Positions 1 through 64,000 of a stretch of 64,000 bases of DNA are shown one piece after another; positions within the stretch are counted from its first letter, which is position 1; each line of letters begins with the position of its first letter. The notes beneath the pieces were generated by a model that worked only from the letters and a program-made list of their open reading frames with translations, made no database searches and was not told where the DNA came from. The translations under genes and the position numbers were made by a program. The DNA is taken from the NCBI GenBank assembly GCA_973895155.1, contig OZ316893.1, forward strand, positions 11,796,359 to 11,860,358. Reading direction: 5' to 3'. Source of the stretch: Marsupella aquatica (taxonomy: Eukaryota > Plantae > Marchantiophyta).

Positions 1-409
1 ACAAAGATAATGCACTTTCACTCCTCTCGGTAAAACACTACTGGATAAACTATTGGTTTGTTAGAACTTATAATAGCAGCTGCAAACTGAGCTCCAAAAT
101 AATAGGTTAAAAATTTCCTCGTGGATGGCTTGTCTAAAATATAGACTCTAATAAAGAAATGGGTTAAAAAGGGTAAGATTAAGGATATCTCTCTCTCTTG
201 GATTCATGGTGGTTTTCTTGTTCCTTTGCTATCCGGGCCAACGAACGCCCCACCTTTAAGTTTCCAAATAGACCTTATTCCCTAACGTCTCATCTAAAAG
301 TCTACCACTCATTCTTTTGCTATCCGGGCCAAATGACGCCCCACTACTATGTTCAAGATACGAAAAGCTTCACAATCGTGAATGATGAAAACTGAGGATT
401 GTTGGGAGA

Positions 410-735
410 GTGTCTCTCTCCACTTTATTTATAGTGTTCACCAAGAGGGCATGGATCAAGCCCAAACACTTGTATGAAGGCCAAGTGGCAACATATAAGG
501 TACATGAGTGTGCTAGTACTATAGCCAAAAGATAGTGGAGCAACTATACACTATACTATAGCTAGTGGAGTTATTGTAATCTATAGGTAGTGGAGCTATT
601 GTAGTCCATACACTGTAGGTAATGGAGCTATTGTAGTCCGTATCGTACACTGTAGCTAGTGGAGCTACTATAGTCCGTACACTATAGGTAGTGGAGTTAC
701 TATAGTCCGTACACTACAGCTAGTGGAGTTATTAA
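410..735 (-). repeat. LTR-like/promoter remnant with ~32-bp tandem array (TAGTGGAGCTATTGTAGTCCGTACACTGTAGC-like)
   Basis: Degenerate tandem units at ~535-735. 410-520 is an inverted homolog of ~4340-4475, including the TATA-like ACTATAAATAAAGTG. Confidence 0.55.
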
Positions 736-849
736 AGTCTAAATCTTATAATCTAACTACTAAACTACTTAACTTATATAATCTATAATCTATTAAAATA
801 AACAAATTTCTATATATTAAAATAAAATCACCATCGACAAGCCCATGAT

Positions 850-1110
850 CCTCCAATGTATGAATAGTTGACACAAAGAGATACATGATTAACCTCAACT
901 GAGGCTATGTCCATGGGAATACACAAGAAATTTACTGCACTCTAGGCCCATCAGCCATATTGGGTCTCTACAATGCAAGATCTCCCTATCTCTCAAATAG
1001 CTCTATATCAATGAGCCTAAGTTTTTTCTATCCAAGCAAACATTGTTTGGGATATAGTGGGCAACCTAGTTAACTTAACCTAGTCTGCAACTAAGTTCAA
1101 CCCTAACTAC
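850..1110. repeat. Dispersed repeat, probably an LTR-retrotransposon fragment
   Basis: Similar to ~30920-31175 (shared GACACAAAGAGATAC..., AATGAGCCT..., CAAACATTG..., AGTTAAC..AACC). Likewise 1-75 recurs at ~28628-28703. Confidence 0.6.
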
Positions 1111-1415
1111 GGTGAAATATAAGCCCTGTGAAATATAAGCCCTGGCCTTGACAGTAAGTGCATGGGTGAACGGAGAGAAAGAACTCATGGAAATAGGAGA
1201 ATGAATGTTTCCAATCTATGGCAGAGTCGACTGCCTGATTCAGTTTGGAGCAAGGAGAGAACTAAGCTAGGACTTAGAGAACTGAACTTGTTTGAAGGGA
1301 TCATGGCTTATTTGAAGGAAGTCTGGCTGGTGCTTCTGTTCAGACCAGCCCTCCATTCTCACAAAAATATCTCCCTTCCATGTGTTCCTCTCTCTACTGC
1401 CGGTTGACCTTGGTA

Positions 1416-1567
1416 GCATTCAATTCCTGAGTTCAAAGAGCAGCCATTCTAATTTCAGAAATATCTCTATGGACTTGATCCTGCATTCAATTCCTGAAGT
1501 CCAAAGAGCAGCCATTCTAATTTCAGAAATATATCTATGGACTTGATCCTGCATTCAATTCCTGAAG
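1416..1567. repeat. ~67-bp tandem duplication (about 2.2 copies)
   Basis: GCATTCAATTCCTGA..CAAAGAGCAGCCATTCTAATTTCAGAAATAT.TCTATGGACTTGATCCT repeated head to tail. Confidence 0.85.
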
Positions 1568-2879
1568 TTAAGGGCCACAGCTCAGATTTCTTGTCAATCA
1601 CCCTAGCTGAGGAAATGGTCTTCTAGCTGTCCACGGTTGCCACCTCAAAGTTCCCCTATAGAAGGTGCAAGTTGATTCCGCCTGAAGAGCCCCCTTGTTA
1701 GCAGTCGATGACTTCTCCTTTCTGTAAAATATTCTCTCTGATTCAGAAATTTCAATCTTCTCTATTAATTTCCCTTCCAGTCTTTGCTTTCCCTTCGATC
1801 TCCTCCTTTAATTTGTGCTCCAGAATTTCCTCTTCTAGTTCAGGTCTTCTGATTCTCCTTGAGCCCAGCATTCCAGCCCAGTTCTTCTTACTTGATTTGG
1901 TGGAGTATTGGCTCTCCATTCAGCTGCAGCGTTGAGCTCCATTCTCCCTTCAATTTCACTTTGATTTTTGCTCTATTGAATTCTGGGCTCGACACCTGGC
2001 CTTAGCTAGCTCTTTTACATTGTAACCCTGCCCTTTACAGATGTAAATTTGTCCACCACGTTTCTCTACGCAGTTGAATTACCCCTTTGTATGCACAAAG
2101 AACATTCCTCCCTTTAAGTCTCCCTTTAAGTGCTACTTATGGCATTTAACATTAGCCATCTTCGCCTATAGCTCAAAATTCACTCATAAGGAAAAAAATT
2201 ATTATGAACATACTCCTGGCTTTCCTAGCCCTAGGGCTTCCTAAAACAATTCTTAGAATTGATATATAACTAAACTTGGCTTTTTTATAATTGTTCAAAG
2301 TCTGCAATCCGTCATACCTCATAGCTACTTTTACAGAATTCGGACCACTCCCAAAAAGTATCTATAAGTCCAAAACTAGGTTTAGTAATTCTAAGGGATA
2401 TTGTTAGGTATAGTAACACCATGGCTAGCCTTCAAAATACATTTGTTGCTCTCTGGCTATTTTTCCTAGGTCCTGCAAGTTGGCTATTTTAAGTTTTGTT
2501 CCACTATAAATAGCTTCTAATTGAACAGTCGAAATGACTTGCACTTTTACAAGGGTTCTCCAGGGCCTGCCTAGAACCTTCAGAAAAAATCTCAGCCTAA
2601 ATTACAAACTCTAAGGATCTGATTACCTATCTAATCCACTAATCCACTGTTAAGTTAACCGTGGTTTAAACTAATAAAACTTTTTTACTCTGCTGTACTG
2701 AAGAGAGTTTACTTCAGCTTCACTTCTACTTCTCACTCATTTACAGGCATAATATGCTTACTTAGAACAAAAAAGAAAAAATCTAACCTAAAACTAATTT
2801 AACCCACTAATTGAGCAGCTCACAATACACAACTTGCCTAATAAATGATACCTAACGTTAGTGTGCTTCACTTTATTTT

Positions 2880-3440
2880 CCATCACCTGGTTTACAGCTC
2901 AAGGTGGAGCGCACTCTATTATTACAATGAAGCTTCACATTCCCCTATTGTAATCTCATTTCAATGATAAGTCTATCCAACCGAATTACTTCCACTATTG
3001 TAACATGCTCTATTTTTGTAGTAGACTACGCTAAGTATGCACTTTTGCAAAATAGATCTCCAACCTATGCATTCATTGCCAAGTGTGAACACATACCCTG
3101 TTGTTGATCTCTTTGATCTGATCCAAATCTTGTCCATAGTTAGAATCTACATAGTCAATCAATGATCTAGCATTTTTTGCATTTGCATCAAACAAATGAT
3201 ACACGATACCCTTCAAGTACCTGATAATCTATGTCAGTGCTTCCCAATGTACCTTCTATGAATTTGACATGAAATTGCTCACCTTGCCCATAGCCACATA
3301 CATGTGGCAAGATCAGGTCTAGTGCAAGTCATCAAATACATGAGACAACCTTCTCATAAGGAACCCTTGACATTATATAGCCCCTTTTCTGTCGCATCTA
3401 TAGGAAAGAAAGCTGAATGATGACAACTTGAAGTGTGCAG
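2880..3440 (-). pseudogene. Ty1/copia RT/RNase H remnant, downstream part
   Basis: The minus strand gives decayed copia motifs (AHFKLS..., VPY..., MTCTRPDL...) that directly continue the fragment at 9508-9730. Confidence 0.7.
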
Positions 3441-4094
3441 CAGTCGTGAAACGTGACTACCTTAACACTTAGCTCTGACATCACTGACTCTGACGCCGAG
3501 CTCCCTTATGGTCCAGGCCTGGAACGTCCATCCGGGGAGGACTCAAAATGGGGAGACTTATGGGCAATGGGGCGTGGCATTGGCGAAGGCAAGGCGCTAA
3601 GTCGGTGACACACATTAAGGACTTAGACTAGCTGACAGCTGGTCGAGTCAAGGAGAAAGGGCCGGACTCAAGGTCGATCGTCTGGACCCCTGAACAGACT
3701 TTAATTTCTGAGGGCTTGAGTGAGAGCACCTCTTGGGTCCAAGGCTAATGGAGTTTACTCCATGGGCAATGAACGCTTGGGGGATGAGTTACGGCCCGAT
3801 CTGGGTTTGGCCGATCGGGGGTCTCGGGCAAAGAGGGGATCTGGGGGCCTAGGCATGAGCACTGGGTTGGCCCGATCACAATGGGCTAAGGCACTCTGCT
3901 TACGGACGCCTAACTAGAAAGTTATGGGCATTGTCAATTGATGGCGCGCTGTCGTGGGGATTCCTTTTAGAAGGCAAGAATCCATATTATGTTATTTGAG
4001 TTTATGTGAAGAAGGTTTTACTTAAAAGCTTCATAGTAGTACTATTAGAGCATATATGCTACATTCTATATGTAGTATGTACATTTTACAATGG

Positions 4095-4345
4095 TACACA
4101 GTAGTTCCACCATTTACGCATAGTAGTTTTACAAACTAGATGCATAGTAATTCCACCAACTACGCATAGTAGTTGCACCAATTACGCATAGTATTTTCAC
4201 CAACTACGCATAGTAGTTGTACCAATTACGTATAGTAGTTTCACCAACTACACATAGTAGTTGCACCAATTACGTATAGTAGTTCCACCAATTACGCGTA
4301 ATAATTCCACCAACTACGCACGATAGTTCCACCAACTATGAATAG
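4095..4345 (+). repeat. 22-bp tandem minisatellite (TAGTAGTTCCACCAACTACGCA consensus, ~11 copies)
   Basis: Head-to-tail degenerate units with no unique spacers, followed by a TATA-bearing LTR-like segment at ~4340-4475. Confidence 0.9.
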
Positions 4346-5444
4346 TACTAGCACACTTATAGGTGCTTGATGCTTGCCACTTGGCTTCCATCCAAGGGTC
4401 AAGGCATCGATCCATGCCCTCTTGGAAAACACAAAGGGGCACTATAAATAAAGTGAAGAGGAGCACACTCTCCTCATTCGCATTTATTTGATCTATCGTG
4501 TTGGACTCGCAACACTGTAAGGAACTCTTCCCCTCTTGTGCACATGTCTTGTTTATTATTTACCTCCATGCTTGGGTACTAACTTGATTGTTAGCCTTAG
4601 AACTATTTTATATTTTATGTTTATTAGTCTTGAGATCAATTTAGTGTGCTTGTAATAAATAATATGATAAATGGAGTACCTAGAGTTTATCCTCCACCTG
4701 CTGTGCCATTTGTCAATCCTTTCTTAATTAGAATTCATTGTCTTAGCAAGCATACCATGAGAATGCATCTTCTTTATCATTTTGGGTTTGAGTTAATGGA
4801 AACAGTTATGAATAGCGATGCACCATTTGTATACCCGATTGTTGTTTATGGAAATGAATGGAATGTAACTATTTTTATTTTATATTAGATGGATTTTAAT
4901 AGACAATCCGTAAATATACCGGAGTTAGATTTGAATAGGCTTCCTAATAATGTGTCTGATTTTCCTTCATCTATTGACATTAGAGTGGTATGCCGTAAGA
5001 AGGTTGATTGTAGAGATGTTTTAGTTAGAAAGTATGGAGATGAAAGATACAATGTTATGCTTAGGATGCCAGAGCCTGTGATTATATCATCTATGGTAAA
5101 TCTTAAGATCATAGTCTTTGTTTTCTATAATTGACTTATCTAATTGTAGGATTCGTTGGAAATTGCAATCTATGACTTGACTTGGGAAGTAAGTTATGTG
5201 GAAAGAGGATAGGCTGATTCGAGGCTTAGTGTGAGGAAGCCGCTCATCATAGAGTGGGACAGAGGCTGTGAGAGATATTTTAGAGGATAACGGTGAGAGA
5301 AATTGATCGACAAAGGGGATCGCAAGGGTAATGTGAGGTGAGAAAAGACGTATTTTGGAAAGGTTTCTTCCAAGATAGGAAAAACAAGAGCTCGGTGCTT
5401 CCCAAGAACTAAAGATTCCCCCGACAGCGCCCAGGCATGTGGGT

Positions 5445-5545
5445 TGGGGTCCAGGTGGGGGGCCAAAATTTGGGGACCAAAGTTGGTCCGGGGGTGGCAG
5501 GTCTCCAAAAGCATATATGAGGGGAGTGGTGTCTCCCTGGGTGCT
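5445..5545 (+). repeat. GC-rich dispersed repeat, inverted homolog at ~56280-56360
   Basis: GGTGGGGGGCCAAAATTTGGGGACCAAAGTTGGTCCGGGGGTGGCAGGTCTCC...ATATATGAGGGGA matches the reverse complement of ~56290-56358. Confidence 0.7.
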
Positions 5546-8500
5546 AAGGGCAAGCCAAAGTCGTGGGCCACGGCGGTCGCGACACAAAGGGAAAGCGCCA
5601 AATGCAAACGACAATATATTCCCAACGGGAAGTCCGTTGGAGGATTTCTTGGGTGCATTGGAAAATTCTCAAGGAGGGCTACATCCTATAGAGCTCAGCT
5701 GGGTCTAGGGATGCCATAAGTTCTTGGGGTTTGTAGGGGGCTATCTTGCCCACTTGCCAAATCCTATCCAAATAGCAGCCAAGCCGCGGTTAGTCTCTAA
5801 ATGGAGCTTACATTGGGGAGGCAAGGCCAAGTAGGCATGAAGGTTGAGTTCCAAGGGCACTTGGTTCCTAGACCATCAGTGGGGCAAGAACCGGGAGTTG
5901 GTTGCTAGAGTTTGGGCCATTCTGGTCCCGGTGTCCCTAAAACTAATGATTCTGCGAGTTCCCCAGTATGGTCGCCACTTATGTCCGGGGACCAGTTTAA
6001 AGCGGTATAAAAGAAGACTTTTAATGTTTTAGGGACTCAGATTTATCATAGTATTTTCTTAGGTTGGTTTAGTTTTCTTAATCCTAATCAGTTTCCATTT
6101 TTAATACGAAATTATACTAAATTATTCTTACTTTTAAAACGCTAAGCCTTCACTTTCAACTAAATTCAACTCATCATTTTCTTCTCCACATCAACCAAGC
6201 ATTTTAATCATAATAGCATCTCATTATTACCATCACAACAAAAGAATCCAAACTCATCATTTCATTTCATTTATTCTCAAAATATGAAGTTTGGGTTTGG
6301 GTTTACAAAAGTGTTTTTTTGGTGGCTCATCTCCTAACTCAGGTCTCCTCACTAAACTTAGCTCAGATCTTCAGGTCAGGTCTTGGCTTCAAGCTCATCG
6401 ATGGTTTCCCCCAAGCATGTTGGACACAATTTTAGTCTCCGCCGAGCTTCCTTCATGTCATCGTTCCTCTTACACTCTTCTTCTTGACCCTTCTTCTTTC
6501 TCTCCTCGAGTTTCCAGTCCCACAACAAAAAAAACTTACGGCCGCTATCCTCGTACCCCATGGCAGCGGACTATCCCTAGCCTAAAGATAGACCCAATCA
6601 CCGGGTTTGACTCGTCGAATGTAGTCAACTTCCTTATCTTAAATTCACAACACAACATCAAATATAAGATGGTCTGGGTGATCCATAATTCAAGTTGGAA
6701 TTTTTTAATTAACTCCATGAACGGCTCATACTTTCCCTTCTTTGACCTCATACTTTAAGTCAAAACCAGTTCCTTCCGAATGCCACAATAGTCTCATGTC
6801 CCTTCGCCCAGCTTTGATTTCTTGTTGGGATCATTCATGCAATTACAAGGATCTTCTTAGCACCACCACTTCTCGTTCAATTGTCTTCTCAAAGGTCCTC
6901 AAGTTCACGAGCGAATACCCACCTCCTTTCTTTTCCCGTGAGCTTTCACACAAAAATAAAACCTGCTCTCGGCTGTAAACCCCTTTTCTTCCTTATCTCT
7001 TCCTGTGCAGCCTTAGCTTTTCTCCACTTTGACGTTTGCCTTGTTTATCCTCCATCGTCACAACTCATTCACATTTTACGACATTCTCTGAAGACCTTCC
7101 CCGATCGCGCATACTCATTCACATCTCCATCTTTCCTTAATACTCCAAGTCATTTGGTTTCAATTCTTATCAAAGGGAATTTACAGTTTGACATCTGTCA
7201 CCCAAAAATCTCCATTTAAGCTCTTTTCATTCAGCAGCATGTCACTTCATCAATATCTTCTCAAAAATCTCACACGTCATTATATCAACGATCGGCCGTT
7301 ACTCTCACTTATCATCAGGGCTCGGGGGGTTAACTAAGTGTATATTTTGGGGTACCACGTGAAATCCTAGCCTAATATAAATAGACCTATTTTATAAAGA
7401 AAATATTCCAAGAATATTCTCTATTTTCAATATTAATAACCTATTTTACTTTATAAAGGGTATATATTAAAGAATATTCTATAAACACAAGTTTATAATA
7501 CCTTCTTTTGCCTCCAACGCTTTTTAAAAATTTAGTTAAAATCTGTCAAAAATACCTATTTTGGATCGCACGTGGTTCCTAAGATTTTTGATAGTCAACC
7601 CCCCGAGCATCAGGGTCACCATGGCTTCAACCTTCTCGAGCATCTTCAGCTTTCTTCCAACTCAACGCTCGTCTGGTTTATCCTCTGCCATCATAACTCG
7701 CTCTCGTAATTCAAATGTTTCCCTGAAGGCTCTCTTCGATCACGTTTACCACACTTAAGTGCAAAGCACCGGCAAAAATTTGTGTCTGTCCCTACTACTC
7801 CTCGTGTCGTAGCCCAAATTCTTTTTCAATCTTTAGCTTTTCCCTCCTTCACTCAAAAAAAAAATCTCCATAACAACCATGATCTTCTTGTTATCCCTTT
7901 CTCTAACCACAGCATCTCCTCTCCCTCATCTCAATCTTTTGAAAGTCCTTATCCCACAGCAATCACCATCTGCAACTTCACTCTCTTCACTCTAATTTTA
8001 ATCGCTCGGCTCAGCCTTCCCCTGGAAATCCAAGACCTCTACACAACATCCACCTTCCGTTGAATCTCATCCCTTTTTTTTCCAAGCTCTCAAGCGCGCC
8101 TCATTTCCCATTTCTCTGTCTTCATGTCTCACTCCGCTCCTCAAAATGTGCTTCCGTCCTTCAGTCTTTCTTCTTCTCCTTCTTTTTCTCTTGCAGCGGA
8201 TAGAAGTTGGTCGGTGCCCAAAACAAGTTTATCAAAACCAGCAGACCAAATCGAGTGAGTGATGTGCGTATCAAGCACGACTGGAATCTCATCAGGCCTC
8301 CTCAATTCTTTGCTTCTGCTCACAAGCTTTCCCCGTTCAATGAATTCCTTGGTCCCTGATCCTCTCGAAAATGCTTATCTACGCCCGGTCGTCACCTTGT
8401 TTCCATTCAATTTCCCTCATGATCTTTCCATCCGCTCCAACTTGCTTCCTTTAAATTTCTTTCAGCTTCCCGCCCTCCCATCGCTCATCTCCCCTTCTTT

Positions 8501-9507
8501 TCGCTCCAACAATTGGCCATTTGTTCTTTTCTCACTCCAATTTGTATCGAAAGCTCCAATTTTCTATTTTCCTCTTTCACTTTCAAAATCCCCCCTTGTC
8601 AACCGCTTCACCACTCTATGTCACCTGAAAACCTCTTCGCCCTGTTCTTCCAAAGACAAGTTCAACAACAACCAACAACAAAATTGTACCCTCACAATCG
8701 GCTTCCTTCTTTTTCCCTCCCCAAACCCACATAGCACTCGCCACTCTTGTTTGATGTGCCTCTGAACTTCACTCTAACCTCCGCCTCAACTGCAACGTGC
8801 ACAATGTCCTTATGAAACTCAAATCTTCCCAGCCCGCCACGTGTCTCTTCCACAATAAAAGCCTCAAATTCCTTAAGTCTAAGCTTCACTTCTCTCTTTT
8901 TAATTCCTATTGTCTTATTGAACTTTTCCCACAACAACAAAACTCACACCCAAACTGAATCCCTTCCCCAAATATCTCCAACTCAAAAATAGGGCCTTCA
9001 CTTCCCTTCCCCTATTATTCATCCCGACGACACCGGTATGTTGGGACAAGCTACACTTTTTGGGCCATGAGCATGTCTTGGGGGCTGGGCGATCAATTGG
9101 TGATGGATAGGTAGAAGGGGGAACCCGAGCTACACCCAAGGAAGGAGTTGTTCTGAACAAATAGTGAGTGTCGGTTCTGGTTCCGACTTATGGCATTGGG
9201 AGGACCTATTGCTGACCTACTTAGCAATGTCTGTTGAACTTGAGTTAGGATATATGCTAGGCTTGGGAGATCTAGATCTTAAGGGGATACTTACTGAGAC
9301 CCTTGGTTGATTGTGCAGACAGTGAGGACCGTTGAGTAGCGGTCGTGTTAGAGAGCAAGTACGGCTTCGTATGGGAGGGGTCGCATGCGGTGTAAGGGAC
9401 ATTGGGTTGCTTGCTCAAGGTATTCCGTGGAGGCGTTTGGGCACCAGGGGCACTTAGGCGTGGGTGTTGGGATTGGTGAGGGTGTTGGGTGGCAAGGTCC
9501 ACCACTG

Positions 9508-9730
9508 CAGCCAAAGGGGTACTCATTGGCTTGCTATCCTCCATGTTGAACTTGACAATTATCTTCCTTGCATAACCATCTTGCATCAACCATAGCTTAC
9601 CAGCCTCCAAAATCCTCTCAACTAGCCTAAGTCTTTCATCTTTAACTTAGCACAAGGCAGTGCTTTGAGCTTAACAATCTCAGATCTATCATTGGCCGCA
9701 ATAAGCATGTCATCCACAATCATATTAAAA
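9508..9730 (-). pseudogene. Ty1/copia RT remnant, upstream part
   Basis: VDDMLIAANDRSEIVKLK and GKLWLMQDGYARKIIVKFNMEDSKPMSTPLAA are typical copia RVT_2 sequence. Confidence 0.8.
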
Positions 9731-9779
9731 CACTAAAACAATGAATCCAAAGATAACATTTTCATTAGTTTTAGATCCA

Positions 9780-10150
9780 GGTTTTTGCATCAAACCCCTA
9801 ATACACAAGGGTAGCACTTGCTACATCATAACATGGTAATCATGAGTTTTCATGTACTACCAAGTTTTTTGTCCTTCACATGCTTTTTGAAGGCACCAAC
9901 ATAGTTTGAGGGCACTCTCAAAGAACTTAATCTTGCAAGAAAAATCTTTCACTCTAAATCTGAGCAAACATAAGGTGCTTGAACTTCAAGAGTAAATTAG
10001 CCTTGTTTGGATGAGGTTATAACCAAAGTTATGGCCTTAAGCCTTTTTCTTCAAGATCCAATATCACTCCCCCTGTGTCTTTCTCACCCGAATTTTTTTT
10101 AGTAAACTCTCACAGACATTATTCTCAATGTGCATCAAATCCACATTTGT
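9780..10150 (-). pseudogene. CACTA/En-Spm transposase (Tnp2/TnpD) remnant, downstream exon
   Basis: The minus strand encodes VDLMHIENNVCESLL and MKTHDYHVMM*QVLPLCIRGLM, matching the conserved CACTA motifs DxMHIEKN and KSHDCH. Confidence 0.8.
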
Positions 10151-12429
10151 TTTTGCTTGGATCAAATTCTTGCAAGTCAGATCACAACACAATATTCAGT
10201 ATATGCTTGGTTATCATAACCAGGAACTTAAAATACAAAGGTGGAATGAGCTGAAGACAGACCTCCCTCGGGGTAATTGGATTCTTGGCGGAGATTTTAA
10301 CATGAAGAAAATGAGAGAAGATTCGATGGGTATCTCCCCTATGACCAGGGGAGGAGAAGTGAAACTATGGAGATTCTTGAAGGTCAGGCTTGACTTGGCT
10401 GATGCATTTTTAATCAAAGAGGAAGCTTCTGGAGCTCGATTCATGTGGAGGCGATGCAAGAATAATGTGATGGTGCAGTCTAGACTCGACAGATTTTACA
10501 TCAGCAAAAAGGGGGAGTGGCTAGGAAAGCTGACGGAATTGATACATGATGGAGGCTCAGCCCTCTCGGATCATGATCCAGTGATTTTAACCCTTCAATT
10601 AGGTAATGCGGACGGTGGTTTCACACACTCACGGGTGGTGTGGTTAAAGCAAATCCAGCGATGGTTGGAAAAGAGGAAACTTGGAAGAGCTAGAAGCAGC
10701 ATGGCAACAAGGTAAAGGAGAGTGCTCCAAACCCTTGCTAGATTTTGATAAGGCTAATTATAGTCTGAGGAAGGATGTACAGGCAGAAGCAAAGTTCCCC
10801 TAAAGATCAAGAGCAGGATCGAGAGGAAAAAATGTTAATGCTTCGCAACCAACTACGTGCGCTTAAAATAATTATATTAGAGGAGGCAGTTTTTAGTGAA
10901 TACATCAATGTGGAGGACCATCTACACGCGGCTGAATTGGAAGAGGCGCACATTGGGAGGCGTCTGGCCAAAATAAAGTGGTTAGGAGAAGGTGAGGAGC
11001 CGACCAAAGTTTACTTTGCAACGGTGAAAGCAAAGCACTGCAGAGAAGCAATGAAATCTCTGATTATTGAGGGGGGGATCGAGATCACGGACCCTAGGCT
11101 GATTCTATAAGAAGTTGTTCAGTAGTGTAAGCAGCTATACGCCCCTGTTGCCCCTACTGTGGCTGAACGCGGGGAGATGGTGTGTGCTCACAAAACGTTG
11201 CTAGCACACACCAGACACTATCGACTACGGACTTAACAAAGATGGAAAATCTCCCAGAATGCAAAGAAATCAAGGAGACTCTGTGGATGCTATCACCAGA
11301 CAAGACACCAAGTCCGAACGGGATGACAGGTGAAGTATACAGAGCATGTTGGGACTTCATTCATGAGGACCTGACTGCTATGATACATGTATTATGGCTG
11401 ACGGGCGAATTGGATTAAGGATGGGATCATTAAATTTATCCCTAAGAAGCCAGATAAACGGTTCTTGAAGGATTGGCGTCCTCTCACAATGTTGAATACA
11501 GTCTACAAACTCATAGCTAAGATCCTAGCCGCTTGGCTGAAGGCTGTCTTACCTAAGATGATAAATGCGCAACAGGCAGTGTTTATCCCTAGGCGAAACA
11601 TTCTGGAAAATATATCTCTTGCTTGGTTAATGTGTGATTGGGTGAAGAATAGGAAAGTAGAATCATTATTTCTCAAACTAGACTTTGAGAAGGCATTTGA
11701 TAGGGTCAACCATGACTACATGTGGCCCGAGACAATGCATTTACTGGGGATCAGTAGTCATTTTATTAAGTTAGTTCAAGCGCTACTTACAGAGGCCAGC
11801 TCACGAGCACTTGTGAATGGTCTGCTATCAAAATCAATTGGGTTGAACCGTGGTGTCAGGCAAGGATGTCCATTGTCTCCACTACTCTTTGTAATATCAA
11901 CTCAACCTCTAATGGACCTGATGGAGCCAGAGCTGCTAGCAGGGAGGTTACTAGGAATCAAGATCTCCAAGGAATTAATAATCTGTTGTAGATTTTTTGT
12001 GGACGACTTAGGTATGTTTATCCCTACAATAGAGAGGAGCTTTCATATGGCCAAAACAGTTCTGACTTGCTACAAAACTACCACAGGAGCCAATTGAACC
12101 TGAAAAAATTGGTGGTGATCCCACTAGCAATTTTGTCTATCCCACGCTGGCTGACAAATACAGGCTGTATAGCTAGCAAAAAAGGAGAGATGCAGAAATA
12201 TCTAGGTGCACCTCTGGGGCTGGATCTGAGAACAGATCAACATCGCAGGTCTATTTTGGACAAGATAGACGCAAGTCTCTCATCTTGGGCTAACAAATTG
12301 TTGTCATTTTTTGGAAGGGTTCTACTGGTTCGCCACATACTCTAGGCAATTCCAATTTATCACTCAATGTTTCTAAAAGCCTTAGAGGGGTTGGCGAAGA
12401 AACTGATTGCACTATGCAGGGATTTCCTA

Positions 12430-12760
12430 TGTCACACCATTCTAGGTAGTGTTAGAGTGTATCGTACTATCTAGATCCGTATGTTTGGTATGTGTGCTAT
12501 ATGACCCGATAAGGTTCCGTTAGGTTTGTGTGAGAGGGTACTTCTCACTTGTGAGGCATTGAAAGATAATCTTTCAATGTTGAGCCTTGGAGAGAGAGGA
12601 GCTTGAGTGTGGCTATGGTGGCTGTGAGCTCCGCTTGTGTAACGTGGATTCCTTGAGTAGTGCAAGGTGCGTTGGCTTGACATACGTGTGTGATTGGATC
12701 GGTGCGGGATCGATGGGGTATTGTTGACCAGGATTGTTGTGCCAATTGTTGAGGAGATTA
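12430..12760 (+). repeat. Terminal repeat A1 (331 bp)
   Basis: Same length as A2 (21435-21765), 12 mismatches by manual alignment. Confidence 0.95.
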
Positions 12761-12771
12761 CATTGAAAGAT
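12760..12771 (+). promoter_or_regulatory. Putative self-priming primer-binding site
   Basis: ACATTGAAAGAT, immediately after A1, is the exact reverse complement of ATCTTTCAATGT (12569-12580) inside A. No TGG-type tRNA PBS at this position. Confidence 0.7.
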
Positions 12772-14023
12772 CAGATGTGAACTTTGCTATGCGGACTGTG
12801 CAAACAAAAGTTTGTATGTGTTGATTGAGTTGGCGACGGTTTGGGGAAATCATTGTGTGGATCCGTGGTAGCTCGGATCGTATTGAATAGATCGTTGGCA
12901 TCTTGGTTGGTTGCTGGTAACGGATCTGAAGTGGGAGATCCAAGTTCTGAAGTTCTGCTGTTGATGGTTTTTGGACAGAGTTCTCAAGCAGATCGGTGGT
13001 GCCCTCCGATCATTGTGAAGCCTTTGATAAGCTGATTGGGTGATTATTGTGAGCTCTTTGATAAGGATTTGTGCGTGTAGTGGGCTGCTCTGTAGATCTG
13101 AATCTGCATATCAATTGGTCGATGTTTGTTCCATTTTTCGGGAAGAAAGAAAAGAGCTTTCGACAATTTTTGGGTTCCTGCTGGTCGACAACTTTTCATG
13201 AAGGAAATCAGCAGTTTTTGGGAGCTTTTCGTGAAAGAAGTAGTCATTTTTGGGGTCAGGTGTGAGGCACGCGAGGTCACCTATCCCGAAAGTGCTCCCA
13301 ACCACAAGCGCGAAGTCATCCATCGTGAGCGCAGGTAGGCGCGAGGTCGAGGTCACCCATCCCGGGGCTATTATGGGCCGTGAGCGCGAGGGGAGGCACG
13401 AGGGCTATTCCAAGTCGCGAGCGCAAGGCGAAGCGCAAGGTCACCCATCTTGGGGCTATTCTCAGCCGCAAGCGCTTAACTGGCAAGTTCTCATCCCACC
13501 TTATGTACACACAAGTTTTCACAACTTGTTGTTTAGATTCAAGTGCCAGAGGGCTTTATACACTTTCCGGTTTGCTTAGAGCCTTGTTTCGGGCCAAATT
13601 AGAGGTTCTTTAGAGAGGTTTTTGATAGTTTTGAGTTCATCTAAATACACAGATTGAACCAATTCTGCATGGTTTCTCATCTATAACATTGGGACATCAT
13701 GAAGCCTATTATGAAGGCCTTTCATTGAATATTATGAAGATTTGTTTGATCAATGTGTGATCACTCTTGGTGTGGAGAGTTAGTGTTTGACTATTCTTGT
13801 TGATTGGATCCTCTCCACACTTGTTTCCTGTTTATGCGCCATGTTGGTTTGGTATGGGCGCTTGATTCCATAGGAGTGATCCGGGTTTGCAAACGGACAT
13901 TCTAGTGTGCTGTGTATTTCTCTCCTAGTGATGTTGGAGTGATGCCCAACACACCATGGTGAGTGCTTGTGGTGCTGACAGGGACAGATTGCCCTTAGGG
14001 TTAGCACATAGATTAGATTAGGG

Positions 14024-15260
14024 TTGGTCACCACGGATTCTTCTGGTGCTGCTGGGTTACCTGATGGACGACGGACCGGTTTCACTCGGAGTGGGGCACA
14101 ATTTCGGCCAGCGGCATTGGTAGCAGTCAACAATGCAGCTTTAGATAGTGATTCCGATGAGGACTCAGTCACCAGTTCTCCTCATCATCAGGTGGTTGCA
14201 CCTTTGTTGTGGGATATGGACGAGATGTACGGGGCTACAAAGGGCCCACGACGATACTCTGGTGCAGTTGGCACAATTGATCTGGATGACTTCATCCAGG
14301 AGTTTGATACGTGGTGCGATATGCAGACACTGCATAACGCCACATTATTTACCCCTTTCATGGCATGGAAAGGATTATTTCAGCATTTGGAGGGGCCACC
14401 CATGGATGACTACCATGAGTTTGGGAAGGCTCATTTAGTTGAGATTGAGGCATGGAGGCAACATTGATCGCCTAATTATGTGTCCATCACCTATGGCACT
14501 AGTGCGGCTGCCCAACCCATTGCCACAGCTGCTGCTTCTTCTAGCAGCACTAGCCAGAGTGGCACACCATCCACCAGCAACACTCAAGCAGCATCCACCG
14601 CTACTCCTGCCGGTGTGATTGTGACAGGAACTGGAGTTGCGCCAGCATTTAACCCTGTGGTGGAATTCTTTGAGGTACTGAAGCAGAACTATCAGGGTGT
14701 GAGAACTGATAAGTTGAAGGGTCTCCAGGAGTTTCAGCGCAAGACTGGAGAGAGTCTACGCGAGGCATACACTCGTATGCGCAGATTGATCACCGTCACC
14801 AAGGGAGTGACAGAGGCTCAGGCAGTCCAGTTTTGGTATGCAATTCTGGGCAGAGAATTGTGACGCAGAGTGAGAGATGTCACCCTGCTTAGGGATGCAG
14901 ATCCCACATTGGCAATTGTTTTTACCCTTTCTAAGCATATTGAGCTCAATATGGTGAATGAGAAGGTGGTGACTTCTGGATTTTCCAAGGAAGCACCAAA
15001 GGCTGCATCTATATCCACACCACAGCCTACTGCACGGAAGAGCCAGAGGGAGAAGCCTACTGCACGAGAGTCTACCAGCCAGAGACTTGTGCCCTCTTAT
15101 GTTGGACAGCAGTCAGGATGTTGGACTTGTGGTGGGGATCATGCACAGAGATATTGCCCAGATCATAGAGGATCAGGGGGAGCATCAGCGCCTAATCAGC
15201 GATAGTGTGATCACTGTGGAGCTCCTGGACACACCAAGGATAGGTGTTTCTCACTCCACC
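14024..15260 (+). pseudogene. Gag region of the retroelement polyprotein, with two zinc knuckles
   Basis: DLDDFIQEFDTWC and FQRKTGESLREAYTRMRRL (retrotransposon gag-like). Knuckles CWTCGGDHAQRYC and CDHCGAPGHTKDRC. In-frame stops; true start not resolved. Confidence 0.85.
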
Positions 15261-16099
15261 CTGAGTTACGGAGAGGAGGATCACGTACACATGATCAGGG
15301 AAGAGGAGGAGGAGGTAGAGGTGGTGGACATGGTCGTGGCATGCCACATGCAGGGAGACAGGGAGGTGACGTTGCCCTTGTTGTAACCATAGATCCAAAG
15401 GATGCTAAAATTGCTCAATTGGAGCAACAACTAGCTGCCATGGCTAGTTCCCAGGTGAGACCTAATTCTGGTGATGGGGCATCTACATCCTATGGACCTT
15501 CCACATCCCATGGTCCTTCCACATCTTATGGAGCTGATGGAGACCTTGCCACCATGGGATTCATGTGTGGCACTGCACATATTGATGCATCAGCAGCGTT
15601 GACACGTGGGGCAGCCAAAGCTCTTGAGCCCCGAGGAGCAGTAGTGGAGTTAAATCCACAGAGGGGGGATGCACATCGGCAGACAAAGCTTCCTCAATCT
15701 TTTACATTGTCAGAGATAGTTCAGACTCCCTCTATGAACCTGGTTCGGACAAACCCTTATGTGGGTAAGTTGGCAGAATCAGGTAGTGATGCAGTAGGGA
15801 TGACAGGTACCCTGCTGGGGGCGGCTACTGCCATGGTACACACCCCATTATTTTCAGCGACAGACATGCTGAACTTGGGAGTTGGTCCTGTAGAAGTGTT
15901 CAGATTGGCAGCTACACTCTATGAGGACACTCCAGTGGTTGCTTCCCATGTAGAAGCAGCTTGCAGTGTTGAAGCAGTGAAGATCATGCCACCTACTGCT
16001 ACTAGTGAGACATGGCATGCAGCAGCAGCAAGGTTGGTGGATTTACCAGCACGCCCTCCATTTGAGAGGACTAGGTTTAATCCTAGAATTGTGTCATTG

Positions 16100-16500
16100 G
16101 ATAATCAAAGTGGTATCTTCCGATTAGTTGGGCCTTCTAGGGCAGTATACCAGCCAGAGAGAGTGTTATTGGATACTGGTGCTCAGCCCTTGATGTTGGG
16201 TAAGTCTGCCATATGTGGATTGGGATTGCGTCCAGAGGATTTGGAGGATTGTCCCTTTCCCATTCAGACTTCATTGGGGGGACCTACACCTACATAGCAC
16301 ATTACCAGGAGACCTCTTGATTTAAGGATTCAGGAAGGTCATACCACAGATAGCTCACAAATACAGGCGCGAGCTATTCTGACTAAGGCAGAGTCATATG
16401 ATGTGTTGGTGGGATGTACAGTGCTCTACCCCATGGGATTTATTCTTGATTTTTGGGAGGAATCAGTGTCATACAGACCTGATTGGCAGTCAAGAGATGC
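16100..16500 (+). pseudogene. Aspartic protease domain
   Basis: VLLDTGAQPLMLG (DTG at ~16172) and downstream YDVLVG, in the same frame as gag. Confidence 0.85.
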
Positions 16501-16879
16501 TCGATTGAGCAAATTTCCAGTGAGATTTAGTGGACCTGTGGGAGGCCCTAAATCCACACCATTGTCTTTGGCAACATTCAGTGGTCTAATTGCTGGACCT
16601 GATGATTTGATTGAGGGTAATGCGCATTCAGCAGATGTTCCACCCTTGGAGGAGTCTCATGAGGAGCACATCATGTGAGGATTACCTGTTGGCAGTGTTG
16701 TGCCACCAGTGTGGGGCACTGCACAGGCCTTGCCACAGGCAACAGCACGATTGGTACATGATGCATGGCGTCATGCTTGTACACCATAGTCAGGACCAGA
16801 GCAGTCTCTTGCAGATGGACCTGTGACTCTTTCACCATTGGATACCACTCCTATTGCTTGGCAATATCCACTGGAGGGT

Positions 16880-17830
16880 ATTTGTTTGTTGGATCTTTTT
16901 GGTGGGATTAGCACTAGATTGGCTGCTGTTCTTCAGACAAGAATTCTTGTGCGTCGTTATTTGTATGTGGAGACAGATGAGACAGCACGGAGGGTCTCAT
17001 TGTGACATGTGGCTATGTTGGTGGATAGATATCCACAATTGCTGCCAGTGAATGCTGTTCGTGGTTATCAGCACTAGTTACCTGCTGATATTTCATTGCT
17101 GGGGGCGGATCATCTACATCGTGTTGGCCCCATTGATTTGGTGATTGCTGGTTGGCCATGTTAGGGCCAATCTAGAGCTGGCATTGGGCATGGACTTCAT
17201 GATCCACGCTCTGCACTATTTTGGGAGATGTTACGGGTGCTACATCATCTCCAGCTACATCAAATACAGTCTCCAACATACATTTTGGAGAATGTGCCAT
17301 TGTTAGGTGATGATCGTAGTCGGATTGTTGCTAGTGTTCACCAGGTGAGGTCTTGGATTGGACCTGTTGTGTTATTGGATGCTGCACGTGTGGGTTCTCG
17401 TGCACATCGTCCACACTTGTGGTGGACCAATTTGATCCCATATGAGGTGCTGAAGCGCGCATCTGACAGCATTCCACGCTCACCAGCCTTAGTGGTGGAT
17501 GATATTTTGGATCCAGGGCGTCGTGCACAGGGTGTGACCCAACCTGATAGACCTCCATTGGTAGTGGTCAATGCAGTTGGGCGCCCACGTTGTGCATTAC
17601 CCATTCTTGTAAGCCACTCTGCTTCATATGCATTCAGAGAAGGTGGCCCTGGACTTGTGTGGGACACAGCTCTCCAACAGTTAGTGGAGTCTACTGCTGA
17701 TGAGAGAGAGCGTGCTATGGGATTTTTGACTGGCACCACTGCAGTTGCCTCTGTGTCAGAGGGTTTGCGGCGCCAGGTTCTTGGTCAAGCAATGGATCTG
17801 AATTGTTTGACTTGGATTATCAGCTTGGGA
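16880..17830 (+). pseudogene. DNA (cytosine-5) methyltransferase domain, DNMT3-like, inside the polyprotein
   Basis: Motif I LDLFGGI, II YVETD, IV DLVIAGWPC*GQSRAG (catalytic Cys 17159-17161), VI YILENV, VIII DAARVGSRAHRPHLWWTN, IX ERERAMGF, X RRQVLGQAMDL. Canonical order, same frame as gag, PR and RT; three premature stops. Confidence 0.92.
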
Positions 17831-18043
17831 GTAGCTGAACAGTTGCGGATGCACTCTGCTAGAATTACTGATTGTCCCTTGGTGAGCTTGCGGTCCACTG
17901 AGACAGTACTGACCACAGTTGGGGGCGAGCAGACCTATGGACCTATGGCTGGACAGATTGTTGAGTAGGAAGGGACTGCTCAATCTACTACTAAATAGCA
18001 AACATCAACTATCTCTTCTACCCTACAAAGAGATATTAGGGAT

Positions 18044-19593
18044 TTGGTGGAGAGTTGGGAACCACAGCTTGGCCCTAAGTTGACAGGGAAGGAGAGACGT
18101 CGCATGCATCGATTCCTAAAGAGTTATTGGAATTGTTTTGCATTTAGCATGAAGGATTTGGGGACATTAAAGGGTCCTGGTATTCAGATTGAATTGGCTA
18201 GTGATGCGCCAATCTTTCATAGGCCATACCATTACAGTGACATGGAGAGAGCTCTGATTCAAAGTAGAACTCAAGATTTGTTGGAGGCTGGATTGGTGGA
18301 GATTTCATATGGGAAGTATGCATCTGCCATAGTGATGTCAGCCAAGAAGGATGTGCATGGCAATTACACAGATAGGCGCATGTATGGTGATTATAGACCC
18401 ATTAATCGCCAGACAAAATCTGATAGATATGCCATGCCCACACCTGAGGAGATCTTTGATGCTGTGGGGCATGCAAAGGTTTTTAGTTCATTGGATCTAA
18501 GGGCAGGGTACCATCAGCTTCCAATTAGGCATGCTGACAGGTCCAAGACAACATTCTGGGGGATTGATTCTTATAGCAAAGATCGTTTGTATCAATGGTT
18601 ATTCTTACCATTTGGATTGAAGAATGCACCAGCTGAGTTCCAGAGAGTCATGGATCGAATCCTTGCAGGTTTGGATTTTGTCAGATGTTATATTGATGAT
18701 ATTTTGGTTTATTCTTCTACTGTGGAAGAACATCAGCAGCACTTGCAGATTGTGTTGGAGAGATTGAGAGCACATGGGTTGAAGCTCCATCCTAGCAAGT
18801 GTAAGTTCTTCCAAGACCAGATTGAGTATTTGGGCCACACTATATACCCAGGGGGATTGGGTGTACAGCAAACTAAAGTGGAGGCCATTACAGAGATTCC
18901 TTGTCCTACTGATGTGAGTAGAGTTCGTGCATTCTTGGGATTGGCGAGCTACTACAGGAGGTATGTTAAAAGATTTAGCGAGCTTGTTAAACCTTTGACC
19001 ATACTCACTAAGTTGGATCAGAAATGGATTTGGGCTGATGACCAGGAGCATGCCTTTCAGGAGTTGAAGCAAAGGTTGGCATCATCCCCTATTTTGAGAA
19101 GACCCATTTCAGGCAGACCATTTCAGCCACACACTGATTGGAGTGGAGTAGGACTTGGAGCAGTGCTGACTCAGAAGGATGATGAGGGGAATGAGTTTGT
19201 TGTGGCTTATGCCAATAGATCAACAATTCAGCAGAGGCTAAGTATAGCTCTTATGAGGGAGAATGTTTGGCAGCAGTGTGGGTTGTTGCACATTTTCGTT
19301 GCTACTTGTTTGGTAACCCCTTCACCTTGATCACTGATCATCAGCCTCTTAAGTGGTTAATGGAGTCTGACAAGCTTATAGGGAAGCTTGCACGATGGGC
19401 ATTGTTGTTACAGGAGTATGATTTCCAGGTGGTACATAGGCCTGGGAAAGTGAACTTGGATGCAGATGGATTAAGCCGCAATCCATGTACTAGTCAGCAG
19501 GATGAGACTGGAGCCAGATGGCATGATGAGTCAGATAAGGAGATGGTGCCAGGATGGCATGCATCTGCCTTTCTTTGTTGGGTGCCAGCATAA
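18044..19593 (+). pseudogene. Ty3/gypsy reverse transcriptase and RNase H
   Basis: DYRPIN, LDLRAGYHQ, LPFGLKNAP, YIDD; RNase H TDWS, EGECLA, TDHQPL. One frameshift near 19220. Confidence 0.95.
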
Positions 19594-19602
19594 AGTGGAT
19601 TT

Positions 19603-20945
19603 GTGGACTCTACCTCATTGGATGGAGTGGATGAGGAGTCTTCAGATGTGGATGTTGGTGAGGTAACTTCTGGACAACAAGATATTCAAAATGATGTGAG
19701 AGTGTTGGAATATCTGCGTAGTGGTTCTATTGTTGGCAGTGTTGATGCCAACGAACGTGACAGGGTTCTACAAAGAGCCAAGAGGTTTCGATGGGAGAGA
19801 AACCATCTTTTGAGAGTACTGCATGATGGCAGGGTGTTGGTGGTACCAAAACCATCACAACGAGTCCATTTGGTGCGACATGCACACGAGGAGTTGGGGC
19901 ACCTTGGTGTGAAGCGCACTTATAGCTTGTTGCAGACACAGTATTGGTGGCGTGGTATGCACACTCATGTCCAGCAGTTGATAGCTAAGTGTGTGGTAGG
20001 TGATAGAGTGAGAGCATCATTTAATGCTCCCACTCCCTAGTTGCACCCGTTGCCGATCATGGGTTTGGGATATCGTTGGAGTTTGGATTTTGCTGGTCCA
20101 TTACCTCTTACCCAACGTCATAATCAGTATATTTTGGTCATGGTGGAGCACTTCTCCAAGTGGATTGAGCTAGTGGCATTGCCAGATAAAGCCAGTGGAG
20201 GAGTTGCTGCTACATTTTTGGATCGTGTACTTAGTCATTTTGGAGCACCAGCTGAGGTATTGACTGATCAGGGAACTGAGTTCCGTGGAGAGTTTGAGAA
20301 TTTGTGTGAGCAAGCTCTGATTGATCATTGTACTACCTCTCATGATCATCCTGAGGCAGATGGATTAGCTGAGAGAGTTGTGCAAACTATGAAGAGAGGA
20401 TTGCGTAAGTATGGCTTGCAGGTTGGTCATTTGGGAGATTGGGATCTCCAGCTACCTTGGTTAGCTATGGGCTACCGTTTCAGTCGGCAAACATCACTTG
20501 CATCTTTCCACCTTACTTTTTGCTCTATGGTAGAGAGCCAGATTTGCCAGCAGCTATTCGTCGTGATGTTGCACCAATTGTGAACTTGGATGATCCTGAT
20601 GTTTGGGCCAAGGTGTGTTCAGAGAGAGCACAGGTATTTCAGAGAGTGATATCCATGGCTTTTGACAACCTTGCCATTGCCCAACATCATGATACTTTGA
20701 GGTATGCCACTATTCATGGAGGAGGTTACCGTGCAAGCATTCGACGATTTCATCTTGGTGATTATGTTTATTTGCAGCAGACAGCACCCACGACACTTGA
20801 TGTGACCGCAAACCGGACAATCTTACGTGTGCATGAAGTGTTGCCTTCTGGTGTCTTGATGTTGGAGGGACGCGATGGTATGGTTTGGAAGGATTATGTG
20901 CGCAACTGTGCACCATGTCACCTCCCAACATTGATGGTACAATAG
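19603..20945 (+). pseudogene. DDE integrase (HHCC zinc finger, rve core and C-terminal region)
   Basis: HEELGHLG...WWRGM...CVVG (last Cys lost); WSLDFAGP, LTDQGTEF, DGLAER. Frameshifts near 20510 and 20930. Confidence 0.93.
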
Positions 20946-20980
20946 ATCCAAGCTTGGCACATGTTCGTGCTGGCTTGAAA

Positions 20981-21121
20981 TGTATGTTGTGTGGATCTGC
21001 TCAGGGAGCAACTACTATGTTGATTTGTGATAAGTGTTCTAGAGGATGGCACATGTCATGTTTGACACCACCATTGCAGGTGATTCCTAGTGGATCATGG
21101 TTGTGTCCTCAGTGTCGGTGA
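20981..21121 (+). pseudogene. C-terminal PHD finger of the integrase
   Basis: CMLC...MLICDKCSRGWHMSCLTPPLQVIPSGSWLCPQC is a C4HC3 PHD pattern, followed by the stop. Confidence 0.9.
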
Positions 21122-21285
21122 AGCCAACTAGTTATCATTTGTGTTCTCTTGGCAGATATGGATTGCAGGTAGGTGATCGATGGGGCTCACTTGCATCCGG
21201 CCTCTTGATCTTCACACCTAAAAAGGTGTATATCAACCTTGTAGAACTCATGGCTAGCTAGAGTTAGGGGACCTTACTTCCAGCT

Positions 21286-21295
21286 AGGGGGGCGA
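21286..21295 (+). promoter_or_regulatory. Polypurine tract
   Basis: AGGGGGGCGA immediately before repeat B1. Confidence 0.75.
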
Positions 21296-21432
21296 TTGTG
21301 GGTTTTGGACATATGTGGACATGAGTTCCACTTGTATTCCATTCTCTTGTGTTTGTGATGTGGCAGTGTGACTATGTCTGGATGTATATGACAAGCGATG
21401 TATGTTATGTAGTGATGTGTATGCACACGACA
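21296..21432 (+). repeat. Repeat B1 (137 bp)
   Basis: Matches B2 (21766-21902), 11 mismatches by eye; ends ...CACGACA. Confidence 0.95.
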
Positions 21433-21434
21433 AC

Positions 21435-21765
21435 TATCACACCATTCTAGGTACTGGTAGAGTGTATCATACTATCTAGATCCGTATATTTGGTATGTGT
21501 GCTATATGACCCGATAAGGTTCCGTTAGGTTTGTGTGAGAGGGTACTTCTCACTTGTGAGGCATTGAAAGGTCATCTTTCAATGTTGAGCCTTGGAGAGA
21601 GAGGAGCTTGAGTGTGGCTATGGTGGCTGTGAGCTCCGCTTGTGTAACGTGGATTCCTTGAGTAGTGCAAGGTGCGTTGGCTTGACATACGTGTGTGATC
21701 GGATCGGTGCGGGATCAATGGGGTATTGTTGACCGGGATCGTTGTGCCGATTGTTGAGGAGATTA
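21435..21765 (+). repeat. Repeat A2 (331 bp)
   Basis: Copy of 12430-12760, separated from B1 by the dinucleotide AC. Confidence 0.95.
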
Positions 21766-21902
21766 TTGTGGGTTTTGGACATGTGTGGACATGAGTTCCA
21801 CTTGTATTCCATTCTCTTGTGTTTGTGATGTGGCAGTGTGACTATGTTTTGATATATGTGACAAGCGATGTATGTTGTGTAGCAATGTGTATGCGCATGA
21901 TA
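21766..21902 (+). repeat. Terminal repeat B2 (137 bp)
   Basis: Copy of B1, abutting A2 and followed by the TSD CCTA. Confidence 0.95.
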
Positions 21903-22747
21903 CCTATGGGGGTACAATTCGGAGGGAGGAAAACATGTTCCACTGGTTCCTTGGGCTAGGTTGGCTAGACCCAGAGTTGAAGGTGGATTGGGGCTAAAAG
22001 TCATTCAGACGCGCTTTTGTCTCAATGGTTTACTGGGGCTTTAGACTCCCCCAATACTGAATGGGCAAGGTTGTTTGCTGAAAATCTGAGGCTGGTTAGC
22101 TGGGTGAACTTTAAGGTGATCCAAAGGAATCAATATTTTTTCCAAGACAAAATGTTATTATGTTGTCCTTGTTCATTCAATGGATTAGCTTACCTTGGTG
22201 GGCTGTGGAAAGCTTGGATCCAACTCTGGGCACACTTGATCTTTTTGACTACCACTGTTATGCCCGGTAGATGGATAGTAAATGATGCTCTCCGTTGCTT
22301 AAAGGGACTACAGGCCTGGCCTAACGAGGACTATGCAGTGGTTACAAGACTATGTGGTAGGATGGATATCCGTTGCATTCAGGACTTATGGTCTGGGGAC
22401 TCTCATGAATAGCGCAACATGGAAGCCAAATTGGAGCAGACAGAGGGTTCACCCGGAGAGAGAAGAGCTGCTGCAGAGATTTTTTGAGGAAGATCAGGGA
22501 AACTAAAAGTTGCAACAAGAATGTTGCCCCCGGATTGCGATGTTGGTGTTGGGCCGACTGTCCTGATGGCCTAAAAGCATTTAGGATCAACAATCGGCGG
22601 GCTTATATCCTTCTACACCCCTCTATAGGAGATCATGGTAAACTGAATTATACATGGAGCAGTCACAAAACTGACGTGGAATGGAACTCTCTATGGACAG
22701 GACTGTGATGTTCAGACTTATCATCTCGGGCTAAGACATTTATCTGG

Positions 22748-23258
22748 GGGTAGCGAGGATCATCAATTATCAACCACCCCCTAGATAAACATTTTTTATC
22801 AGCCACCCCCCAGATAAGCGAATTTTTTTGAATCTCAGTTGAGCAGCTAAGATGACGACTTTGCACTTCCACGCATCTCACCTAGGCAGCTGAGATTGAC
22901 TCAATCTCAGCTGACCTCGCCGAGATTGGCGTGCGGACAAAAAAAATGAGAAAAAAATTATTTTCTTGAAAAATTCAAAACAAAAAAGAATTTGAGAAAA
23001 AAATCGACAAAATTTGGTGTCCGTACCGTATGGACATCTGGCCATCTCGGCTGGCCCCGCCGAGAAGTGACGTCCGTACGGTACGGATACCCATAGTGAA
23101 AAAAATTTCAAAAATTTTTTTTTTTTATTCATCAAATTTTGAGAAAAAAAAATTAAAAAAAAAATTCGCATTTTTTTCGGCTCTGCATCTTGGCGGTCTC
23201 TCTGAGATGATGTGACAACTGATGAAAACGACTCATAACTGATGATGTAATTTTACTC
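22748..23258 (+). mobile_element. ~510-bp Mutator-like MITE inserted in the LINE
   Basis: 9-bp TSD TTTATCTGG/TTTATCTAG. Removing it restores LINE TFIWRVLISGLFT. Imperfect TIRs GGGTAGCGAGGATCATCAATTAT / ATAACTGATGATGTAATTTTACTC. Confidence 0.8.
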
Positions 23259-24089
23259 TTTATCTAGAGGGTCCTGATATCAGGGCTGTTCACAAGTGTG
23301 AGAGCAGTTCGCATCGGCAAGGGAGAGGGTCACTGCAAGTTGTGCACCGGGGTTATTGAAACCATCCCCCATCTTTTTGCTTAATGTGCATGTCAAGAGA
23401 TACTGGGCTATGGGCTCCGGTTGCTTTCAAGGCACCTTTGTGGACTATTCTGAAAAGTTATTGGAGATGGAGGACTTGATTGTGAGAAAAGACACTTACA
23501 AGGTGGCAAAATTATTCATTTTAATACCCAGATGTTTCAACCAAATGGTTACAGGAGATTTGATCTGAGATTTATCCTCTCAAAAGCTGTAGACTATGTG
23601 ACAGCGATTGATCTGTGTTTGTCTCCGGGGAGATAACACTAGATTGCTTCGAGTAAAAGAGTTCATTAATATATCAGGAAAGAGTTGCCTGGGTGCATAG
23701 ACATAATGTGTGGATTACCTCTGGTTGATACCAGATTTGATGTATAGGTCTTCTGTTAGATGGGTATTTTGGATGAAGCACCCGCTTTATGATTTGGGAT
23801 ACCTGTTAAAGGTCACTTGGGGAGTTTAGATAGTGATTAGCGATCCGTCTGGGTGTTGCTTGGTGCTGGTTTTTTTTTTAATAGGCTGTTGTTATGGTTT
23901 TGTGTTGGGCTTGATTATTTCCCCCGACCATGGGGTTTTCGTGGCCCATATGTTATTAAAGGAAAAAAAAATTCAAGGAAAATATAAATGTCATATAGTG
24001 GTTATCATAACCATGAATTAAAAATACAAATATATAGTTTTTCCGGAAAATTTAAGCTGCTATAACAAACTCAAAAATGCAATCTCAAA

Positions 24090-25640
24090 CTTACCCTCCA
24101 ATAGTCTAGCTCCTTGTTCAAAGCGTTTAGTCGCTTTACACCATACTTTTTGCTTGGATCATTTGGACCATCTTCTCTACCTCCTTCTTGATCATACACC
24201 ACCTTCAAAGCTGCCCAAGTTGAAATCTCCTCTTTGGTAACTCTTGGTGGGGGACCACACAACTTTTTGTTCTTATCAAAGTGTGTTATTTGAGATGCTC
24301 TATGTCTATAAGGGTGATCTAGTAGAAGAAACCTATGATGTCCTTGGAACTTAAATGCTTGCAAAGTTTTTGAATATACACTAGTCACATTGAGATCACA
24401 GGTAGAACAACCCAAATATGAATAAAGTTACATCATCAGTTATCAGTCATTCTCATCATTTTACCTGATATCAGTCCCACATCATCTCAGAGAGACCGCC
24501 GAGTTGCGGCGAGAAAAAAAATGGAAATTTAAAGAAAAAATTCCAAAATTTAAGAGGATTTTTTTTCTGGGAATTTTTTTTACTATGCGCTGTTTGTACC
24601 ATACGAACGTCTATCTAGACGAGACTAGCTGAGATTGGCTGCCCCATCTCAGAGAGGTACAAGCTGAGATGGACTATGTTCGTACAGTACGGATGCGTAC
24701 TTTCGGGATTAATTTTTTTCAAATTATTTTTTTCAGAAAATTTGGGATTTTTTTTTGAATTTTTTTTTTCCGTATACCTATCTTGGCAAGGTAAGCCAAG
24801 ATTGGGCCAATTTCAGCTGCCCAACTGAAATACACAAAGGTGCAGAGGCTTATCTTGGCTACTCAACTAAGATTCAAAGAAATTAAAGGCGAAAAACTGA
24901 TAATTGATGATCCTCGCTACCCCCCCAAGTATCCTTTTGTAGCCTGGCCTGAGATCATGTCATGTGCAGGATAATCTGCTATTGTTAACATCAAGATGAC
25001 CTTAAGTAAAAATGGGCTAGATCTACCAACTCTTTGTAATACACCATAGGTAATCACCCCTTCCTCCCATAGCTTCTTTAGCTCCTCTATTAGTGGAGCC
25101 AAATACACATGATCTATATTCTTAGAAAGAGCTGAGTCTGGCCTAGGAATTAACAAAGTTAAACAACACAAAGAACCTCTTTTTTGACATGCAAGGAGGG
25201 AGGTTATAATTCAAGAGGATTACAGGCCAACAAGGCAATATATTTTTCTTATCTCCAAATGGATTCACCCCATCCAAAGAAAATCCAAACCTAACATTTT
25301 TTGTCTCAGCTACAAACTCTGGATACTTCTCATCTATAAGTTCCCATTGTTTGGAATCTCCAGCATGCCTTTGCAATCCATCAGGGCTTGTCAGTTGTCC
25401 AAGTCATCATTTCTAAGATGACATTGCATCTATACATCCATTATAACCTTGGAATCAAAGGGAAGTGACAAGTACCTTTACAGGTTGTTTGGATCTCCCA
25501 ACATTTTTATATCTATGCTTGCCGCAGGAAGGGCATGTCAAACAATCAACATACTCTCCTCTGAAAAGAACATGACCATCAAGGCAATCATGGATTGAAT
25601 TGTAACTCAAACCTAAACTAGATATCAACCTCCTAGCCTG
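24090..25640 (-). pseudogene. CACTA/En-Spm transposase (Transposase_21) remnant, upstream part
   Basis: NVRFGFSLDGVNPFG, WPVILLNYNLPP, YLAPLIEELKKLWEEGV, TIADYPA, GHHRFL..DHPYR, ELDYW followed by a GTAAGT donor. Frameshifted and split by a MITE. Confidence 0.9.
24420..24923 (-). mobile_element. Second copy of the ~500-bp Mutator-like MITE, inverted, inserted in the CACTA transposase
   Basis: Ends are reverse complements of those at 22748-23258. 9-bp TSD CCCAAATAT/CCCAAGTAT. Removal restores GQATKGYLGCSTC. Confidence 0.82.
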
Positions 25641-27099
25641 TTAAACACCTATTTGGCCATGCGATTAACGGATGATTAACGTTCTTCGACCCGTTCATTT
25701 CTCTATTAAACGATTAACCGTCCGACTAAAGGATAACTTGTCAACTCATTCTCACTTTCCTGATCTATGATTTTGGCTAGAAGTTCTTCAGTATCTACCT
25801 CTTTTTTCTATTTTCAGGTACAATAGACTCGGTCAAAATTAATCTTTCTCGGTACACAATCTCTATGAACCCACACCACTACATTGGAGTATTAAGAAGA
25901 CGCTTCTTGATACTCTGGAATAGCCTTGAGACATCCCTGAGTATATACAAAAAGACATTAGGGATATCAACAAGAGTCCTATAGTGAATTGGAAAATGAA
26001 AAGACGATCACTATTGAGGGAATCTCATAGGAAGTTTTTGAGGCATCCTTTGATTGATAATGAGGCTTCACCTGCCTCAAGATTTGTAGATGAGGAGGCT
26101 GAGTCAACATCAAAATCTGAGAGTAATGAAGTATCTACTAGCAAGAAAAGCATAGAGAATTCAAGTTCCAATAGTTCAGTTGATGTTCATTCAGGATTAG
26201 ATGATTTTTGATTATGTCCATATCTCATAATATTTGATTATCCTTGTGGATAAAAATCACTTCTGAAAAGAATTAAACTTTTTACATATTTGTTCACGGA
26301 AAAAAAATTATGTATTATCTCAAGTCATCTCAATAAAGTGTTATTGATATTTTTTTGCTTAAATTGATTTGGTTTTAGATATGATATAATAATATTTGTT
26401 AGTAACTCTTAAGATAGATTAAAATAATTAATTTTTGTTTTTCACTCCCAAATTATGATGTGAAATGTGAGGTTTGGCTTTGCTAGCAATGACTCTTTCT
26501 CACTATCAATGTTTGTTTTTTCTATCTCTTTTGTCGTGCTAGTGTACATGATCGATGTACCAGTTGTGTCGTAATTGCAAAACCTGTCTAAGGAATACAC
26601 TTAACTATCCTATGAATTATCTATTTGCATGCACAAACAAAAAAAGAAAAACATCATATCTATTGACTTAACCTACTAGTCAACTAACCTAAATGACTAC
26701 TTGGCTCTATATAATACCGTCGTCTTCTAGGTGGCGGTGAGACGGGTTGGATCTCCACTCGCAACCCTAGTGCTGATCGCTCCGGCCGAATTGGCCCCGC
26801 AATGCTAGTCCATTGTGACTGTTCGTCGGGCTATTCTTGCAGGAGTGCACGGGAACAGCCCGCACTTCATGACTATGAAGCAACCATTTGCAGTATGTTA
26901 ACACAAATATAAAGCAGCGCAGCTATTGTAACGTCTTGTATGCAAACCCAGGTTTAAGTCCATTTGTGTTTCGTAGACAAAGTGAAGGTCCAATGATGTG
27001 TGATGTGTTTTTTTCCGACACTTATTAAATCTCATACAGATCCACATTTTCATGACGGATCCATTGTGATTCTAAAATGACTCCGGAATCAAAATCTTG

Positions 27100-27830
27100 T
27101 CTTGTAGTCGTGCGATCCTCTATTGTACTGAGAGGACTGCGTGACATTGTATCGGCATTGTGGTGGATCACTCCTGATCAATGAATGATATCAAAAGTGT
27201 ACTCCTGCAAGATCAATACCCGCCTAGCTAGTTTACCGATCAATTTGTTGTTGGTCATCAACCATTTAAGTGATTGATGATCTGTGAACAACATAATTTT
27301 TTTACCATACATATATGATTGGTAGAAAATATACCACAGCCCATATCACAGCAAGTAGCTCTCCTTCATAAGATGAGTTGTTACTATGTGAAGCATAGGC
27401 ATTGAAATTCTTAACATGTGTACGATAATAGTTGCATAGATCTAAAAAGATGCATAGTTTATTGACATATGTAGGTGTTTTTATATTGTTGATGGTCAGA
27501 ACCTTGACCTCATCTGGCATGAGTCCATCAAAAATCACTCGGTGTTCCAGATAGATCACACTGTTCACCCCGAATTCACATTTCTTGGGGTAACATTTGA
27601 AATTAGTTTTTGTGAGTCTTTTGAACAGGTCTTTCAAATCATCCATGTGTTTGTCAAATGAAGGGTTGTGTACTATGACATTATCAATATAACATTCGAT
27701 GTGTGCTGCAATTTTCTTCACTATATCCATAACTTTTTGAAAAAAGATGGCTGCATTCTCATAACTTGTCACTGCCATGAAATGCAGTCTTCTTTCTGTC
27801 CTTGTGACAGAGCCAATGGCCCCAAAGAAT
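27100..27830 (-). pseudogene. Gypsy RT/RNase H remnant, internally deleted
   Basis: CYIDNVIVH, KCYPKKCEFG, SSYEGELLAVIWAV, DHQSLKWLMTNNKLIGKLAR. Confidence 0.85.
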
Positions 27831-30800
27831 GCTTTTAAAGGGTAGTGGTAACACACACATGTAAATAAATAGATTTGTGTCAAGTTTTTTTTGCTTTTGT
27901 TCTATTACAACCTTGCCGAAGATAATTTATGCGCAATATAGATGAGGTGAGTGTTGATATTTTTTCATGTCCTCTTGATTTTAATTATCGGCCAAGCCTT
28001 GGATAAAGAAGGGGTTGGTCACTGGCCGATGCAGGACAAGGCATGTGTCCTAATGCCTTTCCATGTAGGAGTCGGATGATTTCCTATCTTTTTAATTTTT
28101 TTAAGTGACCCTAGTATTAGCATAATGGGAGCCGGGTCAAAAGGCGTGAGTGGCCAAACGCCACTTTTGGGACCGGTCAGCAAGAGTTAGGGAAGGAAAA
28201 ATAAAAGAGACCCAACCAAGGAACGGCCCAACCAGCAACGAGCGGCTCGAGCCAATAACAAGGCGGCCTAGATAAAAAGCCAGCCAAGGAGGAGTAGAGT
28301 CGACCTGGGAGTGCCAAGGCTCGAAGAGTGAACCGATGTCCGCGTGATCGTATTTTATGGTAAAAGCATGTTGGCTCTTATGAGTCGACCTTGTATGTCC
28401 ATAAATTCTATAGTAAAACCAAAATGATAACTCTTGTAAGAAGGGTAGTGGGTATTAAGAAAAGTTCAGGTGAAACTAATATATTATTAAATTTTACTTT
28501 ATCATATTTGTTGATCAACACCTCTCAAAAACTAATTTTTTTACGACATATCATCATAATATTTCAAGAGAAAATAAAATAGGAATGTCATCTGACTCCT
28601 ATTTAGATCCATGACTTCAATAGAGGACAAAGATAATGCATTCTCACTCCTCTCAGTAAGACACTACTGGGTATACTATTGCCTTATTAGAACTCATAAC
28701 AACAATTGTAATTATTCCAAACAAATTCAATTGTAATATTCCAAACAGATTACATAAATTAATAACTTATCCCATTCCAATGAATGATGATTCTATAAAG
28801 TTTGTATACTTATTCTGTAATTTGATTGTGAAAATAGTCATTCTTGCGAAGAGATCACAGAGGCCAAAGGTGAAAGTAAAAGGGCTTTGAAAGAATCAAA
28901 TGCTGTTACTTTGTCCTGCTCGATTAGCGAATAAAAAAAAACTTGTCTCTGCCCTGCTTCGGCCAGCATCGTCATCAGCCACGGGTAAGCCCGACGGTCC
29001 AAGCCAAACCTTCTCTTCCACCGGGGCGGGGAGAGCTGAAGCTTAGAAAGGCCCTTGTTCTTTGCCTTACATAGCTAAAGGCCCTCTACCCCATTCATAA
29101 ATCCAAACGTACAAATGGTTCATCGGTTTCACCGAATGCTCGAAATTGGATGCTCTTGGGCATCTTCACGCAATTTTCAGGTGCTTTAGATACCGTTTAA
29201 TATTTATGTGTCCTTTCGGTGAAGTAGCTATTAGAGATTTGAAAAACAATTGGTTATCCATAAATTATATCTTTCTTTTTTCGCAAAACCGGTAGATAGT
29301 TATATATTTGTTTTTCATTCATATATATATTTTTCAAAAGAAGTGTGCATTACAAAGAACCCTCTCAGCCGGCGAAGTGCACGGAAATCTACAAGCCATT
29401 TATGGTCCCGGCTCCTCGTCCGGACCTAGTTCTAAGCTATCTCTCGACACACCTCGAGATTACTCCCGACGCATATCCAGGTTGGGTAGGACAGAGGGTT
29501 ATGTCCTGTGGTGCCATTCAAATCCGAACAATTTTAGGGGGTGCGATCGAGCCTTACGATTGACGAGGTTTATATACATTCGCTTACATTACCTCTATCA
29601 GCTAACCCTACCCCCAAGGCTTCAAGTGCCAATGGTTAATTGCTGGTTGACAAGGACCGAAAGAGTCTCCGATTCGTCGGTACAGAACCTCATCTTAAAT
29701 ACAAGAGAACTGACAGTTTAATCGTTTCGTTTTGACCCCTTTGCTATGATTTTTTGGTTCATGCAAGAGCCCATCCCTATTTAACCATGCGAGCATAACC
29801 AAGTTGAACAAATCACACACTTTTTAATGGCATTATAAAAAAAATTCTACGATCGGTTGAAACCGGAAAAATCATATCAACGAGTGAGCGCGCTTGTTTG
29901 ATGCCCTCCTGCATGCTCCATTAGCAATCCCTCGTTCCCCGAGCTAGAAGTTCTATGGCTCGTCTTGTGAGTCTACCAGAGGTATCTCACTCAGTCTGGC
30001 TGGGAAATGGCCCAGCTATTACGTCGCTAGGGTTGACTCCAGGATTGCGGACTCCGATACGCGCCTGGATGACATGATAAAATTTGAAAAAACTATTGCC
30101 AGATTATAATTTACTTAGTATCGACTATAATATGCGCATACATATATTAACAGGTGTGGATGAAATCACTCCAATTTGTTCGGTAGTCGGTATATTCTCA
30201 TCGGCCGGCTGGTGGAAAGAGAAACTTGGGAACAAAAAAAATAACCGAAGCGATAGCTATCGCCCATCGGCTCTTTGACCTGACTTTTTTAGGAGCTTAA
30301 CGACTTTTTTAGGAGCTTAACGCTAATCCGAAATCACCTATGCGATTTATGAGCATAGCTTTAATAACCGCTTTATTCGCTTGAATGCACGTAAACCAAG
30401 AATTTATCAATAAATATGATGCGAGTCCAACCCCCATCAATCATGCAAATGTGAACCAATTTTTTTATCAATTGTTTTTGTTTACCATTTAAGCCCCGGA
30501 TATAGCCCAAATTGTTTGAACAATTGTATGTGCTTGCCTCGTCCATGATAAGGATAACTTTCTTCCCTCTCTTCCATCGCCAACCCTCTTGGGTCTGGTA
30601 TCTTTGTTTCGTGCGTACTACTCGGCGTCCGATAGCAATGTGTGTATTCTTAACGATAGGCCGATTAATGATGCCCGATATAAAGCATCATCACATTATC
30701 CTCCTCGAAGGGAAAGCCCGAGGGGGGCATGTGCTCCTTTGATAGTCTGCAAAAAAGAGGGGATGGGGTCTATAGACAATGGTAGGATCGGGGGTAGGTG

Positions 30801-33103
30801 GACGGAGGTGATGGAGGCACGATAATAAGAAAAGGTGGTGAGGGATCATTTTATCACCATGATCCTAAATAGAGCAGATTGTGGGAGTTATTCTATAAGT
30901 CCATGACATATGTATCCAACACACCAACTATAGTTAACACAAGAGATACGTGATTCATCTCCTTGAGTTTACATCCGTGTAAACACACAAGAGAGCTTTA
31001 TTAAACTCTAAGTCTGTCAGTCATATCAAGTCTCCATAGTGTAAACTCTCTTTATCTCTCAAGTGCTTCGTAACAATGAGCCTTAGTTTCACTTATCCAA
31101 GGAAACATTGCTTAGGATATAGTGTGCAACTTAGTTAATCTAACCACATCTCCTTCTACAGCTAGCCTAACTACGATTATATATCGTAATCCTAGATCTA
31201 AGAGTAAACACCTAACCTAATTGATTTCTTCACTTAATCAAGTTCGCTCAGACTTTTGGGTAGCTATAAACACGACCTGCAATGAGACAATAAAGATGTC
31301 ACACCCATGGCCTTCAACCCCAAGAGCGCATATGTATTTCTTTGGGCAAGAAAAAATGACGTGAATTATTTTTGAAAAAATATTATTTGTTATACCATGT
31401 GTTGCTTCTGATCTTGTAAGTCAAATGGATGGTCCTATCAATATTACAACACTGGCAAAATGCATCGACATATAGCTAAACAGAATCCAAAAATTGTGTC
31501 TACAAGATGAGAGGATAATATAGTTTGTAAATAAATTTTATCGATATTCGACTATCTTGTCTATAAGATAGGTATCCATCTTGTTAACAGGTAGTGACAT
31601 AAGTTTTTTTCAATTGATTGTAAATTATATTTGAAGATAATTTGTCAATTTATAATCTAATATTGAACTGATATACTTGTAATGTTAATCTTACAAAACA
31701 TGTCATATACTAAATATCTTGTAAAAGTTAAAAAATTCAATATCAAAATGATTTATTAATAATATTAATTTATATTTAAAACTGTGCAAAAGTTCATATA
31801 CTCCAAAAAAAAATATTATAATTTTTCCAACCAATTATAAATTAAAATTGAAAAACATTTACAAATAACGTATCAAATTGTAAACCAATATCGAACTCAT
31901 GTACTAGTAAGATTAATATTAAAAAATTGTGCGATATACTTAGATATCCTACAAAAATTGGGATAATCCAATATCAAAAAAATAAAATAATTAGTTAGTC
32001 TTACAAGTTGTGTCACATTGAAGTGATACATTGATTTAATTCACTAGGACGGGTAATTAACATTGCAAAAGTTTGGATGATCTAGTACTCAAGTAATTTT
32101 TCATTGTGAGATTGTGACTTCAGACAACCCATTACTTACATGGATCCATAATAGTCATAAGCTCTACAACAATATCATGAAGATAAAACAACATCTGTGT
32201 TACACTAACAATTTCTATGGGCTGCATGTGCCTATAACAAATATAATTTCTTTTATTGTAAAACTTTCATTTGAAGAATTTTTATTTATCTTTTTTTGTC
32301 CTCGTATTCATTTAATATTTTTTTTGCTTTCACGCACGCCATATTTGTGGCATGACTTTTTAGCCTCATCGTTGTTGTGTGTTTTTTTGTTGGCCTTCAC
32401 ACAACTCAACTCATTGCATGTGTTTTGGGGGCCTACCCATCTTTTTTTGGCCCGTTTATTTCTGTATTTTTTCTTTAAACTTCCATACTCATTGCAAGTA
32501 TTTGGGGGGGGGGTGTATTTATTTTTGGAGTTTCTTGTGTGTGTGTGTGTGGCCTCTCATATAATCTATTTTTTTGTGTTTGTATTTTTGGGTTGGTAAA
32601 GAATTTTTTAATTTTTTTCCGCACTTCCATTGCATGTTTATTTCTTTGGAAAAGTTTTTCAAGTCAATGTGTTATTGGTAGTAAAAAATCATGTCTTATC
32701 TTGTATCAATAAAAACAATTTGCTGTCACATCCATGTCAAATAAAAACATAGTTGCCAAAATTATGACAAATATAAATACTTTAGAAAAAACTTCTTTGT
32801 AGTTGTGACCATAGTAGGAAATTTACATCATAAGCCAACTAAGGAAAAAACTTGCATGATGGGTGACCCTCAAATAAATGTGCATGCCAGACCAACCTAC
32901 ACAAGAAATTACCTTCATTAAGAGAAGTTGAAAGATTTTGTTTTTGACCAAAGTGTATGGATATGGTAAGGCAGACCTCAAAAATACACAATACATTTGA
33001 AAATTTGCAAAAAGATTTGCAATGTTTTGTATGCCCTATCTTTCCCCCCAAAGGAGAGAATCCCACAAATCTACATATTACACGAGTACCATGCCCTAGG
33101 CAA

Positions 33104-33275
33104 TGAGGTATTTGCTTGATCGACCCCCAAAATAAAACTTACTTGATCGACCCCCTGAGGTCTATGAACGGCCCAGATCTGAGATCGAAAGGTCCAACGG
33201 TCCAGAATGAGGAAAAGTATAGGGGGTTGATTAAGTAAACTTTTTTCAAAAAGGGGTCTACTAAGCATATCCCTA
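33104..33275. mobile_element. 172-bp MITE with 9-bp TSD (Mutator-like)
   Basis: CCTAGGCAA at 33095-33103 and 33276-33284; imperfect TIRs ...TATTTGCTTGATCGACCCC / GGGGTCTACTAAGCATATCCCT. Confidence 0.7.
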
Positions 33276-33629
33276 CCTAGGCAACAAAGGGGGGGGGGGG
33301 GGGGTACAAAGTCTTTGCTGACTCACACTCTGCCCTGATTTCAATGGGCCAAATCGTCGTAATTGCGGCCCCAAAAGCATTAATGGGGGCGAAAGTACTG
33401 TACTGTGTCATCATCACATTTGGAGTGATGGAATAATTCCAATATTACATCATTATTAGACGGAGACGAGCAACGGAGCGAAACGAAACGCGATGAGTGT
33501 AAATGGAATGGAGCGGAAGATTCGTTGTGTGCTACAGCCAACAGTACAGCCAACAGTACCCTCGCTTGGTTCATTTGGGAGAAGTGTATCGTGTTGTTTG
33601 GGTAGCGTTGATGATGCGTGTGGGTGGGG

Positions 33630-34040
33630 TAGAGAAGAGAAGAGAAGAGAAGAGAAGAGAAGAAAGGAGCATCGAGGGCCCGAAAGGAAGGAAGGATTCT
33701 TCATTGTTTGGAGTGGGCAGAGTAGTTGAGCCCTTTCTGCCAATCTGGTGATCGATTTTTGGTTGTTGGTGGGCGTAACGATGCCATCTGGGGTAGCAGG
33801 ATGCAAGAGCAGGGGCAGCGGCAGCGGCAGCATGGCGTGGATTTCTAACGGGAGGCTTTTGCTCTTGCTATTCATTTCCGCAGCGGTTCACGTAATTTCG
33901 GAAGGGTCGCCTCTTCCGCAAGTGGTTAGACGGGATGGATGGATGGATGGAGGAGAATGGATTGGAGTGGAGTGGATTGGACTGGAATTGAATTGAATTG
34001 AATTGAAGCGACTCGAATCGAATCGAATTGAATTGCATTG
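33630..34040. repeat. Microsatellites (AGAGA)n, (GGAT)n and (GAATT)n upstream of the RING-WD40 start codon
   Basis: Visible simple repeats at 33631-33665 and 33932-34040. Confidence 0.85.
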
Positions 34041-34144
34041 AACCAAATTTAAATTATAGTCCATTCCAATGAAGTCGAATGGAATGGAGTGTTACTTTCA
34101 TTCGATCGAAGTTGGAGTGAAGTGATGATCGTGGTGGATTGACC

Positions 34145-37100
34145 ATGGGGCTCACCTGCAAAATTTGTTTCGAGCGAGCCTCGGATCAAGAGAACGGCTC
34201 GCAAGCTCGGATTACGCCCTGCGGTCATGTCTTCTGCGCTCCGTGTGCTGCGATTTGGTTTCGGAATGATGCGCCCTGCCCGGTGTGCCGCCACTCCGTA
34301 GCCGCACCTTCCGCTCTCATACCTCTCTATGACCACGATTCCGGCATACAATCACCATCGTATGGTCTCGACACTATACTTGATTGTGGGAACGCCGATT
34401 TGTTGCAAGATTGGTATGTATGTATGTAAAGACAGAAGGAGAGGGAGGGAGGGAGGGAGGGAGTCAGGCAGAGAACCTGTTAGGTCTGGGGTGTGGGGAC
34501 GGGCACGAGCAAACGAAGCAGAGACAACAGGGACATATTTGGGCTTTAGAGGGAAAGAGACAGCACAAGTCATTTTCAAACCGCACTTGCATCCAATAAG
34601 TCCATTGAACTGAGAATTAGACAGAAGATGCTTCTTGTCGCCGAATTTCCATTATCGAATGGAATCAGTACGCTCTTCCCAAGTTCTTCCTTCTATGGGG
34701 GTTTGCTTAGCTACTAAATTATTTGTAATCTTGCACAGTTCTTATCTGTACAGACATCTAGTCCCTGGGCAAATGTAGACAACTCGGATAAGCACCACTC
34801 CACTGCGAGGAAGCTTTTCACGATTCAGATTGGATCGGAAGGTTCCTGGAAAACTGTGGATGACAAAACGCTTTTAATTGATATATTATTTGTATCCTTA
34901 TCTGACCTATTAAACCCCTACAATTCTTGAGCTGGGATTGGCAATCCAGCAAACGGGCTCGTTGTACTAAACTTGACCCAATGCAAAACTTTTACATAAA
35001 ATTGTAGAATCCTGATGCTATGAACCATATACGGAAAGCTTATCTTCATGTCTCGTGAGTGAGGTTTGTTCTTGAGAGTTCCGTGATGCCCGTCACTGGA
35101 ATTATCGTTTACCTGTCCTTTTTGGACCTTTTTATTGTGCGTAATTGTTTATAGCGATCGAAGTTTCTGAATTCATCACGTGGTTTCGCTTGGCAGTTCG
35201 GAACTCTACTTTGGGCCTATAGAGAAGGAAGTGTGTTCAGAGGATTTGTTGGAAAAACTATCATCTTTTCGAAGGAAATCGTTTACTGTGGAAGTTATCT
35301 AAAGGATAAGGATGCCGGATCTGTCTAAAGGTCTTCTGTATTGGATTGTGCAGTGTTGGAGACCAATCTGAGGAGAGTGTCAACGGTGAGCCCTTGAATG
35401 GAAAGCAGAAATTTTCCCCAGAGAAAGGAAGCTCTGGAAACTGGGAATACAAGGACAAGTCCGAATCAAGAGAAGGGTTCAACAATGAAAGATCAGGGGT
35501 TACTAGTTGCTTGCCAAAGTGTGGAACCGAGGATGAGGATATACAGGTTAAATTCGTGTTAGGCAAATTGGCTGAGCGATGGCAACAGGTAGTGTTGGAG
35601 AGAGCAAAATTGAAAGTACAGGTTGCGAAGTTGGAGAAACTGAAAGGGGATCTCTCAACTCAAGTGCAATCTCTGACTGAGGAGAATATGATACTTAAGC
35701 AGGCCCTCAGCATGAGATGTAGACCAGTCGTTAGGAGTAGCGTTGTTGACGGCACGGCCGCCTGGGATGGTGAAAGTGAGATTAGCTTCCATGGAGATGG
35801 TATGTGTCAGGGATTTGACAGGGACTCGGAGGCAAACGGAAGTCTTCTGCAATCTTCGATCAACCATCCGGAGCTGTCTTTTAGCGGGACTGAGGCAGCC
35901 TTCAATAATGTAATAGTCTCGAGGCGCCCTCCGGTTAAAATAGAGGAGAGATTAGCAGCTGCCAAATGGGAACTTGGCCATACGTTTTCAATGCACTCTG
36001 GCCCAGTTCATGGAATTGCTGTTAGTCCTTCTGGGAATCTGGTAGCCACAGCATCCTGGGACCATTTATGTAGAGTATATGATGTCCATTTAGAGGAGGA
36101 AGTATCTGTGCTATCAGGTCACCTTCTCGGACTATATGCTGTTAAGTTTTCTCCAGCAAAACGTGATCTGGTGGGCACTGTAAGCTCCGATCATACATGC
36201 CGCTTATGGAATACGGACACTGGAGAATGTCTACATGTACTTGAAGGCCACACAGATGAGGTGATTGCTCAGTACTCTTTGTACTAATGCCTACCATCTC
36301 GCTTTGACTATAAATTATTTTAAGGTTCAGTGAATTAAGGGCATGAGATCTAGGAGATCTATTAATTAATGCATTACATATATTCCTCCAACTCGCGTCT
36401 ACTATTTCAGGAGGATCCTGTTGGCATCATGGAGTCCGTAATATCCTCTTTGCGTCTGCATACAGGTCAATGGATTGTCTTTTAAGCAGGGAACACATCT
36501 ATTAGCAACTGCATCGGATGATAAATCCAGCATAATATGGGATGCAGAGAAAGGTGTTGCCGTAACAACTTTAAAGGTACGACCTTCACCCGTTCGATGC
36601 GTCTTTATCGGGCTAGGTCAGGTTGTCATTGGTGCAATGCACAGAATCTGGCCCGATGTTACTACAAGGAAGATGATTTAGAGCTGTTCTAGTCGTGTCC
36701 GAAATGTGATCTTCATCAACATTTTAGGTTCTCTGCAGGCAAGAAGGGCGTACTAGCACATTAGGGAGACATCAAGGGAGGAGGTGACCTGTTTACTTCA
36801 CTGAGATTGAATGAAGTTATCTGCGTTGTCACCTCGTGCCTCCCAGCTCTCTAGATTGACTCGTCATCATACCCAATTGTCTTCCAGGGCCATCGGAACG
36901 GTGTGTATGGTGTTTGTTTTCAACCTGCTGGACACCTTGTAGCAACGGCCTCATTTGACTTCACTGCAAAATTGTGGGATCCACGTTCGGCAGAAGATAT
37001 TCAGACACTGCGAGGTCACCAAGAGGATGTCATCGGCGTGGACATTGATGACTCTGGCACCTTCCTTGCTACTGGAAGTGATGACAAAACTTGTCGTGTT

Positions 37101-37669
37101 TGGGACCTTAGAATGGGAAATCCACTGACTGTATTAAAGGAGCATTCTGGAGAGGTGAAGAGGGTGGCATTCTCTCCTTTTGGCAAGTTGCTTGCCACCA
37201 CATCGGGTGATACAACTGTCAGGCTGTACAATACTTCCACTTTTGACTGTGTTCACGTTTTAAGGTACAAAGACGAGATCTTTTTGAATGCCTTTGTCCG
37301 TTGTTCACAGATTGTGAGACTAGCAACAGATTCTTATTGTCTAGTGCTCAATACTTTTCTGAATTGCCCATGAGGTTTCAAACAAACTTAAGCCTGCGTC
37401 CTTGTTTTACTGCATTGGTTAAGCGTAATGATATATGGACCGTATGTAATCCCAGCTGACTATGCATGCATTTAACCCCAGCTGACTATGCCGAATGTGT
37501 TGCAAGCAGCTCACACAGCGATCACGTGTTTGATGCTGCATGGTCTCCCACTGCCGACTTCCTGGTCACTGCTAGCCATGACAGACTCTGGAAACTTTGG
37601 CAACCGAAAGCACAGGCAGTACGCAATCTATCTATGGGCACTAATGGCAACAGATCGAGAGTAAATTAA
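34145..37669 (+). CDS. RING-HC finger / coiled-coil / WD40-repeat protein (probable E3 ligase); exons 34145-34413, 35354-36260, 36466-36576, 36888-37264, 37510-37669
   Basis: CKIC..PCGHVFCAPC..CPVC; heptad region LERAKLKVQVAKLEKLKGDL; about seven GH...WD repeats. GT-AG junctions have compatible phases. Confidence 0.9.
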
Positions 37670-40600
37670 ACCAACCATACACAAGGGTTGTCCAGCATCT
37701 CCTGAAATAACGATTTGTTAGATGAAATGGCTTCCTGTACTGATACGAAGGGCCAATCTATGAGAATTGTTGAGTTTAGCGTAGGTGGCGATAGCCGGCT
37801 CTCCTTAAAAAAAGTATATGAAGTTCAGAGAAGTTTCTCAAAGTAGCATTTGCACCTCACTTGTAAAAAGCCGCAAATGTGTTGTACATTACAAAGGGTG
37901 AAGACTTTTCTAAAAGAGTTGACATGTCCCTGCCATTTTGTTCATATCAATGCATTGTTTATGTTCTCGAGGCACGATGTCCCTACTTGTATTTCAATAC
38001 TGGCTTCGATCTGTTCCTAAAATCTTAGTCTTTACCGGTAATTTGTTACTTTCAAGGAAATTGGAAAAGAAAATACGATTGTTAGGAAGGGAAGAGCGAC
38101 GAACAGGAGTACCTTAAACTATTTTATAGCCGACTCGACAGCTACAGCCTAGAGGAAAGGGAACAGAGACTTGTCATGGACACTGGGGAATTTTGCAGTT
38201 AAATTCTATTCAGGGCAGCCAAATAGACCTTTTCAGAGGAACTGACGGTGCAGGCATGAGCAACAGAAGCTGTGAGACTCACGTTTAAATCTGTGAGTAA
38301 GAATCGTGCATAATGACCATGATTGTGGCCCCGGGTGCCTTCTGACAACAAAGATATCGAGTAAGGATGAAGGGGACTGGCCCTCGTATGCTTTGTATTA
38401 GGCGTACCATTGCAGGAGGTCATTGTAGAGAATAGCAGCTTAGATCCGTTTTTTCTCTTCTCAAAGTTAGGCTGGAAGGAAGAGTTCAGATTTATTTTCT
38501 CTGTTGCAAGACAACGTTCACTGGCAACAGAGTTGGTCCATATGTGTAAATGAGCTCTTCAAAGAAGGAGAACGAAATTAGTCTGTCCTGAATGATAAGC
38601 TTATCCTCTCAGATAATCACCGGACGAAAAGGCGTGCAGATGGAGGAAGACGGATGAATTCAGAGGAATCAGAATTGGTCCCTTGGGATGAGTTACAGGA
38701 GGGAAAGGCGTGCAGATGGGAGAAAGAGAAAGTTGGGCACTCTATATAATGGGAAAGAACGAGAGGTTCACTGGGAACAGAGTTGGTCCCATGGGATGAG
38801 CTGGGCACTTCAAATGATTATAGTGCCTCAAAGCTGACGGCTTTGGCCATAAAGAAATGGCTATAACCTTTGCTTTTTCACCAATTAAGGACAAATTAAT
38901 TACCAGGAGCCTCAAAATCTCTACTCCCAATCAGCTACCCCTACATATTTATTAAACATAAACGGGAACTGCTACACTGTTAGTGGACTGCGGAATTGGT
39001 TTACTATATATACGTTAAGCGAAGGGTGTCGATGCGCCGAGCGGAGAAACATAAAAACTACCTGCCAGTACATTCATTTCTGTACTTGTCAACGAAGAGG
39101 GTTCATTCAGGAAGGGTCTCACCTTAGGGTGGGTCGCCGAAATTCCAATACGTGTTGACCTACAAATCCTGGATCCAAGTAATGCCAACTATCCATGCAA
39201 GGCATCACACAGGCCACCACTTTACCCGCAAGCAAGTTTGTCCATTGCCCGTCTCTTGCATTATAATGACATTGGTAAACCCGAAAAAGTGGAAATCGAC
39301 TATTGAAATATGATCGCTCCTTGCACTTGTACTAGCCTTTCGTCACTCAGAACCCACCTTCGCTACAAGAAGTACATTACTCTTTACTCAGAGGACCCAC
39401 TACACTTCTCTGGCATAACGAGATGTGCTCACGCAGCCACTGCTAGTCGCAGTAAGTTTCATTACCGCTGCCATGAATCTCTCAACATCAAGTACATCTC
39501 ACCTTTAGATCCGATACTGAGTTCTCGGTACGTTAGTGGTGGCAGGCCCTGAGCCTTCCTCCGAGGTCAAGGTAATCTACAGTATATTGTGGAAATCTGC
39601 TGAACGCATTTCCTAGTCCAGGCTGCACCACTCTGAAGCTGGTCTCTGAATCAGGAGTGAGTGGATTGAATGTGTTAGGCACTGATCTTATATATTACTT
39701 TGCAGACACCCAACAAGAATTCGAACGCAAGTATGTTGGCAGCAGAGCTGGCTGTCGGTACTATTCTCTCGTCATCTAAGCTCAGTTTGCGCGCACGCAG
39801 CTCAGCAGACTTCCAAAAGTCCTCCCACATTCGTATTCTCGGTTTGGATCTCCGGGAAAGGTCAAGCTATGCTACCTGCAGGTAGAAGTTATAGAAAAAT
39901 AGACAGTGAATTCAATTTGACATTCTTGCCGATAGAAGACAGGTGGCGATTAACACTCAAAGAGCCAAACCAATTTTCAGCGAGCGAGCTGAGAGCTGTG
40001 GGGCTGGTCGTCGCTCGTTGTTGTTGATTTGCCGTGATCTATCCTCTCTCTGTCTTCTTTCCTTTTTTCTTGGGGCGATAATAATTGTAACGACTTTTCT
40101 CGGACAGGTTGGCGTCGCCAAGCGATTTCCAGTTGTCGGTGGAATTCTCCACTGTGTCGGTCGAAGGCTGTTGTCTGGATGCATTTTCCTCTGAAGAATT
40201 CGGAAGTGGCTTAATTAGATCGTGATCGGCAGGGGAAGATAAGGAGAAGTTGGTTGAATTCCGTCGAGCGGTCGGACGAGGAGGAGGGAGGGAGCGGGGA
40301 AGCAGTTAAGCGAAGGGTGTCGATGCGCCGAGCGGAGAAACTGTAAAAAACTGTTTCACTCACCACTGTGAGGAACCAGGAAGGGGTTGCGGGGAGTATA
40401 GCCGTCGTGTAGACACGGCACAGTGACACGGCATTCCGAGAGAGAGAACGGACTGACGGACGAAACTATGGATCAGGCAAATCGATGTTTCTCTCAATTA
40501 CTGCATTGTTGTATCGATATGTGAGTTGACGTGTGTGATGCATGCGGATACTGTGGCAGCAGGAGGAAAAGGAGAGGCAAGAAAGAGGTCGATGACTGGG

Positions 40601-40934
40601 TGATTTAGAGGAAAGTGCTGTAAGAATTTGTGGAAAGAACAAATAGGACGGAGAAGGGATGGAGGAAGAAGAGGCCGATTGACGGGGGAGACGATTCTAT
40701 TCTCCAACTCGCTACTGAACCTTCGGCTTATTATCCTCAGGAGCCTAGCGGCAGGGACAGGAAAAGGAGGAAGCAATAGGTGGGTTTCAGAAGAAGGGTC
40801 GGAGCCTCAGGCCTGGGGGTTCCATCAGCAGCAGCCGAGACGAGCTGTTGCTGTTGGACTGCGAGGAGAAAGCGCAGCAACAGGAGAGAGGAGGAGGAGG
40901 GGACAGGGACAAAATTCGAGGGAAAGAGCAACAG

Positions 40935-43900
40935 ATGTGTGCAAAAGTGAGCACTTATGATCGACACGGGCCGAATGTGCGCTACCTGCCTGCGTCATTG
41001 CAGCTCCTCTCTTCCCATCAACGTGATAACAATAATAACCACGGAGATGGGCACGGGGGGATCTCATCGTCGCGGAAGAGGGGGCACAACAATCTCATTA
41101 GCAGCATTGAGCAGAGTGAAAATGGGGGAGTGAGCGCCAGCAAGCGCGCCAGCCGGAATCCTGAGATTATGTTCCGGCTGCTTATTCCGGCCACGAAAAT
41201 TGGCAAAGTGATTGGCAAGCAGGGCAGCCAAATTAAAATTCTGCGCGAGAAAACCGGAGCTCGCATCAAGATTGCCGACCCTGTCTCTGTAAGTTTTCTA
41301 TCCGCTGTCGCATTGATGATCACTATCTCGCATCAAAACTGCCTCTCATCCGCAACCGGCATCGAGGAAGGTAAGCTGAAAGATGAAGGTAACAGGGGTG
41401 GCAATGCTTCAAGGCTCCACATTTGTCTGCTTGAAAGAGTAAAGTCAGTCTTCATTTCAATTACGCCTCAACGTGTTCCCAAGAAAATAATATGTAATTG
41501 TTCAAGTTCGGACATCTCAAGGTTAGTACTGTACAACTATGGCCATCCTTAAACTGGCTTTCGAAGCAGCTGGACTAACTTTTCGCTTGGGTGTGAGTAA
41601 CATTGCATACATCACCTTTGCACCTGAATACCCCGGAGTTGGATAAGTGTTTATTGATTCTGTATCCATGGATTTGGAGCTCCGACCGTTATAAAGTCTA
41701 AGATATAAGGAAGAGCTATTCGAGTCGAGTTGTCTATGAGAATACAAGGGCGTAAGAGTTGCTCTTCGGGTTCGAATCTTAAAAGTAGGTCTGCCAACTG
41801 CTAATGAAGGCTGCATAGCTCATAGTTTTGTGAGGATCAGATTATGAATCATCGTTTCAATGAATGCTTGAACACAGTGGTTGCAAACAGTCGAGGAGCG
41901 TGTGGTCCTGATCTCTTCAAAGGATGAGCTGGGTGAAGCTCATTCAGCTGCAGAGGATGCTCTGATTCGCGTAGCTACCATTATGGTTGAGGTAAAATCC
42001 TAACCACATCATGTGCCAGCTCTGTGGTTATGGATAAATAATGCAACATATTTTTTGTTTGTTTGTCGAGATAGTCAAAGTAAGTCTCGCACGCCTCCTA
42101 GATGTGTGACAAACTAATGCCATTAGTTCACTCGCAGTGTTTTCACGCTTATGTGGTGAAGTCCCTTAAAATGGCTTTTATCCTTGGACTTCAGCGTAGC
42201 TCTGTTTTGATAGTTGCGACCGTAGATGGCTCAAGACCACCTCGTCGTCAATGCTCTCTAGATGTATTCCACTCAGATTGTCGAATTGTTCTTATTGGTG
42301 TTTTGGGTTGACAGGAAAGATCGGATGGGGATCGTGCAGCAAGTATCGGACCCCAACATCATGTTGCCCCCAACTTGACACGACTACTGATTGCAGGATC
42401 TCAGGCAGGCAGCCTCATTGGGAAAGAAGGAGCCACAATTAAAGATGTAAGGGAGTCTTCAGGAGCCAATGTCAGAATCTTACCACCAGATCAGCTTCCT
42501 GTCTGTTCATCTGCATTGGAGAATGATCGCCTCGTGCAGGTAAGATGATTTGGCCCCTCCTCCTCCCCCTCCCCCTCCCCTTCCACACAAAAACAAACAC
42601 AGACCCCTCCCACTTTCTTTTCCACCTCTCCATAGGTTTTGGTCTTTGACCCGGTAACCAGTCAATTAATTGAAATTTCAAATCTTTCTGACAGATTGCT
42701 GGTGAAATATCCCAAGTTCAAAAAGCTTTGGAGATGATAGGTGCCAAGCTTCGGTAAGAATCGATTGGCGCTGCTAGTTTTGACGAACTTGTGGCATCGG
42801 TAATAGGGTTGTGGGGAAAGTCCTAAAATTTGTAGTGCCTGTCGAGAGCTCGAATTGATTGGCATTAAGCAGAGAAATTGTGGTGATCTGCAGGGAAAAT
42901 CCTCCCAAGGAAACTGTTTCCATCAGGGCCCCTTTTTTCCTTGGGTCAAACCCGCACCTAATAGTGCACCAGGCAGGGCTGTCAGCTTTTACGAATCCAG
43001 GTAGATTTCGTGATCAAGGAGGTCTGCGAGGGGACCCTTACAGCAGGTTGAGTGGAAATTCAGGTCCTGGTTCTGGATTCAATGGATCTGATAGGCCCCT
43101 CCCAAAAGTGAGCACCGAAATACGCATTCTGAGTGCACTCATGGGTGGCGTCATTGGAAGGGGAGGAGCTAACATCAGTCAGATCAGATCTATGTCTGGA
43201 GCATCAGTAAAGGTGTAACTACTTACCCATTCTTTTTGACCCGGCACTACCAGACTGGCCGATGTCGTTCAATTTATATCATGGGTATATTTTGGTCAGG
43301 GTTCTTCCCAATATACCATATGGTTTCGTTTTTCTCAGTCCGTGCATTCCTGTAGGTTTTTTGCATCACCAATTCAGATGGAGCTCTCCTTTCACTTTCT
43401 CCGTTTGAGATCTTCTCTTTTAGCCTTGAAGAGTTCGCTCGGGGCAAGAAATTGTCTTTGTCACAACAGGGAAATAGCTAACCCTCTCGTGCTTGGAACG
43501 TAGGTGAGTGGGCAAGTGGATGGAACGACAGAAAGAACAATTTCGATCGAGGGAACCCCAGATCAGGTAAGTACTAAGTATTTGTTACGCTGAGGTGCTT
43601 GCACACACAGGTTCATGCATACAAAGGATTATACAAGGGTTTGCGTGATGGATAATCTCCTTATCCTGGAAAATCAATTCTAGACCGCCTATCTAATGTG
43701 ATGTCATTAAGCATGTGCTGATCAAAACGAAGACAGTTTTTTGTCAAATATTCTTCAAAATGCACGTGTTCTTCTGCTTGACCAGGCAGTACTCACCTGC
43801 TTATTCTTTAAAGCATTTCTTCCCCTTTGTTACCCCCGGTATGGCCCCATTCAAGAGTATCCTCGCTGGTCTGTTGCCAGTAGACGCAAGCTTTATTTGA

Positions 43901-43972
43901 GGAGATGTTTTGGTTGGTATGCAGGTCGCAGCAGCACAGAGCCTTGTACAAGCATATTTAAATGCACAATAG
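40935..43972 (+). CDS. Triple KH-domain RNA-binding protein (PEPPER/FLK/hnRNP-E-like); exons 40935-41288, 41878-41991, 42315-42539, 42695-42753, 42894-43212, 43504-43566, 43925-43972
   Basis: KH GxxG loops VIGKQG, LIGKEG, VIGRGG; in-phase GT-AG introns. Start codon choice uncertain. Confidence 0.88.
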
Positions 43973-45784
43973 GAAGTAGGCAAGTATTCAGCAATCTCGT
44001 TTACCCGCCTTTGTCCAGAATTAATGGACAGAACATATAGAAAGATGCTCTGCAGAGAAGTGGATAGTCGTGTGAAGCGGCATGCATTATGATAACTCAT
44101 GTCGATCTGACAGGTTCTGCCTATCACTTCCTATGTTTGCAGTGTCTAGTCCACGTGTTCGGCCCCTTCTGCTGGGTGGCGGTTTAGGGTTTAGGGTTTT
44201 TCTTACTGTTTTAGTTGAGCATTTGACTAAGATATCTCTGGGATGAGGAAAGAGGTTGCTCGGAATGGAACTAGGCTAGCCTCCATGCAACCACGAAAGC
44301 AAAGCTTAATTTTTTGTAAAATATTCTGAAATTTTGAATGGTGTCATCAATGCGGCTATACGAGTGGTGGTAGTATAGACATGTAGTTCATCGAGGGAAT
44401 TTGCCTGAGGATCTGCCAGGTTGATAGGTTTGGAGTTGAACCCCTGGACTGCAGGAGAAGTGGTGCTTGAGTGGTAGCATTATGAGGTTATTCACAGCAA
44501 GAATCTGCTGACTATCATGAAGGCACCTTGCTAAGTAGATCTGGTTTCTAGTCTTTCTGTATTCACCCATCCCGGTATTAGAAAGTGTCCCATCTCAACT
44601 TGGTTCCTCCAGGTTGGTTTCTGGGCTTCTTGAGTTTCAGCCAAGCATTCAGGTTCCCCTTTCCTTCGCAGATTTGTCTGTCCTTGCTTTTTTTTTTTGA
44701 GGGAAATCTAGGACTGGATTGGAGAATCTGCAGTATTTTTTACTTCAAACTCCGAGTTCGGGTTAGTTGACCCATGCTCTGGAGGGAGTTATGGGGTGTA
44801 ATCCTTGAAGAGGGGAATACCTCAGTTTTTTTCTTTGCATTGAGTGGCCACATCGTTTTCCAGGTAGAAACTTGGCAAAAATGGTGACTGGTATCCTGAA
44901 ATTGAAGCCCAGGTCCGTTCACAATCTGTGGTGGCTCACCCTGAAATGGGTTCCCTACAATGAATGTATGTCACTATTGGGGTGGGGAGAGTCTACAAGT
45001 GGTTCTTCCCCATTTCCTTCAAGACCAAAAACATTCCATTCCCCTTCTACCTAGTCCAGGAAAGAGTCAAATCAGTGGATAGCAAGGGAAAATGTTATGG
45101 GCAAACTTTGAAAATTTCTGGAAACAAGAAGATTTCTGCCTCAATCGACAAGCAGATCCTACTGGTAACCTGGACTAATCCACCATCCTCAAGAATCTGT
45201 AAACAAAAAGAGGCTGTGGAGTACAAACATAATGAATGAGAACTAGCTTGGCAGAGCTCGAGAACATCAGCGATTATTCTGCAGCCTGCGTGCCAAGAGG
45301 GCAAAAATGTCACGGACAATCAAAGTACTTTATCTCACCTTCTACTTAGATATGTACATCGATCTCGACGTCGATAAAATCTCAGTCGCTGCAATACACG
45401 ACGGGCTATTCACAGCGCGGGACCCAGATAGATGTCTCAAATTCTCCACCTAATTTACCGTGGCCTTGAAAGATCCACACAGCACTCCATTGCAGTAGAC
45501 AAAGTAGCGCGTTAATTTAGGCCGACGCCGCTGTACGAGGGATCATTCTCCTCCATGCCAGGCCGACAGCCAACCTCGACTTTACCGGCGAGCAAATGCC
45601 GACCATAATTTCGCGGATCGACCTGCTGCTCGGCAGCAAAGGCTATAGTAGCATCGCCATGGTAGATTGTGTTTCTGTGGGAGTTCAATGCCCTGGATTG
45701 CTGTGAATCTTGACTAACACTTAACGCTACTGAAAGCTCCGAAGCTCGATTCATTTTCCTGAAAGACAAGGAGTGTTTTATAAT

Positions 45785-45900
45785 AAGTTACATTCGAGGA
45801 GAAGCGAGCACTTGCGCTCGATGCCTCAAATACACTTGCGTGAAGTTACATTAGAGGAGAAGCGAGCACTTGCGCTCGATGCCTCAAATCCACTTGCGTG
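45785..45900. repeat. 58-bp tandem duplication
   Basis: AAGTTACATT.GAGGAGAAGCGAGCACTTGCGCTCGATGCCTCAAAT.CACTTGCGTG twice, 2 mismatches. Confidence 0.9.
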
Positions 45901-46988
45901 AGATTGAATCAAAAAATGCTGAGCGCCTAACACATGATGCGAGTTCTAACAGACAAAGAGGTGCTGCGGCTTGTCAACTTCAACAAGTTCAGTGGGAGGA
46001 AGCGCACAAGTAGAAGCGAAGCTTGTTTTGTTAAATCACCCAAAGGATCTAATTTCTAACGAGAAGTTGTTTCGTAGTGAGAGTGTCGGAGAGGGACACT
46101 AGAAGCATATTTGGAGAAGCGGCCACAAGCTCAATTTGCAAACTATGATAAACTCTTCCTATAGAATCAAGTTGACGAGGATCAAATAACTACGAGGAAT
46201 TGCGTTGGAGGCCGCAACGTAGAGCCCTTCTCTATGCCGACAAGTAGCCCGGCATAGACAATGTCGAGCAGCAAGCTACAGTAGCTGTTCAACTCTGGCT
46301 ACAGTTATAGTAAAGAATTCTAAGTAGTTCGCCAGTGTTGGCTACAATTATGTTAAAGAATACCAAGGACTTCGCCTGGAAACGTGTCAAATCAATCGAG
46401 GCCTTCTGACGATTTCATATGAATGCAGTAGTGACACTTCATATGATGGAGTACGTTCTCGAGAGGGATGTTCCTTTGGGATTCTTGCAGTCGCCCCGTG
46501 ATGAAGCTACGTACGACTTGGCCACACCGGCTTTAGACAAAATTTCCAAATTAATTAAAGCTGCCTGTCGGACTGGGATTCTACTGGCGTAGTCTTCCCA
46601 AGTCGAGCCATCAGTCGTTGCCGATCGCTCGATTATTTACGTCCTACAGGCATTTACTCAGTGGGTCAAGCAGTGATTTATTTATTCTCGGTCGACCTTC
46701 TCTCAAATATTGCACGTCCATGATCCAGCCTGGATGCCTGGATCTAGCTCAATTCTCTTCAAGGGTTGCACGGTGAGAACGAGCTGGCCAGCTCTTGGAT
46801 CCTCTGTTTTATTTTGGCGAACTACGAAGTTTGTAGAATATAATTAATCGGATCGAGAACAACATAACTTGGATTTCCGAGCACGTCCCAGGTACAGCAG
46901 TCTCGAGCTTAAGAATACTGTCCATTGAGTTGGACACATCCGCCACAAAGATGCAGGAGCGCAGGCTCGGTTCACGGAGACCTCGGCG

Positions 46989-47330
46989 ATGGCTACGGCC
47001 GTGGCTGCGTTCTGTGTGACAGCTTTGCTGCGGATGGAAATGAGTAGACGTCAACATGTATGCCCCATCCCCATCCCCGTCGATGATATCGAGGGAAGCC
47101 GTAGGCTGGCAGCAAATAGGTCCTCCGGTACCAGCATGTGATCGAGTGCGATCGCTTCTGTCCCAACAATCTCTGTTGCAGCGGGGCTTACTATTGCGGT
47201 TCTAATTCAAGCTACTGCGGAGATGGGTGCCTCTCTGGCCCACGTTCCAAATCAGGTTCAACAACTTTGAGGAGTGATGTATTCTTGGAATCGTTGTAGC
47301 GGCAGTGGCAAGGATGATCATTCAAAGTGG
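46989..47330 (+). pseudogene. Hevein-type chitin-binding (CBM18) small secreted protein gene or pseudogene
   Basis: 47147-47245 translates CDRFCPNNLCCSGAYYCGSNSSYCGDGCLSGPR. Upstream signal-like MATAVAAFCVTALL. Not in the ORF track. Confidence 0.7.
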
Positions 47331-48572
47331 GCTACTGCAGAATTTCACCATGCAGACAACCAGCTCGCTAGCCGCACCGTACAGTTTTGACAGATTTGAG
47401 ACAAAATTGATATCTGTTGTGGTCTGAAAGCTTGGTCCTCACTATTTGTGACGCAGGTTTTACATGAACCAACGTTCGCTTTCAACAATAGTTAGCTTTT
47501 ACGCACTTCAAGTTCGTAGCTGGAAGCGACTGTGTGTTTCTCCAACCTTCATTCTTGATGTGTCAACTACTGCAGGCAAACTTATTTTATTTGTCTACGT
47601 ATTGAGCAGGGACAGTGCTTTCAGAAAATTTCCAATTCTTTTACTGGCGACTGAGTGCATGCTAGCCACATACAGCGTAACATGTGCCGAACCCTTAGTT
47701 CAAATGAGCAATCAGCCTAATTAATTGTCTCTGTTGTTCTTGCCATTGTGACGTGGTATCATATTTTAATACTGCTCGCATCATCTCAGGCTTGACATCT
47801 TGAATGACAACGTAAAATTTCCTTCGAATATCAAGCGGCAAAGCGGTCCGGTTGTAAAACGGTGAATATCTAGAGAGGGATCTAGAGCACATGATAGATG
47901 ACCTTGATCGCCATCCATGGCGTCATTACAATTTGAAACAATTCTAGAAACCGACCAGCAGATTATCTACGATTCAATCTTATGGAATTGGGGACGATGA
48001 AAGTGAGTATGAGAGCGAGGGTGAGAGTGCATTTTAGTCTGCCCATGCTGGAATGCGAGGGTAATTGCACAGGGCAGCTACATTCAACCTGTGTCCGGTG
48101 CGTACTCTTTGAATCGATCAGTCACCAAGAGATCATGAGACCATTCTCGACGGTGGGCAATCGCATGTGAGTGTAGATCGATCTGGGTTCCCAATACAGT
48201 CTTCGTACGTAGGCCATCAGATTTTGATTTTGTTTCGATTGAACCAAGCAAGAAAGTCTAAGAAAGCGCAGGAAGCTATACAGGCCTGTGGCCGCATCGG
48301 CCTCAGCTAGAGGTTCTGAAATCCAATGCAACAAGAAATCGACGAGGCCACTCAATGGCGTAACCAGCTACAGTATATAAATGGGAGCATGTATGATGGG
48401 CAGTGGGTCAGAAACTCGAAAAGAATCGCAGAGCGTGTTCTCACGTAGTGAACAAAGAGAAGTGATGCTTCCTAATAACATATTTGAATTTGCTGAAAAG
48501 CAGGCTCAATGTAGCCACATCAAAAACTCTAACGCTTATCCATAGCAGTCGGTTGTCAATCAGTGGGGCAAA

Positions 48573-48705
48573 AACTCAAATAGGGAGTCCCAAAGCTTCC
48601 AAATTTAGAAATGATGCTAGTATACCATTAAGGAATGGTAACTCAAATAGGGAGTCCCAAAGCTTCCAAATTATAGACGATGCCATTCTACCATTAAGGA
48701 ATGGT
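48573..48705. repeat. ~67-bp tandem duplication
   Basis: AACTCAAATAGGGAGTCCCAAAGCTTCCAAATT...TACCATTAAGGAATGGT twice. Confidence 0.85.
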
Positions 48706-50802
48706 CATAACTTTGTCATAAGGTTAACTAAAAAGTTTTTTTTTGGTTTTTTCTTTCACCAGCATCGATAGCACTAGCAAAAAAGTTATGGACTATGAAT
48801 TTCATACCCCAAAACTATTTGTGTCGGTAAGTTTTGAGACGCCCTAATATGGAGACGCTATAGGGAGGTTGTGATGTCTCAGATGACCGACAATCAGCAC
48901 CGAATCACCATGTTAATTTTCAGGTTTAGGCTGTTCTCTTAATCTCGCTTGTTCATGTTTTTGACCAGCACTTTTGTCGGAGGGGATGACTAGGATTGTC
49001 ACAATAGGCTGTGCTAGGTCACAGAGGACTCCCGAACAGCACCTCCCTTCAATGGGCTAAAGAAAAACGTGTAGACATTTCCATTCCTGTCACCTTGAAG
49101 CAGCCTACGAACTGTGCTTGCTATTTCGACGTCGCTGAACATAGTTTCAAATAATTTCGCATTGACCATACCACCAGTTCTCGGGGGTACGGTATCCCCG
49201 TCAGGCTTCACAGACATAAAAAGAATGCAAGCTGAAACTTTGATCCTCGTTGGTGGAGACTCACCAGCAGAGTTCACCGGTGTCTTCCTAGATGGGTGCG
49301 GGAAATCGACCTTCATGAAGCTCAAATCCCCAGAATGAGAAGGGAGGGCCACAGTGTCATCGGCGCCATATGCAGCAACAGACACCAGGTGCGAAACAAA
49401 GAAATTCTTTCTCTGAAAACTTCAGCCTTATTTGAGTACCTCGGCTACGTATGCACTGCTAGTTGTTCCCATTGAAATTGCAAACTTCACAAACTAGACA
49501 TCTCGGGACAGTCAGGATTCCCAACTTTTCTTGCACCAGCTACAGTGATGGCCTGCCATCAGCTTCCTTCGCCAATGTCTCGGGCACACACTTCAGAAAT
49601 TCAGAAGAACTCATCTCTTTCCTCTTCTTGGTGGGCCTAAAAACAGTCACAGAGATCAGTCAATTAGCTCGAGTGCTGATAGGGGCAAGAGCAAGGCTAA
49701 GAGTACAGGCACATTTCATGTGCAGGTCTTATCTGCCCTCTAAAAACGAGTAAAACACAAGCATACCTCTCGTTCAAAGTACGATTCTGGTTTGTCAAAT
49801 CCAGATGCCAAACTCCAATATCCGACGTGAACAATAGCAACGACGCCCCTGAACTCCTGCAGCTGGAATCAGTTCTCCCAGATTTGGAATCAGCAGCAGC
49901 AGGCTTCTCTTCGGAAGGAGGGACAAGGAGGACCACAGGGTGCCAAATGGACAAGAGATCGCCATCTTGAAAGACATGAACCAAATTCTTGGAAGTCCAT
50001 CAATTCTGGTACTGTGCTCCGAGTCCTATGAGTGTGGTCGTTAAATCCAAAATCATGAAGTTGTGACAATTTGAAAGTTTTGATCTCACGTTAGGATACC
50101 CGCTATCCTAGCATTACACCTAGGCTTTCTATTTCCACGTGCACTTTGAGTCACCCTTGAATCCATAGATCTTCTAGTCGTGACATTTCTTTGAATCCGA
50201 AACCGTGTAGTCCTGACAATTGGAATGGTTTTTGGGTAACTCTTCATACTGCATTTGTCCACATCATATCACCATACAAGAGGACTCACTCCGCTCATAC
50301 AAGTTCCCTCTACTTCTGACCCACATGAATTTCGAGTCACCTGTGGATTCAAAACCATCGAATTGCTACAATTTGGGACTTTGGGAGTGTAAATTACATG
50401 CCTCCTGAGATTGGATTAGAAAACCTTGTACAGATCCAAGATGTATCACCGACCACAAGACAAGAGCTTTCAACAGTCAAAACTTTTCTACACTTATCTC
50501 ATTGAGATCCAATTTCCTCATTGGGAGGTTATATACAAGTAGAACCACACCCGCTGTGACTTGCATCCAGTGCAGTTCTTGACATGAGACTCATGGATAT
50601 CTCAGTCGAGAACAGTCAACGAAGACCATCAGCAACCATGGCCTTCTATGGTTCTTTATGATGTAAATTCCTAGAAAACATCCCAAGCTTGATCAACCTT
50701 CCTTCCTATTCGTGTCAGATACCTCGAGTAATTATGAGCCGATGTGGATTCTAAGTGGAAAAAAATTTAACTACTTGAGTACAAGATGGCAAATTCTGCT
50801 CA

Positions 50803-53800
50803 CTAGTTTGCATGCTTACTTGTCTCTGGAATAGCATGTTCCCAATCTTTCATCGAAGGAAAATTGAAACCCGCAGCTCTACTAAGTCGTGCAACACTTT
50901 GTGCAACACTAATCAGCTCACACTCTCGTTCTTTGAGTTCTTCCTGTAAGACCTTTGCTTTCTCCTCAGGACCTGGTATCAGAGCTTGGACTTCATCACC
51001 TGCAACCTCTTCTACAAGAGGAGCTTTAGTGGACCCATTCCCATCAACAGGATCCATCTTCCTGCTTCGCATCATAACAAAAGTTTTCGAGTTATCATAC
51101 TCATTATCAGTATCAACAACACGCTTGCCAACACTCTTGTTGCTGTTCTCCTTCTCAAATATCTCCAAATTAAGACGCTGCACAAGAGCCTCTTGGAAAA
51201 CGTCTTGACCGTCTGTGTCTTTGGGATCCATATAGATGAAGAGAAGTTGGTCCCAACACCTCTTGTATTGCATCTTGCTTATTTTGAATTTGTTCCTAAT
51301 CTCATCCACCAGGTGTATAGGGGGTGCAAGTAAACTCTTCTCCTTTGAGCATTTTCTTAAATTTTGCGACGGGACATCGAGATTACTCCCATTGACGTTG
51401 ATTAGTGCCCCGCTTCCATCAGTTAACATCTGAGATCCACTCCTGGACAGCGCCAAATCTTTCTTAAGCTGCAGTTTGCTTACGGCATCTTTAACAGCTT
51501 CATCGATAAAGGGCAAAGAAAGCAATCGCATCACGTCCATAGTGTCTCGCAGTTTCTGCAACACCACTGATGGCTCTTCCATCGTAACATCATAGCAGCT
51601 CCTGGCAATTGCTGTTGTATTTACAGCCTCCAGTAGGTGTAAACCAAAACCTTTTCCTTGATATGGTGGCAGCACCAGTATCTGCACGTACATATCAAGC
51701 AACGTTACACAAACTAGAATTTATGTGGACGAACAATTCAACCGTTGTTCACACAGGCTGCTGAGCATCCAGCTGAGAAAACATCATGAAAATAGCTGAC
51801 CGAAAATTCGAGTCAAAATTGAACGTATGTCAGTCGTACCTGACTGATTCGCAATCTTGTACTGTCAGGATAGTGATAGAAGCGGTACACATTACAGAAT
51901 CCCGCAATTTTCGTTTGAAGGCCCTCTCCTTCAAGAGCTAAATAAACCTCCCATAGAGGGTCATCACTTTCAATCGGTTGAGCACCTGAACACCATACAG
52001 CATTTAAGTCTACGTTTTGATGTCGAGGAAGCATGTGTCGTATTTCTAACAGTCCAAATTGCACTTCAGTCATTTAAGTGAAACAGTTGAGCGGGTGTCT
52101 GCAAAAATCAACTCCGCGGACGAGACTAGCCCCTAAATGTAAAAATGGTAAATCATAGAGCACATTTTGAACGTATAAACGGACAAGAGCAAAGACATCT
52201 ATCTAGTCAGTAGGATCTCACTTTGTCATTAGCTACATCACCTTCAATGAAGCAGAGACAAAGAGGCGTCAACCGTGCATGCCAAGCTCTCACAGCTGGA
52301 TCGACCAGCTCCACACGAACAATCTGAAGCCAACAGTCTAGTCAATCGAGAGTTTACGATGGCAGGAAAAAATTGAAATGATCAATATACACCGGAGAGA
52401 TCTGACGTCATAGAGAAGGGTCAACAAGTACCTTTTTGGGGTTGTCGCGTGACTCAGGGATGTTGTCAGCATTAGTATATTCTTCCTCGACCACAGGGAC
52501 GGCACTAGCCTCAGGTGTCCACCAAGAAGACACAACTTCTCCATGTTTTGCAATCAATTGCCTGCACTCATGTAACTGTCAATCAGTTGTTCTGGCATTT
52601 TAAACTGGTCTCAGAAATGCGCAAAGATATATGGAAGGCATTTTCGAGGTTGTTTTCTACAAGAATCTTAAATAATTCCAACGCCTCACAATTTCAGACT
52701 GGGTCTCGACAGAAAGAGGCCTGTTCCAACGCATTTGATTCTGTGTACACTGTCTAGTCCATCATCAGCTGACAGATATCATTTGGAAAGCAAATTTCTT
52801 ACTGGAAGTCTAGGGAGTAAGCAAGGAGACTTTGTTGAAAGGACTGTCGATCCTCGGTCAAACCATCTCCAAACACTTCCTGCGAACCAGACAAGGCATC
52901 GATTGATTCGTAGCACAACTAATACGCAAGTATTTGAGAAAGGAAAAAGCACTGACAAACATTTAAAAAATGAAAAGTAGTGCGTACCTTGAGTTTTCCG
53001 AGCAAATCTGTAGAATTCTTTCCCTCTGCACTCTGGGAATTCACTGTTGCAATGTTAAACATCCTTGCTTTCTTAAAATATTCGAGACAGTCAACGATCC
53101 ACGAGAGGCTAACCATTTCAAGCATTCAAACAGTCAGGTGGCTTCAAGACTAGCAATAGGTGGAAGTCCAAAGCTGTCGGTCAATTACAAATAAAAGAAA
53201 AAAGCAAAAGTCATTGGGGTCCCATCCAGTGTACATGCTGTCCAGTTATCAGAAATCCTCCAAAACTTGGGGACGTAAACCAAATGGGGACAGGCATAAA
53301 CCTTAGTAGAGTATTGTATTTGCACGTATGAATGAAACGTCGCAGCATGCAACCATAAATCAATCTGTATAAGAAAGTCAAATGAGAGTGCTTCATCGTC
53401 AGCATTACGCATTTTGATACAGGAACACTCACAAATGTGACCAAAATATTAGAAGCAACATCAGAAACTGCGTTCACACGGACTCGGAGTATTGAGAAGG
53501 GCACATTTCAGAAGTAGATTTGTAGGTCTCACTCCACACCCTGTTTCTGAAGATGAAGCTAAGCGATTCTACATCAAGACGACGGTTCAGGAGTCCTAAC
53601 AGGGGGATTCATGACGGACCTCCAGATCCTTATAGCCATAGATCTTTCCATCGTCTCCAAAGATTCGTTCTGCAAACTCTGGATCAAACGTGAAGTCCTC
53701 GTCATCTACTCTAAGCTCTTGACCTGGTAGAACTGCATGGAAAATTCAACGTCAATTAATGAACGGAGCCAAATTCAATATTCAGTACTTCGATGATCTT

Positions 53801-54913
53801 GGAAATGCTGCTTCTTTAACTCATCGGCAAATGCTGTTGAAATTTCCATTTCACCCGTCTAGAACAATTGAAACCAAGACTGACATGCTTCGAGAACTTC
53901 GTTTTAAGATGCCAAATCAGATTTCGACCGAGTGCCGAGTCTAGTCAGAGACAAAGAATTGGATAACAGGGAGAACGGATGTTTTCAAAATAGATCATGG
54001 ACTGAGGTAGATGCAGACATACCGATATGCAGCTTCAAGGACTCGTTGGCATTGCAGGAGAGTTGAACTGCACATCGCATTTCCAACAGTGAATTGAACT
54101 GTTTGCAAGTCTGCTGTGTATAAAACAAAAATACTACGAACGTAGGTAACAAGCCCATAAGCGCGAAAAGATTATTTCGTTACTGGCATCACCCAACCAG
54201 GCGCATGCGTCACACGACAGTACCGGAAGAAAGACAACACTTGAGACTGGGACTGAATTAGGGTTCGAATGCTGCAATAGAGTGTAGGTCTGGGGAGCAA
54301 TAGACTGTGGGGCATTCAAAAACGTACTGCTCCATAGTTCACGGCAACTCTGCTCGACCGCAACTAAGGTGAAGATTACACCCAAAAACAAATTAAAACT
54401 CAAGACGCATGAACAAGCGAACTGCCGGAAATTCATCAATCTTTTACCCCCGAAATGGATCGCAAGTACTTTCCACAGAGCTTTTCGCTGTTGTCGTAGC
54501 TCAACGTCGGACGAAGGTATCGAAGAAGGCGCGCCAGGCCACGACGAAGAGGGAATTTAAAACTACGAAAACACGTTCTTATAATGTATTGTGCGAAAGG
54601 GGTCAAAAATTAAACATCGTTGCAAGGGGCATGTACACAGCGGACCGGCATGAGCCACCTTCAAATCGAGTTCCCGAGCAGGTTCACAGTCATTATTTGG
54701 TGTTTAGAATAAATTTGAAAAGTGTAGTAGCCAGAACCAAGGCAGAGAACTCCGGCGGGGAAACTAGGGAGTTCAAACAAACAAACCAAAAGAGCGGCGG
54801 AGAAAAGAACAAGCAGACAAGTTACTTTCAGGGAAGGCGACTTTGCGCTTCTTTTCTGCGCCAGCAACAATCCCGCCGCCGCTGGGGGCTTTCGATTTTC
54901 CCCCATGCGCCAT
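50803..54913 (-). CDS. HAG2: Histone acetyltransferase type B catalytic subunit (HAT1/HAG2), multi-exon
   Basis: Exons give KKRKV (NLS-like), [65 protein letters not shown] (GNAT motif A) and VTMEEPS. Some central exon borders approximate. Confidence 0.92.
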
Positions 54914-55337
54914 CGCGACCCCTCCCGAGCCTTGGCCAAGTCGATGACAAGCAGCAATTCGTTCGCTGCGCAATCCGATGAAAACGCCGACCGATGAACG
55001 AAGCAGGTCGAAGCAGAAGGTGCACAATACCAATACTGATGAACTTCGTCCAGCTTATTGCAAACAGATTGAGGATGGAGCATTTCGAGCTCGTGGTGAA
55101 GTGGAATGCCGATCCGTGGGCAGAAATAATAATGGGTTCCGTTGTTTCGAAATCGATTCTGCGACGATACGAGTGGAAGTCGAACGGATTCCTTCTCTTC
55201 CCGCGCTCTTCGCAAAATTTGATCGTTTCTGCGTTTCCTCGAGGCCCCATTTTACAAGTGTCATAGTGACATAGTGACATAGTGTCATTTCTCCACTAGT
55301 GTAGTGTCAAGTGTCATATCTTCCCATTATAGTGTCA

Positions 55338-55365
55338 CTAGTTCAATACCCGTGCAGTTGCACAA
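55338..55365 (-). mobile_element. Helitron 3' terminus (element extends rightward; 5' end not resolved)
   Basis: The minus strand reads GTGCAACTGCAC hairpin, GGGTATTGAA, CTAG|T, the canonical Helitron 3' signature. Confidence 0.7.
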
Positions 55366-58300
55366 AACCTGTAGGTAATAAAAATAAAATGTAGTGTCGC
55401 CAAAGATGTTGTCAAGAAAAAAGGTGTCATGTTGCCAACGATATTCTTAACAAAATAGATCTTGTGCCGCCAAAGATTTTGTTGAATAAGAAGATGTCGT
55501 TGCACCAAAGATGTCGTTATGTCCAGGATGTCATCAAGTAAAAGATGATGTGTCTCCAAAGATGTTGTTAAGTATTTTTTTTGGTTAAGTACAAAATGGT
55601 CAATAAGTAAAGGAATGTCGTTAGTCAAAGAATGTTGTGAAATAAACGATGTTCTTAAGTACAAAATATTGTTGGTCAACGATGTTAAGTTAAGTAAAAA
55701 AGTTGTTCAGTAAATGATGTACATTGTTGCCACTTTTTTTGTCACCCCTTGCATCCTGGAACCCCATCAGTAACCCCAAAGTTTTGGTTACTTTAAAACT
55801 TTTGCTTAAAGTTACCATGGCAGCCCCAATGCCGAGTTGGATGCCAAGACCCCTTGGGGCAATGGCATAGCTTGGCTGACTTTTCCACAACCATTCTTCG
55901 CTACCCTTTGCATCTTAGAACCCATCGGTAACCCAAATTTTTTGGTTACTTAAGCTTCTTACTTAAAGCTGCTGCAATTGCTTAACTGGCATTGCCCGTC
56001 CCAATGTCAAGACCCCCGGGGGTAACGACGCTGCTTGGCTGACTTTTCAACAGCCCTTCCTTTCCCTGCCCTTGCATATATCCCAATTTTTAAATTACTT
56101 TAAGCCTTAGTTTGCTTAAAGTGCGGCCACTTACTTGGCTTTGGCTGCCTTCCCCTTGGGGCAACGGCATGGCTCAGCCCACTTTTCAGCAACACAAATA
56201 TTCCTACCCCTTCCTTGGAACCCCTTTGGTAACCTCATCTAAGTTTACTCGGCTCCTTACTCGCCAACACCATACCCCCTTGGGGTGGTCCCCTCATATA
56301 TTTCTGGGACCTGCCACCCCTGAACCGACCTTGGTCCCAATATTTTGGCCCCCACCCCATGCCTCTTCTTGTGCGAAACAAAGTGGCAAGACATAACAGC
56401 AATTGAGGGCTTGTTGGGGAGTTGGAACCCATGGCAAGATTGAGTTAGGGTTGGGATGGGACCCTGGGAGGGCCAGGGTTGTCTTAGGAGTTGTCGTCGC
56501 TTCCTCATCACTCCCCCTCGTCATCTTGTTGCCACTCCATCGCCGTCGTTGCTTAAAAGCCCTCATAAATGCCAGGAGCCCCTTAGGAGCCCACATAGGA
56601 CCTTGGGTTTGGTGTAGAGAGCTCCAAAGGGAAAGGAGCTACGCTCCTCTATCTCTCTCTTTAAAGTTGTACCCTCCTGGTACAACTGTACCTCCTTACA
56701 GGACCTCTATCCACTCTGACATACCTTGTACCTAGGGGGCTCTCAACTAAGGGGAATGAGCTAGAATGATTCACCAAGACAATTCCTTGCAAAAGCATTT
56801 AATATGTCCCCCGCAACTCACTGGAAGAAGACCACGTGTTTCCCCATCCAGACAACACCTCTTGGTCACTTTTCGGGCCAGGTATTTTTCCTCGCTGCTC
56901 GTGCCCGCATGTCAGTTCCTGACTTTACTTTAGGGTTACACAGGTTGATGCTAGGAATATGCCAGGGTACTCTTTATGCATGCACATGAAAACAAGAGCC
57001 TGTACTCTGCCTTGCCACTGCAGCAAGAATGATGTGTGCAGTAGTCGACCTTGGCACGGAGGTTTCCTGGAGATGGCAGTGCAAGAGTGCAGACCTTTGG
57101 CATCACTTGCCAATGCCATGATGGTACAAAATGTATGTAGCAAGGTGCAATGTTCTCAGTTGACAGCAGACGGCGTCATATTTTGGCAGGGCGTCAAATG
57201 AATGATCGAACCTTGGCATGCTGCAACGAAAAACTTGTCTAAAGTTGAAATGACATACAAGTCCAAGGTAAGTGACTACATTCATTTTGTACACATATGT
57301 CGGTTTTACACTATGCTCTGAGAAAGATTGAATAACTGGAAGGAAGACGCAATACGATAAGAAGGAAGACACAATGCGATTACTTAGATGTATTTCTATG
57401 AGAATTACCCGACGTGCGTAGATAAAAACTAAATTGAGAATTTGCACTCCAGTGAGATCTGACGCAATGATAACAGTAACTGTGAGTAATGACTATTGTG
57501 TAAATTATGTGCCCTGTGTGTTCTAATGTAAAACAATATTTGTGTGAACATATTGAGTGATTGTATGTCAGTGAATGACGAGAGCCTGTTGCATGCTTAT
57601 ACTTTTTGAGATTCACAGAGAGTAAGTAAGTGATTGGATGTAATGAAATAATAGAATAATTATTATTATTGAATATAAATGCTTTGTTTCTTTGGATTGC
57701 AAGTATTAGTCCTTACACTTTTAATTTTCAATGTCAGATGTCTCATGGGAATGCTTCGAATGTCATCAAATCAAGACATCACTATGGTGCACTTCAATGT
57801 GACCAAATCCAGATTCCAGCACTAGGGAAGTTTACTTTTGATCATTTGACCTGGTTTAAAAATGAAGCTTGGATTCCAAAGTTACAGGGTTTGCAGGGTT
57901 TGAGACTGATCTTAGGGGGATTATTGATGGGAGGAGTGGACTTTTCTGGATGTATCTAAGATTGGGAGGTGTTCTACTTACGGGACAATCTTTTTCAGAT
58001 TAGCAACGACCTGCTAATGGATTTACGGGATGAATGATTAGGTTTAAGGTTGAATAGGCTTTAAGCACTTGGATGCGGGCTCGGAAGTACTCGGTAGCGG
58101 GAGATTTACACTGAAAGAAAAGAAGCACTTACACACTTTTTAGCAGTTAAACCACAGTGGAGAGATTAGAAATGATACGGTAACATAAGAGGAACAGGAG
58201 GAATTTTTGCATGGTCCTGTAGCAAGCAAGTCGCGGTGCTGTATATCTTGGTGACAGACCATATTGGGATGCAGGAGGAGAGTGGTGCTTCTTGGGATTG

Positions 58301-59122
58301 CACAAGTGTAATCTCACTTTATGGAATCTACACAAAAATCGCGCAAGGGCTTAGGGGGTTGGAAGTAGAGAACTCAAGGTCAAATAAGCGGGATAAGAAT
58401 GGAGTGAGGCGAGTGTGGAGGGACAAAGATCGGGAATCAGACGAGTAGATGGCTTGATCTCATGGAAGAGAAGCGGCTTGGATTATGATGGAGAAAGGGA
58501 TGTTTGCATGAACACAAACGGTATTTAGAGAATTGAGGAAATGAAAGAAGAGCAGGAAGAAGGGAGAGCAGGAAGGGAGGACTGGGAGGGGGCGCAAAGG
58601 ATAGAAGAAGATTGAGACTGTGTCGGTGGGCTGGGTAGGCTGTGATTACGCGGTCTGTGGTTTGGAAACACGGGAGCGAGAAGCAGGCTGGAGACCGGAC
58701 ATACGAGCTAGCAGAGGGCAAGAAGGAAACGTCGGAGAGAGGACGAGTAACGTGCTAACGTAAGGTGAGATTAATTTCTTGATAGGATTAGCTGGAGATT
58801 TGTTTATACTGAAAAGTATACTCAAATGAATGCGAGAGGGAGCAACTTGGAACACAAAGAGGATGGACAAGAGAGGTTTTGCAGTGAGGTGAGACAACAG
58901 CAGGAATTAGGAGTGGAGGCACCGGAAAGGTATAGTAGACAGGACTCGAGAAGCTATGCGCTCCCCTCAAGCGGGCGGGGACAGAATCCTAGATCAAGTG
59001 TAGTAATGCAGAAACCATTTGATCTGTACGCGAACTTGGATCGAGCTCGACAAAGAATTGTGGATCCGGGAGAGATGAAAGCAACTCGGGAGCGGGAGAA
59101 GGGGAAGAATTGCGGGTCATAG

Positions 59123-60156
59123 TTGAGGAATGAGGAGCACCAGAGAGGCGAGTCAGCTGCTCTTACTACGGGGGGGAGACGAGAAGTGGCGAATGTCCCT
59201 CGTAGGGAAAAGGAAACTAACTCGGCATGCGCAGGTAGTGAGGGTGCGGACACGGAGGAGTCTGAGCAGGATGAGGGGGTGGTATCGGCTGAATGTATCA
59301 ACATACTCAAGGAGGCGGCGGCTTCTACTACTGGAGATTGGAGTACTAAATTGTATACATCCGTGGAATGGAGTCTGGGTGAAGCAGCGAACAATGCGAG
59401 GCAGTTGTATAACTGCGGTATGCTTTGTTATTTTACGGATTGGACTCCGATGCTGCCAAGCTTTCAAGCTTGGATTGTGGGTCGTATGGTGGAAGAAAGG
59501 AATTGGCCAGTTTTGCAAATTAAATTTGTTGGTAAGAGTTTTTATCTAGTGGTCTTTGAGAATGCAGACCATAGAGATTTGGCGCTAACTTCAGCACCTT
59601 GGTTTTTGGAACGTAAACTGGTATACATGTTCCCATGGGACCCTTCTTTTGATATCCGGAATGAGAAGTTCACCAAGCTGCCTGTATGGATAGAGCTGCC
59701 ATTTCGGGCTTTGATTCTGGAAGGATGCCGTATGAAAATTGCAGAATCACTTGGGAAGTTGCTGCATTATATACAAGGAGATGATTATAGCTCCTATCCG
59801 CATGATAGAGCATGTATTCTGTGGGACACTGAACGGGAGGTGCCGCATAGTGCTCGGGTGGAGATTCGTGGAGCCATAATTATATGGCAACCAATTGTGT
59901 TCAAAACATCCCCTATCATTGTTTCAGATGCAATAAGAAGGGACATTTGGCAAGGGATTGCAGGGAGGGAAGAGATGTGGTGGCTGAGGCAGATCAAGAG
60001 AATAATGATGAGGACCTGGTGGGAACTCCTGAGGAATTGGATGCAGTGGCGGAGGGGGATCCGGAGGAGGTTCTTAGAACCCAACTTGAAATGAACTTGC
60101 AAGTAAGACAAGGAGCGGGGCTGATGGCACTGCGAGGAGAGTACTGTCACAGCTGA
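59123..60156 (+). pseudogene. LINE ORF1 (DUF4283-like region and zinc knuckle), frameshifted
   Basis: FYLVVFEN..RDLALTSAPWF...WDPSF...LPVWIELP; CFRCNKKGHLARDC in a shifted frame. Confidence 0.88.
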
Positions 60157-60428
60157 TATAGTAGCTATTGAATCGCTGATGAGTAAGGATAGGACTTCTT
60201 CCCCGGTGCAATTGCAAGAAACACCTTTGGGGATGGGGCAGAGTGTGGATGGCTCGACTGAGCTGCAGGACTCCTCGCTGCTAATAGTAGATTCACATAT
60301 GGAGGAGACCGGAGAGATAGCCATTGGCACACCAAGGCGCCGCAAGGGGGGGAGTGTGAGCTTGGCTACCTCTTCGGGTGGGCGAATGCGGATTTAGCTC
60401 ATGGGTGTTGGAGCCGGGGACAGAGGGG

Positions 60429-63400
60429 ATGGGAGAAATTTTGAGGGTGGTGTCCTGGAATGTATGTGGGCTCTGCGAACCAAACCGGAAGAATGTGGTG
60501 AAAAACTGGATTGCAACAAGGAAGGAACGAATAGATGCATTGGCCCTGCAAGAAATCAAGGCGGATCAGTTCAGACTGGATATGGCCATGAGAGTAATTT
60601 TGCCAAATTATCAATGCGTTGCATTGACACCAGAGGAAGGTCGGGGAGGCACGACATTACTAATTCATCCGCAATTTAGGATGGTAGCGTCTGGAGTGAT
60701 GGATAGGGGGCGAGCAGTATGGGCGATTGTGGAGTATCAAGACTGTAAATTTGGAATCCTGAGTGTTTACGCACCAAATACTGCTCAACTTAGAGCCATT
60801 TTGTGGCATGAACTGAAAATGCATCTTCCTCAGGAGAACTGGATTGTATGCGGGGACTTCAATATGACCGAAGTTAGAGAGGACTCCACAGGCGATTCTC
60901 CAATGATTAAGGGATGAGAAGCAGAGTTTTGGAGATTTTTGAAAGTTAGATTTAATTTGGTGGATGCATTGCTAATTAAGGGGGAGGTACGGGGGGCGCG
61001 CTACACATGGAGAAGAAACAGGATGGGGTCTTTGGTTCAATCGAGACTGGATAGGTTCTATCTTAGTGCGAATGGGGATTGGATTTATAAACTGGTTGAA
61101 TTGGTGCATGACGGGGGATCAGCACTGTCTGATCATGACCCGGTTATGATCTGCATTAGTCTCATGGAAGCAAGGCAGGAAGGAAAATCGGGACTAAGAA
61201 GATCTCTATTTAAGGCTAATCCTGCCCTGGTTAGGATGGAAGGCATGATCAAAATACTAGAAAGGGCATGGGTGGAGGGGAAGGGTGACTCTATTGAACC
61301 TTTGCTAGCCTTTGACAAGGCTTGCAGGAATATGAGAAGCAAATACATTGAAAAGCAAGCGACACCTAAAGAGAAAGATGAAGAAATGCTTTTGTTGAGA
61401 AATAAGCTTCGGATGTTGAAAATGGAGATCCTGGAGGAATACACAGAAGAGGAGTTGCGAGATTACGTGGATATGGAGGATCAAGTACATGCGGTAGAGT
61501 TAGAGGAGGCTCACAGAGGACGAAGGTTAGCATGAATTAAATGGTTGGGTGAGGGGGAGGAACCTTCAAGGTTTTACTTCGCAACTGTAAAGGCAAAAAG
61601 AGAACGGGAGGCAATGAGGAGCCTCACGGTGGAAGATGGCAAGGTGATCACAGATCCAACGATGATATTGAGAGAAGTAGAGAAGACATGTAAGGAATTA
61701 TATGCGCCTAAGGAGCCATCTAGGCATGAACGGATGGAAACTCTGAATGAGCGAAGCAGACTGCTGGAGCACACAAAGTGTGTGTTGACGATTACGGAAA
61801 TACAAATGCTGGAAGGGCTGCCAACAAAAGAAGAAATCAAAGAAGTCTTGTGGTTGCTTCCCAGAGATAAGGCCCTTGGACCAGACGGGATGACAGCGGA
61901 GGTTTATCAGGCCTGTTGGGTGTTCATGCAAGATGACTTGGTAGCGATGGTGCAGGAATTTTGGCTGACGGGGAACTTGGCAGTAGGGATTAAAGAGGGG
62001 ATGATTAAGTTCATTCCGAAGAAATCTGATAAGCAGCATCTAAGGGACTGGCGGCCTCTTACTATGCTGAACATAGGCTACAAGCTGGTTGCAAAGTTAT
62101 TGGCGTTAAGGCTAATTCAAATCCTACCGAAGGTTATTAGTTCTCAACAAACAGGTTTCATTCCAGGAAGAAATATACTGGAGAACATTTCGCTGGCTTG
62201 GCTAATGTTTGACTGGGTGAAAAATAGGAAGGTTGAATCACTTTTCCTTAAGCTAGATTTTGAGAAAGCGTTTGACAGAGTGGATCAGAGCTTTATATGG
62301 GAAACTATGCACTTGTTGGGGATAAGCGGAACGTTCATAAAACTAGTCAAGGCACTATTACAACAGGCATCCTCAAAGATTTATGTGAATGGGTTGCTTT
62401 CCTCTGAGATTGGACTGTTGAGGGGTGTTAGGCAGGGTTGCCCTCTTTCACCTCTCTTATTTGTGATATCAACTCAGCCTTTAATGGATTTTATGGATGC
62501 TGAGATGGAGGCAGGGCGTTTAGATGGCATTCAAGTCTCAGCGGACTTGAGGATATGCTATAGGTTCTTTGCTGATGACTTGGGGATGTTCATCCCGGCT
62601 AAGCAGAGGAGTTTCCTGAAAGCAACAACAGTGATACAGTGCTAGATGAATTGGCCACGGGGGCCAGACTGAATTTGCGTAAATCAATAGTCATCCCGCT
62701 AGCACTGTTGAGTATTCCGGCATGGTTACAAGAGACTGGATGTGTGATTAGCAAGAAAGGAGAGCTACAGAAATATCTGGGTGCTCCTTTGGGGGTGGAC
62801 CTGAAAATGGAACAACTGCATAGCTTTTGTCTGGATAAAATTGGGAAGAGGTTATCTTCTTGGTCGAACAAAATGCTTACCTTTACAGGACGCTCGCTTC
62901 TGATTAGGCACATACTTCAAGCAATTCCCATTTATCATACAATGTTCCTTAAGGCGTCTGCTGGTTTGGCTAGGAAAATGACTGCACTGTGCAGGGATTT
63001 TTTATGGGGTCATAACAAGGAGGGGGGCAAGCGAGTTCCGCTGGTTTCCTGGGCACGTCTCTCACGTCCCAAGTTGGATGGCGGACTGGGGTTTAAAGAC
63101 TTCCGCAGTCACTCGGATGCGCTGTTATCAAAATGGTTTACCTGTGCAATGGACTACCCGGATACGGAATGGGCTAGAATGTTTGCTGAAAATCTGAATA
63201 GGATTGGATGGACTAACTATAAAGAAATGCGGAGGAATGGGTATACCTTCTGGGACAAAATGGTACTTGGCTGTCCTAGGGGATCTCTGGAAGGCCTGGG
63301 AATTGCTGCGAGCCAATCTGATTTTCTGTCCCTCTGAGCGGATACCTGGTAGATGGTCGATTTGTGATGTGCTCCGATGTTTAAAGGGAACGCAGGCGTG

Positions 63401-64000
63401 GAGCAGTGGTGACAGGGAAGCAGTGACAGTCCTTTGTGGAAGACTGGGCATCAGGAGCATGCAAGATTTATGGTCAAGTGAAAGGAATGGATGGTGAGGG
63501 CTGGCAGGAAGGTGGCTACATCTACGTGGATTCTCAGAGGAACACTTAACACTTGGACGCAGATTCATTGGGCTGTTAGCTGACATCCCCAGCTGTGAGT
63601 GGGGGGGTGGAGCCTGGGCCGGAGAGCTGGTGTTGGGCGGACAACCCTACTGCTCTCAGGAGGTTCAGAGTGTCAAATAAGAGAGCATATCAGATGCTGC
63701 AAGAGGAGGTGAGCGATTTACAGAGTTTAAATAGGACATGGGGAATTGCAAGCACGGGCGACGAATGGAGGGCAAGGTGGGCGGGGCTGTGGGGATTGGA
63801 CTTGTCAATGAGAGCTAAGATATTTATGTGGCGTGTAGTAGCATCGGGGCTCTTCACCGGGGTTAGGGAGGTCAAAATTGGTAAAGGAAATGGAGAGTGC
63901 AAGCTATGTCCTGGAACACTAGAGACTATTTCACACTTGTTCATGACCTGTCAACATGCACAGCGCTGTTGGCAGCTCTGTGCACAAAGCTTTGAGGGCA
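60429..64000 (+). pseudogene. LINE ORF2 (APE endonuclease, RT, zf-RVT) with stops and frameshifts; truncated by the window end
   Basis: SWNVCGL, LQEIK, VYAPN, GDFN, SDHDPV, GVRQGCPLSP, FADD, KYLG, CKLC..ETISHLFMTC. Confidence 0.93.

Follow-up and report, generated by a model that had tools for sequence, protein, structure and literature searches.

A decayed Gypsy retrotransposon with a DNMT3-like domain in Marsupella aquatica whose ends lie inside its terminal repeats

Introduction

The genome of the liverwort Marsupella aquatica harbours a dead Gypsy retrotransposon with a DNA methyltransferase (DNMT) domain, both ends of which fall in the middle of its terminal repeat. It lies in a window of 64,000 nucleotides (the whole stretch of DNA that was analysed: contig OZ316893.1 of assembly GCA_973895155.1, positions 11,796,359 to 11,860,358), to which all coordinates refer. 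Its layout, its 4-bp target-site duplication (TSD), the joint described below, the positions of polypurine tract (PPT) and primer site and a conserved stop codon can be read directly from the sequence. We consider it reasonably probable that the element represents a degenerate land-plant member of the Gypsy-DNMT3 (KnitGypsy-Dnmt3-type) lineage, that the CA and TG integrase ends stand head-to-head inside its long terminal repeat (LTR), and that such elements integrate by a DDE integrase that cuts this joint once the tips of the cDNA have been joined or are being joined. It is an old question whether circle junctions are true substrates of retroviral-type integrases, and in retroviruses they have so far represented a side route; the Gypsy-DNMT3 lineage, judged from its sequences, appears to depend on a joint of this type.

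Repeat architecture and target site

Self-comparison of the element (12430-21902) reveals the order A1-coding-B1-A2-B2 (Table 1). The A copies, each of 331 nt, differ at 12 positions (BLAST E 7e-155), and the B copies, 136 nt counted from TG or 137 with the preceding T, at 11 (8e-53), which bears out the split repeats proposed in a first-pass annotation. This divergence of 4-8% is typical of aged copies. CCTA occurs on both sides, and excision of the element in silico leaves the host LINE in frame and matching a paralogous LINE at ~63000, so the TSD claimed at the same time holds as well; both flanks of the host LINE show 67% to the LINE at 61831-63277. The prediction of a B+A LTR that is bounded by the PPT and the primer site and has the integrated ends inside it is supported. 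TG..CA termini and a TSD of 4-6 bp, as in Ty3/Gypsy elements, are shared, the right end of the Marsupella copy itself reading TA. Other traits of that group are present, namely the order PR-RT-RH-IN, a Ty3-type RT and the 4-bp TSD, while two complete terminal LTRs are missing.

Table 1. Features of the Marsupella aquatica element and its flanks, in window coordinates
Feature	Position	Strand	Remarks
Decayed host LINE, flanks only; element sits in its RT 3' region	10041..22412	+	RVT_1 4e-25
Left target-site duplication CCTA	12426..12429	.	host LINE continuous across site
Repeat A1, starts TGTCA, right part of B+A LTR, likely promoter-R-U5	12430..12760	+	
Predicted RNA 5' end / self-primer, complementary to primer site	12569..12579	+	12-nt exact complement, 0/300 shuffles
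Primer-binding site immediately 3' of A1, not after A2	12761..12771	+	
ORF1: Gag with two CCHC knuckles (~15120-15250), protease (~16088-16480), DNMT	14216..17995	+	10 premature stops
DNMT3-like C5 cytosine methyltransferase domain	16862..17830	+	Pfam 4.5e-9; 3 internal stops
Family-conserved TAG-CAA, predicted readthrough stop between DNMT and RT	17996..18001	+	
Reverse transcriptase + RNase H, Ty3-like	18065..19420	+	Ty3 RT 2e-58; frameshift near 19221
DDE integrase, HHCC zinc finger, D-D-34-E core	19843..20930	+	stop at 20038; frameshifts near 20517 and 20930
C-terminal PHD finger	20978..21118	+	Pfam 1.2e-12
Polypurine tract immediately 5' of B1, not before B2	21282..21295	+	
Repeat B1, TG...GACA, left part of B+A LTR	21297..21432	+	
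Internal att-att joint: B end CA, 2-nt spacer, A start	21428..21439	.	2-nt spacer in 15/15 joints (among best 80 of 313 stretches)
Repeat A2	21435..21765	+	
A2/B2 seam, primer-site end joined to PPT end, 2-LTR-circle-like	21760..21772	.	
Repeat B2, right end of insertion	21767..21902	+	
Right target-site duplication CCTA	21903..21906	.	

Coding region

The domains follow each other as Gag-PR-DNMT3-like-RT-RH-integrase-PHD. Pfam-type matches are weak for Gag (E 0.006) and aspartyl protease (0.03) and clear for DNA_methylase (see Table 1), RT (4e-35), RNase H (6e-22), integrase zinc finger (1e-14), integrase core (3e-14) and PHD (1e-12), so that the domain set of the first-pass annotation is recovered. 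Its statement that a DDE integrase occurs without a tyrosine recombinase was equally sound: no such Pfam family was found in any of the six frames at E<=0.01, and an assignment to the tyrosine-recombinase retroelements (PAT/TOC/Ngaro) was rejected in spite of the split repeats. Behind the integrase there is a PHD finger and no Chromo match; a chromodomain as in the chromoviruses Tcn1/Chlamyvir was rejected. The DD34E spacing was matched by 25 of 45 and 29 of 64 integrase-bearing proteins, the non-matching rest being uncounted.

The DNMT domain is intron-less and unrearranged, and its catalytic motifs are present, with LFGG, GWPC, ENV, RAHR, ERAMGF and LGQAMD in order. Its best PDB match is DNMT3A (8e-10), compared with 1e-3 for HaeIII and 0.16 for DRM2. 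The copy is decayed, with 12 premature stops (10 in ORF1, 2 in Pol) and three frameshifts; ORF1 is uninterrupted in the relatives P0059 and P0070.

A conserved UAG-CAR with predicted readthrough (for the CARYYA context see PMC4132726) splits the coding region. From the single polyprotein proposed earlier the order and common frame of the domains remain, but the TAG between DNMT and RT would require readthrough. Among the best 80 of 313 stretches this stop keeps one position in 21 of 21 same-frame rows of the L035 family and in 4 of 4 L030-type rows (13 of 60 rows were excluded as frameshifted, and L079 as too decayed to read). The L050 family lacks it, DNMT and RT being continuous there.

Related insertions

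The termini of relatives were taken from the best 80 of 313 confirmed stretches, all of them short-read metagenome contigs, and the counts in this section apply to these 80 unless sequencing runs are named. An exact 4-bp TSD flanks 7 of 9 insertions with both ends, the kind of support that the first-pass annotation had sought in independent copies, and a 3- or 5-bp duplication fits none of the nine; the exceptions are L049 (no TSD) and L024 (3 of 4 positions match). All 24 distinct left ends start with TGTCA, and not one carries an ordinary LTR, with neither B nor A within up to 700 nt upstream, so that the one-off rearrangement considered at the outset was not what was found. The layout is repeated with distinct TSDs in L035, L038, L050, L054 and L066, which belong to two other families.

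In each of 15 copies, drawn from five sequence families, the LTR contains a CA-NN-TG joint whose spacer measures exactly 2 nt; with a GC spacer the joint is a perfect palindrome. The variable joint is the A2/B2 seam. It is the same or nearly so in most copies, two of the 12 BAB-type ends have a shortened B2 (L066 and L075), and deletions spanning the seam occur in single contigs of related sequencing runs. In three of four such runs, 8-9 contigs per run show varied flanks after the B end. Among 19 classifiable right ends, seven consist of B alone; an exact TSD flanks the A...B insertion L016.

Priming sites and predicted integration route

The predicted self-primer site and the PPT lie exactly at the A/B seam. 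In the Marsupella copy the self-primer is paired in both the MFE and the centroid fold; the leader fold as a whole is no better than shuffles (z 0.32), and no clear TATA is located 25-30 nt upstream of the predicted RNA start. No tRNA genes were found within the 64-kb window. Among the best 80 of 313 stretches, 11 of 22 left ends have a complement of 10-17 nt where it is expected, and the remaining 11 show no clean match there. The self-primer sequences differ among three families, and a fourth (L030) was read by eye.

As it begins and ends in the middle of its terminal repeat, the element likely integrates by cutting a built-in joint and not at its DNA tips. All steps of the corresponding route are inferred. 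The RNA would begin near 12569 in A1 and terminate in A2. Gag-PR-DNMT would be produced abundantly and Pol through readthrough of the UAG, and therefore the DNMT would be packaged at Gag levels and likely methylate the cDNA. The RNA 5' end would prime itself at 12761 and the PPT would prime the plus strand, yielding BA-internal-BA. End-joining of the tips would then create the A2/B2 seam, either in a 2-LTR circle before integration or through repair of a break afterwards. The joint of the 5' LTR would be cut after each CA, leaving ends like processed retroviral ends, and insertion with a 4-bp stagger would produce A...BAB. We conjecture that the 5' joint is preferred because it is the first to become stable double-stranded DNA. 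Copies of the A...B type would derive from 1-LTR circles or B-B recombination, and the PHD finger likely directs the integrase to H3K4-unmethylated chromatin.

This route is favoured by the exact 4-bp TSDs, the left ends free of B and A, the fixed CA-NN-TG joint, the variable A2/B2 seam, which links the primer-site end to the PPT end, the varied flanks after the B end, the self-primer complements and the conserved stop. There is also precedent, according to the accessible parts of PMC1905944 and PMC4372172, both for cleavage of an internal LTR-LTR palindrome by a DDE integrase and for 2-LTR circles that feed integration. Several observations speak against this route. Since the two joints of a 2-LTR circle are identical, one would expect A-B-A...B insertions to be equally frequent, but they are seen at 0 of 24 left ends among the best 80 of 313 stretches. 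The near-constant seam resembles a templated joint, and the predicted cDNA tips are still att-like in two families (after 2 nt, B opens with TG; in the L035 family A terminates in CA). Contig L030 reads B-A-primer site like an ordinary 5' LTR, yet after a PPT, and looks like a collapsed assembly. Further points are the B-only right ends, the imperfect TSDs of L049 and L024, the left ends without a clean self-primer, the missing TATA, the unremarkable leader fold, the L050 family without stop and the inactivity of the K. nitens DNMT in yeast (see below).

We see an even chance for a broader scenario, in which an ancient Gypsy lineage of green plants and algae relocated its integrase ends from the tips of the cDNA to mid-LTR, cutting of the encoded att-att joint became the obligate route and one of two identical joints is picked each time. 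Being fused to Gag, the DNMT3 may tag the cDNA, and possibly the joint, in a manner reminiscent of restriction-modification, either choosing the joint or shielding genomic joints from the element's own integrase.

Alternative routes

An unlikely but serious alternative is a templated route like that of DIRS/PAT elements. Here the RNA would run from A1 through B1-A2 into B2, B1A2 would template repair or circle closure with a new B/A joint, and a DDE integrase would replace the recombinase in opening that joint. It accounts for the occurrence of A...BAB only and never of ABA...B (0 of 24, best 80 of 313 stretches) and for the near-identical seam in most copies, and PAT/Ngaro elements have this layout (PMC4157794). 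However, a conserved PPT precedes B1 but not B2 and a covarying self-primer site follows A1 but not A2, a placement that predicts ordinary LTR-type priming in which RNA past A2 is discarded. The seam deletions in L066, L075 and related runs and the Ty3-like RT also disagree with templating.

Rather improbable is a mobile unit A-internal-B, i.e. a 1-LTR circle opened at the joint, with BAB arising later from a short A-B piece that inserts or recombines in tandem at the right end. The B-only right ends (7 of 19, best 80 of 313 stretches) and L016 would suit such a unit, but there is no TSD at B1/A2, the 2-nt spacer is fixed (15 of 15) and no ABA...B or longer arrays were seen among the same 80 stretches. 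The seam fits the primer-site and PPT ends exactly, and an A...B copy has no 3' copy of R, so strand transfer could not be completed.

That an ordinary paired-LTR gypsy element was rearranged or misassembled here is hardly credible and was rejected: no read or contig of the sequencing runs spans the whole unit and L030 has B-A-primer site in one contig, but independent insertions have their own TSDs, B is absent from all 24 left ends (best 80 of 313 stretches), the repeat copies have diverged like aged ones and the layout is reported from Klebsormidium (PMC5890265).

Comparison with known elements

The first-pass annotation regarded the system as undescribed, which has to be corrected: de Mendoza 2018 (PMC5890265, legend of Fig. 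4c) published KnitGypsy-Dnmt3 of Klebsormidium nitens with DIRS-type repeats, Gypsy domains and DNMT3. KnitGypsy-Dnmt3 shares with the Marsupella element the Gypsy domain set, an intron-less DNMT3-related domain and the order A-coding-B-A-B (PMC5890265), and K. nitens GAQ93235.1 has knuckle, protease and DNMT in the same order. The chromatin-writer role given to the DNMT in the first-pass annotation is putative, and the K. nitens domain expressed in yeast gave no methylation activity. In contrast with the confinement to the K. nitens lineage stated in that paper, the Marsupella element resides in a land plant, and its DNMT is in the RT frame with a stop between them. In the accessible text of PMC5890265 neither PHD, TSD, primer and readthrough nor a model of integration is brought up. 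'Streptophytes (Gypsy-DNMT3)' are named in passing in the accessible part of 10.64898/2026.05.21.726589, those of 10.1101/363937 and PMC12344493 contain nothing further on termini, and no mechanism or land-plant report for such elements was found in the open-access literature. Apparently new within that literature are the CA-NN-TG joint in the LTR, self-primer and PPT at the seam, the UAG-CAR stop, the PHD with a DD34E integrase and the wider relatives, although Fig. 4c or the supplement of PMC5890265 may already show PHD, TSD or domain order.

PAT, TOC, Ngaro and VIPER elements including SymbioDIRS-Dnmt3 share split A1-B1-A2-B2 repeats and some have a methyltransferase (PMC4157794; PMC5890265), but they use a tyrosine recombinase, whereas the Marsupella element has DDE integrase, protease, PPT, TG..CA ends and a 4-bp TSD. 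The self-priming Tf1/Sushi and Tcn1 chromoviruses have a Ty3-type RT and a chromatin reader after the integrase (PMC6317226); the Marsupella element, for which self-priming is predicted from complementarity, differs by PHD in place of a chromodomain, permuted instead of paired LTRs, DNMT and DD34E spacing. HIV-1 integrase cuts an att-att palindrome at 2-LTR circle junctions and so releases integrable ends, as is proposed for the Marsupella element, but there the joint is made from cDNA tips as a side route (PMC1905944, PMC4372172), while the Marsupella-type joint is written in the LTR and apparently the main route. Troyka, suggested earlier for its supposedly non-standard repeats, proved a false lead: it shares only the order Gag-PR-RT-RH-IN, has paired LTRs, CG..CG ends and a 3-bp TSD and is restricted to animals (PMC12440569), versus TG..CA, no 3-bp fit in nine insertions and green-lineage relatives. 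Ginger1 has a Gypsy-like integrase, TGTNR ends, a 4-bp TSD and PHD in one family, but was rejected as it lacks RT and possesses long inverted repeats and CCGG/CCGT-specific targets (PMC2836005), unlike the Marsupella element.

Distribution and phylogeny

Relatives occur in liverworts, Sphagnum, Closterium and chlorophytes, and all named ones are green plants or algae. The range of retrotransposon-borne DNMT3 is thereby widened from one alga, and such a DNMT3 is now linked to a PHD reader. In a viral collection only weak phage-type methyltransferase matches were detected (30 loci, E 7e-14 or weaker). A histone acetyltransferase exon used to place the host had its best named matches, at 36-40%, in Ginkgo, Selaginella and Adiantum, in keeping with a land plant; the relatives of the element make a bryophyte likely. 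The Marsupella DNMT is 35% identical over 342 aa to Klebsormidium nitens GAQ93235.1, which groups with these DNMTs against five phage MTases with support 1.0, in a tree without host DNMT3 and with weak deep nodes. GAQ93235.1 stops just past the DNMT, and its membership in KnitGypsy is presumed, as the accessible files of PMC5890265 contain no such label. All trees come from FastTree alone and contain neither labelled gypsy clades nor host DNMT3; the RT-RH-IN tree, which has no named clades, omits four proteins that were near-duplicate or partial.

LTR-finding tools built for BA...BA will set wrong boundaries for such elements. The annotation of Marchantia polymorpha contains an 18-member cluster with full-length ORF1 proteins, which makes the question of circle junctions approachable in a model plant, and some Marchantia 'DNA methyltransferase' gene annotations appear to be ORF1 of such elements.

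Identity and organisation of the element

The feature that the first-pass annotation proposed as an undescribed system is real, but it adds a new member, from a land plant, to a lineage that had been barely described, in a one-line figure legend. The A1-ORF-B1-A2-B2 unit is present as described (see the table), is flanked on both sides by the target duplication CCTA and interrupts a host LINE, which continues in frame once the element is removed, like the paralogous LINE near 63000. Its Pfam domains are Gag and protease (both weak), C5 methyltransferase (DNMT), RT, RNase H, integrase and PHD, and none of the six frames has a tyrosine recombinase. With 3 frameshifts and 12 premature stops this copy is dead. 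The 5' leader contains three degenerate repeats, a possible candidate for a packaging or dimer signal.

Features of the element and its neighbourhood (window coordinates)
Feature	Position	Strand	Remarks
Element	12430-21902		
Repeat A1	12430-12760		12/331 sites differ from A2
Leader repeats	13274-13475		three, degenerate, ~38 nt, G+C-rich
Stop between DNMT and RT	17996		
Repeat B1	21297-21432		11/136 sites differ from B2
Repeat A2	21435-21765		
Repeat B2	21767-21902		
Foldback/MITE-like element	22746-24924		right of the element; perfect 27-nt outer inverted arms, several nested imperfect arms
Decayed gypsy RT fragment	27302-27901	-	
WD40 protein, host exons	35310-37373	+	
KH-domain protein, host exons	40749-41552	+	
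Histone acetyltransferase type B-like, host exons	50803-51720	-	
LINE	59123-63646	+	DUF4283 ORF1, endonuclease, RT; long open frames, few stops; 67% to host LINE

Repeat arrangement in related copies

Metagenome contigs were scanned for relatives, with the best 80 of 313 confirmed loci included. The A...BAB arrangement is a family trait. TGTCA opens each of the 24 distinct left ends, and neither B nor A lies upstream of any of them (14-32 in local score, against 181-272 for three controls). The 19 classifiable right ends show B-A-B in 10 cases, B-A with a shortened B in 2 and B alone in 7; these classes leave out L002 and L037 (ending inside A2), the internally deleted L024 and L026, and L030. 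Independent copies with this layout and 4-bp target duplications, which the first-pass annotation had suggested looking for, do occur. Counting the window, seven of nine two-ended insertions have an exact duplication (CCTA, AAGG, CATA, GGTC, CCAA, CCAC, TACA), in L024 three of four bases agree and L049 has no match, while 3 or 5 bp fit in none of the nine. Related sequencing runs show a variety of flanks beyond the B end (8-9 contigs each in three runs out of four), as well as single contigs that jump from within A to the start of B.

Boundaries of the LTR

The B1/A2 joint consists of CA, two bases and the start of A in 15/15 joints from five sequence families. The two-base spacers are GC (5), AC (6), GT (3) and TC (1), and with GC the joint is a palindrome of two integrase ends placed head-to-head. 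Only B1 is preceded by the PPT and only A1 is followed by the primer site, and the A2/B2 seam unites exactly these two boundaries; the reverse-transcribed LTR is therefore most simply read as B+A with the integrated ends lying within it, as had been proposed from the window sequence.

At nine of the 15 joints the spacer is AC or GT, the pattern expected from deamination of methylated CAGCTG; the TG is lost at 4/15 A2 starts and kept at 24/24 A1 starts. Genomic copies of the joint seem to decay rapidly, and host CHG methylation could be the cause. Members of the L050 family (L050, L054 at 15669-15684, L055, L066) carry a variable number of short tandem copies of the terminal att-like unit at the B end.

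Predicted self-priming and proposed route of integration

The bases following A1 are complementary to a stretch within A, over 12 nt in the window (0/300 shuffles). In the L035 family the complement reaches up to 17 nt, in the L050 family it has 15 nt, and the sequences are family-specific; L030 has a fourth version, read by eye. Half of the 22 left ends have the complement where it is expected; the remaining 11 are decayed, deleted or better matched elsewhere. The MFE and centroid folds of the window both pair the predicted RNA 5' end with the primer site, and the leader as a whole does not fold better than shuffles (z 0.32). Relatives have a TATA-like box ~25-30 nt upstream, which is not evident in the window. 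Self-priming is known for Tf1/Sushi and Tcn1 (PMC6317226).

The best reading, which we regard as moderately probable, starts from such self-primed reverse transcription. It would yield BA-internal-BA, the cDNA tips would be end-joined, and the integrase would then cut after each CA of the internal joint and insert with a 4-bp stagger. HIV-1 integrase is able to cut the palindrome at the LTR-LTR junction, and 2-LTR circles can feed integration (PMC1905944, PMC4372172). The main weakness of this reading is an asymmetry: no ABA...B copies were seen, and this counts against it because two identical joints, equally used, predict as many ABA...B as A...BAB copies (even 0/12 would have a probability of 2e-4 under equal use). 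It is conceivable that the 5' joint is taken first, being the earliest stable duplex DNA, or that ABA...B collapses into A...B. Alternatively the seam might be templated as in PAT elements, which would also account for the missing ABA...B but which we consider unlikely. A clean loss of outer-end integration is opposed by the att-like predicted cDNA tips of two families together with contig L030, whose order is B-A-primer site.

Protein domains and the stop before RT

Among solved structures the DNMT domain is closest to DNMT3A (8e-10), followed by 3C and 3B, with HaeIII (1e-3) and DRM2 (0.16) far weaker; RT is closest to Ty3 (2e-58). In the L050 family (L050 10745-11695) motif IV of the DNMT has EC in place of PC, and among 222 matched proteins 127 have PC and 90 EC. 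From the second D to the E of the integrase there are 34 residues, one fewer than in Ty3 and foamy virus, a spacing shared by all 54 proteins that match the pattern (109 have an integrase hit). The best matches of the PHD include PHF12, CHD4, PHF21A and KDM5A PHD1, and in 60 of 67 relatives the residue two places before the histidine is G instead of W, which we take to point to a predicted reader of unmethylated H3K4.

DNMT and RT form one frame apart from a stop, with CAA or CAG as the next codon, 20-27 codons before RT. Besides the window it occurs in 21/21 same-frame rows of the L035 family (15 TAG, 6 TAA; some insertions are represented by two rows) and in 4/4 L030-type rows, with a match to CARYYA in three of these four. 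In the L050 family 20 same-frame rows have no shared stop and 12 of them are entirely open. Excluded from this survey were 13 rows with a frameshift and one that was decayed. Database proteins of the stop-containing type terminate at this position. UAG-CARYYA is a known readthrough signal of plant viruses (PMC4132726), and we infer that the stop is bypassed by readthrough, which, if true, would set the methyltransferase at Gag levels.

Relationship to known elements

Identity with Troyka, a lead of the first-pass annotation, is ruled out because every terminal feature differs. KnitGypsy-Dnmt3 was reported from Klebsormidium nitens with Gypsy domains, a DNMT3 and DIRS-type split repeats (PMC5890265). 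The element is filed in this lineage, with monophyly tested in part. K. nitens GAQ93235.1 has the same knuckle-protease-DNMT succession and 35% identity over 342 aa. The DNMT of KnitGypsy-Dnmt3 gave no methylation in yeast, a result its authors judged inconclusive (PMC5890265). The open-access literature searched, including the abstract, text passages and Fig. 4 legend of PMC5890265, makes no mention of the integration route, the PHD, self-priming, readthrough or members in land plants. The att joint, its one-sided opening, self-priming, readthrough and the PHD turn the figure-legend mention into a testable model.

Named homologues occur in Marchantia polymorpha (68%), Calypogeia fissa (67%), Sphagnum fallax, Closterium, Chlamydomonas eustigma, Scenedesmus and K. 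nitens, and 424 protein clusters, examined in part, were found at E<=1e-30. DNMT precedes RT in the window, Marchantia, Sphagnum and Closterium, the only type whose termini were seen, and lies between RNase H and integrase in Scenedesmus and many unnamed proteins (P0239, P0040 and P0044 are among the chlorophyte-type examples). The two orders indicate that the DNMT domain has moved within the polyprotein. Both trees join the window to the L002/L035 family and to the protein from Marchantia (support 0.997 for RT, 1.0 for DNMT). The decayed gypsy RT fragment of the window, which has a long branch, groups with the L050 family of this lineage (support 0.96).

Follow-up and report, generated by a model that had tools for sequence, protein, structure and literature searches.

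How elements with split direct repeats prime reverse transcription, copy themselves and regenerate their ends has so far been left to models. A copy of such an element lies in the window, as we call the whole 64,000-nucleotide stretch of Marsupella aquatica DNA analysed here, and the preliminary description of this DNA had read in it a tRNA-independent self-primer accompanied by a hairpin. The primer, the primer-binding site (PBS), the purine tract and both repeat junctions can be placed to the exact base and covary, which opens each step to testing with short RNAs and oligonucleotides. The account that we consider probable as a whole is that of a self-priming module in a split-repeat Ty3/gypsy element, combined with an upstream arm that would mask the 3' copy of the primer.

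A split-repeat Ty3/gypsy element inside a LINE

The element is a decayed Ty3/gypsy retroelement of 9.5 kb (12430-21902, all features on the forward strand), with reading frames broken by stops and frameshifts and with repeats in the split order A1-ORFs-B1-A2-B2. It is flanked by a 4-bp target-site duplication (TSD), CCTA, at 12426-12429 on the left and at 21903-21906 on the right. The insertion site is ORF2 of a host LINE, whose frame reads ...CRDFL before the element and continues as WGYNSEGG... after it; this L1-type LINE is split by the element into 10041-12429 and 21907-22412. Repeat A1 (330 bp, 12430-12759) begins with TGTCA, and contigs of the family show variable loose ends before 12430. 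Repeat B1 (138 bp, 21295-21432) finishes with CACGACA and directly follows a polypurine-tract-like run (21286-21294), and a G-run stands likewise directly 5' of B1 in the related subfamilies S1, S2 and S3 introduced below. Behind B1, a 2-nt spacer (21433-21434) leads into repeat A2 (21435-21764), which differs from A1 at 12 of 330 positions and carries its own hairpin (21560-21586) and primer copy (21574-21585). A2 joins repeat B2 (21765-21902), the right end of the element, without added bases, and B2 differs from B1 at 11 of 138 positions. Element ends in general start with TGTCA and finish with CACGACA, give or take transitions.

Between the repeats, 14207-17968 encodes gag, zinc knuckles, a protease motif and a C5 DNA methyltransferase (PF00145, E 4e-9), with several in-frame stops. 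Reverse transcriptase (RT) and RNase H follow at 17999-19593, with a frameshift within RNase H, and a DDE integrase (H2C2 and rve) with a C-terminal PHD finger at 19594-21121, with one stop and frameshifts. The domain order is that of Ty3/gypsy, PR-RT-RH-INT with a DDE integrase, the protease being placed by motif only; its motif and the zinc knuckles were read from the translation, and neither has a Pfam match. At the integrase C-terminus, no chromodomain match was found in the window element or in its relative L067, the PHD finger being present instead. Similarly, the 12 element ORF pieces scanned gave no match to a tyrosine recombinase, and matched rve and H2C2 instead. The closest named proteins come from Calypogeia (RT, 77%), Marchantia and Sphagnum, and gag scores 42-59% to Marchantia and Sphagnum proteins. 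In Marchantia and Sphagnum, pieces of the family are annotated as hypothetical proteins of the host. The family is abundant, and LTR finders built around twin LTRs and a tRNA PBS would likely overlook it or annotate it wrongly.

We compared four subfamilies, namely that of the window (W), S1, S2 and S3. S1 and S2 were drawn from the best 80 of 243 loci of a gag-based metagenome scan; among these 80, A1 and the PBS could be aligned in 43 rows (35 S1, 8 S2), the remainder lacking the region, and grouping by flank reduced the loci to about 25 S1 and 5 S2 insertions. S3 is L067, a clade member with 63% RT identity from a genome-contig scan with 60 loci. It is evidently eukaryotic DNA within a bacterial (cyanobacterial) bin, and a collapsed circle assembly with one A and one B. 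Its RT-integrase-PHD frame is intact, and many other GTDB bins likewise contain eukaryotic retroelement contigs. Scans of viral contigs returned nothing, or distant RTs only (27-37% identity), which were left out of the analysis. Copies inside one subfamily are not independent, and the independent count is therefore that of four subfamilies plus one or two within-family changes.

Among the best 80 of 243 loci, at least six related insertions are complete A-ORFs-B-A-B elements (L138, L141, L162, L167, L192/193 and L205), and two identical terminal LTRs are absent from these and from the window element. Counting the window element and these six, drawn from the same best 80 of 243, the 4-bp TSD is perfect in six of the seven complete elements and has one mismatch in L138.

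Complementarity between repeat A and the bases behind it

The 12 bases at 12760-12771, the putative PBS, are the exact reverse complement of 12569-12580 within A1 and of the A2 copy at 21574-21585, and the complementarity extends no further on either side. This bears out the central observation of the preliminary description, as does the position of the PBS directly after A1, which ends at 12759. Because the PBS starts at the first base past A1, a primer ending at 12580 would first copy the last base of A, in agreement with the earlier claim that extension begins exactly at the end of A. The 12-nt match exceeds chance: when mock repeat ends were placed at all window positions, 24 of about 63,600 reached at least 12 nt (3.8e-4, the true site counted), and none of 20,000 dinucleotide shuffles of A reached a 12-nt complementarity to the PBS.

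The other subfamilies have the same arrangement in different letters. The A repeats of W, S1, S2 and S3 align no better than shuffles in any of the six pairs, and each of the four contains, inside its own A, a perfect 12-13-nt complement of the bases right after A. The primer segments are ATCTTTCAATGT in W, AGTTCTTTGAGT in S1, ACTTTTGGTGATT in S2 and ATCTTTGTCAAGT in S3, and they lie 125-191 nt from the PBS. Duplexes of a primer with its own PBS reach -13.1 to -16.3 kcal/mol, versus -0.7 to -7.0 for cross-subfamily pairs. Among the best 80 of 243 loci, at least 10 of 12 primer:PBS pairs are formed in 31 of 35 S1 loci and at least 11 of 13 in all eight S2 rows; the four S1 loci that fall below 10 pairs have deletions or a decayed PBS. 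Complementarity across subfamilies, by which self-priming had been proposed to be judged, is thus kept with different sequence in all four.

Compensating changes were also found within the window's family. Variants in the family contigs were listed for 12530-12620 at a 1% threshold, giving six variant rows. The PBS variant 12764 T>C, present in runs X2 and X4 and not in X1 or X5, was seen first; from it the primer change 12576 A>G was predicted, and then found. This change and 12560 T>C, its partner in the upstream arm of the hairpin, occur in all four runs. The only stem variants of the family at or above 1% are this one compensating set, in which arm (12560), primer (12576) and PBS (12764) vary at three positions and preserve both helices; the other variants at that level within 12530-12620 fall on two loop positions and on one base outside the stem. 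The three changes were not seen together on one contig, the contigs being too short to phase the PBS change with the others. In addition, L150 and L153 share two primer changes, and the PBS of L153 matches both while that of L150 matches one. The covariation that the preliminary description had looked for among family members is therefore present in the window family.

The predicted self-primer (12569-12580) would be the first 12 nt of the transcript. A pyrimidine-A step is the plant initiator pattern, and the first base of the primer is an A after a pyrimidine in all four subfamilies (in W, this holds for A2 and for the family, A1 having a private A there). A TATA-like box (TATAA/TATAG) lies at -31 in S1, -29 in S2 and -29 in S3, and there is no TATA at -30 in W. 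The pyrimidine-A step and the TATA spacing of the relatives make transcription from 12569 likely. As for the tRNA question, mature tRNAs end in CCA, and a PBS for a tRNA 3' end begins with TGG. No TGG occurs within -5 to +20 of the end of A in any of the four subfamilies, which agrees with the tRNA-independent priming proposed earlier. The stretch 12300-14100 has no Rfam match, neither to a ribozyme nor to a tRNA fragment. ARAGORN found no tRNA genes in the 64-kb window.

These data bear on two other explanations of the complementarity. Half-tRNA priming exists in Copia lineages (PMC6317226, in excerpt), and a host tRNA or half-tRNA might prime here too, with the self-complementarity serving as a structural leader stem; we consider this highly improbable, given the absence of TGG in all four subfamilies, the empty Rfam search of 12300-14100 and four unrelated PBSs that each follow their own A repeat and leave little room for half-tRNA priming. 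The chance that the complementarity is accidental, or a one-off duplication in the window copy, is negligible. One of the ten A1 stem pairs is indeed private to that copy, but the shuffles and the same geometry in three other subfamilies speak against such an origin, and the covariation refutes it. Tf1-like self-priming is, by contrast, very likely in view of the subfamily-specific primer/PBS pairs, the compensating set, the lack of TGG and the pyrimidine-A start with its TATA spacing.

A hairpin over the predicted primer

The upstream arm (12555-12566), a candidate mask for the primer, forms with it a hairpin at 12557-12579 that has 10 Watson-Crick pairs in A1 and 9 in A2, as expected from the 9-bp stem that had been reported as kept in A2. 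Two G.U pairs (12555-12556 with 12580-12581) further close the stem. Only the A1 copy has the tenth pair (12566 A) and the A at 12568; family contigs have G at 12566 and C/T at 12568, matching A2. Perfect stems of at least 9 bp are rare, with only five elsewhere in the 64 kb. A hairpin is predicted at the primer in all four subfamilies (-12.0, -13.9, -13.9 and -17.8 kcal/mol). Among local windows of 34-35 nt in A, it ranks first for stability in W, S2 and S3 and second of 256 in S1. The predicted stem takes up nearly the whole primer in W and S1, and the 3' half of the primer plus downstream bases in S2 and S3. Since the S2 and S3 arms pair with bases past the primer, the arm is not a stray copy of the PBS. 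In all four subfamilies the predicted hairpin spans the last base of the primer and the next base, and arm and primer pair best inside their own subfamily. 'Mask' therefore fits better than 'decoy', the term used in the preliminary description, as the primer 3' end is always covered.

We modelled the fold in both repeat contexts. In W, S2 and S3, the predicted primer:PBS pairing is 0.00 with upstream starts versus 0.8-1.0 from +1. In S1 (L159), it is 0.79 despite upstream starts, that is, there is no switch, and the model pairs the last three bases of the primer elsewhere. Masking in read-through RNA, as previously suggested, is thus predicted for three of the four subfamilies but not for S1. 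In the 3' context, the arm holds the 3' part of the primer at 0.9 or more in five of the six copies folded, L067 being a collapsed assembly, and the hairpin fails in A2 of L162, a decayed copy. The companion suggestion, that the hairpin could hide the primer in the 3' copy, agrees with this prediction.

From these elements we propose the following mechanism. Transcription would start at 12569, and the first 12 nt would fold onto the site just 3' of repeat A and, as in Tf1, would be cut free as the primer of reverse transcription; in Tf1/sushi elements this primer is the RNA's 5' end, set free by RNase H. In the 5' repeat, the arm lies upstream of the start and would not be transcribed, leaving the primer free. 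In A2, the 3' repeat, the RNA would contain both the arm and the primer copy, which are predicted to form the hairpin over the primer 3' end and at least one base beyond. Such a mask would stop the A2 primer copy from competing for the PBS, and would also stop it from being cut where the first strand transfer, that of strong-stop DNA, must land. Copying would otherwise obey LTR rules with B+A as the LTR, the minus strand starting from the end of A and the plus strand from the purine tract before B. Given self-priming, we consider it probable, with a comfortable degree of confidence, that the hairpin masks the spare primer in A2. A spare primer copy in the 3' repeat is a design problem common to all self-primers, to which the hairpin would be one solution.

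Self-priming could also hold while the hairpin serves some other function. It might be a signal for 3'-end formation/polyadenylation or for pausing at the U3-R border, have a part in dimerisation or packaging, or, as a DNA hairpin, prevent the plus-strand copy of the PBS from folding back on its own repeat. The variation of hairpin registers between subfamilies would suit such a role, as would the S1 5' context, where the hairpin does not outcompete PBS pairing. We nevertheless judge it unlikely, because the primer 3' end is exactly covered in all four subfamilies and because the hairpin covaries with the primer, when a general structural signal need not follow one bond. It is also conceivable that the primer is the element's own sequence cut from a longer RNA, from an upstream start or from the A2 copy, with the hairpin marking the processing, and the window family, having no TATA at -30, would be compatible with this. 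The pyrimidine-A primer start in four subfamilies, the TATA-like boxes at -29 to -31 in three and the predicted unavailability of the primer with upstream starts in three of four make this origin very unlikely.

At the depth of the S1 genomic copies, no excess conservation of the arm over the rest of A was seen: the S1 arm differs from the reference at 23 of 238 positions (0.097), versus 752 of 7,569 (0.099) for the rest of A. The corresponding values are 0.062 for the primer and 0.067 for the PBS. Separately, deletions of arm or primer occur in 5 of the roughly 25 S1 insertions (L133, L138 in both A copies, L154/155, L156 and L184), and the inverted repeat at the primer may be a deletion hot spot in DNA.

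Repeat junctions and related elements

The internal B|A junction consists of both element ends and a 2-nt spacer, forming a near-palindromic CA-NN-TG in all nine junctions inspected (window 21426-21443, L067, L130, L138, L141, L162, L167, L192 and L206). It is likely the integrase site, with the window spacer at the centre of the predicted internal attachment site. Going by retroviral chemistry, staggered cutting behind each CA would produce 2-nt 5' overhangs, as on processed LTR ends. In W and S1, the A|B junction directly links the base preceding the PBS with the one following the purine tract; both S2 elements have a different first base. The bases that meet there are those at which an ordinary cDNA terminates if B+A is taken as the LTR. 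Read together, the junctions suggest end-to-end joining of an ordinary two-LTR cDNA and opening of the internal CA-NN-TG by integrase. The A-ORFs-B-A-B order would then arise by joining the end of A to the start of B, followed by integrase cutting at the internal site. We put joined-end integration forward tentatively, as a possibility somewhat short of probable.

Repeat copies and partial forms were compared with this scheme. A1 and A2, and B1 and B2, of one element share lineage letters, and S1 has no position-fixed difference between copies, as expected if both copies are made from one template each round; the S1 copies might alternatively be kept alike by gene conversion. Among the best 80 of 243 loci, at least five A-ORFs-B forms have perfect TSDs (L144, L153, L155, L181 and L187) and are nearly as common as complete ones; we take these loci to be one-LTR products or the outcome of B1-B2 recombination. 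Within the same best 80 of 243, none of 39 A1 copies has B upstream of it, so that the junction opening must be asymmetric. A symmetric model, in which a ligated two-LTR circle is opened at either junction, is disfavoured, as it predicts A-B-A-ORFs-B, seen in 0 of 39. At one rearranged locus (L137:15175-16076), a piece of A is inverted, and a further, 3' piece of A begins from primer base 12-13 inside a T run and keeps 10-12 nt of the PBS before B. The 3' piece resembles a fossil strong-stop product and, as a single copy, is suggestive only. As a separate observation, contig depth over the first 270 bp of A (window 12430-12710) is far above that at the PBS, this being summed depth and not copy number, and many relatives diverge after about 12700 of the window; solo or non-autonomous A forms are possible.

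The closest parallel in architecture is KnitGypsy-Dnmt3 of Klebsormidium nitens (de Mendoza et al. 2018, PMC5890265), which according to excerpts of that paper combines a Ty3/gypsy Pol, a C5 methyltransferase and A-coding-B-A-B repeats as in DIRS-order elements. The window element shares the C5 methyltransferase in a gypsy polyprotein (PF00145, in relatives too) and the A-coding-B-A-B repeats, but its closest named relatives are liverwort and Sphagnum proteins. Since no protein named KnitGypsy was recovered, the clade link is one of architecture. None of 55 methyltransferase relatives is a Klebsormidium-named match, and a Klebsormidium RT (P0050) falls in a neighbouring PHD-bearing group of the RT tree. 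The excerpts of PMC5890265 make no mention of a PBS, primer, target site or circular intermediate for KnitGypsy-Dnmt3, and a 2026 preprint (10.64898/2026.05.21.726589), likewise in excerpt, only names streptophyte Gypsy-DNMT3.

Self-priming is known from elsewhere. Its mechanism is described, and shown, for Tf1 (PMC7175516), and among plant elements it is predicted for 12%, in Tcn1 and TAR (PMC7175516, PMC6317226). Tf1 and Tf2 of Schizosaccharomyces pombe and the Tf1/sushi group, including plant Tcn1, have an 11-13-nt complement to the PBS inside the repeat (PMC7175516, PMC4600332, PMC5341516, PMC6317226), and the excerpts of these four papers, on which all of these statements rest, make no mention of an upstream masking hairpin. 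The window PBS resembles theirs in being complementary to its own repeat, in adjoining the repeat end and in not being a tRNA PBS. Yet the excerpted Tf1/sushi elements have ordinary LTRs and a chromodomain, whereas the window element has split repeats, a PHD finger and a methyltransferase. The RT tree was built with FastTree and rooted at the midpoint, without a named Tf1 or Tcn1 row and without P0039, whose coverage was too short. In it, all seven split-repeat rows lie within one 99-supported group that is separate from the four chromo/SH3_Tf2 rows. Of the Tf1/sushi geometry claimed at the outset, the priming appears to work like that of Tf1, but the element, having neither a chromodomain nor twin LTRs, is not a Tf1/sushi chromovirus by the features tested.

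Tyrosine-recombinase elements of the Ngaro/PAT/VIPER type have the order A-ORFs-B-A-B and an internal B|A junction made of the two element ends. The window element shares the layout and the junction, and differs in its DDE integrase, 4-bp TSDs, TG...CA ends, PBS and purine tract. Foamy virus integrase cleaves 2-LTR circle junctions (excerpts of PMC1180852), and we predict the same kind of reaction here, in which integrase produces processed ends from a palindromic junction. There, however, the junction consists of joined cDNA ends, whereas the one predicted here is internal to the LTR-equivalent and a heritable part of the genome. The 'conserved hairpin site' of fungal GalEa (PMC5445492, in excerpt) was considered as a parallel and set aside, being a distinct feature located behind the LTR.

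A literature search with thin coverage of subscription papers, Repbase Reports and theses, and with the supplements of PMC6317226 and PMC5890265 outside its range, returned nothing on priming or masking in gypsy elements with split repeats. Self-priming and the split-repeat layout are each known from that literature, in which no account of the two together, of the mask or of the internal attachment site turned up. The family likely represents one more origin of tRNA-free priming in plants, beyond the known predictions for Tcn1 and TAR (PMC6317226, in excerpt), and it hints at an integrase whose usual substrate is an internal junction. A wider reading would have a bryophyte-wide gypsy lineage in which self-priming evolved apart from Tf1/sushi, an RNA switch gates the primer and integrase opens a built-in CA-NN-TG after cDNA end joining. 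We regard it as a serious possibility that we would not yet favour. If true, this would be a natural DDE retroelement that normally uses a circle junction as its substrate, and split direct repeats would need no tyrosine recombinase to be explained.

The window contains further repeats and host sequence. A second LINE with DUF4283, endonuclease and RT lies at 59123-63337, and a third RT fragment at 27305-27901 on the minus strand. Short MITE-like elements at 22776-23272 and 7320-7608 have 14- and 17-bp terminal inverted repeats, and the former has internal hairpins at 22887-22913 and 23016-23091. Tandem arrays of 22-nt and roughly 32-nt units occupy 4099-4376 and 576-759, and pieces of host genes with WD40 repeats and a KH domain are found at 35310-37373 and 40749-41552.

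Follow-up and report, generated by a model that had tools for sequence, protein, structure and literature searches.

The window, by which we mean the whole stretch of 64,000 nucleotides that we analyzed, contains a 9.5-kb element (12430-21902) that is a Ty3/Gypsy retrotransposon with a DNA methyltransferase (DNMT) domain placed between its protease and its reverse transcriptase (RT). The element has the gag, protease, RT, RNase H, and integrase order and the DDE integrase by which Ty3/Gypsy elements are recognized, and its features are collected in Table 1. It was inserted into the RT frame of a LINE, whose flanks (10041-12429 and 21903-about 22700) rejoin as one frame that aligns with the second, related LINE of the window (DUF4283, endonuclease, and RT; 59123-63337). 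A Pfam search of the gag-like region returned no match. The 5′ leader of the element carries several degenerate GC-rich repeat units (13260-13480). Elsewhere in the window lie a degenerate array of 32- to 37-nt units (576-759), a 22-nt tandem array (4099-4376), an RT fragment on the minus strand (27305-27901), and frames with WD40 and KH domains (35310-36287 and 40749-41552) that are probably host exons.

Table 1. Features of the element and of its insertion site, in window coordinates
Feature	Position	Strand	Evidence
Left target-site duplication, 4 bp	12426..12429	.	same 4 bases at 21903-21906
Terminal repeat A1, starts TGTC	12430..12760	+	96.7% identity to A2 over 329 nt
Hairpin in A1; right arm 12569-12580 is the candidate self-primer	12557..12580	+	11-nt perfect hairpin; 12-nt perfect complement to 12760-12771
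Putative self-priming site right behind A1, candidate for primer binding	12760..12771	+	complementarity, 179 nt from the upstream stretch
Gag-like region, two CCHC knuckles, premature stops; start approximate	14012..16099	+	translation; resembles the N-terminal portion of relatives with ~1280-1450 aa
Protease of the aspartic type (DTG, 16172)	16100..16500	+	Asp_protease_2 E=0.005 (weak); D[ST]GA in relatives
DNMT3-like domain (C5 cytosine methyltransferase), not functional in the window copy	16868..17851	+	motifs, Pfam, PDB sequence matches; fold of an open relative resembles DNMT3A/B/C
In-frame UAG, conserved, with the two codons after it; end of ORF1 and candidate readthrough signal of TMV type	17996..18004	+	locus comparison
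Reverse transcriptase (YIDD at 18689) and RNase H, frameshift near 19225	18050..19420	+	RVT_1 E=4e-35, RT_RNaseH
Integrase of the DDE class, including an H2C2 zinc finger; frameshifts close to 20505 and 20922	19840..20940	+	Integrase_H2C2 E=5e-14, rve E=8e-14
PHD finger, end of Pol	20978..21121	+	PHD E=2.8e-12
Polypurine tract directly before B1	21286..21292	+	same position in relatives
Repeat B1, ends GACA	21295..21432	+	91.6% identity to B2 over 143 nt
Internal B1/A2 junction, decayed 10-bp palindrome, candidate integrase cut site	21429..21438	.	element end + 2 nt + element start
Repeat A2	21435..21765	+	compared with A1
Repeat B2, right element end	21765..21902	+	compared with B1
Right target-site duplication, 4 bp	21903..21906	.	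matches 12426-12429

A preliminary description of this DNA had proposed that the main motifs of a C5 methyltransferase stand in order and in one frame with gag, protease, and RT. Translation bore this out, as a frame starting at 13952 spans gag, protease, the methyltransferase domain, and RT, up to 19330. The domain contains LDLFGG (F at 16898), GWPC (C at 17159-17161), and ENV (E at 17288), followed in the same frame and in order by DAARVGSRAHRPHLWWTN (17378-17431), ERERAMGF (17702-17725), and RRQVLGQA (17768-17791). In the I-to-X numbering of C5 methyltransferase motifs, the order is I, IV, VI, VIII, IX, X, which is unpermuted. The domain had also been described as DNMT3-like rather than as a plant DRM enzyme, and the searches agreed: the Pfam profile DNA_methylase, which had been suggested as a check, matched at E=3.4e-9, and the best match in a PDB sequence search was DNMT3A (E=3.5e-10), followed at a distance by HaeIII (0.001) and DRM2 (0.13). 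On the strength of these scores, the match is not due to chance. Judging by its letters, the window copy itself is dead and cannot make the enzyme: three in-frame stops fall inside the domain (17003, 17075, and 17162), the second Arg of RxR has been replaced by His (RPH), and gag, protease, and pol all carry additional stops and frameshifts.

Homologue searches recovered 238 near-length and 54 longer homologues, including named proteins from Marchantia polymorpha, M. paleacea, Calypogeia, Riccia, and Sphagnum; the nearest named relatives are liverwort and moss proteins (63-71%), and one Marchantia cluster holds several Gag-protease-DNMT frames of ~1280 aa. A profile search returned 439 clusters at E<=1e-30, and name look-ups for 20 of its clusters or later matches yielded Closterium and Klebsormidium nitens (GAQ93235.1), with most remaining nameless. 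A search of a viral collection gave only six weak, phage-type methylase matches, and the sequencing runs listed as containing the element included none of RNA. Two homologues, P0020 and P0418, carry bacterial labels in metagenome-assembled genomes, probably through plant or algal contamination.

The preliminary description had staked its proposal on the presence of the domain in other copies, on purifying selection, and on retention of the catalytic residues, and the relatives upheld it in each respect. In 80 metagenome loci, the order and spacing of the domains were preserved wherever the contig extends that far. The catalytic Cys of the PC motif is kept in 120 of the 124 proteins that cover it, the Glu of ENV in 146 of 158, and the two Arg residues of RxR in 138 of 163 and 142 of 159; all nine core sites are intact in 43 of the 56 proteins that cover them. 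Relatives from Marchantia, Calypogeia, Sphagnum, and Closterium are among those that retain the catalytic residues. Pairwise dN/dS of the DNMT domain between families was 0.11-0.24, with dS near saturation, and the unsaturated pair of loci L060 and L061 gave 0.12, equal to protease, with RT lower at 0.05. In a decayed moss family, the median values were 0.58 for DNMT, 0.66 for protease, 0.40 for RT, and 0.31 for integrase. These ratios indicate that purifying selection acts on the DNMT domain in the relatives and that, in L060/L061 and in the decayed moss family, the domain is less constrained than RT.

A structure model of an open relative (P0002; pLDDT 92) had its best PDB match at E=1.7e-18, and every top match listed was DNMT3A, DNMT3B, or DNMT3C. 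In this model and in its motif order from I to X, the element domain resembles the catalytic domain of animal DNMT3A/B. It differs from those enzymes in sharing only about 21-22% identity with them (structural alignments), in being about 45 residues longer, and in having no PWWP or ADD domain, and it differs from plant DRM2 in not being permuted. Trees of RT and of DNMT, both midpoint-rooted and built without host DNMT3 or an outgroup, agree in separating elements with the order protease-DNMT-RT from elements with the order RNase H-DNMT-integrase. In the DNMT tree, the window groups with Marchantia, Calypogeia, and Sphagnum (support 100), so that a bryophyte-grade plant is the probable host. 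In these same trees, K. nitens sits on a long branch with a weak placement. The elements on the other side of the split form a second large Gypsy group (e.g., P0164, P0235, and P0405), in which a related DNMT lies between RNase H and integrase; the full order RT-RNase H-DNMT-integrase-PHD is present in 31 proteins. The group forms its own clade in both trees, and the single eukaryote name in it is that of the chlorophyte Monoraphidium neglectum. We found no description of this group in the portions of the Gypsy-DNMT3 literature that we covered.

Two in-frame TAGs, at 17966 and 17996, lie between the methyltransferase domain and RT of the window copy. Motif X could be located in 57 of the 80 loci, with RT following in frame in 35 and the other 22 frameshifted, cut, or interrupted. 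All 35 in-frame loci have a matching stop (27 TAG and 8 TAA), and the next codon is CAR in 32. Because many of the 80 loci are one insertion assembled repeatedly, we counted lineages rather than loci: UAG-CAR is kept in five lineages whose linkers cannot be aligned, and CAR-YYA in four. The contexts are UAG-CAA-CCC in the moss family, UAG-CAG-UUA in L060/L061, UAG-CAA-UCA in L062, and UAG-CAA-CCA in L010. The fifth lineage is the host-like family, in which contigs from four runs retain the stop and the codon after it and have a complete CAR-YYA; no alternative letter at 5% was listed at the stop or at that codon in these runs. The window copy departs from the CAR-YYA motif by one base. L060 reads cleanly as one frame of 1369 codons and a second of 1047 codons that meet at the conserved stop, and L062 likewise has two frames meeting there, apart from one shift in gag.

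Twenty-eight proteins consist of Gag, protease, and DNMT without RT, and many homologous proteins terminate 70-175 residues past motif X, again without RT. The extra TAG at 17966 reads as Gln in the close relatives P0122 and P0176, which end at the second stop; the comparison of host-like runs listed nothing upstream of 17978, leaving 17966 outside its coverage. Several relatives (P0162, P0209, and P0233) are single open frames with no stop, which counts against a leaky stop as a general feature.

UAG-CAR-YYA is the readthrough signal of TMV, and it is reported to drive readthrough of UAG at about 6-10% in stable plants (PMC2754532). The nine bases at the element stop are identical to this type I signal in four of the five lineages; here, they sit between the DNMT and RT of a retrotransposon and are a candidate for readthrough only. 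Given this conservation, we consider it probable that the UAG is read through now and again to make RT-RNase H-integrase-PHD. Readthrough would place the DNMT on the abundant, Gag-level side of the stop. The proposal that the enzyme is part of one polyprotein with RT thus holds as far as the shared frame is concerned, but the conserved UAG separates Gag-protease-DNMT from RT-RNase H-integrase-PHD.

Alternatively, the stop may be tight, and Pol may arise through splicing or from an AUG further downstream at which translation restarts; production of the DNMT at Gag level would be unaffected. The moss family has an ATG two codons past the stop, and L061 has one four codons past it. In the Marchantia gene models in which DNMT and RT are joined, the linker is left out, although these are predictions only. 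The second TAG at 17966 in the window copy points the same way, and in the abundant moss-metagenome family, where CAA-CCC falls short of the full motif, reinitiation or splicing is possible. However, L060, L062, L010, and the window have no ATG near the stop, and what the five lineages conserve is the frame across the stop and the CAR codon, not the letters of the linker. We therefore regard splicing or restart as unlikely, and readthrough as the preferred reading.

The window element is a dead copy of a Gypsy-DNMT3 element whose intact relatives may, with readthrough, work as follows. The first frame encodes Gag, protease, and DNMT and is closed by the conserved UAG, which ribosomes would occasionally read through into RT-RNase H-integrase-PHD. 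The DNMT, made at Gag level, would be packed into the particle, released by the protease, and left to methylate the new cDNA before that cDNA integrates. If the stop is indeed leaky, packaging and release by the protease are likely, and the DNMT is quite probably catalytically active on DNA. That its main substrate is the element's own cDNA, probably at CG, we favor with moderate confidence, and we think it reasonably likely that the account as a whole is correct.

An active enzyme might instead have host chromatin as its useful target, either the target site or older copies in trans, acting with the PHD-bearing integrase after import. An enzyme made at Gag level would presumably exceed the need of one cDNA, and the PHD finger on the integrase is in keeping with a chromatin target. 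However, fusion to Gag puts the DNMT where cDNA forms, and the DNMT has no chromatin-reader domain of its own; we give this reading a small chance. Less probable still is a role of the domain in binding nucleic acid (DNA or RNA) inside the particle, or in methylating the genomic RNA, with no methylation of DNA. The K. nitens domain was inactive in yeast (PMC5890265), as would be expected in that case, but the catalytic Cys, ENV, and RxR are retained in most relatives, and both the sequence and the model match DNMT3 first. Finally, the broken state of the window copy might suggest that a single element picked up a gene fragment of no consequence for it, or that the assembly is at fault. This reading is refuted by an order and spacing that recur in dozens of loci, by purifying selection, and by relatives from Klebsormidium to Marchantia, and the 439 clusters also tell against it. 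Self-methylation of cDNA by a packaged DNMT remains our preferred account.

We also compared how the ends of these elements are built. The repeats of the window copy are laid out as A1-body-B1-A2-B2, not as two complete direct LTRs, and its outer ends read TGTC...GATA (one change) inside a 4-bp duplication. Among ten loci with both ends, the target duplication was exact in six, had one mismatch in three, and was unreadable in one, and the layout was A-body-B in seven, A-body-B-A-B in two, and a deleted form ending A-B in one. Seventeen moss-metagenome loci end in polypurine tract, B, and flank without a second A, while four have B and then A. The A-body-B copies retain 4-bp target duplications. 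We rejected these copies as proof of integration from a one-LTR circle, since such copies also arise when B1 recombines with B2; a symmetric circle model predicts A-B-A-body-B copies, and B preceded the element in none of 21 readable 5′ ends.

Behind A1, no tRNA-type primer site is apparent, judging by the lack of a TGG start, and a self-complementary site is found instead. In self-priming, the first bases of the RNA serve as the primer. The same geometry, built from unrelated letters, occurs in L056, L058, L076, and L060, and a complement of at least 10 nt is retained in 9 of 22 moss loci. The junction GACA-NN-TGTC is present in L006, L040, L041, L052, L060, and L062. Where A2 meets B2, the join is variable (L040, L041, L052, and L063), being flush, carrying a 17-nt filler, or carrying 11 nt of primer-site sequence plus filler; this variability fits what is expected of joined cDNA ends.

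These ends suggest a scheme in which the RNA would prime itself via the hairpin arm in A1, the linear cDNA would be B.A-body-B.A, with A2/B2 representing its joined ends, and integrase would cut the palindrome that lies within the B.A repeat. The products would be A-body-B-A-B insertions when the ends are joined, or A-body-B insertions. We hold the chances of this scheme to be about even. Self-priming is known for Tf1/Sushi and Tcn1 (PMC6317226), which the present element resembles in having a complement inside its 5′ repeat and no tRNA-type site, and from which it differs in having a PHD finger and no chromodomain. Retroviral integrase can cut a palindromic 2-LTR junction, as reported for foamy virus (PMC1180852); the CA-NN-TG palindrome here likewise matches the integrated ends, but unlike the foamy-virus junction, it would lie inside the repeat and not at the ends of the linear cDNA. 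Split repeats of the A-body-B-A-B layout are described as standard for Ngaro, PAT, and VIPER (PMC6681497). More tentatively, and with considerable doubt, we put forward that an old Gypsy lineage of green plants has combined a DNMT at Gag stoichiometry, set by a TMV-type stop, with self-methylated cDNA, self-priming, and circular or end-joined integration through a cut palindrome, and has thereby converged on the DIRS lifestyle. If true, a DDE-integrase element would have come to live as DIRS elements do, and the model plant Marchantia offers open reading frames for its study.

Why transposons carry a silencing enzyme of their hosts has been an open question since 2018, partly since the known hosts are hard to handle. 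Because M. polymorpha has many annotated Gag-protease-DNMT frames of ~1280 aa, and methyltransferase mutants exist for it (10.1101/363937), self-methylation of cDNA becomes testable. A DNMT positioned ahead of a stop that is probably leaky should greatly outnumber RT and integrase, and the end structure suggests an integration route unusual for Gypsy elements. In addition, surveys of bryophytes can mistake Gag-protease-DNMT frames for DNMT genes of the host. The observed/expected CpG ratio is 0.18-0.41 in the element, a deficit relative to its flanks (0.48-0.66); since host silencing explains this deficit too, it is unusable as evidence for self-methylation.

The preliminary description had supposed that such an enzyme is not well described in land plants. 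We found no published description of a land-plant Gypsy-DNMT3 element in a search confined to openly available papers, nor any mention of one in the portions consulted of PMC11982613, PMC9985172, PMC6317226, PMC11244446, 10.1101/2021.11.30.470311, 10.1101/2022.06.16.496473, and 10.1101/363937; a 2026 preprint, in the part available, mentions "streptophytes (Gypsy-DNMT3)" without naming land plants. The kind of element, however, is known. De Mendoza et al. (2018; PMC5890265) described KnitGypsy-Dnmt3 in the charophyte K. nitens, with DIRS-like repeats and purifying selection, and proposed that retrotransposon Dnmt3 enzymes methylate their own cDNA. Those authors found no methylation by the K. 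nitens enzyme in yeast, a result that they considered inconclusive, whereas Dnmt3 enzymes of Symbiodinium DIRS elements methylated CG in the same host (PMC5890265). The latter, SymbioDIRS-Dnmt3, resemble our element in being retrotransposon-borne and in having split repeats, and differ in using a tyrosine recombinase, with no duplication expected, where ours has a DDE integrase and 4-bp duplications. The window element is not itself a DIRS or Ngaro element, which have a tyrosine recombinase and neither protease nor DDE integrase, as it carries both a protease and an rve integrase.

The closest match among known systems is KnitGypsy-Dnmt3, with which our element shares the Ty3/Gypsy domain set, an intronless and unpermuted Dnmt3-like domain, A-body-B-A-B repeats, and purifying selection. 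The K. nitens protein GAQ93235.1, which is presumably one of the published copies, is a protease-DNMT protein that shares 35% identity with the window domain across 322 aa (E=1e-53). To judge from sequence, domain order, and repeats, the window element belongs to the streptophyte Gypsy-DNMT3 lineage. The running text of the published description that we covered contains no leaky stop, self-priming hairpin, internal palindrome, or A-body-B forms, and its authors place DNMT, RT, and RNase H together in a single ORF (PMC5890265). K. nitens P0306 (marked partial) and its nearest relatives, P0293/P0428 and P0343, end about a dozen residues past the DNMT, and Klebsormidium-type elements may stop before RT too. 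Our element differs from KnitGypsy-Dnmt3 in its host of land-plant type and in having its DNMT cut from RT by a conserved UAG-CAR(YYA). What is new relative to the published description is that the DNMT closes a Gag-protease-DNMT frame, with a stop before RT.

Follow-up and report, generated by a model that had tools for sequence, protein, structure and literature searches.

An internal palindromic junction and the integrated ends of a Ty3/Gypsy element in Marsupella aquatica: evidence for a possible route through joined cDNA tips

Introduction

Why would a retrotransposon carry inside its own body what look like its right and left termini, placed head to head? The question is raised by an element in the window, the stretch of 64,000 nucleotides of Marsupella aquatica DNA (contig OZ316893.1) that was analysed here. 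The first-pass annotation had noticed that the two termini are separated by a 2-nt spacer and had proposed that a circularised cDNA was reopened by integrase at such an internal site. It has long been asked whether retroviral-type integration can truly start from circles. We compared the element with other copies of its family, with related families in metagenomes and with published Gypsy families of Chlamydomonas reinhardtii. These comparisons lead us to a reading to which we give roughly two chances in three: the cDNA tips would be joined into a two-LTR circle, and the DDE integrase would then open a palindrome on the primer-binding site (PBS) side, inside the reverse-transcription LTR.

Results

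Layout and coding content of the element

A decayed Ty3/Gypsy element of 9.47 kb occupies positions 12430-21902 of the window on the forward strand, with the repeat layout A...B-NN-A-B. The left repeat A1 (12430..12759) starts TGTCAC, reading TGTCACAC from 12430, and other copies start at this same TG next to unlike flanks; base 12760 (A) can be assigned either to A1 or to the PBS. Comparison of the repeats delimits B1 (21295..21432, ending CACGACA), A2 (21435..21764, reading TATCACAC from 21435) and B2 (21765..21902), the right end of the element. The CA end is seen at B1 and in other copies; the outer right end of the window copy has decayed to CATGATA. A1 and A2 differ at 12 of 331 sites, B1 and B2 at 11 of 136.

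CCTA stands on both sides of the element (12426..12429 and 21903..21906, forward strand), so the 4-bp target-site duplication (TSD) read by the first-pass annotation is correct. The left TSD lies in an L1-like LINE, whose reading frame the element splits at RDFL/WG; the other LINE copy of the window, at 59123-63337, was used as an empty-site control and has an unbroken RDFLWG. The two L1-like copies (59123-63337 and 10041-12429/21903-22170; DUF4283, endonuclease and RT) are ~70% alike. As in canonical Gypsy elements, the PBS follows the left repeat, the polypurine tract (PPT) precedes the right repeat, the ends are TG...CA, and the TSD is within 4-6 bp. Unlike in a canonical two-LTR element, the outer ends correspond to the internal B/A junction, 138 bp from the PPT, and not to the cDNA tips.

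All coding regions of the element are interrupted by stops or frame changes. They comprise, on the forward strand, stop-broken gag fragments (14468..15240; CCHC-like motifs by eye and a weak Retrotrans_gag match, E 0.006, below the cut-off); an ORF (15206..16297) that has no Pfam match and is called protease only by its terminal LLDTGAQ (about 16166-16186), which we take to be an aspartic-protease-like motif; a stop-broken C5 cytosine methyltransferase (DNMT) domain (16889..17806; tblastn and a weak Pfam match), scoring 67% in tblastn against P0007, a Marchantia protein that carries PF00145; reverse transcriptase and RNase H, in a region that changes frame (17999..19590; profile matches); an integrase with H2C2 zinc-binding part and rve core (19594..20580), in which D16, D76 and E111 of the core ORF are intact and whose best solved relative is Ty3 Gag-Pol; and a PHD finger at the pol end (20837..21118; E 3e-12). 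The order gag-PR-RT-RH-IN is that of Ty3/Gypsy, with an extra DNMT inside pol between PR and RT. A chromodomain is absent from the integrase C-terminus, where the PHD finger is found instead, and a tyrosine recombinase has no match among 31 scanned ORFs of the element (67 ORFs of 55 aa or more are listed). Its closest named protein relatives come from Marchantia polymorpha (66-74%), which points to a probable bryophyte host. In two metagenomic relatives (L043:2352-3281 and L047:6479-7405) the DNMT stands between RNase H and integrase, whereas in the window's branch it stands between protease and RT; since its position differs within the clade, the DNMT moved or was gained twice there.

Elsewhere, the window holds two pairs of imperfect inverted repeats (53 and 42 nt) lying 1.2 kb apart at 23162-24530, possibly a non-autonomous DNA transposon; tandem arrays of 22-bp and 32-37-bp units (4097-4385 and 576-759), within a 4-kb stretch bounded by 40-nt inverted repeats (397-436/4440-4479); and host gene fragments with WD40 and KH domains (35310-36287 and 40749-41552).

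The internal junction and the integrated ends

The abutted ends lie at 21429..21438, on neither strand in particular, and read GACA-AC-TATC in the window and GACA-GC-TGTC in most copies. B1 ends with CACGACA at 21432 and is followed by AC (21433-34) and A2, giving CACGACA-AC-TATCAC; the letters given earlier for the junction and for the A/B joint agree with the window at 21432-21435 and 21759-72. Other copies of the family were collected from assembled contigs of 6 of 15 listed public runs, covering three organism codes and four studies, among which the best-matching run may be the source of the window itself. Position 21433 is G in 78, 75, 79 and 100% of summed contig depth in runs X1, X2, X3 and X5, and in a separate count in 78, 79, 74 and 80% in runs X1, X3, X4 and X8; 21436 is G in 82-100% (summed depths are not taken as copy numbers). 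With G prevailing at both positions, the junction of the family reads as the palindrome GACA-GC-TGTC; the window's AC results from a G-to-A change private to this copy. Across 21255-21480 no indels are listed at 1% in own-family contigs, and among 32 of the 1513 own-family contig pieces none spans from the PPT to the B end.

In runs X1, X3, X4 and X8, respectively, unlike flanks are found behind 21432 in 16, 18, 11 and 5 contigs, and before the TG in 12, 7, 6 and 5 (24 of 265 loose-end rows). Copies therefore end at CA and start at TG, without the GC, as the first-pass annotation had claimed for the spacer; the contig flanks break at these points and not at the PPT- and PBS-defined boundaries. 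The abutted ends thus have a short spacer of fixed length that is missing from the integrated ends.

Related families were surveyed in the best 79 of 422 metagenomic relatives. One natural A and one natural B copy match 27 of 80 loci, which represent 22 distinct insertions of a second family; five locus pairs are the same insertion and were counted once, and L025, in which B is cut by another insertion, was dropped from the counts. The B1/A2 spacer is 2 nt long in 12/12 distinct loci, namely 8/8 of the second family together with L001, L002, L052 and L047 (L001 and L047 are apparently collapsed or circularly permuted assemblies, of which the junctions alone were used). Its letters are GC in seven; AC, AT, AT or GT in four, all transition products of GC; and TT in one decayed locus, and a second assembly of L013 reads TC. 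The prediction of a constant AC spacer is thus right for the length and wrong for the letters, which are GC (74-100% of depth in the window's own family), and the TSD-like variation expected of tandem insertions is not seen in these 12 loci. Of six related loci in which the TSD could be tested, five have one of 4 bp, in one case with a mismatch.

The junction extends deep into the clade. L047 carries TGACA-GC-TGTCA ~50 bases after its PPT, and since a 10-bp palindrome of this kind has an expected count of only 0.004 in the 4.4 kb searched, it is not due to chance. In a midpoint-rooted FastTree phylogeny, L047 shares a branch with Haematococcus sequences on the far side of the clade's deepest split (support 0.93). 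The Klebsormidium nitens protein P0063 falls into the same RT/RNase H clade as the window element, and this clade sits apart from chromodomain-bearing sequences. No junction was found in 1.8 kb of L043. L071 appeared by self-comparison to have the A...BAB layout; its repeats are AT-rich flanking DNA, and it was discarded. Among viral contigs there is one distant locus, detected by protein; 78 matches to the 14-base junction pattern there show no similarity to the elements and were taken as chance. Four loci (L011:3322, L039:2066-2207, L044:1642 and L048:844) are deletion derivatives with pol fused into mid-A2, two of them near the putative RNA start.

The recurrence bears on the simplest account, a local accident in which a solo A-B unit or a second copy was inserted at the end of an A...B element, or in which the assembly is at fault. 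Such an origin could draw on the many A...B copies in the related family and on the divergence of the window repeats, 3.6% for the A pair versus 8.1% for the B pair (P 0.058). However, the element as a whole is enclosed by a single TSD, bryophyte-type families and Chlamydomonas alike have the fixed 2-nt spacer, and the same layout is found again at independent loci and in an active, curated element. We regard an accident as refuted by the fixed spacer and the recurrence, and it retains next to no credibility.

The junction in Chlamydomonas families

Gypsy families of C. reinhardtii were read from the record ends of library Dataset S15 (Craig et al., PMC9940879) and were not placed on the RT tree. 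In these record ends, 12 of 24 Gypsy families with an LTR record have a CA-GC-TG junction, six are canonical and six are undecidable. The internal records of families 2, 3, 6, 7, 8, 9, 10, 11 and N2 end with PPT + B + CA-GC, and their LTR records start with TG and end with the same B; in families 5, 21 and 24 the junction is at the other end of the record. B measures only 6-8 bp in families 2, 7, 8, 9 and 11. In the records of families 7, 8 and 9 a TGG PBS lies directly behind the A end and B abuts the PPT, which means that their A/B joint is tip to tip.

According to the Figure 6A legend of PMC9940879, the left LTR of Gypsy-7a lacks the last 8 bp of the right LTR; read against the library records, these 8 bp are B. 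The passages of that paper on this LTR difference draw no mechanistic conclusion from it. Gypsy-7a_cRei is active, with 86 new insertions reported there in CC-4532. These added about 1.3 Mb, which fits mostly full-length insertions (1.32 versus 1.15 Mb), a measure too coarse to discriminate. The canonical Gypsy-12_cRei has an internal record that starts with ~15 bases complementary, by eye, to a stretch near the LTR end, and is likely another self-primed element.

The A/B joint and priming

B1 is preceded by the PPT AGGGGGGCG (21286..21294, forward strand), the same tract that stands before B in related families. At the other boundary, A2/B2 reads GAGATTATTGTGGG (21759-72), and repeat comparison places the joint between primer-defined end and PPT-defined start at 21764..21766 (forward strand). 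The exact boundary can be shifted by one base, because an A occurs on either side. We favour GAGATT/ATTGTGGG, since the PPTs of Chlamydomonas families 7 and 8 end with GGGGCG. The joint GAGATT-A-TTGTGG thus combines the primer-defined and PPT-defined boundaries without loss, and its A-end letters precede B as loose ends in 41, 36, 18 and 16 own-family contigs.

The putative PBS (12760..12771, forward strand) is not of the tRNA type and is conserved in other copies (as a loose end in X2); no tRNA genes were found in the window. Its 12 bases are the exact reverse complement of 12569-80 (12569..12580, forward strand), the candidate self-primer at the presumed RNA 5' end. None of 2000 random interior 12-mers has such a match, so it is not due to chance and would be a signature of Tf1-type self-priming. 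In the second family the PBS matches A with 0-2 mismatches in 8 of 11 loci, and the matching primer site, at the presumed RNA 5' ends, is ~31 bases past a TATA-like motif; in L001 the self-primer match is 20 nt long. An 11-bp perfect hairpin surrounds the putative RNA start (12557..12579, forward strand; A2 counterpart 21562-21584), with similar hairpins in L001 (about 8823-8854), in L002 and in the second family (A about 155-180). In three families such a hairpin, perfect or nearly so, straddles this start, so that the PBS sequence occurs once more immediately before the self-primer. The putative R-U5-PBS RNA folds no more stably than shuffled sequences (z 0.32), and the 12-bp stem alone is informative.

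Among related loci the A/B joint is free of indels in 7 of 9. The two scarred joints are an insertion with foreign letters and a PPT remnant in L036 and a deletion in L044/48. A joint common to many copies and occasionally scarred, as in de novo joining, agrees with the first-pass view of it as the meeting of primer-defined and PPT-defined ends. The mostly exact joints, together with the single shared A in the window's family and in the second family, could also arise if reverse transcriptase jumped across the template ends through the shared A, doing the work of a ligase, with integrase then opening a nicked circle at the palindrome. The same letters, however, follow from plain blunt joining, given the 12-nt primer match and a PPT ending with GGGGCG; the records of Chlamydomonas families 7 and 9 have no shared base at the joint, and the L036 scar contains foreign letters. 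We therefore consider such a jump unlikely.

Alternatively, integrase could cut the palindrome of the linear cDNA first and insert both pieces, leaving the host to repair the A2/B2 break, with no circle at any stage. The product and the occasional scars would be the same, and one locus, L020, speaks for this order. There, a single contig has a right end (L020:3361-3878) composed of B-GC-A and the PBS, then bases 1-176 of A once more in reverse copy, and then flank: a fold-back of A without an A/B joint. L020 may be a fold-back from the PBS, with a retained primer copy, that was integrated at its TGACA end, or an assembly chimera; it suggests that the junction can be cut without joining of the tips. 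Against this order, breaking the chromosome with each insertion should leave scars at more joints than 2 of 9, and B measures only 6-8 bp in the records of the five short-B Chlamydomonas families named above. A B of this length would be too short to serve as an integrase end unless it was first joined to A, which favours joining before cutting. Cutting first is, in our view, quite improbable.

The two B copies of one element speak to their origin. The distance between B1 and B2 is below the between-copy mean in 4 of 5 loci and equal to it in one; they share 2, 5, 0, 7 and 0 minority variants across these loci, and no site is fixed between all B1 and all B2. Private variants common to both B repeats of a copy occur in 3 of 5 loci, so B2 was copied from the same cDNA as B1 and was not inherited separately. 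In L012, A-repeat identity within the copy is no higher than between copies. These data weigh on the proposal that the element is copied like DIRS/PAT elements, with RNA running through B2, template switches between A1/A2 and B1/B2 rebuilding the repeats, and the joint simply inherited. The layout is indeed that of split-direct-repeat elements as figured in PMC5890265, and the A/B joint is very constant. Yet B1 and B2 are not separate lineages, a normal PPT before B1 and a PBS after A1 are kept in all families seen, with the joint falling exactly there, and TSDs and a DDE integrase are present, with no tyrosine recombinase in the ORFs scanned. DIRS/PAT-like copying thus appears very unlikely.

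Alternative products

If either junction of a circle could be opened, ABA...B copies should exist, as the first-pass annotation had predicted. None was found at 10 left ends (0/10), nor among four two-repeat copies with both ends (0/4, P 0.06). The lack of ABA...B among left ends implies that the two junctions are not used alike. One listed X1 contig (record 3) may be A/B-gc-A.

The other predicted product, A...B, does occur. In the related family 8 of 16 loci read PPT-B-flank versus 8 of 16 with PPT-B-GC-A, and all four PPT-B-flank loci with a visible left end are A...B, three of them with matching TSDs. Terminal branches are longer in A...B than in BAB copies (7 versus 7, P 0.038, post hoc; without L018, which is misaligned, and L019, in which the region is absent). 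Recombination of B1 with B2, or collapse in assembly, may account for the A...B copies no less readily than one-LTR circles; being older on average and so possibly recombinants or collapsed assemblies, these copies argue only weakly for such circles.

Discussion

Judged from sequence comparison, the junction is a real and ancient feature of a Ty3/Gypsy variant. The model that we prefer, tip joining followed by opening of the palindrome, would proceed as follows. An RNA would run from inside A1 to inside A2, and its 5' end, as the 12-nt match suggests, would prime at the PBS in the manner of Tf1. Two strand transfers, a step established for LTR elements, would give a linear B-gc-A...B-gc-A, the PBS-defined and PPT-defined tips of which, to go by the joint sequence, would be joined, usually without loss. 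Staggered cuts 3' of CA on both strands would then produce CA-3'OH ends with 2-nt 5' GC overhangs, shaped like retroviral ends after processing, and strand transfer would yield A...B-gc-A-B with a 4-bp TSD and no GC at the ends, a product that is itself observed. Among the possible products it alone would keep R on both sides and could copy itself again. Because the left B must land behind the right A, tip joining would be required, and the ends would have to come from cuts in the palindrome. In the short-B algal families the joined junction alone has A behind the CA, which could explain why only one junction is used; with a B of 113-138 bp, nothing in the sequence explains the choice, a point that counts against the circle model. 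Of the original proposal of integration through the internal junction, the internal cut and the tip joining are well supported by comparison, and we infer the order of the two.

We lean, somewhat less firmly, towards a wider claim: in an ancient green-lineage Gypsy clade reaching from Chlamydomonas to bryophytes the two-LTR circle would be the obligatory integration substrate, and these elements, using a retroviral-type integrase, would have converged on the DIRS/PAT layout and on IS3-type circle-junction chemistry. A hard-wired ACA-GC-TGT site would replace end processing, and the tips would be joined in every cycle. If so, tip joining is seemingly the one way in which a whole clade can form its right end. 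The model can be tested directly, since Gypsy-7a_cRei, a member by structure, is proliferating in laboratory Chlamydomonas strains. The route would also explain why such elements escape LTR finders in which paired LTRs must be bounded by TG/CA and TSDs (as described for REXdb, PMC6317226).

The layout has been published. KnitGypsy-Dnmt3 of Klebsormidium nitens is described as combining Gypsy domains with repeats of the DIRS type (de Mendoza et al. 2018, PMC5890265, Fig. 4c legend) and resembles the window element in its Gypsy domains, its DNMT in pol and its A-coding-B-A-B repeats. The published layout, which can be compared by description, comes in that legend without junction sequence, TSD, priming or mechanism, and the searchable parts of the supplement of PMC5890265 contain no mechanism for it. 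Among the papers located, including a 2026 methyltransferase-element preprint, none names, in its accessible text, a CA-GC-TG junction or circle-junction integration for these Gypsy elements; an earlier description of the junction may exist within the same literature, in the REM1 paper, a thesis cited as Craig 2021 or Dataset S11 of PMC9940879. Comparison gives good support, short of proof, to both the conserved palindromic cut site and the tip-joining mechanism.

Gypsy-7a_cRei and its C. reinhardtii kin share with the window element the PHD finger in pol and, in their records, the PPT + B + CA-GC ends (PMC9940879). They differ in a B of 6-8 or about 50 bp, against 138 bp in the window, in the TGG tRNA-type PBS of families 7-10, where the window element would be self-primed, and, for Gypsy-7a, in that no DNMT is listed in the parts of that source that describe it. 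Tf1/Sushi elements and the plant Tcn1 chromoviruses likewise have a PBS complementary to an LTR-internal stretch and not to a tRNA, but they are described as having two full LTRs, ends at the cDNA tips and mostly chromodomains (PMC4600332, PMC6317226).

The integrases of HIV-1 and foamy virus can, under some conditions, cut palindromic 2-LTR junctions to CA-3' ends (PMC4372172), which resembles the cut proposed here in that a DDE integrase acts on palindromic abutted ends. In that account, HIV-1 two-LTR circles were long thought to be dead ends and are at most a back-up; the palindrome arises by tip joining, and the cut restores the linear form. In the window element, in contrast, the LTR has the palindrome built in, integrated copies retain the tip joint, and the element would depend on this route. 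The Panganiban-Temin circle model is reportedly a comparable 2-LTR circle precedent.

In IS3/IS30-type elements the spacer is short and comes from the donor flank. There is no RNA step and the transposase builds the junction anew, whereas the spacer of the window's clade is a fixed, inherited GC. The likeness to the copy-out-paste-in elements IS3, IS30, IS21 and IS256 lies in a DDE enzyme and an abutted left-right junction that serves as the integration substrate (PMC9333248).

The window element has a Gypsy pol, a DDE integrase and 4-bp TSDs, which sets it apart from DIRS elements of the PAT/Ngaro/TOC1 type. The latter have a tyrosine recombinase and neither a DDE integrase nor a protease. 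Common to both, as far as the description in PMC5890265 goes, is the A...B-A-B layout of split direct repeats with an internal end-to-end junction. If the proposed route is true, DDE retrotransposons would be linked to the split-repeat layout of DIRS elements.
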